From contig OZ116705.1 of assembly GCA_964199315.1 (NCBI GenBank), forward strand, positions 13,268,001-13,332,000: 64,000 nucleotides of DNA. Direction: 5' to 3'. This document shows, one piece after another, positions 1-64,000 of this stretch. Origin of the DNA: Orbicella franksi. Taxonomy: Eukaryota. The translations under genes and the position numbers were made by a program. Position 1 is the first letter of the stretch. Every line of letters begins with the position of its first letter. The notes under the pieces are model-generated. The model ran no database searches and was not told where the DNA came from. It worked only from the letters and a program-made list of their open reading frames with translations.

Positions 1-28900: not shown

Positions 28901-31900
28901 AATTTCACTAGACACTATTTGATTTCCTATATAACTTCACTGATACCTCCAACAGTATCGAAGTCGACCGAAGGTCTGTTGAACTACTAACTTCAAATGT
29001 GTGTGAAATTACTTACTTAACGATATCCTTTATAACCTACTTTTGAACTGTAGTGTTCGACCCATGTTCCAATTTCAAGTGCCACAATGGAGGAACATGT
29101 GAATCCACATATAATGAACAACGCTGTATTTGCCCAGCCCCATGGGAAGGCCCAACATGTCTACGTAAGAAGTCTATTGGGATTTATTTTCTAAGTATAT
29201 TTTGAACTTTATACTGAAATGTTTACTGTCTTCCTCACTTACGTTTTTTACAGCTAGAGTCAAAATGAATTTGGTCGTGGTAATAGAGCGGTTTTCAATA
29301 GGCCATTTCCGAATTACCTGTAGCCTCTTTCTCAAAGCGCTTCTTGGTTCCCATCATTTCATATGAAACCATTTTCATAGGATTTCATTCACATGCACAT
29401 TAAACTCATTTTCATATGAATGGTTCAGTACCAGACCTCGCTATGATAGAGAGGCTTAAGGCAACTCAGAAATGGGCTATCGAGTGTCATAAAACCAAAA
29501 CCAAACAAAGTTCTCACCAATTAGGCTACTCAGCCAATCTCTAACCGCAGCATAACCATAATCAAAATCAAAGTAATTGTGGTATTACTTTGGATAATCA
29601 ATCAGCAAAACCCCTCTAGCGTGGGCCCAGTGTGTGACCATTCAAACGCAGCCTAAAGTTTGTTGATCAGTGCTAATTTCCTAGTTTGTCTAAACAGAAA
29701 AAAAAACTAGCGCTTTTTACTAATTTTTTTCTTCTTTCTAACGTTTCAGTCGATAATTACTGTTTACCAAAGAACGGCGAAAACAGGAATCCTTGCAAAA
29801 ATAGCGGAAAATGTGAATTCACCAACGGCGAAGTAAAATGTGTTTGTCCAATCCAGTATGAAGGTCCGACTTGCGCAGGTAAACACTTGCAAAACAATCT
29901 CTCTCTGTATGTAGTTGTTGCTGCTGTTTTGTTATTTTATCTAGATAGCCTGATACTCCAAAAAGCGGAAAGCATAGGGTGAACCTTTCGAGGTTACTCA
30001 AACGTTTTCAACATATATTTCCCTTTTGAGACGCAGCGTTTGCCCAATAACCTCATGCAAAAATACGTTTGCTGCGTGATGCTAAACTAAATTGAAGAGC
30101 GCATGTTAAATCTTGTCAGTGCCACCGTTACCACTGCAAAGTTTTCGTCTTGTTATGATGACGTCTTTCAAGGGCTGTGAAGAGCTCTTTCCTAACAACC
30201 TGGAAATGTCTAAACCACTTTCATTTGTGGTGAAAAACGCTCTTGATGGAAAAAGCACGTGGAAAAGAAAGATACACTATTTTAAGGACATTCCATATGG
30301 AAAAAAATATCTATGTCGCTTGCTCGTTTAAATTGCAAATAGAGTAGGCTTAAGTAAGAGATATCCCCACAGGTCAGGATAACTGATGTATTGCATTAAG
30401 TAGAATCAGTCTTGTGCATTATCCTGTATGTTTTTAGATAGTGATGTTATGTTCCTTGGATCTACTTCTCTCCAGAAAACAAATGTAATAAATGCGACAA
30501 ACACGCATTTTGTGATGAGGGAATTTGTAAATGTCGACCCCCTTACACCGGTGACGGAATAACATGCAACGAGCCGGAAGAACTAGGAAGTAAGTTATCA
30601 AATTATAACTTTAAAATACTTGCCATCTCGTTAGACACTTCATCGATGCTACTCGCGGAATTAATATCATGCTCGACTTCAGGAGAGTCGAATCGCCAAC
30701 TCTATAGACCCTTTCCATAAGTGACTTTCAATTTAAAATTACTTTGTATGTATTTAAATTAGCCTCACTAACCTCGTTTGAGAGTAAAAATCATCTAAAT
30801 TATAAATTTTAAAACCTGTTAGTTGTTACTAAAAGTAATTGAGTACTGCACGTTTCATTTCTCGTCGACCCTATCTGCCACATGAAGCTAAAACACTTCA
30901 CGCGGGAATAAGTACTGTTTTTTTGGGTTTCTCAGTAGTGATTTATTCAAATTGACTGACTGATGGATTGATTACTTGCTTGCTTGCTTGATTACAATTT
31001 ACTTTGCAGAGGCCCCAACAACCACGCCCTCTGAACTTCCAAACAGCTGTTCTCCAAACAAATGCTTGAATGGAGCAGCATGCATCGAAGGAAAAAACAC
31101 ATTCTATTGCGTCTGCCCAGAACACACCTCTGGCAGGCTCTGTGAAAAGAAAACTACTCCTACAACTGGTATGAACTGACAGTTTTCATTTTAGTTACTT
31201 CTGATTAGTTAAAACCCGGCGATGGCTAATATCCCATCCATGGGCTAGAACAAATATTCCTATTTATCTAAAAAGACAGAAACTGGCAGAACTCTGTCGG
31301 TAGAAACCACCTGTCCCAACGCAGAGTTTACCTTTTGCGGAGATTGGCAGTTGCGCAAATAACTGTGATTGGACTCCGTTGAATAAAAGTAGCCTTTATA
31401 CATTGTTAGGAGTATCATATTGACTTAAAGCACTACTTAAATCCAGTACAGTTAAGTGCTGGCCTCAATGATTTGCCGTGGTTGTTTCAAAGTTCTCCTC
31501 TGTCCTGTATATTTTCTCTTATAACACAACAGCTCCACCTAAAGCTGCGTGTCATCCAAATCCTTGTCTCAATGGCGGCCTGTGCAAAGAAACAGGAGTC
31601 AACCAGGACTTTGATTGTGTTTGCCCTAATCCTCGGTTTAAAGGAAGGTTTTGTGACGGTAAGTTATGGAATTGCGTGGAGTGAATAAAGAATGTTCAGT
31701 TGGTCAGAGATGAATCGAAAGCATGCATTTCATGTCGATTCATCTCATTTTCAGTACGTACATCTTCAAGACTCCCTATCACATGCTCAGAGTGCAGGGG
31801 TTTGATGAGTGCTGGGTCATAAACAGGACAGGCCCCTTACCTGAATATTTAGGAAATTGAAGGCTTATAAAGTTTCGATGAAATAAGTCCAGGTGGGCTA

Positions 31901-34157
31901 ATCCACCTACAAACTTCAGAATACTCTGGCACCATACTCCGGGACAGGCCCCTTGAGGGCGTGAAGCACCCTTTCTAGCTCCAAAAAGTAACTGCCCGGT
32001 TGTTACGATGGTAGTTATTGTAGGTGTTTCATTACTTATTGGGAAAAGCCCAACCACTTAATTCCACTTATAGGCTTTTTACTTCTAGAGGGCGGTGTTC
32101 AACGACACGAGTCTATATCTATATATGGCAGGGCACCGTTTCCATTAATTATTACTCTTGATTGATTTTTTAAATTGATGCCAAAATTGCTTTTTACTTG
32201 CAGTGGATATGTGTGCTGAATGTGAACCTCATGCAAGATGCATAAATGGAAAATGTTTCTGTCGGAGGGGTTACAAAGGAGATGGATATTCCTGCAGGAG
32301 AGGTATATCGTTTCCTGAAAGACCTTTCCAAATCCAAATATTTTCAATTCTATATCTGTCTTCTCTACATTTTCCACCCCAACCGGTACTACTGCCATTC
32401 GATTCACTGGGGTAAAAGCCGATTTGAAGGGCCTCTACAAACAAAGCAAACAAATGCACACATAAAGAGCTCATCAAAAGGGGTTAGAAAAGGAAGTTTA
32501 TAGACATTTTCACCCTCTTCAGTCCAGTTCAAACGTTTCCCGGCTTCGGAAAGATTGAAGCAAGCCCACTTTTCCCGTTTCTTACCCAAAAATTATGTTA
32601 TTGTGAAAAAAGCTTTAAACTGGGTGCATCTAACTGAAGTGGTGCTCAGGAATAAGAAAATGTTAGGTTTGTTTTTCAGTTAAACCAAAAAATAAATGTC
32701 CGCCGTACTCCACCACAATCAGCGGTGATATCTGTATTTGTAATCCTGGCTATTTCATGAGCAATACTGGAAAACGCGCCTGTATCGGTAAGTAGTCCTA
32801 AATTACTCGAACGGGTTTCTGATGTGAGCAATATGTTACTATGGTTCTGTTCCTAATAGTCTAGAGTTCGTACCTATTTACTCAGTCCATTTTGCTGTAC
32901 CCAAATTCGCAATTAGCCAATTAGAAGCCGTGTCTACTGTCCTGACATCTTGCGATAGTAAGAACTGATATGGCAAGGGGCAAGGATATTATGATTACTA
33001 TCAAGTAAAGGTTTTTTTTTTGGTGGGTAAAATTGATAACAGGTTTAAAAAAACAGGACATTTAAAAGCTTGCAATTTAACGTTTGTATATATCTAACCC
33101 TCAGCGAATGATGATATATCCCGAAAAACATTACAGCATGGGCCAAAGCTTGAAATTCCTCCTCCAGCAGAAAATCCAGTTACACGAAATGGACAACAGT
33201 GGTCAGGTACTGAACTAGAAAGTAAACATCTACCTTATATTACGTTGAAAAACTATTTTGTAAAGTCACTGTTTTCGCATTTCATTTAGCAATCATTCTT
33301 ACAGATGCATTCAACAAAACAAATGCTCTACGTGACAGTTAGCTAGGGACCTTGAAAATAAAATGTCTTGCCACGTTTCGGTGAAATTAATAAGATAGAC
33401 AAATTCAGAATTTTGTATGGGTGAGTTGCCAACCAGCCAAAGCAATATTTGACTGCTTGCGGCTTCCAAGCAGGTAAGTCATTGTCAGTATTTTAAAACT
33501 GTTAAAAGAAAGCGTGCAGTGAAAACTAAACCGTAGAATTCTTGCAAACGCTTACAAATCACTAGGGTAGGAGCAGAATGGTTATATAACAGATATTAAA
33601 TACTGCTTAAGATCGGTAACAAAAATGTTGTACGGAACGTTGAGTAATGAGCACTTGCCGCAGAAAAAGCACGAATAGTGAATGTCGATCTTTTAGTGGA
33701 GATTAAGTACTATTCAATCTGCGGCTACTGTTAGGGGAAGCACATAGACATAGTTAAAGATCGCTATCTACTATTTACTGATTTTAAAGCTTTGATTTCC
33801 AGTCTTTTGTTCCTTATACAATTTTTCCTTTCCCAAACAGAAGACATCATAGTCACAGAATACCGTAGCTTGGGATGCTGGGCTGATACCACTGACTGGC
33901 GAGACCCTTCAAAACGTGCAATGATGGTCATGGAAGGTTTGGATCCACTCCTGGCTGATAATTACCACGAACGGAAGCAACCAATCAGCAAGTGCGCAGA
34001 CGTGGCTAAAAGGCTTGGCCTTAGAGTGTTTGCCATACAAAATGGAGGACAGTGTTTTGGTGGCGCAGACGAAAATACTTACAAAACGTATGGTTCGTCA
34101 GAGAAATGCGCTGATGGAGTTGGGGGATCCTTAGCTAACGATGTATACAAACTCTGA
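21793..34157 (+). CDS. Gene C: secreted Pro/His-rich protein with 14 EGF-like domains, one 4-Cys module and a C-terminal WSC-like domain (about 1137 aa)
   Basis: Exon 1 is 21793-22984 (signal [18 protein letters not shown], donor CCAA|GTGAGT). Phase-1 cassette exons: 23462-23572, 24669-24779, 25552-25662, 25993-26106, 26230-26358, 27266-27406, 27735-27845, 28274-28402, 29054-29164, 29750-29878, 30476-30589, 31010-31168, 31533-31658, 32204-32302, 32680-32787 (4-Cys) and 33105-33206 (linker). Last exon is 33841-34157. All are GT-AG with an open frame. Confidence 0.88.
23831..24455 (-). mobile_element. Penelope-like retroelement 3' fragment (GIY-YIG endonuclease end) with an inverted pLTR-type repeat, in gene C intron 2
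   Basis: ORF 23994-24254 reads [19 protein letters not shown]...[10 protein letters not shown]...[29 protein letters not shown], the GIY-YIG pattern of Penelope-like elements. Positions 23837-24024 and 24266-24452 form an inverted repeat with 3 substitutions and 1 indel. Confidence 0.88.
24946..25192. mobile_element. MITE, 5'-truncated copy of the family at 52831-53156
   Basis: Shares GCTTTTCG.AAACGATGAC..CCCGAGTTTTCCTCAAA..AAATGACCGGT..TTTTCAAATT.CTCCGGCGTAGTG.GGACGGAAAACATT with the 52.8-kb copy. Confidence 0.75.
29284..29620. mobile_element. Nested MITEs in a gene C intron
   Basis: An inner element at 29298-29480 has inverted ends ATAGGCCATTTCCGA and TCAGAAATGGGCTAT. It interrupts an outer repeat that begins TAGAGCGGTTTTCAAT and resumes with CGAGTGTCATAAAACCAAAACC. 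Confidence 0.55.
33841..34157 (+). CDS. Gene C terminal exon: WSC-like (putative carbohydrate-binding) domain
   Basis: YRSLGCWAD...[25 protein letters not shown]...[20 protein letters not shown] has the YxGCxxD...C...A.Q.GxQCF...C...GG...VY pattern of WSC-type domains. Confidence 0.7.
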
Positions 34158-36730
34158 GAAATCATGTACATGTACCTGGAGTCGATCGGTGATGAATACA
34201 CTGACTTGCCAGTCGTCCTAAGCAGGTTTCCAAGAGTTATGAATCGTTCAGTAACAACCTCTGTATCTTAAAAGATTGAGAACGCCTGTCTATATGTGTT
34301 TCATACATAATTTTCGACAATTTGCAATAAGAAGTCGAGACATGCATTTTAAAACATTAGAAATCACCGTTCTGTTTGCTAGCTTGAGTTCCATTGCAAA
34401 TTTAAATAACCTGAGCATGCGCTCGTTTCTCTCCTGCTAGTAATGAAACTGAGCCAGCGAAAACGCTAAAAATACTTACAGTTATTGTAAGGTAATCTAA
34501 TTATACGTTCCAATCCGCATAGGTAAATTTTTTTATAAGGACTGTACAGTGTCCAGGAATGAGAACCCCCTATGTAGACATCAGGCCTAAAAGGGTCAAA
34601 ATGGCGGCTCATCCACGCAAACATATATCATGAACCTTGTTATAAATGTTAAATCGGGTTGGATCTTAAAGCGACATAAATGTTTTAGTTTAAAAAAGCA
34701 ATGGCCCAGTACTATTTTTAGTCTTAGTCTTCATTTATAAGATTAATAAAGGAATTATGCATCATCATGAGTTGTATTTTGTGACAAAACAAGCTGATAT
34801 AACAGAAACTACCAAACAAACAACGATGGGTGAATGGATTTCAAATAGGACGTGCTTAGAGTTCGCGACTCTTTTCTTGCGTTTGAGACAATTTAAAGAG
34901 CAGTGATTTCTGCTTGCTTTGTTACTTTTATTCGGCAATAACCCGAAAGCAATAATGGAATCAAGCAGGTCAATATCAACGACATTGTTGGATAGCGGGA
35001 GACTCCAATTATGCGGCAGACACCCTGAGGAGAAGCTTTCTTGACGGTTTCTATTATATTTACTATTTATAGGCTCATATGACTACATTGATACGTAAAA
35101 AGAAAGCAACCAAAAAAAAAAAAGTATTTTCGACTATACTTCAGCACCAACCTGACTTCTTGTTGTTGTTTATTTGTTTGCTCGTTTTTTTGTGTGTTTG
35201 TTTTTCATTTACAACCTGTAAATATTCGATTTTTTTCGAGGGAGAACATTATAGACTTCATTTCTATACAGTATGATGGATTTGAGCAATAAAGGTCAGA
35301 GAAAAGTGGTCGAAAATGAAAAGCAAATTACTTATCTGGTTCCTGGCATTTAAACTAGAAAAAGAGTCTTTCTTTTGCGATTTTTCACAGGCGAACATTT
35401 TTACCGGCAGAATATATGGCAAGATTGGGGGTTGTTACCCGAAAAAAGGGGGGGGGGGGGGGCTTAAAGGGGTGGGGCATCCATTTCGGGTTTTCGTTTT
35501 AATTCCTTCAGGTACAATTACACTCTCCCAACTATTAACAATATAACAAAATTGATGTGTACAGCAACAATCGCTGTTACATGTGTGCAAACTCCATTGC
35601 GGTCGAATGAAGGCCGTAGGAAACAGTTTAAACAGTTTTTTTTGTCGCTGTCTGTCGACTGCATACAACCCTAAAACCCAGTGAAAAGTTGCGTGGAAAA
35701 TTCCATTATTAGACACTTGAATGCGTAGTGTGGCTGGTTGTATTTGCTTAATCGCTTCATATCCCTGCTTATTTTGACCCTATTTGGTTTCCTTTGTTTT
35801 ACTTGCCATTTTGACATGTGGAAGGAGTGGTTAGTGTTGACATAGGTGATATGGTGATAGAAGTGACAACAATGGAGCAGATCGACAACAAGCATTACAC
35901 AATGTACGTAAATAATATTTCAAAATGTTGCGAACGAGTGGGGCTAAGCGCGTCGAAATTAAGATCATGCAGTCGTGAACAATATACAAAAAAGAACATG
36001 ATCAGGAAAACTTAAAAAGCAATAGGCGAGGCACAGCAGTCACGCCATTCTTGTTGACCTGCCTAATGTGCCACAAGATTCAGTAATATCCATTAGTTGT
36101 CCAAGTTGACAAGCAAAAATCATTTGCAGACACAAATCAAATTAATATGAAGTTTGTTCAAATTACCGTTATTGAGACAATCAATTAGGAAAGAGAAAGT
36201 GAAGTCTAGAGCTTCACCGAGAGTAGGATTTAGTTTAAACATAGACTTATAATTTATTGGATTTAACCTTCAACCGGCAAAAGTGTTTTTCTGACATCTG
36301 CTCCGACTAATTAGGCTTCTTATGACTAAATTTAGCGAATGGCCTATATCGAAATATAAAACCCAGTGACGTTTCCTAAAACGTAGCCAGAGCGCGTTTT
36401 AGGGACAATAAGATATTCGTTGCCTCTACAATTATAAACAAACTCGTTGACCATGAGATCAATATTTGCCGCTATTGTGACGCATTTCTGAGATACTTTG
36501 ATAAAAAAAAAATGTTCTAAAATTGGCCTGTTATGCCTCATTACTTTCCCTGAACATCATGTATGTAGTTATAGATGAATTTTACTTAGGTGCCACTCCA
36601 CTGTAGGAATGGTGTGACTTAACTTGTCAATACTGGATTAGCGGTGATAGATTCCTCAGGTTTAAAGAAGTTGGCGGTTTTTGTAACGGCGTTGCCCATG
36701 AGAGAGATGCAGTGCTCATTACGCAGAAAA

Positions 36731-36900
36731 CGAAAAAAGAAAAAAAAATCGAAGTCGCTCACAAGAGTAGAACCCATGACTTCCCAAACACCGAGCGAAT
36801 GCCCTCTATGCCAAAGTACAAAAAGGTCTCACGGCGAGCAACGCCATTTACCAGGCTCGCACTGACGGGAGACCTTCATGCCGCCAGGACCTGCAACGTT
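36731..36900 (-). mobile_element. Degenerate tRNA-like SINE fragment
   Basis: The minus strand reads ...TAGAGGGCATTCGCTCGGTGTTTGGGAAGTCATGGGTTCTACTC...TTTTTT, a decayed B-box followed by a T-run. Confidence 0.4.
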
Positions 36901-37644
36901 CAGAGCTTACCGTACGGGATGATGATAGTAAGCTGCTACACTTTAAGCCCGGAAGTGAAATGCAAGAGGATACAACGTTCACCATGTTACAAGCGTGGGA
37001 CAAAGACGATATCTAAGTCCCATATCAGTTTAAATGCAGTTAAAGGGTAAGCTTATTAGCTCTGTAAAGAGGTCCCTTTCATAATCTCGGTTTCAATTAG
37101 AAGCTGACGGTGAATCAATATTAATATAAGCACTATGATGGTTTAACGTAATTTGGGGCCTTTTGTTTGTCTTTATGTCTGAAATTGATCCCCTTTCGTA
37201 ATTAAAGACTTGATATCAAAGTACCACTTGTTTGCATATTTGGTTCTAATTAACTCGGATTTAAACCAAATACCTTTAAATTCGATACATTTATTATTGC
37301 TCTAAGTTATCACAATAGCCGCCGACTGGACTAATTCTGTTAAGCGAAAACTTACCTGCACTCTTAAGTGTCACTCCGAGTAAGCAGGCACTGGACCACG
37401 ACAAGGCAACCAGCTTAACGCTCTCCGTGACCTCCGCTGGGCCAATCAGAAGCTAAATATTTAACTGCTTAGCAGGTAGAACGCTGAACTTGGCATGTGA
37501 TTAATGAAAAGCAAACAAAAGCCACCGGACACCGAATTGTTTTCGTGTTACCTATATTTCTCGCTTGAAAGACACAATTGTTTGTATTATTAATTGTAGA
37601 ATTGTGTTTTTACTACAACAGGGAGAAAGATATGTAGTCAAAAT

Positions 37645-39529
37645 ATGAAAGTTTTTAGGTATTTTGAGCCAGTTTTTCTGTTATGCGTTTTTCAGTTGTT
37701 AGCTGAGTACCCTTGCCAAGGAGAAACGCATCTTGGACAAAGTAATGAAAAATCGTCAGCGAAGAATTCGATTCCAAGAAAGAATGGAAGCAAGAACGTT
37801 CTAGAAAAGGACTTAAATCGCGGAAAGACTCCAGAAAATAAGAGAGAAAACTCCTCTTCGCCAAAAAAGCAACTGGATTCTGCAGGCTCTTCAGAAAATT
37901 ATCATGACCGCAGAGGCTTAAACAAAGAGCACAACATCAGCCACAAGGAAGATGTGCCTTTACACATGGCTGCTAAAGCTGATGACAAATTCAGGAAGCC
38001 ATCTGCTCGGACTCACCAAACTGAAAAATCAAGAGAACATAAAAATAAAAATGTTGCTAATGGGAAAAGCAAAAGGCGGTTAACACACGCTAAGAAGTCA
38101 AAACTGACAAACAACTCTATTCCAGTAAAGCCTGGCGACTTTCATCCGAAGGGAAATACTAAGAGGAAAAAGAAAAAGTTATTTAAAAAGTATGCTTTAG
38201 TTCAAACATTTTCTCCACTTCAGGCGCAGTCTTTAGATTACCAACCGATTGCTACTGGTGGACAAGAAGCTTTAGCGGCAGGGTATTCTCCATTAATTGA
38301 GGGGGACCAAACAGGAGATGTTAAAGACCAGGATCCATCTCAACAGCAACAACCGATCGGTGATGGTAATTCAATATCGCAGTACGATAGCGCAGGGTAT
38401 CAACAAGACAGCAGCCAGTCAGCTATTGCAAGTTTTGTGAGTAATAATGGCGAAGACGTTGGTCAAAGCGAAGGTAGACAGCAGCCTACCAGTCTAGAAC
38501 AGGCCATTCAGTTACAGCAAGAGGCTTACACTCAACAGCCTCAGGAGCAAGGACAAGAACAGGATAATGCGAGACCAGGGACTGAAGGTGGGGAACTGGG
38601 AGGACAGGCAAGTCAGATTATTGACGGAGGGCAATTGCAATACCAGAGCGAAGAAGCAGGTCAAAGTCAACAGCAAGGTGCTCAGGAAGGAGCTCCGGAA
38701 CAAGGTGGAACTCAAACTGGTTTTGATCAAGGGGGATTTCAACAGGGGCAGACACAGGAGCTTAGTCAGCAGCAGTCACAAGGCTTTGATGACCAATTGC
38801 AGCAGCAGCAGCAGGATCAAGCACAGGAATACCAGCAGCAACAGCAGCAACCATCGGAGGAGTCACAAGAGCCGGAGGCTGCGTCCTCTGAAACGCAGAG
38901 TTTCACGACCTCCACCAATTCCCTTGGTAGTCTGTTCGGAACAGAAGGTCAACAGACAACTGCTGAGCAACAAGGACAGGGAACAGTAACATATGCAAAC
39001 GAGCAGCCTAGTGAAGGGGGAGATAAGAGCGCGCCACCCGGCGTTCAATACGCCTCCTCCATCGAAGAAGCGCTTAAAGAGCCTTCAGTGTCCCCACAAG
39101 ACAGCAGCAGCGAAGAAGGTGATGGTCAAGGGAGCCTCGGTGCAAACGATGGTGCCAATGTCATCAATATCGGTGGGGGGCCAGATTCCAGAGAAACCAG
39201 CAACAATGGTTTTATGGGAGCGGGAACTGTAAGTGCTCCCTCTGGGTATCAGACCGCCGCTATAGATGATAACGGGAACAATGACCAAGCTGTGACTGGT
39301 ACAGAAGTCAATGGATATGCTCCAATGAATGACCAGGGTACCAATAGTGACGCAACTGCATTAGAGGAAAATCAACAATCGCAAGGTACCACATCTACAG
39401 ACAATCAAAATTCTTTTAACTTTGCTGGACAGCAATTACAACAGGCAGGCATTGGGGAGAAGATGCCGTCACTCGATGACGATTTTAACAAGATTGTTGA
39501 CATTGCAAACAAGAACGGCCCAATGGCAG
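37645..39529 (+). CDS. Gene D first coding exon: signal peptide, Lys/Arg-rich segment ending KRKKKKLFKK, then a Gln/Gly/Glu/Ser-rich region
   Basis: 631-aa ORF with an abrupt switch from basic to acidic/Gln-rich composition. Confidence 0.9.
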
Positions 39530-42500
39530 GTAAATTGTAACATAAATGTTCTTACTACTCTCTCTATACTAAACATTCGGCGCTTATACAAACCCAAAGC
39601 GAATCTGCATTATGGGACACGTGTTTACCAAACCAGTTTCAATCCATTTAGTTCCCTTGATTACGCGTACCGCAAAACACAGTTTAAAGGTCACAACTTC
39701 TTTTCTGGAAATGAAAATCGCTGGATGACAAGTATATTAGAAAACATTTTAACATTTATTATTGCTGCGCACTTTTACGCGTACATGGATTTTTTTCCTC
39801 AATCGAAAGCTCAATTTGGTTAAAGATGATTTTCGCCTAATCTTTCTTATGCATTAACGCAAGCTTTACAATAACTAACTAATGTAAGAAAATTGTGAAA
39901 TGAATTAAGGTCAATTAAAACTTAATACTCTCAAGAGTTAATGATAAATGACTGTTTCAAACGATGTAAACAGTCGTGAATTGAGTTTTCTTTTGTGGAT
40001 GCGCAGTCAAAGGATGTAAAGGATGTCCTCCTCATGCAAGATGCATAGACAAAGTGTGCATAATCAACGACGACCAACCGCTGGCCCATATGCTGAACGC
40101 TCTGTCTGGTCCGGAACCAGGTATGCATGAACTGTGGTTGAAATTAACTTTACAATTTTCATTAATTACCACACAATCCAGGATTACGTGGCGAAAATCA
40201 TAACATGCATACATACTACATAAACAATACACAACGTTTTTCGGTTCTTATGGCACGCACGCCAGAAAAGAATCTAATGTTGCAAACAGCCAAATAAACT
40301 GGTATACCAGTCCCATTTTTTTCCTGATTCCCTAAAAACCTTCTCGAGGAATGAACGTTTATGTCATTATACTGAAAATGCAACTAAACTAGCTAATTAT
40401 TGCTTAATGGCCTAACATGCAAATATAGTTACTCTGTTTTCCGGGCTTACATTTTGACGTAATTTATTGCATCTTCTACACTTTCATGTACACGTCATCA
40501 TATTTTGGTATTTGAAAAGAATGCCATTTTTCCAGTCTCTAAAATCATGATCAGCTGCATTACTGTTTTTAAAGCTTTGCATATGGTATTATTTCCCAAG
40601 GATATTATATCTTTCAAACACAGAAGAATATTAGGCTCATTTGTTCAGCAAGCCACTTGACTTTCTCCTGATTACTTCAGTATATTTATTATATGACCGG
40701 GGAAATTACTTCATTGCCATTAGCCGGGAGTGAGCATTTTTCTCGCCAGTTTTTAAGTTGCATTGTATTGTATTGCAAATTAATGCAGGTTCGTGATTCT
40801 CATAATTGATTCGCATAACGTATTGGATAGTTCTCACGAATATCAAAGCAATTAAAGCTGCATTTATCTCTAAGAATTGGGGTAAACAACAAGTCAAATA
40901 AATTTTAAAAAATCAATAAAAGCAAAAAACATTTTTGTCAGTGGGGCCCGTACGAATCAAATATTGCACGTTTCTATGTCAGGTGAACAGTCCCCACCCA
41001 GTGAATGTAAAGAATGCCATTACAATGCTAAGTGCATCCAAAGAGAGTGCGTCTGTAAGACGGGTTACACTGGTGATGGATTCGACTGCCGCCGTAAGTA
41101 TTTTCACGCTACCCTTGATTACTCTAAGCATTTCCGATGTAACCTTAAACATGTCGCTTCCAATAATAAATAGTTAAGGCTGGTTTTCACTGACGCGTGA
41201 ACAGAAGAAGAAGATGTTTATAATTCGCGCCGTTTGTTACGAGAATTTTCAAACAAAAGGAAGTACTTAGTAACACCTTTATGCGCATGCGTACGCTGCT
41301 CACGCTTACGCTTGTGCCCAAGTGAAAACCAGACCTTAGTAAAAGCTATTTTCTTTGATACTTCGACTCTTTCGCTTTTAAGCTTTCAGTTTTCCCGGCT
41401 GTTTATTTGTCTAAGTATTATAATTAGTTTTCTGCTGGTTTTCGCTTCAGATTTTTCAAATTTATTTTTATTTTTTTTATCCACAACCATGGAGTAAAAT
41501 TCTGATGCATCGTTTGACCATGCTATTGATTCTTTTTTTTACCAAGAAAAATGGTAAAAAGTGATTAAATCAATAAAGGATAATTGTTCTATATCAGTAA
41601 TTTCCTGGCGTGTGGGATCAAGTATTTCTTAGCATTCACAGTAAGAGGGATATTTATTTTACCAGTTTTTTACTAATCCTACAGCTGACACTTGTTTACC
41701 TGGCTGCAAGCAACATGGAAAATGCATCAAAGGGTTCTGTGTGTGTGATCATCATCATTACTTCAACGGATATGAATGTGCACGTAAGTCCGTCTGCTTA
41801 TTTCTGTCTTTCTCGTCAGCAAGGATCAGAAATCGAGCTTTTATTGATTAAGCTCCTCTTTAAGTCATGGATTCCCGCCTCGTGTAACAGGATGATGGTA
41901 TTGTTCTCTTTATACGTTATACGAGTTGATTTGAAAAAAAAGAAAAAAAGAATATTTCTTGCACACCGTCACCTGGGTATCGGAAATATAGCATCCAGAA
42001 GTCTCCCTTCCTTCGGTGCTGCTCCCCTTGATCCATGTCCGTGCATGTTCTTTGTTATGGCAGAAACAAACACTGTGTTTTTTCTCATTTTTATACACAG
42101 CATACAAGATAACACACAGAAACTGTCCCCTTCAGTGTGCCACGAGATGTCATGACAGATGTCCGCCAAACTGCTGCAAACATCATCGAGTTCTAAAGAT
42201 TCATTACAACGATGGAAATCTTCAGGAGATAAATATACCACCTAATGCACCGCCCCAGAAAAATGTTACTACTCCCCGCCCAACAGTCGTTGTCCTTAAA
42301 CCAGAAGGCAAAGTGAATGAACACGTGGCGAACTTTGCATCTGACTTCCAACAGCGCCCTGCAGACTCTGAATCCACCAACCTAGAAGCTGTGAACTTGA
42401 AAAATCCTGCTGGAGGATTTGCAGTTTCAGAAATGGCAGCAAGACCCCTTATCGAGGACGAGGCAGAATGTCCAGCGCAATGTAAGTCGGAGTGTCGGGA

Positions 42501-44154
42501 TTCCTGCCCTGTTCGATGTTGTCTTGGAAAGTGCCCATTCATTTGCCTGGAAAACTGTCAGCCATCCTGTCCTAAAACATGCTGTCATCTTCCTGGGGCT
42601 AAACACCTGATTCCAATGATGGACCCTCAGGTTCAAGAGAACTTCATGAAAACTATGGCAGAAAAGTTTTGCCCTAGAGCCTGTAAGGCAAAGTGTAATC
42701 CAAACTGCCCGCCAATCTGCTGTGAAGTTAATTCCACTCATCCTGCAACTTCAGAAAGTGTAGATCTTCAGAAACTAAAGGGCGAGAGCAAGAATAGTGC
42801 CGATTTCTTCAGAAATGCAATGAGCTGGTTTGGTATGATGAACTTTTTGAATATGATGTACAACATGTATGGTAATCTGTATGGTACCAAACATTTCGCC
42901 AAATTTCCTGTCAAAGCAAACGATCATAAACTAAAAACAGTTAGCCCTACAAAGCCTAAGACCGTACGCACAGAAAACCACTTTAATATCAAGGAGGTTG
43001 GTGTTGCGGAAAGTCACAACAAAGCAAATGATCTCTGTCCAGATTATTGCAACAAGTCGTGTCTACATATTTGTCCCATGAAATGTTGCCGCGACAAATC
43101 TGAGGGAAAGACGTTAATCAAAGTAGGAAATCCGTTGAAATGCCAACCATCATGTGCGTTGTACTGCTCTAAAACCTGTCCTCCGCTTTGTTGCTCAAAA
43201 AATACCACTTCATCATTAGCAGATCACAATCCAACAGAGCAAATCAAAATTGCAAAGCCTTCACCAGTATCTCAACCTCCTAGAACTCAGGCTCTAGCTA
43301 CCTCTTTACCTAAGCCTCCTGCTGCCTGTACACCCATTTGTCCAGCCTATTGCTATCCAAACTGCTTGGAAAGCTGTTGTCAGAGGGGAGAAGTGACTTC
43401 TAGAAAACTATCACAACAACCAGTAGCACCCGATAAAGCCAAACAGTCATACAACAATTTCTTTGCTAAGGAACCTCCTCTCACCAACCAAGATTGCCCG
43501 TCCGTTTGCCGACGCGACTGCGGGCCATCGTGTCCTTTGCGATGTTGTGGTCGAACGGTGATATCATCAACACCAACACGTTTGGTAGCTACTCGTCCAT
43601 CAATTAATTCACCCCTTTGCCCCGGTGGTTGTGCTTCTGAATGCTTTCCTGCTTGCACGATAAGTTGCTGTAGAGCTGGCTTTAAAAAGGAACATTCGAA
43701 CGCAAACGTTCCAGCAGTTAGTCCAACAAGAAGAGAGCGACAACCGGGTCCAAATCCTCCTTCGTTTCCTCTTCCTCCTCCAGCAGCTGTTTGCCATTCT
43801 GGTTGTTCACGATCTTGTTATCCAAATTGCGACGAGACATGCTGCAGAGCTTATTCAGAGCGTGCTTCTGGATTGTCTGATCTTAACAAGTCGGCTGTCT
43901 CTTCCCATTTTACCATTAAAGTACCATGTCCGTCTGAATGTAGGCCTTTTAACTGCCTTTACTATTGTCATCATGACTGTTGTTTACCACGAAGCAATAC
44001 AGCGGAACTGAAAAAACGTCGCTACCAAGACCAAAGGAAATACTTAAGTGACATGAGAAAGGTAAAAGCACCAGCAAAACCAATGCTGGATAAAAGTACT
44101 GGTGGTCGAATTAGTAACAGGAGGACAGTGATTCATAAGAGACCGACACACTAG
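37645..44154 (+). CDS. Gene D: secreted Gln/Gly-rich protein with one EGF-like domain and 11 minicollagen/NOWA-type cysteine-rich domains (about 1349 aa)
   Basis: Exon 1 is 37645-39529 (signal MKVFRYFEPVFLLCVFQLLAEYPCQG, donor GGCAG|GTAAA). Exon 2 is 40983-41093 (ECKECHYNAKC...CVCKTGYTGDGFDC). Exon 3 is 42101-44154 (acceptor ATACACAG|, stop TAG). Phase-1 junctions join the two long listed ORFs (37645 and 42016) in frame. Confidence 0.85.
41177..41337. mobile_element. Short MITE in gene D intron 2
   Basis: AGGCTGGTTTTCACT at the left end and AGTGAAAACCAGACCT at the right end, with TAA/TTA flanks. Confidence 0.6.
42101..44154 (+). CDS. Gene D terminal exon: array of 11 CxxxCxxxCxxxCxxxCC domains
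   Basis: Ten exact motifs (e.g. CPLQCATRCHDRCPPNCC, CPAQCKSECRDSCPVRCC, CPSVCRRDCGPSCPLRCC) plus one variant with an extra residue (CPSECRPFNCLYYCHHDCC). This spacing is the cnidarian minicollagen/NOWA CRD signature. Confidence 0.92.
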
Positions 44155-44872
44155 ATGTGATCTGTTTGTAGTTATAGTGTTAGGAAAAAGTTTTCCCTCC
44201 GACTAGAACGATTCCGTGGGTATTGATAATCCCTGCAATCCCAAAGATAATTGCCATTGCCGGAGTCATAACCGACTTAAGGCCTGAAGAGATCACCAAG
44301 CTTGGTATCAACATATAGCGGCCAAATGTTTTGGGAACGAGAAAATATCCTTGATCCCGTAGCAATCAATACGAAAAACGCAAGTGAAAATTCACTAATT
44401 CCTTTGATCTCGTTTGCGGCGAATGTAGAAAAATAATTATATTATATATCCTTTTGCATACCAATCTCGACTTTGATGTTTTGGGTAAAATTAAAAGAGA
44501 AATAGTTACTACAAATTTCAGGAGTTTTTTCATGCAAATACCTAACCAAATTGATTTTATCAATTAGAATTAATATATATAATCATCAATTAATAGAAAT
44601 GCGCATACCAGATGACTAGTGTAGTCCTGAGGGCGGATAATTACCTTACACCATTCATGGACTGAAAATGACTCGCAGCAAGATCAAAGTGCAACCAATA
44701 GGCGCAATTCTAATATATGCCATTAGCTGCAGGTCTTTGATAAGCTACACGTATGCTATGTATGCATGCCAATTATACAACGAACAAAAATGTGAATCAG
44801 ATAGATAGAGAAAATTATGAAATGGTAATTTATTTATAAAAGAAGTCTTGATTCTTTGTTACGCGTCCTTAA

Positions 44873-46089
44873 CCCTCAGACGTACAGGGTTGATCCTGCA
44901 TTCTCTGCGGAAATCTTGATATGTCAGTTGCGTGTCCATCAATTTTGACGTTGCAATGGCAACCATCAAATTTCACGTAGGTCTGACCAAAGATCAGCTT
45001 TTTTAAAAGAAAGACAATTACTTAACTCTAAGGGGCTGAAAATTCCAGTAGCTGTTCCTTCATTCACTGTGGAAATCTTGATATGTTAATTGTGTGTCCA
45101 TCATTTTTGACGTTGCCATGGCAGCCATCAAATTTCACGTAGGTCTGACCAAAACTCAGCTTTTCGAGATAATACTGTATTACCAGGTATTCATGAATTT
45201 GTACATTTTACAAGCATTCTAACTTGATTTTGTTTTAATTTCGATTAATTCTACGTATATTTTTTGTCAACGCGGATAAAAACCTTGAACTAAGTTTAGA
45301 CTTCGAATTCAGCCTCTAACGTGCAAGTTTTCCATACGAAATTCGTCTCCAAAGAAGCCCAAAATTCGAACATCGTTGCTATCATTTTGAACAGTACTCA
45401 GCAACCAGGCCGCGTTTTCGTGACGTCATTCCGTCCAAAAGATTTTGTCCTAATGGCTTCCGAAGAGCCTTTTAACCTTCACTCTGGGTTATGGCTGCTC
45501 TTGAGCCATAATATTTTGAGTCAAACATGCTCCAAACTCCGAAATGATAGCATTGAAGATAGTGAAGTGGATAATCGCTTGGAAAAAAAGATTTAGCTGA
45601 ACTTGTGAAGGATGCCAAGCCAGTTGCAGGTTTTTCTTTTTTCTGCCAATTTCGAGTTGGACGGAATAACGTCACATAAACACAGCCAGGCTGCCAACAC
45701 AGTTTCAAAATGGCGGCCTCCGAAGTCACTTCTTTCGAGACGAATTTCTTCAGGACAGCGGGCACTGCAGAGGCTGAAACTTAGGTGAATGGAAAAGCTG
45801 CAAGTTTACTTGCTATAGGCGAAGACAAAATGAGAGTGACCTTCTCCTTTAATTTAAAAAATAAAGTAGTGAAATCCAAGATGGCGCATCAAATTACGTC
45901 ATTTGACGTCATATGACGTAATTATCAATAAAAAATGGAATCATCTTGTAGAGCAATCTCAGGGTTATCTAATCAGTGTAAATTTATTTCGCTTTGCCTT
46001 AACAGAACGAAAACCCAGATGGAGGTTCCATCCACCCCACTCCCCTTGTACCATTGTGAGGGGTATGAGTTATCTTGTACGTCCGAGGG
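44873..46089. mobile_element. Non-autonomous piggyBac-like DNA transposon (1217 bp)
   Basis: TTAA at 44869-44872 and at 46090-46093 flank terminal inverted repeats CCCTCAGACGTACA and TGTACGTCCGAGGG (1 mismatch). There is no transposase ORF. Confidence 0.8.
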
Positions 46090-49000
46090 TTAACATTTCA
46101 GCCTCTCTTATCGTCTAACTTCGCCAATCCGTACCCTGATTGGGAAAGTGCCCACCACAATGCAACTATATGTGCTGCGAAAAAAAAGTGTATTGGATCT
46201 TTTCGTTTTGGTACCATGCATAAAACTCCCCAATTGTTAGCCAGCGTCTTATTTTAAAATTGTAATCCACCGGGACAATGTTCAAATCGTCAGAAAAAGG
46301 ACCTTGTTCCCTTGAGCAAATCCAATGCTTCATCCGTTTCGCGCCTGTACATTTAAGATATATACATATTGGTATCATTGCAGAATTCAAGTTAAGTATA
46401 ATTAAATTCTAATCGTTAATTCTCAGATCTCGGTGTCTCCTTTTCTAACAATAACAAATGAATGATCTTGAACCGGTTCGGGGGCACAATATGTGGAATT
46501 TAAAATGCAAATTATTTCCAATTGTGCGATGTCTCACTCCTAAAGCTACTCACAACTGTTACAATTCTCATTTAATAGAGAACCAAGTACTTCAGATCAT
46601 AAGATAAATTAAACTCATAAACGACTGCTACAACCCGTGGAATGCAATAACGAAGAAACGGTATTGTTAGCAAAATGTTTTAAAACACACTCTGACTCGA
46701 CACCACATTAAGGAGTTGTAAATGTGTCAAGAAAACGACAAAGATGACAGTCATATGAAGAATAACCTTATTTATTAAAAAAAGCAAAGTGAATTCCAAT
46801 TTCAAACCAATATTTCAATCAGTTTTGACATTGCCAACCCTTTCTTTTTTCTGAAGTAACATGATTTTGCTAATTATGACTGGGTATCGTATTGTAATAT
46901 TGCTATAGACTCCAAAAACTAAGAGGAATTTTTAGTGGGATGGAAACTGCCCATTGACTTCTTGTTCCATCTCAGTAGCCATAACAAGAACCTGTGGTTC
47001 CACGTCACTAGGCATGGGCAGTAACTGGTTATATGGAATAATCGCACATTTGAAACACAGGATGCAAGAGTGTGGTATCTTCTTTGATCTTCTTAATACA
47101 TTTGTCTTTCTTTTTTTTTTTTTTTTGATGGCAGAGAATCTTTTTAACCAGGATTAAAGAGAGCCCCAGAACTGTTGTAGCAATGTGGTAAAAGTAATTC
47201 ATAAAGCACTCTTTGTTCCTCTATTAGAAATTTTAAGCCGTCGATGATATACAACAGTCATGTTTACAGGAAACTAAATATAATTTGGAAAACAAAAGCG
47301 TCAAGGTCATTTTAACAGCGTTGGGTTTTGTGACCTGAGGTTCTGCGATTGTATACCTGCACATTTGTACGAGACACTTGTAAACGCTTGACAGCACCTT
47401 AATTGCGTCGTTGAAAGATTTCTTTGACGCTCCGTTAAACAAGCAAGCCATCCATGAAATGACTTTGAAAAGTCAAAGAGTACTCATTGAATTTTATACC
47501 CCCCCCCCCCCCGTATACCCCATTCCGAAGTCTTAGGAACCCTTCTTCAGTATCACATTGCAGGATGACAAAATGTTTTTTTCAAATTTCTGGCATTTTG
47601 CCAAGAATCACACACGCAAGACCAGTGTTTTTAGAAGAAAAATGGTCAATTCTTGGTTTGTCCGTTTGTTCACACTAACTGGAAAGCATTGTTATAGTCC
47701 TTTAGCAAATGCAAAGCCAAGGGGACACATCTGCACTCCAAAACGTACCTATTTCCAAGATAATGAAGTAATTCACACCAATAATCTCTTCTTAGAATGG
47801 CGCGTAATGGAAGTACGTGTACAAGTTAGTCATTAATGTATTTCCGGGGTTCAAATAACCCGACTGGAAGGGATAACAATTCTTATAACTATTAAATAAT
47901 AGTGTATCCTTAAATGAAACAAACAAACAAAAAAATGATTCTATCTGTATTTAAATTTCAGTTCGAGTGGGAGAATTAAATTACCTCTTAGCTGCCCGGA
48001 GCTCTTTTTTGGCGGCGCTTCTCGGAATATCGACGCATACTGGACGCCAGAAGGAAATAGGAAACGTGTCTGTCTTAGCAGACTTCAAACAAAAGGCAGA
48101 GTGAAGATAACAGCTATAACCACCATTGACAGTTTATCAACCAGTAATAATGTCAAAGTTCAGTAAAGCAGTTTTTAATGTTAATCTAACGAACGCCTTC
48201 TTTTTGCAAAGTGCCATGATTTGCTGAGTGAATGAGACTAAAATGAAATGATACCTGGATAGATCTTTACTAAATATTAATCACTACGCTATTGGTTTCA
48301 ACAACAAAGAGGTTCTGGTGTCTCAGAGTTTTTTCGCTTGGGTGCGTTTTAATTAAATGGCATATTCTTGCTGAGTTATAGTATCATTGTAATTATTGAC
48401 CTCTTGTTTCACTTCAGTGAACACGACAATGACCTACGGGTCCACACCACCTGGAAATTGACTGATTACTACAGATAATCGCAAGTTAAAAAAAAAACTT
48501 CAAGCACATAGGTTGTATTTTTCATTATCTTTTTACCTCGCTGTTTTTGCTTTGTGTATTTTATTCCTTTTTTCTAGCATATTTTTCTTTTTTATTTGAG
48601 TTTTTTCAGCAAAATAAAAGTTGAAAGTGTTTCGGTTGCTTGATTCTTTGTCAGTCCTTTTATCCTAAGTAGGACCCTTCATACCATTATGTGAGACTTA
48701 AATGAGTGCCGGGAAAAATGTTGGTGCAAATATATAGAACTCAACTTGTTATGCGCGGCCATTCCAGGAAGATTGCCCTGTGTCCCAGCCGGAGATGAGG
48801 ACGGGTGAGAGCGAGTGCTTCCGGAAAGAGTAGCTATCGACGCTTTCCCCAAATGAGGAAGTCGGCAATGCGGTCGGCCTCAGTTATTGGGAATTGTCTG
48901 TATATACGCAAGCACAGCGCGACATTTGCGTGTTTATTATCTGTAACGAATTCTTATAAATTTTTCTTAGTTCTCAAACTATTTTAAGCTCAAAAAAGAC

Positions 49001-50273
49001 AATTTCCATAGCGTGTGATCTAACAATTACAAGTGCTTGAGAAGTTAAGTGGGATGAAAGTTCACGCCAATTGTGATCTAAAATGCTGTATGGCACTTTT
49101 ATTAGCGTGTCATTCTTTTCAACTGTTTTATTTATTTTGATCTTCAGCCATTTCTGTTAGATTCTGGTTCACTATAGCAACGAAACATTTCAATTCATTT
49201 AAAATACATCTTTTTAACACAGTAATTATCCCCATGGAAATATTTCCCACTGTATATGGCAGTTTATATTTTATCTAAGAGAGTACTTCCTAGTTTGTTA
49301 TTTGCTTGTTTGTTTGCTCTAAATTTTTTTGTGTTTTCCCCTTAGGCAAAAAACCAATTTCTGTAGAAATTACCATCGCAGTTCGGCTTTGACTTCTTCA
49401 AGTATTAGGTTAAAGGGAATATAGACAGTCAATTGAGCAAGCAAAATACCTGTGAAAACAATTGACCGTCATTTCGCAAATCGGTTTTTTGAACCTCTGT
49501 TTCGCCTTTCTTTAGCGATTTGGTACAATTCTGAAACTGCTATGAGAAAAATAATGTGACTATTTATTTCTCTTGAAGCGCTCGAATGCAGGCATTTTCG
49601 GGAGAGTAAACTGGGTGCCTTTAGCAGTATTTGATGTAACTCAAAACCGTATCGTTATGCCTTTTAGGGAAACACGAACCGAAGTGGAACAAATTTAAAA
49701 TCAAATATGCGTTTCCGGAGATAACGAAATATTCACAAACTAACAATTATGGCGCAAACGAATTAAAGGCTGAAATAAAGAACTTTTTTTTCATTTATGA
49801 AAGCTAAAGTTGTCTAGACATTGCGATACGATGGCGCATAGTTTTCTAAAGACCCCCTGGCTTCGTAATTTGACCAGGGCAATTGCGAAGACTGAACTGG
49901 GCTTGACCGGAATATGGCAGGTTGAGACAGGTGCTGCCGTGTGAAAGTTTGTACAAAATATTAAGATGGAAAACTGCCCAAAATCGGTTTTCACTTCCCT
50001 CCTTCGAAACAATTGTCGAAAGGGATTGCTAACGAAGTAGTTTTAAGGAAATGAAAGCAAAACAACTCATGGAACCTCTGTTTTACGTCATTCAAGAGGC
50101 ATTTGTTCTTAGATGATGTAACCAAAGACTAGTCTTTAATTTATTATTACTGGAACCAGAATAGCATCGGTGTGACTAATGTAGGCGTCGCTTTTGTATT
50201 TTCGAGTTTCTTCGACCAAGAAATATGGGTTAAACCAAGGCAAATAATGTGGATTTGGATATGATCGGCGACG

Positions 50274-53200
50274 ATGTTCCAAGACCTGGTCCGTCTCTTG
50301 CTTGTGGTTGTTTTCATTATTTTTGTTCAACAAGGAAGTGCGCGAGATGCTAAACAAAAACATGGCGGCGAAAATAATTCTGCGAAAACAACAAACATCC
50401 CTAAAAACAAGACTCTACACGATAATAACAAGTTCGATAAGAACGCAACAATTCCCAGCAAACGTCTCGGCAAAACGCGGAAAAATCGTGGCTTATCACT
50501 GGCTGCTTTAGCAGGACTTGATCGCGCGGCTCTTGGACTTAACCCTCTGACTGTGCCTTACGGGACAAGGCTCGCGTCCCTAGGCTATCAGCAAGCTCCT
50601 ACTTTGCAACAGCTTCCACAGTACCGAGGGTTAGTCCCGGCCACGGGTGGATTAGTTCAAAACGCTGCAGCGTTGAGGTTACCATATGGACTTCAGCTAG
50701 CCAGGATTTTACCCGTCTTGAATCTTTATCGAAATCGATTGCAATTGCCTGGTCGGTTGCAATTGCCTGGTAATGGAGAAAGCATGGCTACCGATGTTCA
50801 TGTCTACAAAGGTCCTAACCGATTAAAATATGATTCGATTCCACTGAAGCCCGACCTCGAGCAACAGGCGTTAATGAGTAATGGACTCAATCTACCAGCT
50901 TTGCTCCAGTTAAATTCCGCCGGGGATCAGGGTCTGAATGACATGTCAGATGAAAGCGAAGCTGACCTAGAGGAGTTAGGTATGTCATTTCCTTCAAGTT
51001 GTTATTATAACATTCATTTCAAGTGTATAATCTTTGTTTCGACCAATAACTCGGTTTTGTTTCGGCATTTCATCTTCGCAAGATGAGACCATTTGCCGTT
51101 ATTATTAATTAGGTACTTGAGATTTTAAAATATTCAACTGCGCTAAGCGTTGAGCTGGAGAGTGTTTTTCTTTAAAATTATTCTTCAAACATTTGCTTTC
51201 CAATCTACTAATTGAAAAAAGCCACCTTATTAATTCTTTGGTTACATATTTCCTCAACTCCAATACAGCTGCACTTGACAACTCGGACGAGAACCGTTAA
51301 TTGCCTCAATTGCATCGAAGTCAAATTGACTGCTAAAGTCCTCTTACAAAATGTCCTTTGAAGATTTCGCTTACGGACTTCAAGACGATCGCACATAGGA
51401 ACACCATCAACGTATAAAGTTAACTCGGCAAATTCTATTTAGTTCGTGACTGCGTACTTGGCGTTCAAAAATTTCGCAACATTAATGCCTAACTCAGCGA
51501 TGTCGGAGAGTCATTCTCTAGCAATTGGTAAACCTTCCAGTCTAGGGGACATTTAAAATATTCAGTTCAGTGTGATGTTTAATAGCTTTTTCATTTAGAC
51601 AATTAACATTTACCCATGTACCAGTAGTCAATTTACTTTATTGGGTTACAACATTTAATCCCCCTTGGCTTACATGTAAGAATATGTTTAGTGATTGTGG
51701 AGCTTCCACGAGATAATATAGTCGTGAATTTTTTTTTCACCATGCGGTCGATTCTGTATTCCTGTAAAATCTATAATTTTGCAAATCAGCTAAGACAGAC
51801 TGTTTCCGTGTCTGATTCCGTCGCTAAGGGTTTTCATCTCATTTGATCTTAGTTTCATTTAATTTACACTCATGCAGTGGTCTCTTTATTCCCAGCTCTA
51901 AAAATAATATAGTCAAAACGCTCCGTATCAATCTTGGCCTTTATATTTAGGTGAGAAATTATACTGTTTTCGCATAAATATTCTTACGATGAAGATTATT
52001 TTGTCTAGATGGTTACGTCATTTCGAAAACACAGCAAATTTTAGACGGTTGTGAAGCATTACAACTAATCACTACAGCACCAGCAAAATTGCGATGGAAA
52101 CTGTTACGGGTGACTGCTTGTACATTATTTCACTTCCTTCTAAGATGATCCTCTTGTTATGGTACAAAATTTCTAGTTTTTGTTCATGTTCGACAAGTAA
52201 CTGTGAATATATGCTGGTCATGAAACGGCGTTTCGCTAATTGACGGTATTTAATGTACTTAGTCGCGTTAATTTGTCTCGCCTCGGTGGCATATCACGCT
52301 TCGCTTTGTGTCACCATTGTCCATGGCCAAACCAAACCAAGCATCCCAAAATTGCTGTATTAGGTCAAAATGTGTCAGGTTCAATGCTCCGCCCATTTCG
52401 ATATGGTTTTGCACTCGATATTTTTGTTTTTTGCAGTTAGGAAATGAATTATTTCAGGTTAGACTTCCTATTAAATTACCATAAGTGCTGTTGTTGTGAG
52501 TGTAGCGAAACAACCGTTGAATTTTATCGCTTTTGCAATCGGTAGTGGAGATACATTACATGCGTAGTGCAACAGGTAGTACTTTTGGCGCGAAAATTGG
52601 GTGACTTCTTTTCTTTTAACATCTCTCAATTTACGCTCGATGAGAATCCGATCCAACTTAAGCTTTTTCGATGCAAGCTTTATTTTGTTATTGCGTTGTT
52701 TGAAAAAAAAAAAAAAAATCAGAGATGTTGTGAAACGTGTGTCCTTTTGGTCAAAATGTCCGCGAAATTGTAGAATTAGTAGGATTAGCAGCGGCCGGAT
52801 TCAAAGAGGTGTTTCAGAGTTTATAGATTACCGTCCACACTAATCCGTCTAGCAAACGGTGCTTTTCGAAAACGCTTTTCAAACCGGAGTAATTTAAATA
52901 CGCCGGCTTCAGTTTTCAGTGTACATGTGAGCGGAAAACAGTTTGAACATTTTGAAAACAGAGCTTTTCGAAAACGATGACATCACAATACTCATGTGAT
53001 TTCATTGCCCGAGTTTTCCTCAAAAACAAATACAAAATGACCGGTAGTTGTTACGTTTTCAAATTTCTCCGGCGTAGTGTGGACGGAAAACATTCGATGC
53101 ATTTTCAGAGTGAAAACACCGTTTTCAGATTTCTCCGGATTAGTGTGGACGGGGCCAAGATGTTTCTAAGTATTGTTCGAGGATTAAAGCCTGTTGTTAT

Positions 53201-56200
53201 GAAACAATGTTTAGGATGCACTTGGAGAGTTTCGTAAATTCAGCCCCAGCTCAGTAGCGTGGGGTTATGGAGGCTCAGAACGACTGAACGATATTAGTGA
53301 CTTCTATTAAGCCTCGGAATTTAATCAGTTGGAATGCTCTACTGAAATAGCACTGGTTGATACAAATATTCCTACATTTAAAGTTTGCATTAATTCCTTG
53401 TCTTGAGGCAAACGTTGTCATATTTTGGAAACATAAAATGTTGCGAAGACAACATGGTAGAACCGCAGAAGAAAGATATAGTACCTGAAACATCGTCTCA
53501 ATCAGATGTGCGCAACTTAGGCAATATCGAAATACAGCCTGAACTCATGCAGCTTGCATGTTATTCGAACTGATGATCTGCTGAGTGTTGGGAGGAAAGA
53601 TAAAATAGTCCTCCAGACATGATCTCTCATTAACAACTGTAATGAAATCTTGGTGATTACTTTTAGGTGGAGTTTGTTTAACAAACCCTTGTCACAACGG
53701 AGGATCTTGCGTAAATGTCGGCGAAACGTTTGAATGTATTTGCCGAAAAGGATTTACTGGAAAGAAGTGTAAAGGTGAGTATTCCATATTTCAGAATGCC
53801 TTATTTATTTATTTTTCTTTTTTGCATGCCTATAGCAAACATGCGTTAGTGCAAGAACATGGAAAAGGTATAGACAATGTATACATACTTTTCTCGGAAT
53901 AATTTACACTTATTGAGCATTTGTTTCCTTTCAAGAATTAAGTAGGAAAATTATACCAAATTGGCTAGTAAACAATTGCTCTGCCCAATTCTTTTGTCAG
54001 CCCTTCCTTGTCCGTGGTGACAGTGACAAGAGATAACGAAATCAAACAAACAAACAAACAAACAAACAAACAAACTTCCAACAAAATTATATTTCAGGCC
54101 GCGTTCTAGAGATCTATTGTAGTTAATAAGCTACAAATACGCCCTCGACCAGTCTGCCTTTTGGGATTCCAAAGCGAGATTGGTGTTAATTAACAAATTC
54201 AGATTTCTTGTACGACAAGGCGTTTCAAAAAACTTACAGTGCAAATATGAGACCAAATAAAATTCGTCCAGCGTGGTCTTCAAGCCTGCGTTTTACGGAA
54301 AACACAATGCAAAAAGCCAAGGCTTGGACAAGAACTGGTCGTCCTCACTTTTACGTGTAAAATACAATAAAAAAATCATTCCTAAGATTACTCATCCACA
54401 CCACATGTAACACTATCGCTCAGTAAAATCTTAGTATGATCGCATTCATTCGATTCAATAAAGATGTCTTGCTGTGAAATAATTGTGATGCTATGTTTGA
54501 TAGAGGGATTTAAATATCTCTTTTGGGCGAGTACCCAGTTTAGAATATAGGCAAAGACACTTGTGAACAATAATGCAATAACAGCGTCAATTGGTATGGA
54601 TCACAAATCCAAAACAAAACAGAAGTTCAGAAGCTTGATGCATTTAATCGAAGATTGTATGAATTTCTTTGTCGAGATATTTGAGTTGCCTGATCCACAA
54701 GGCTACGAGCCTCCTAACAAAAAAGTGACTATTAACAGTCTCAAGAAAACCTGACAACATCGCAAATAAAAGCAATGACAACCACAACGTGGAGCTGGAT
54801 GAACAACTCCTAAATTAAGGGCTCTTGCCTGAACAAAACCACACAATATCATAAACAACACGCAAAACAGTCCACAGACTTGCGCTTGAACATCTACATT
54901 TGCAGTTCCAGAACGAACAAACTGGAAGGACAAAACGCTCGATGAAATGACAAGAAACATAAGAACGTCTCTTTAAGACAGACTCATAGCTTTCAACAAG
55001 GAAAGCTACAGCTATCTCTGGCGAAGCCGGACAAAGATAAATATGACACCCGTGATAAGAAGCAGCATAACTTGCAACAGTTAATCAAACTGCCGGGCCC
55101 GGCGTAATAATACAAAAGGCAAGTAACCAACACGTTCACGGAATATTTAAAACTTGGTCCCTCCAGAGCTAATATTTAGAGAGCTTAAATCATATCTTGC
55201 AATACAAATGAGCCAATAACAACTAGCACGTGGCAAATAACAGAGGTGTCGAACTCTACAAATTACACGCGGATAACAGTGGAAACCACGCAGACCTATG
55301 ACCTCTAACGGCTCTACTCTGGTGAAATGTCCTTCTAAAAACAGGATTATTGCTTAGCGAAATATTCAAAGATCCCCCTATCGTACCACACGAAGGGAGC
55401 AGAACCTCAAAGATGTACTAGTTCGAGCAAAACTCTCAAAGCGGCTATTACACGTGGATAGGAGTTGTGTAAGCCTGTTACCCCATTGTTATCAGTGAAG
55501 AAGGTGTATTACCGATAAAATATAATAATTTTCAGAAATAATTTTAAGATTCTTATAAAGTTTCTTCTTGCTGAAGAGAAGCCAAATTTAATTGGGGCAA
55601 CATACCATCAAGTGAGACGCAAGATCTCGCTTCCCCACTTTTGTGACTGATGTTTACGATTTTGTTCACATTTAAAACAGATCGAGCCCAAGAAGTCTGA
55701 ATAAACGTGGTTCCAAAAACTTTTCGTGAGAGCTAATCTTTAAAACGCTACGGTTGACCCTATTTAATCAATAATTTATATTTTACTAATAGAATTTGAC
55801 TAAAAATTACATTAAAACTAGGACTGTGCACAATGTGCACAGAAACCCAAATTCCTCTTAAAAAAAGTCAGATTTTCCCAGACATTTTTCCATCAAAAAC
55901 ATAATTATTTCTATATATATCATCAGTTACAGTACTACATTGATTTTATTTAATTACAGACAAACATTATGTAGGAAGAATGTAAAATTATACGGGGTCA
56001 TGACTACTTTTAAAATTCCTCGTAGGTTGGTTGCGGCAACTATCGATATAGAGAAAATATCCTTATATTGAACTTTTGTGACAAACATAAATCCCAAATT
56101 ATATCTTTTATTTTTTCTGTTTGTTTGTTTGTTTGTTTTTTAGTTGGTTTTGTTTGTTTTTTCAATGTGATAAAAAGTAAACTTTCCTCCGTAACGCAGC

Positions 56201-59200
56201 CTGACTGTTGTTGGTTGTTAAACTGTTTATGGTCGAACACTTTTTATTTGGTTTCTGCATTTACAAGTATAAGCTTATTTTGTTATGTCATTGTTTTTGT
56301 ATCACTTAATATTTTACGGCATTTTCGAACCAAATGTTATGAAAAGATATCGAAATTGCATTGCGAAAGAGGCAATGAAATTTGCTCAATGACTTGTATC
56401 TTTAATTGGAGGAGTTTGTGCCATAACTAGCCAAAACAGTAGTATACCTGTCAATGAAACATGCAAAATTTACCGTGTGAACCAAAAAGAAAGTAGTAAC
56501 ATCACGTTTGAATTCGGATTGGTTGAAAATAAAGAGTCTTTTGGCCTTAAAAGTTTTTGGTCACACGGCGCACGATTGGACCAATCAAATGCCAGAGACC
56601 GTGAACTGTCAGAGCGGAGACAATTCATGACTACGACCACCCGCTTCGACCATCCGCTGTGATGACTTTCAAATAAAGGGGCGGTCATTCACCCGTTTTA
56701 ATGAAACAGAAGGGTCGTTCTTAGCCCCTGAGGTAATCATAAAAGTTCAGTGAACAAACATGTGGCATGGCAAGTGTTTAGACCTCCGTATCAACAAGTT
56801 CCTCTGTCCTTGCCAAAATTACATGCTTCAGAGATTTTGTGTTGGTTTTGGTATAGTCAATGTACCTATGTAGCGAATTCGATGTTTCTCGTGGGCGTTT
56901 TCCTGCTTACGAAAGTGTTGTTGGTATCTTCTCAATTCTCTTTGATGCTTCCTTCCCATGGCGATTCAGAAAGAAACCCATGTTTACCTAATCCATGTCA
57001 CAACGACGCACAGTGTACAGTTTCAGGATCAAGTTTCGATTGCTCGTGTTCCATTGGTTGGAAGGGTGAAAGATGCGAAGGTAGGTACTGAAGAAGTTTC
57101 AACCGAGACTTTGAAAAAATAATAAAACTACCTAGGAAAAGCTTGGACAACTTTCGTTACCTTTTTGTTCTGTCTACGTTTTAAGATATGGATGTTTATA
57201 AATATGGATGGCATGTCTATTCGAAACAAACAAAATTCTTCTGTGTGGGTGATTAAAATTCTTCTGGTAAGAACGTTTAGGGAACAGGTCGGTGACCCGC
57301 AGTCATTCCCAGCCAACCACCCAGGAGGCCTTAGGCGACATCATTGTTTCATTCAATGTTTTTGTTTGTTCCATGGATGGCAATTTTGTCTTTGTCTTTC
57401 CAAACACCTGGTTTATTTGAATAGTAACAGGTGGAAGTCAAACTATGGGGTTAGCTGAATTAGCCAGGTTCAAAAATAAACACCAGGCCATGCCATGCTT
57501 TATACGGAGAACGATATACTACCCGCAAGTTTGTGAGAAAAAATATTGAATGGTCATAAAAATATGTATTTGGAAATAAAGCTCTGATCCTACCTTGCTA
57601 TTATTCCGGAGTTCAACTGCTCTAGTCTCGCTGAAGTAAGCGATTTTCTCCAGGTACCTAATGTAGTTTAATGGTCTTACTGAGCCCTTTTTTCTCATAA
57701 AAGAGGACTTATATGGATAGACCCCAACCATCATTAGTCACACTGGATTAGAGAATACTTGAATACTTGCAACGAATGTATAATTAGACTATATACAACT
57801 TACATGAATTAAAACAAATATTTACAAACTTACTCTAACTGTGAATTACTTAAGTGCCATCGAACTTTGTCCTCTAACCTAAAATAATTCCTTTGGCTTT
57901 TTGGAAGTTTTCTTTTGCGCTTGAATAACTGTGACAGGGAATTGTAGATCCAACCATTCCAACCATTAAGCATACTTCTCATTCCCTGTAGAACCCAACA
58001 AGTGTCATCCAAATCCATGTATGAATGGAGGATCTTGCACAGAATTACAGTTTGACTATGAATGCACCTGTCCCCATGGATTTCATGGGAAAAGTTGTGA
58101 AGGTTTGAGATGTTCAAACGTTAGCTCTTTATGTTTCAAGTTCCAACCACTTAAAAGTCCTCACGTCGAAAGCTTTAGACGATAATTTATAAACATTACT
58201 TTTAGAATGAACCTTCTAAAACATTGGCAGCTCTAGACCAACTCGGAGAGACTTTCCGTGTTCTTAGATGTCACATTGTATTTACGTTCCATATTCCAGC
58301 GTATCAATTCGTTTAGCCGTTTGCAGTGGTTAACTCATTATCTTTGATCAGCAATTATCTGTTTGTTTGATGTTTCATTTGTTGAGTCCCCTCAATGATT
58401 AAGTTATACTACCGTATTTCGTCAATCTAGATTTTGATCAAAATCAGTTTTACTGTGACACGTTTAATTTCTTTTTTGTGTAGATTTTGGTTTGACAGGC
58501 CACTGTTTTCTTTTTTACGCTTTCCATTGGCGACTTGGTCAGATATCATCACGAAAAGCGATCTATACGAGTATAACTTGAGAGTAGCCATGTTAAAAAA
58601 AAAAAAAAATTATATGTATAGATTTGCTCTAAGAATAAACTATCAAAGTTAATCAAACTAATTGATCCCCAATACCTTTTAGAAAAAAGAACGAGCTGTT
58701 CTCAAAATCCGTGTCTTAACGACGGCCACTGTATTGAGGCAGCATCTGGGAGCTTCGAGTGCGTATGTAAACCTGGCTTCTCTGGGACGACATGTGCAGG
58801 TAAAATAACTTACTTTCAACAGCCATTTCTTTACTATTCGAAAATATTCATTGGTAAAAATTGCTATAGCAATAATACACTCTCAAGATTATGTGACGTT
58901 ATCGAGGTGCCCTAGGGAACAAACGTTATCTTGAATTCAACCGAACTCACTGTCCTAGAAAATACAAGAAAATTTCTGCGAACACAGGAAGACACGATAT
59001 TTTCCAAAAGTTCATCGAACGGTCAACATTGGAAAACAAGCGTTTTCGTGAATTCACGCGATTTTGCCGTCAGGGAAAATGAAAGAAAAGCACAGAAAAA
59101 AAAAAAAAATTCTGGTAAACAGTGTGTTTTGCGAAATTTAACGGAATTTGCCGTTCTGGAAAACAAGGGAAAACGCCGGTTTTCAACTGTTAACCCCGGA

Positions 59201-62200
59201 TGAACGTGAAGTTTTACACCGGGAAAACATCTGTGAACAGAGGCAAACAAGACATTATTCGCCAAGTGTTAACAGACTTGTAAATTCCAGAAAACAGGCG
59301 TTTTCCAGCGTTCAATGTAACGGAAAACTACCGGATAATGGAACGAATACTTCAATTGGAAAATCTGGGATCTTCCGATTGGTGAACACCAGTAAATGTA
59401 AGCAAATGCCACGTTTTGCGTAAATTCACCGCGCGTGAAACTTAGACCAATGACAATTTCGGAGAATTCCAGCTCTCCATGGTCAAACAAATCAACAATT
59501 AAAATTTAATGTCTCAGTTCCATGCCGTTTATAAAATAGAAATAGTCTTCAAGGATAAAGCCATAATTTGAGAAAACAATGGATTGCCCCTTCTTGTGAA
59601 GAATCTTCCCACATTAAGTTTGTAAACCAAAGCCACCTTGACCCCAGTTCCCAAAATAGTCTGTTCGGAAAGTTTATTATTTGTTCTTCCAACAAGGATT
59701 AATTCAGTAGATGTCTTGTGTTATCGGTCAATGATTTCCTTGATTTACTTTCATCCTTACAGTAACGCAGAGTAAGTGTTTGCAAGATCCATGTGCGAAT
59801 GGAGGGACCTGCATCGAGTCTATTGGTGGAGCAGGATACGAATGTCGCTGTCCAGTGGGATACAAAGGCGTCAACTGTGAAGGTAACCACCAGCACGCCA
59901 ACGTTATTTAAAACTTCATTTTTAAATAAGAGTGAGATGGAGGGGGGGGGGGGGGGGGGAGAGAGGGAGGAGGGAATGGTTCAACAAATTTTCCTGGGAA
60001 AGTTTCCATACAATCCAAAAACTATGGATTGTTCGACTTACGAATCATTCAATTCAACCTGAAATCTTATCCTGTGAAACTGTCCCCTCTTTCAGAAATT
60101 CCGTAAACAGCCTCAGTCTAATACTCCAGAAGATGGCGTTCAATTTCGCAAAATAAATTTTCAAAAGTTTGGCGAAATAAAAAGAGCTCTAAGTATATTT
60201 ACACCCATAATGCCATTGAACACGTAAAGCCACATAAATTATTTTCATCTAGGCGCGTAAACTAAAGAAGTTCCCTAGCCAACCTCCACGCCATTCCTTT
60301 TCCCTATAGGATGACAATCTCCTCAACAACTCCGTTGCCCCAACAATGACTTTCCTGATCTCTTTTTTCCATCCCATTTTATTCGTTTTTAGTTTTACAC
60401 GTTTTCGTTATTGTACTTCCAAATACATCAGATGCCAGTAAAGAGTTTAAACCATATACAAATCGATGCCTGTATTTCAATTACAGAGCGAAGTCCATGC
60501 CAACCGGACACATGTGCAAACGGCGGTACATGCTTTGAAACACAAAGCGGCTTCAAGTGTTTGTGTCAAATAGGCTACAGTGGAAAGTCCTGTTCAGGTA
60601 GGAGCTTTTTCTCAATAAATATATGTTATTTTCAGGCCAGGAGGTCTGTATTGGGAAACTGTGCCAAGCTGCATAGGCCATTCATATCCCATTTGCAAGC
60701 TACATAGGCCAAAATAATGCTATTTAGGTCGATTTCAGGTCTTAGAATAGGCCAGACCAGCGAAATCGAATTTCCATCGACAAATGCGACAGCAAGAGGA
60801 GATGATAAGAATCATATGAGTGATTAAACTAAAGCAATTTTATATTTCAGTACGTCACAGCTGTCAACCAAATGTGTGTAAGAATGGCGCAAAGTGTATT
60901 GAGCACGACAGTGGCTTTAAGTGCGTCTGTCCGTCAGGGTACAAAGGAACATACTGTGACGGTAAGTAAATAAACAATCAAATGTATACACTCCCTCGTG
61001 CTAACACTTCCTAAGGTAAAAAAAAATGAAATCAACTGGCCAGACCAGCTAGATGCAACTAATGCTGTGTCTCACATATTGTGCGTACTTTCCAACCTTT
61101 AGAGCTAGACCACTGCAAGCCCAATCCCTGCCAACATGGCGGAGACTGTGTAGAAACGGATAACGGCTTCAAGTGTCATTGCCAGGCGCAATATCAGGGA
61201 TTGCGCTGTGAGGGTAGGTCTCCAGAAAATATTGTTGTACCAAATTCCTGTAAATTCCAGCTGATGCAAAAAGAAGTTACCATTAGATTGATTCCAAACT
61301 TAGAAGAACCGGTTACTGCAAAATATTGATAAGTTCGATGTAAGAATGCAACATGCCCCAAATCAAGCCTTGATTTTTCTTAGCCCCGGAGGTGCCAGTG
61401 TGTACCTTGCCATCCATCTGCTCTTGGGTTCACTCAATTGGCCAGTTGTTCATCAGAAAAGTATAAAAATAGCTTGCTAAATCAAGCCTAACGCTAATAA
61501 AAGTAACCAGTAAAGCGGAAGTTTTTAGTGTGAGTATAAAATGTTGCTCTTACGTCTAAAGAGGGCGTAACGAAAAACAACGTCCAACTTTCTAAGTTTA
61601 CTACGGCCGTTAAATTATCTTTATTAATCATCAGTCAGTCGTTAATTTAATTTACATGTACTTCCCAACAGCAGAGCCCCAAGAAATCAATTGCTATTGT
61701 TCTAGGGACCTTTTGCCTATATTGTCTCCCTCCCCAGCCCCCTTCCCTTCGCTTTAATTTCGGAGTACTCTCCCCGTGACTTTTCGGTTGAATTATATGT
61801 ATTAGACTCAAAGTTAATCATTACTTCACCCGTTCTATTTCAGATATAAACATGTGCATTCCAAACCCATGTAAGAACGGAGGCCAGTGCCTGGGTTACG
61901 AGGGAGGTCACAAATGCATATGTCTCCCTGGATACAAAGGAGAAAGCTGTGAAGGTGGGTGTTTTGTGCACATATTTTAAAGCAGCTTGCCGGTTACGAA
62001 TTTTGACAAAGTGCTATTGGCTATGTTTTTTTTTTTCAGTCTAATTCGATTCGTATTTTAACGTTAGGGCGACTATCTTGGTTTTGCCGCTGTGAGTGGG
62101 TTTTAGGCGACCATTTAAGAGCACATTTTTTAACATTTTGCAATACAAAGAAAAAGTTATAAATGCGATTAAAAGAACATTACTCGAGTCAAGCAGATGT

Positions 62201-63869
62201 TTGTTGTTATTTTGGGAGGCTGTTTTTAAAATGTTATCGAGATTTTTTTTTCTTATACTGAATATTAAAATTCTCACCTTTAAACTACTATTGAAGAGCC
62301 ATAAATATGGTTAAGTTGAAAGAAAAAATAGCCACAGAAAACTCACTTGGCATCCTAAAACTATACTCCAGTTAAAGAACAATCTTATCTGTAAAAATAT
62401 GCAAAAAAATCTTGGAACAGTTAAAGCTGCAAAATGTGAGAAGAAGAAGTTTAAGCTGTGCTATTGTCAACAAACTGCGCCTTCGTATTTGGCATAACAA
62501 CATGAAAATAACGATGCACAAAGAGAATGATGATATATTCCACTTACCTCGTGAAATAGCGAGAGCTGGATATTCCACGATGTCTCTTCGCATTAGGATA
62601 CAGCCGCATTTTCCATGGTTAGTGTACGGAATTACCGTAAGGCATCATAATGGTTAAGCTGATTTCAACTCTCCGAATGCGGCTGTAACCTAGTGAGAAG
62701 ATAACTTGGGGTACTTCTTTTATACACCAAGAAATGTTCTCCCTGGATCTTTCCTGGCCAAAGTTCTAAGAACCCTGACAACCATTTCTTAAAAAAAAAA
62801 AATCAAACGATTATCCTATTTAACTTATTGGATATGTACGCGTTAACTATCCGTAGACGTATTGTTATTAATTAACACTCGGTAAAAGTTTCCACTAATA
62901 TATGGTTTATTATTTTAGAAAAAAACGCTTGCGATCCTAATCCTTGCCACAACGGTGGAGCATGTTCACAACAAGGCGACCATTACAAATGTACCTGCAA
63001 GAGAGGTTACACAGGAGAGCAGTGTAAAAGTAAGACTATTACGATGGTTGTTCTTGGGCAAGACACTTTACTCTCACCGCGCCTCTCTCCACCCAGGTGT
63101 ATAAATGGGTACTGGCGTATAGTTAATGTTGGGGGTAGCCCTGCGATGGACTAGCATCCCATCCCGGGGGAAGTAGAAGTACTCCTAGTCGCTTCATGCC
63201 ACTGAAACAGGAGATAAGCGCCTGCCTGATGGGCCACCTGGCTCGCTTACAGACTTGCCTTTTACCATATCTGTAACGATGGATAATCAAACTGCTACAA
63301 TTGAGAAAGAGGAATAATTTCAGGTACACCTTTCGACAATGCGGATGTGAAAAGAGCTGCTCGTTTCACTTAATTTCAAAGTGATAGGCCCGTAGATGTT
63401 TTAACCAATTGTTCCATTTATATGTTTAATTTTATCTCTGAATCTTTCTCATCCTCAGTCTCATTGTAAGTATCTTTTTAAACCACAGTGGTTGACAGTT
63501 GTTTGTCCAACCCGTGTCAGCACGGAGGAACCTGCAAGACAGAGGAAGGAGGTTTTGTTTGCACTTGCACTGTGAACTACAGAGGAACGTTTTGTAATGG
63601 TAAGTTGGAAACGATGGCTATCGTCCAGTAACAAGAATTGAGAAATAACAAAATACCAAAGTTACTGTGAGTCGAGTAAAATAGTCTTTGATGTTTTGCT
63701 TTGCGCTCATTCGGCATTTCTCCCATTTTGCTTATTTTTCTTTTGATGCTTTAATCAGAGAGGGAGCCCTGCCATCCAAACCCTTGCCACAATGGAGGAA
63801 AGTGTCTCTCTACTTCCGATGGATTTGTTTGCAGATGTGCCACGGGATATAGAGGAGAAACATGTACAG
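50274..63869 (+). CDS. Gene E: secreted Leu/Ala/Gln-rich protein with at least 12 EGF-like domains (continues past the right edge)
   Basis: Exon 1 is 50274-50979 (signal [23 protein letters not shown], donor TTAG|GTATGT). EGF exons: 53667-53774, 56970-57080, 57992-58102, 58683-58799, 59763-59882, 60487-60597, 60851-60961, 61103-61213, 61844-61954, 62919-63029, 63489-63599 and 63759-63869. All are phase-1 GT-AG with 6 Cys each. Confidence 0.87.
52831..53156. mobile_element. MITE with a perfect 17-bp terminal inverted repeat (PIF/Harbinger-like)
   Basis: CCGTCCACACTAATCCG (52831-52847) pairs with CGGATTAGTGTGGACGG (53136-53152), and the element ends GGGCC. Confidence 0.8.
54043..54075. repeat. 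(CAAA)n microsatellite
   Basis: Eight perfect CAAA units. Confidence 0.95.
55350..55435 (+). mobile_element. Decayed Penelope-like retroelement fragment in a gene E intron
   Basis: [12 protein letters not shown] followed after a frameshift by [10 protein letters not shown], resembling the post-RT motif of Penelope-like ORFs. Upstream sequence from about 54600 may belong to the same relic. Confidence 0.5.
63048..63266 (+). mobile_element. 5'-truncated copy of the tRNA-derived SINE
   Basis: Aligns with the 8871-9169 copy from TTCTTGGGCAAGACACTTTACTCTCAC to GGCTCG...CAGACTTGCCTTTTAC, and lacks the tRNA-like head. Confidence 0.85.
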
Positions 63870-64000
63870 GTGTGTCTGTGGTTTTAGAATGGCGCCTTGC
63901 ATACACTATGTGCTATAAACTGTATAATCAATCAATTATTTGGCAATCAAATTTTTTACTTAACATGCAACGCATCGTTAGGTGGGTATAGTAGTTACTT

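Follow-up and report, generated by a model that had tools for sequence, protein, structure and literature searches.

The window, that is, the whole stretch of Orbicella franksi DNA analysed here (64,000 nucleotides of contig OZ116705.1), contains two long open reading frames (ORFs) at 37645-39540 and 42016-44154, which belong to a single gene referred to below as gene D. The gene comprises five exons, not three as assembled in the earlier note, with GT-AG borders in phase 1 throughout, and encodes a product of 1420 aa:

37645..39529, + strand: coding exon 1; aa 1-628 and the first base of codon 629; donor CAG/GTAAAT
40007..40120, + strand: exon 2 (38 aa; AG/GT borders, phase 1-1); four-cysteine half-EGF, then the conserved linker INDDQPLAHMLNALSGPEP; absent from the earlier model, found by tblastn
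40983..41093, + strand: exon 3 (acceptor CAG, donor GTAAGT after 41093; phase 1-1); six-cysteine EGF-like module, top Pfam match EGF_3
41685..41783, + strand: exon 4 (33 aa; AG/GT borders, phase 1-1); six-cysteine EGF-like module with an HHHYFNG motif; absent from the earlier model, found by tblastn
42101..44154, + strand: exon 5 (acceptor CAG); CRD array, Met-rich motif, basic tail and stop codon

Exons 2 and 4 were located by tblastn using the Stylophora and Actinia proteins as queries. The five-exon product displays 5 substitutions relative to O. faveolata XP_020602527.1 (LOC110041566 isoform X1, "uncharacterized") and is otherwise equal to it. Gene D is real and already annotated, without a name; all the names deposited for it and its orthologues are 'uncharacterized' or automatic. 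The three-exon join proposed previously had canonical phase-1 junctions and an open frame of 1349 aa. Its GT/AG and phase-1 borders are retained here, but its exon structure had to be abandoned because the conserved exons 2 and 4 were left out. The 39529/40983 junction is that of RefSeq isoform X2, exon 2 being skipped in Orbicella and Oculina alike, and the 41093/42101 junction occurs solely in an older, chimeric Stylophora model (P0011); no deposited model carries both. As the corrected model illustrates, in-frame joins of symmetric phase-1 exons may seem correct yet omit conserved exons. Exon DNA is 91-97% identical to that of another coral and ungapped, whereas most intron sequence is 76-78% identical and gapped. 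The Logan contigs carrying the last exon (L002 and L003) are unspliced; they derive from the genome of another coral and run collinear with the window, and the splicing of gene D therefore rests on the RefSeq models and on conservation. That the N-terminal and CRD ORFs represent separate genes or transcripts, as might be read from gene callers that give the last exon alone on unspliced contigs and from a Montipora RefSeq model that ends early, is exceedingly improbable: the RefSeq models of Orbicella, Oculina, Stylophora, Nematostella and Actinia join both ORFs, as the earlier note had supposed, even the shortened Montipora model runs from exon 1 into the CRD array, the junctions are canonical and in phase, and no alternative start with a signal peptide lies ahead of exon 5.

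The N-terminal half of the product is entirely encoded by exon 1 and is divided as follows:

37645..37722, + strand: putative signal peptide, aa 1-26; hydrophobic core PVFLLCVFQLLA, judged by eye
37723..38214, + strand: basic Lys-rich block, aa 27-190; K 19%, net charge +25
38215..39528, + strand: acidic Gln/Gly/Ser/Glu-rich block, aa 191-628; Q 19%, G 13%, net charge -56

The hydrophobic core is kept in Oculina, and a classical signal peptide is found at the same position in Nematostella. Beyond it, the top hydropathy over 19 residues is 1.05, with no membrane span, and the product is putatively secreted. This agrees with the earlier description, whose basic segment and Gln/Gly/Glu/Ser-rich stretch are likewise borne out by composition. 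The basic block is a possible propeptide with KSKRR and KRKKKK sites, and the acidic block is presumably disordered.

The EGF module is spread over exons 2, 3 and 4, so that the single EGF reported previously is replaced by three EGF-like exons. Exon 2 is identical to Stylophora at 36 of its 38 residues and exon 4 is 100% identical to both Stylophora and Oculina. The Pfam matches of exon 3 are EGF_3 (E 4.2e-5, 24.1 bits vs a cut-off of 28.5) and EGF (20.2 vs 21.5), both below the gathering score. A Pfam scan of the three original pieces of the earlier model returned weak EGF families only, and no SCP/CAP or lectin domain. An AlphaFold2 run on aa 625-1000, using a 29-row alignment, produced a model of low confidence (mean pLDDT 44) with beta hairpins in the EGF region (pLDDT 50-63).

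The C-terminal half contains 10 exact matches to the CX3CX3CX3CX3CC pattern and one variant, all in exon 5, in agreement with the 11 CRDs counted previously:

42124..42177, + strand: CRD 1, exact pattern
42469..42522, + strand: CRD 2, exact pattern
42532..42585, + strand: CRD 3, 3 residues after CRD 2; Ile4/Pro11/Pro14, determinants of the C-CRD type
42670..42723, + strand: CRD 4, FCPxxCxxKCxxxCPPICC; conserved out to sea anemones
42808..42873, + strand: Met/aromatic motif FRNAMSWFGMMNFLNMMYNMYG, inside the array between CRD 4 and CRD 5
43036..43089, + strand: CRD 5, exact pattern
43141..43194, + strand: CRD 6, exact pattern
43327..43380, + strand: CRD 7, exact pattern
43495..43548, + strand: CRD 8, Val4/Pro11/Pro14; best single PDB match 2HM6, a NOWA CRD entry
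43618..43671, + strand: CRD 9, Gly4, without Pro14; resembles the wild-type NOWA N-type CRD
43792..43845, + strand: CRD 10, Gly4, without Pro14
43927..43983, + strand: variant CRD 11 CPSECRPFNCLYYCHHDCC, C-3-C-4-C-3-C-3-CC with a 4-residue second loop; CPxECRP[FY]NCLxYCHHxCC
43987..44151, + strand: basic tail, starting near LKKRR; net charge +13

The 10 exact CRDs lie far above chance expectation, the mean being 0.0003 in 20,000 shuffles. The pattern is found nowhere else in the six frames of the window, and gene D has no N-terminal CRD. The spacers range from 3 to 104 aa, the array contains 12% Pro, and Pro11 is absent from 4 of the 10 canonical CRDs. The variant CRD 11 is the most conserved CRD across the gene D family. 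The Met/aromatic motif is near-invariant, its first 20 residues being identical in Nematostella; it is predicted, with low confidence, to form a helix and its hydrophobicity is too low for a membrane span. Array and tail together carry a net charge of +39. The basic tail and the lack of a collagen helix noted earlier were both confirmed, the latter by the absence of any (G-X-Y) run of at least 4 in the 1420 aa. A profile of the 10 CRDs was compared with 177,635 PDB sequences, and the top six were the NOWA entries 2HM4/2HM6, 2HM3 and 2NX7 and the minicollagen entries 1SP7 and 1SOP, with a best E of 1.7e-5 (about 2e-5 for NOWA 2HM4/2HM6). All six cysteines are in register with those of NOWA (2HM3-6, 2NX7) and minicollagen (1SP7, 1SOP).

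The counterparts of gene D are LOC110041566 in O. faveolata, LOC111347648 in Stylophora and LOC116613828 in Nematostella. The full architecture is also found in Oculina, Stylophora, Nematostella, Actinia and one further distant relative. The family is narrow (15 clusters in 1.84 billion representatives), and its named hits are all scleractinian or actiniarian. More distant homologues occur in the metagenome records P0022, P0023, P0025 and P0029. The locus is conserved, with synteny across Scleractinia and Actiniaria, and the EGF-rich genes flanking gene D on both sides are collinear in Nematostella. These neighbours share with gene D phase 1-1 EGF exons of the type C..C...A.C....C.C..GY.GDG..C (27749-27841, 30469-30567, 32212-32298), but possess many EGF repeats and no CRD. 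The earlier note had tied this EGF cluster to cnidocyst biology, a link for which the analysis gave no support: the neighbours are ordinary EGF-repeat genes whose synteny with gene D is old. No mention of the accessions and LOC identifiers of gene D or its orthologues was found in the searchable literature, no identifier mappable to the family in the supplements of the Nematostella matrisome, Stylophora cell atlas and cnidocyte transcriptome, and no mention of such a protein in the 2025-2026 cnidocyte preprints consulted.

Cnidocyst walls and tubules rank among the toughest known biological materials. Among the CRD-bearing proteins that build them, to our knowledge only minicollagens, NOWA, cnidoin and CPP-1 have been characterised, all in work on Hydra. 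NOWA is the nematocyst outer wall antigen of Hydra, with four NvNOWA paralogues in Nematostella. In minicollagens, a Gly-X-Y triple helix of about 12-16 repeats occupies the centre of the chain, with polyproline and a single CRD on either side of it, and CPP-1 (cnidarian proline-rich protein 1) also carries CRDs. The CX3CX3CX3CX3CC pattern has been defined and minicollagen CRDs polymerise via disulfide reshuffling (PMC4863159). NOWA is a C-type lectin with C-terminal CRDs (PMC10014300), and its oligomerisation runs through these 8 CRDs (PMC4863159; PMC10014300). The C-terminal CRD array of NOWA invoked by the earlier note is thus documented, and gene D has a comparable one in its last exon. 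Both proteins are secreted (putatively so for gene D), collagen-free and of high valency, and the PDB CRDs nearest to those of gene D are NOWA's. Unlike NOWA, gene D lacks a C-type lectin domain (Pfam), and it has basic and acidic low-complexity blocks, a three-exon EGF module, 11 widely spaced CRDs and a conserved Met/aromatic motif within the array. The Nematostella protein NVE17236, a 'highly derived NOWA homolog', was considered as a candidate for gene D and ruled out by its C-type lectin annotation. Minicollagens and the Nematostella 'minicollagen-like' proteins share the CRD pattern. The C-CRD fold is favoured by Val/Ile at position 4 and Pro at position 14, residues that some gene D CRDs also possess; the gene D chain is, however, far longer, without a Gly-X-Y helix or the one-plus-one terminal CRDs. 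CPP-1 is described as a collagen-free capsule-wall protein of Hydra (PMC6910907). Gene D is likewise collagen-free with a Pro-rich CRD array, whereas CPP-1 is a short polyproline protein with no EGF module, acidic block or long CRD array. Judged by sequence, the architecture of gene D is new among known collagen-free CRD proteins, and its CRD array is the largest described that we could find in the literature.

Since gene D is one gene encoding a putatively secreted protein with no collagen helix and a C-terminal array of NOWA/minicollagen-type CRDs, a multivalent disulfide cross-linker is the most reasonable reading. From the CRDs we infer a role in the cnidocyst, and with it expression in cnidocytes, localisation to the capsule, disulfide polymerisation and functions for the non-CRD parts. 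The product is probably a component from which hexacorals, and they alone, build their stinging organelles, and we consider it reasonably likely that gene D is a conserved hexacoral gene for a secreted, collagen-free, multi-CRD structural protein crosslinking the cnidocyst wall or tubule. After entry into the secretory pathway, the protein would be carried to the post-Golgi cnidocyst vesicle of the stinging cell under development, every six-cysteine CRD being initially closed by disulfides of its own. As the capsule or tubule matures, disulfides linking the CRDs to minicollagens and to further CRD proteins would take the place of the internal ones, and a single chain would become a high-valency node in the wall or tubule network, comparable to NOWA. 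The EGF module and the Met/aromatic motif are probably places where specific partners dock or where chains associate with one another.

Alternatively, the product might serve the epithelium or mesoglea as a general extracellular-matrix, mucus or adhesive protein, cross-linked by CX3C-type repeats and unrelated to cnidocysts. Gene D has long been flanked by two EGF-repeat genes, a conserved arrangement that could equally mean a general matrix role, EGF modules are typical of matrix proteins, and a language-model search of the ESM Atlas returned nematode C_tripleX look-alikes only, at a sub-threshold score of 0.74 usable as a lead only. We nevertheless regard this as unlikely: Pfam C_tripleX gave no match at E<=1, the repeats match by sequence, among solved structures, the CRDs of NOWA and minicollagen only, and the CRD is described solely in nematocyst proteins in the literature examined (PMC4321713, PMC4863159, PMC10014300).

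A more specific and rather doubtful proposal is that the gene D family arose in hexacorals alone, to serve an organelle confined to them, the spirocyst, or one of their nematocyst subtypes, as a charge-patterned scaffold. In the cnidocyst vesicle, the +25/-56/+39 blocks would make the protein condense; its chains would then be brought into line by the Met/aromatic helix and the EGF module, and the condensate would at last be locked covalently by the 11 mixed N-type and C-type CRDs. In that case, gene D and the EGF genes on either side, a conserved block of three, would constitute a cnidogenesis locus under common regulation.

The earlier note had proposed an elastic multivalent cross-linker merging cnidoin and NOWA. 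The cross-linking, NOWA-like half of this proposal is supported by the CRD matches; the other half, a cnidoin-like Gln/Gly block storing and releasing mechanical energy, we consider very unlikely. As in cnidoin, the Hydra nematocyst elastomer, gene D combines a Gln/Gly-rich region, here probably disordered, with CRDs in one putatively secreted chain, and both proteins have a long basic stretch near the N-terminus, a possible propeptide. The cnidoin elastic domain is, however, highly repetitive, hydrophobic and Met/Cys-rich, with a QMQGCGQQXP/GXGQQ array and one CRD at each terminus, not at the C-terminus alone as stated previously (PMC4321713). In the gene D block, which is acidic, neither GxGQQ nor QMQGCGQQXP occurs, Cys is absent and Met is found 4 times only. 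Its tandem repeats are limited to a short stretch of CAG and a 12-nt unit in 2.5 copies (TRF); it is also weakly conserved (97/390 aligned residues identical to Nematostella). Moreover, the gene D CRDs are all C-terminal and the block is therefore anchored at one end only. In the multivalent disulfide cross-linker favoured here, it would act as a disordered charged spacer between the basic blocks.

The gene D family represents a conserved anthozoan architecture whose 11 CRDs exceed the 8 of NOWA, themselves termed unusually high, and in which three elements other than the CRDs are under strong constraint. For the question of why anthozoan capsules differ from hydrozoan ones, or spirocysts from nematocysts, the family is a concrete candidate, and Nematostella offers both an orthologue (LOC116613828) and genetic tools.

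Gene D (37645-44154, + strand) had been modelled in the earlier note as two long ORFs, exon 1 (37645-39529) and exon 5 (42101-44154), joined through exon 3 (40983-41093). Both ORFs are present in the window, the proposed splice sites are canonical (CAG/GTAAAT at 39529, CAG before 40983, GTAAGT after 41093 and CAG before 42101) and the three-piece join, with all junctions in phase 1, leaves an open frame of 1349 aa. Relatives in corals and sea anemones were recovered using exon 5 as a protein query. Two long RefSeq models among the matches, P0010 from Stylophora and P0021 from Actinia, carry additional conserved sequence between the Gln-rich part and the six-cysteine minicollagen-type domains (CRDs). 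This sequence was mapped by tblastn of both models against the window to two further exons:

40007-40120, + strand: exon 2, 4-Cys half-EGF plus linker INDDQPLAHMLNALSGPEP; 36/38 identical to Stylophora; AG/GT borders, phase 1-1
41685-41783, + strand: exon 4, 6-Cys EGF-like module with an HHHYFNG motif; 100% identical to Stylophora; AG/GT borders, phase 1-1

Because both exons are phase 1-1, the frame survives their omission and the three-exon join seemed correct. The assignment of the ORFs to one gene and the splice sites hold, but two conserved exons were missing from the model. The five-exon product (1420 aa) shows 5 residue differences and no indels relative to O. faveolata XP_020602527.1, isoform X1 of LOC110041566; across 20.5 kb, the window and the O. 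faveolata scaffold MZGG01000798.1 share 99.4% identity. Isoform X2 (1382 aa) lacks precisely exon 2, so the first junction of the three-exon model (39529/40983) is that of X2. Its second junction, where exon 4 is skipped, was found only in P0011, an old Stylophora model also fused to the upstream gene. Oculina patagonica has the same two annotated isoforms, X1 and X2, the skipped unit being again the 38-aa module of 4 Cys and conserved linker, which suggests that its alternative splicing is conserved between Orbicella and Oculina. Exons 3, 4 and 5 are 91%, 97% and 92% identical, gap-free, to L002, the genomic contig of another coral, versus mostly 76-78% with gaps for the introns, the exception being 25 bases adjoining the exon 4 donor. 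As the Logan contigs are unspliced DNA and no spliced transcript contig was found, the splicing of Gene D is based on deposited models and conservation.

The count of 11 CRDs could be reproduced: exon 5 contains ten exact CX3CX3CX3CX3CC domains and an eleventh with a four-residue second loop. Across all six reading frames, the pattern recurs nowhere else in the window, and its chance expectation is a mean of 0.0003 matches (20,000 shuffles of the exon-5 protein). Within the PDB, the only matches of exon 5 are to four entries for NOWA CRDs, and all six cysteines align. When the ten canonical CRDs were combined into a profile and run against 177,635 PDB sequences, the top six hits were NOWA 2HM4, 2HM6, 2HM3 and 2NX7 and minicollagen 1SP7 and 1SOP (best E 1.7e-5). 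Judged by sequence, the domains are genuine minicollagen/NOWA-type CRDs. According to Tursch et al., a Val or Ile in position 4 and a Pro in position 14 convert the N-CRD fold into the more reactive, multivalent C-CRD fold. Judged from these two sites only, complete C-type determinants are displayed by CRDs 3 and 8, and Pro14 is present in 7/10 canonical CRDs; CRDs 9 and 10, with Gly4 and without Pro14, resemble the N-type.

The remaining composition agrees with the earlier description. The basic segment (aa 27-190) is 19% Lys with a net charge of +25, the Gln/Gly/Glu/Ser-rich block (aa 191-628) is 19% Gln, 13% Gly, 10% Ser and 8% Glu with a net charge of -56, and the basic tail (final 55 residues) is +13; no Gly-X-Y run indicative of a collagen helix was found. 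A Pfam scan of exons 1, 3 and 5 returned EGF families for exon 3, all sub-threshold, and no family for exon 1 or 5. No membrane span follows the putative signal peptide, and the quality of the AlphaFold model was too poor for use. The acidic Gln-rich block is read as a disordered, charged spacer, which the flanking basic blocks may, speculatively, neutralise, or these blocks may bind capsule-matrix polyanions. By analogy with cnidoin, the basic N-terminal block with its dibasic sites might be a propeptide.

In nematocyst proteins, CRDs of this pattern drive polymerisation through disulfide exchange, intramolecular bonds giving way to intermolecular ones (PMC4863159). NOWA oligomers are disulfide-linked via 8 C-terminal CRDs, a count termed unusually high by the authors (PMC10014300). 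With 11 CRDs in one putatively secreted chain, the Gene D protein would form a high-valency covalent node of the cnidocyst wall or tubule network, which by this analogy is the best-supported mechanism. The cnidocyst assignment itself, made from the CRDs, is somewhat more likely than not; the main rival is that the product is a general matrix protein. The cnidoin-like elastic reading is unlikely, as the analogy fails for every defining feature tested. Gene D falls outside cnidoin for want of elastic repeats and an N-terminal CRD, outside NOWA for want of a lectin domain and outside the minicollagens for want of a helix. Functionally it groups with NOWA, cnidoin and CPP-1, all CRD proteins without collagen, and is best seen as a new architectural variant among them. 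The orthologue LOC110041566 is already annotated, yet unnamed, and no description of the family was found in the literature.

The full alignment points to the segments under selection: exon 2 is 36-37/38 identical between corals and 25-28/38 against anemones, and exon 4 is 33/33 and 23-25/33, respectively. Nematostella carries the motif FRNAMSWFGMMNFLNMMYNM unchanged, and conservation is also good for CRD 4 and for the terminal variant CRD. In the Gln-rich block it is the composition that is preserved; by sequence, 97/390 aligned positions agree with Nematostella. Exact CRDs are fewer in the anemone orthologues, at 5-6. The Nematostella protein XP_032230174.2 (1348 aa) begins with a signal peptide, a basic block and an acidic Gln/Gly block, continues with three EGF-like modules and ends in the CRD array with its terminal variant. 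The complete layout, with EGF exons upstream of the CRD exon, also occurs in a much more distant relative. The family amounts to 15 clusters among 1.84 billion representatives, and all named members are scleractinian or actiniarian. One orthologue, the 836-aa RefSeq model P0093 of Montipora capricornis, received the automatic name 'probable serine/threonine-protein kinase fhkB' and ends past the second CRD; the annotation is apparently both misnamed and truncated, the kinase name presumably being owed to the Gln-rich block.

The Nematostella orthologue lies between two EGF-repeat genes, counterparts of the neighbours of Gene D:

21772-34160, + strand: upstream gene, large low-complexity first exon, then many phase-compatible EGF exons
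21772-22995, + strand: its first exon, signal peptide, basic stretch, Pro-rich
27749-27841, 30469-30567, 32212-32298, + strand: examples of its EGF exons
50274-63900, + strand: downstream gene, first exon 50274-51086 (signal peptide and low complexity), then a series of EGF exons

The last exons of the upstream gene (30475-34157) align collinearly, with up to 73% protein identity, with the gene that lies upstream of the orthologue in Nematostella (L004:232-6819, L004 being the Nematostella locus), and the downstream gene (50577-58104) is collinear with its counterpart at L004:24000-30500. Since both neighbours are collinear, the three-gene block is conserved from stony coral to sea anemone.

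Elsewhere in the window, Gene B (4905-6965, + strand) encodes an extremely Pro-rich 686-aa ORF with VP(Y/F)PVPVPSPPK-like repeats and no Pfam family, and the sole N run (12196-12330, 135 bases) is remote from Gene D. A single-exon 414-aa ORF at 17769-19013 (+ strand) scores above the cut-off against PF00001, the profile for 7TM receptors of the rhodopsin family (E 5.7e-15), placing an intronless GPCR gene within the EGF-gene cluster.
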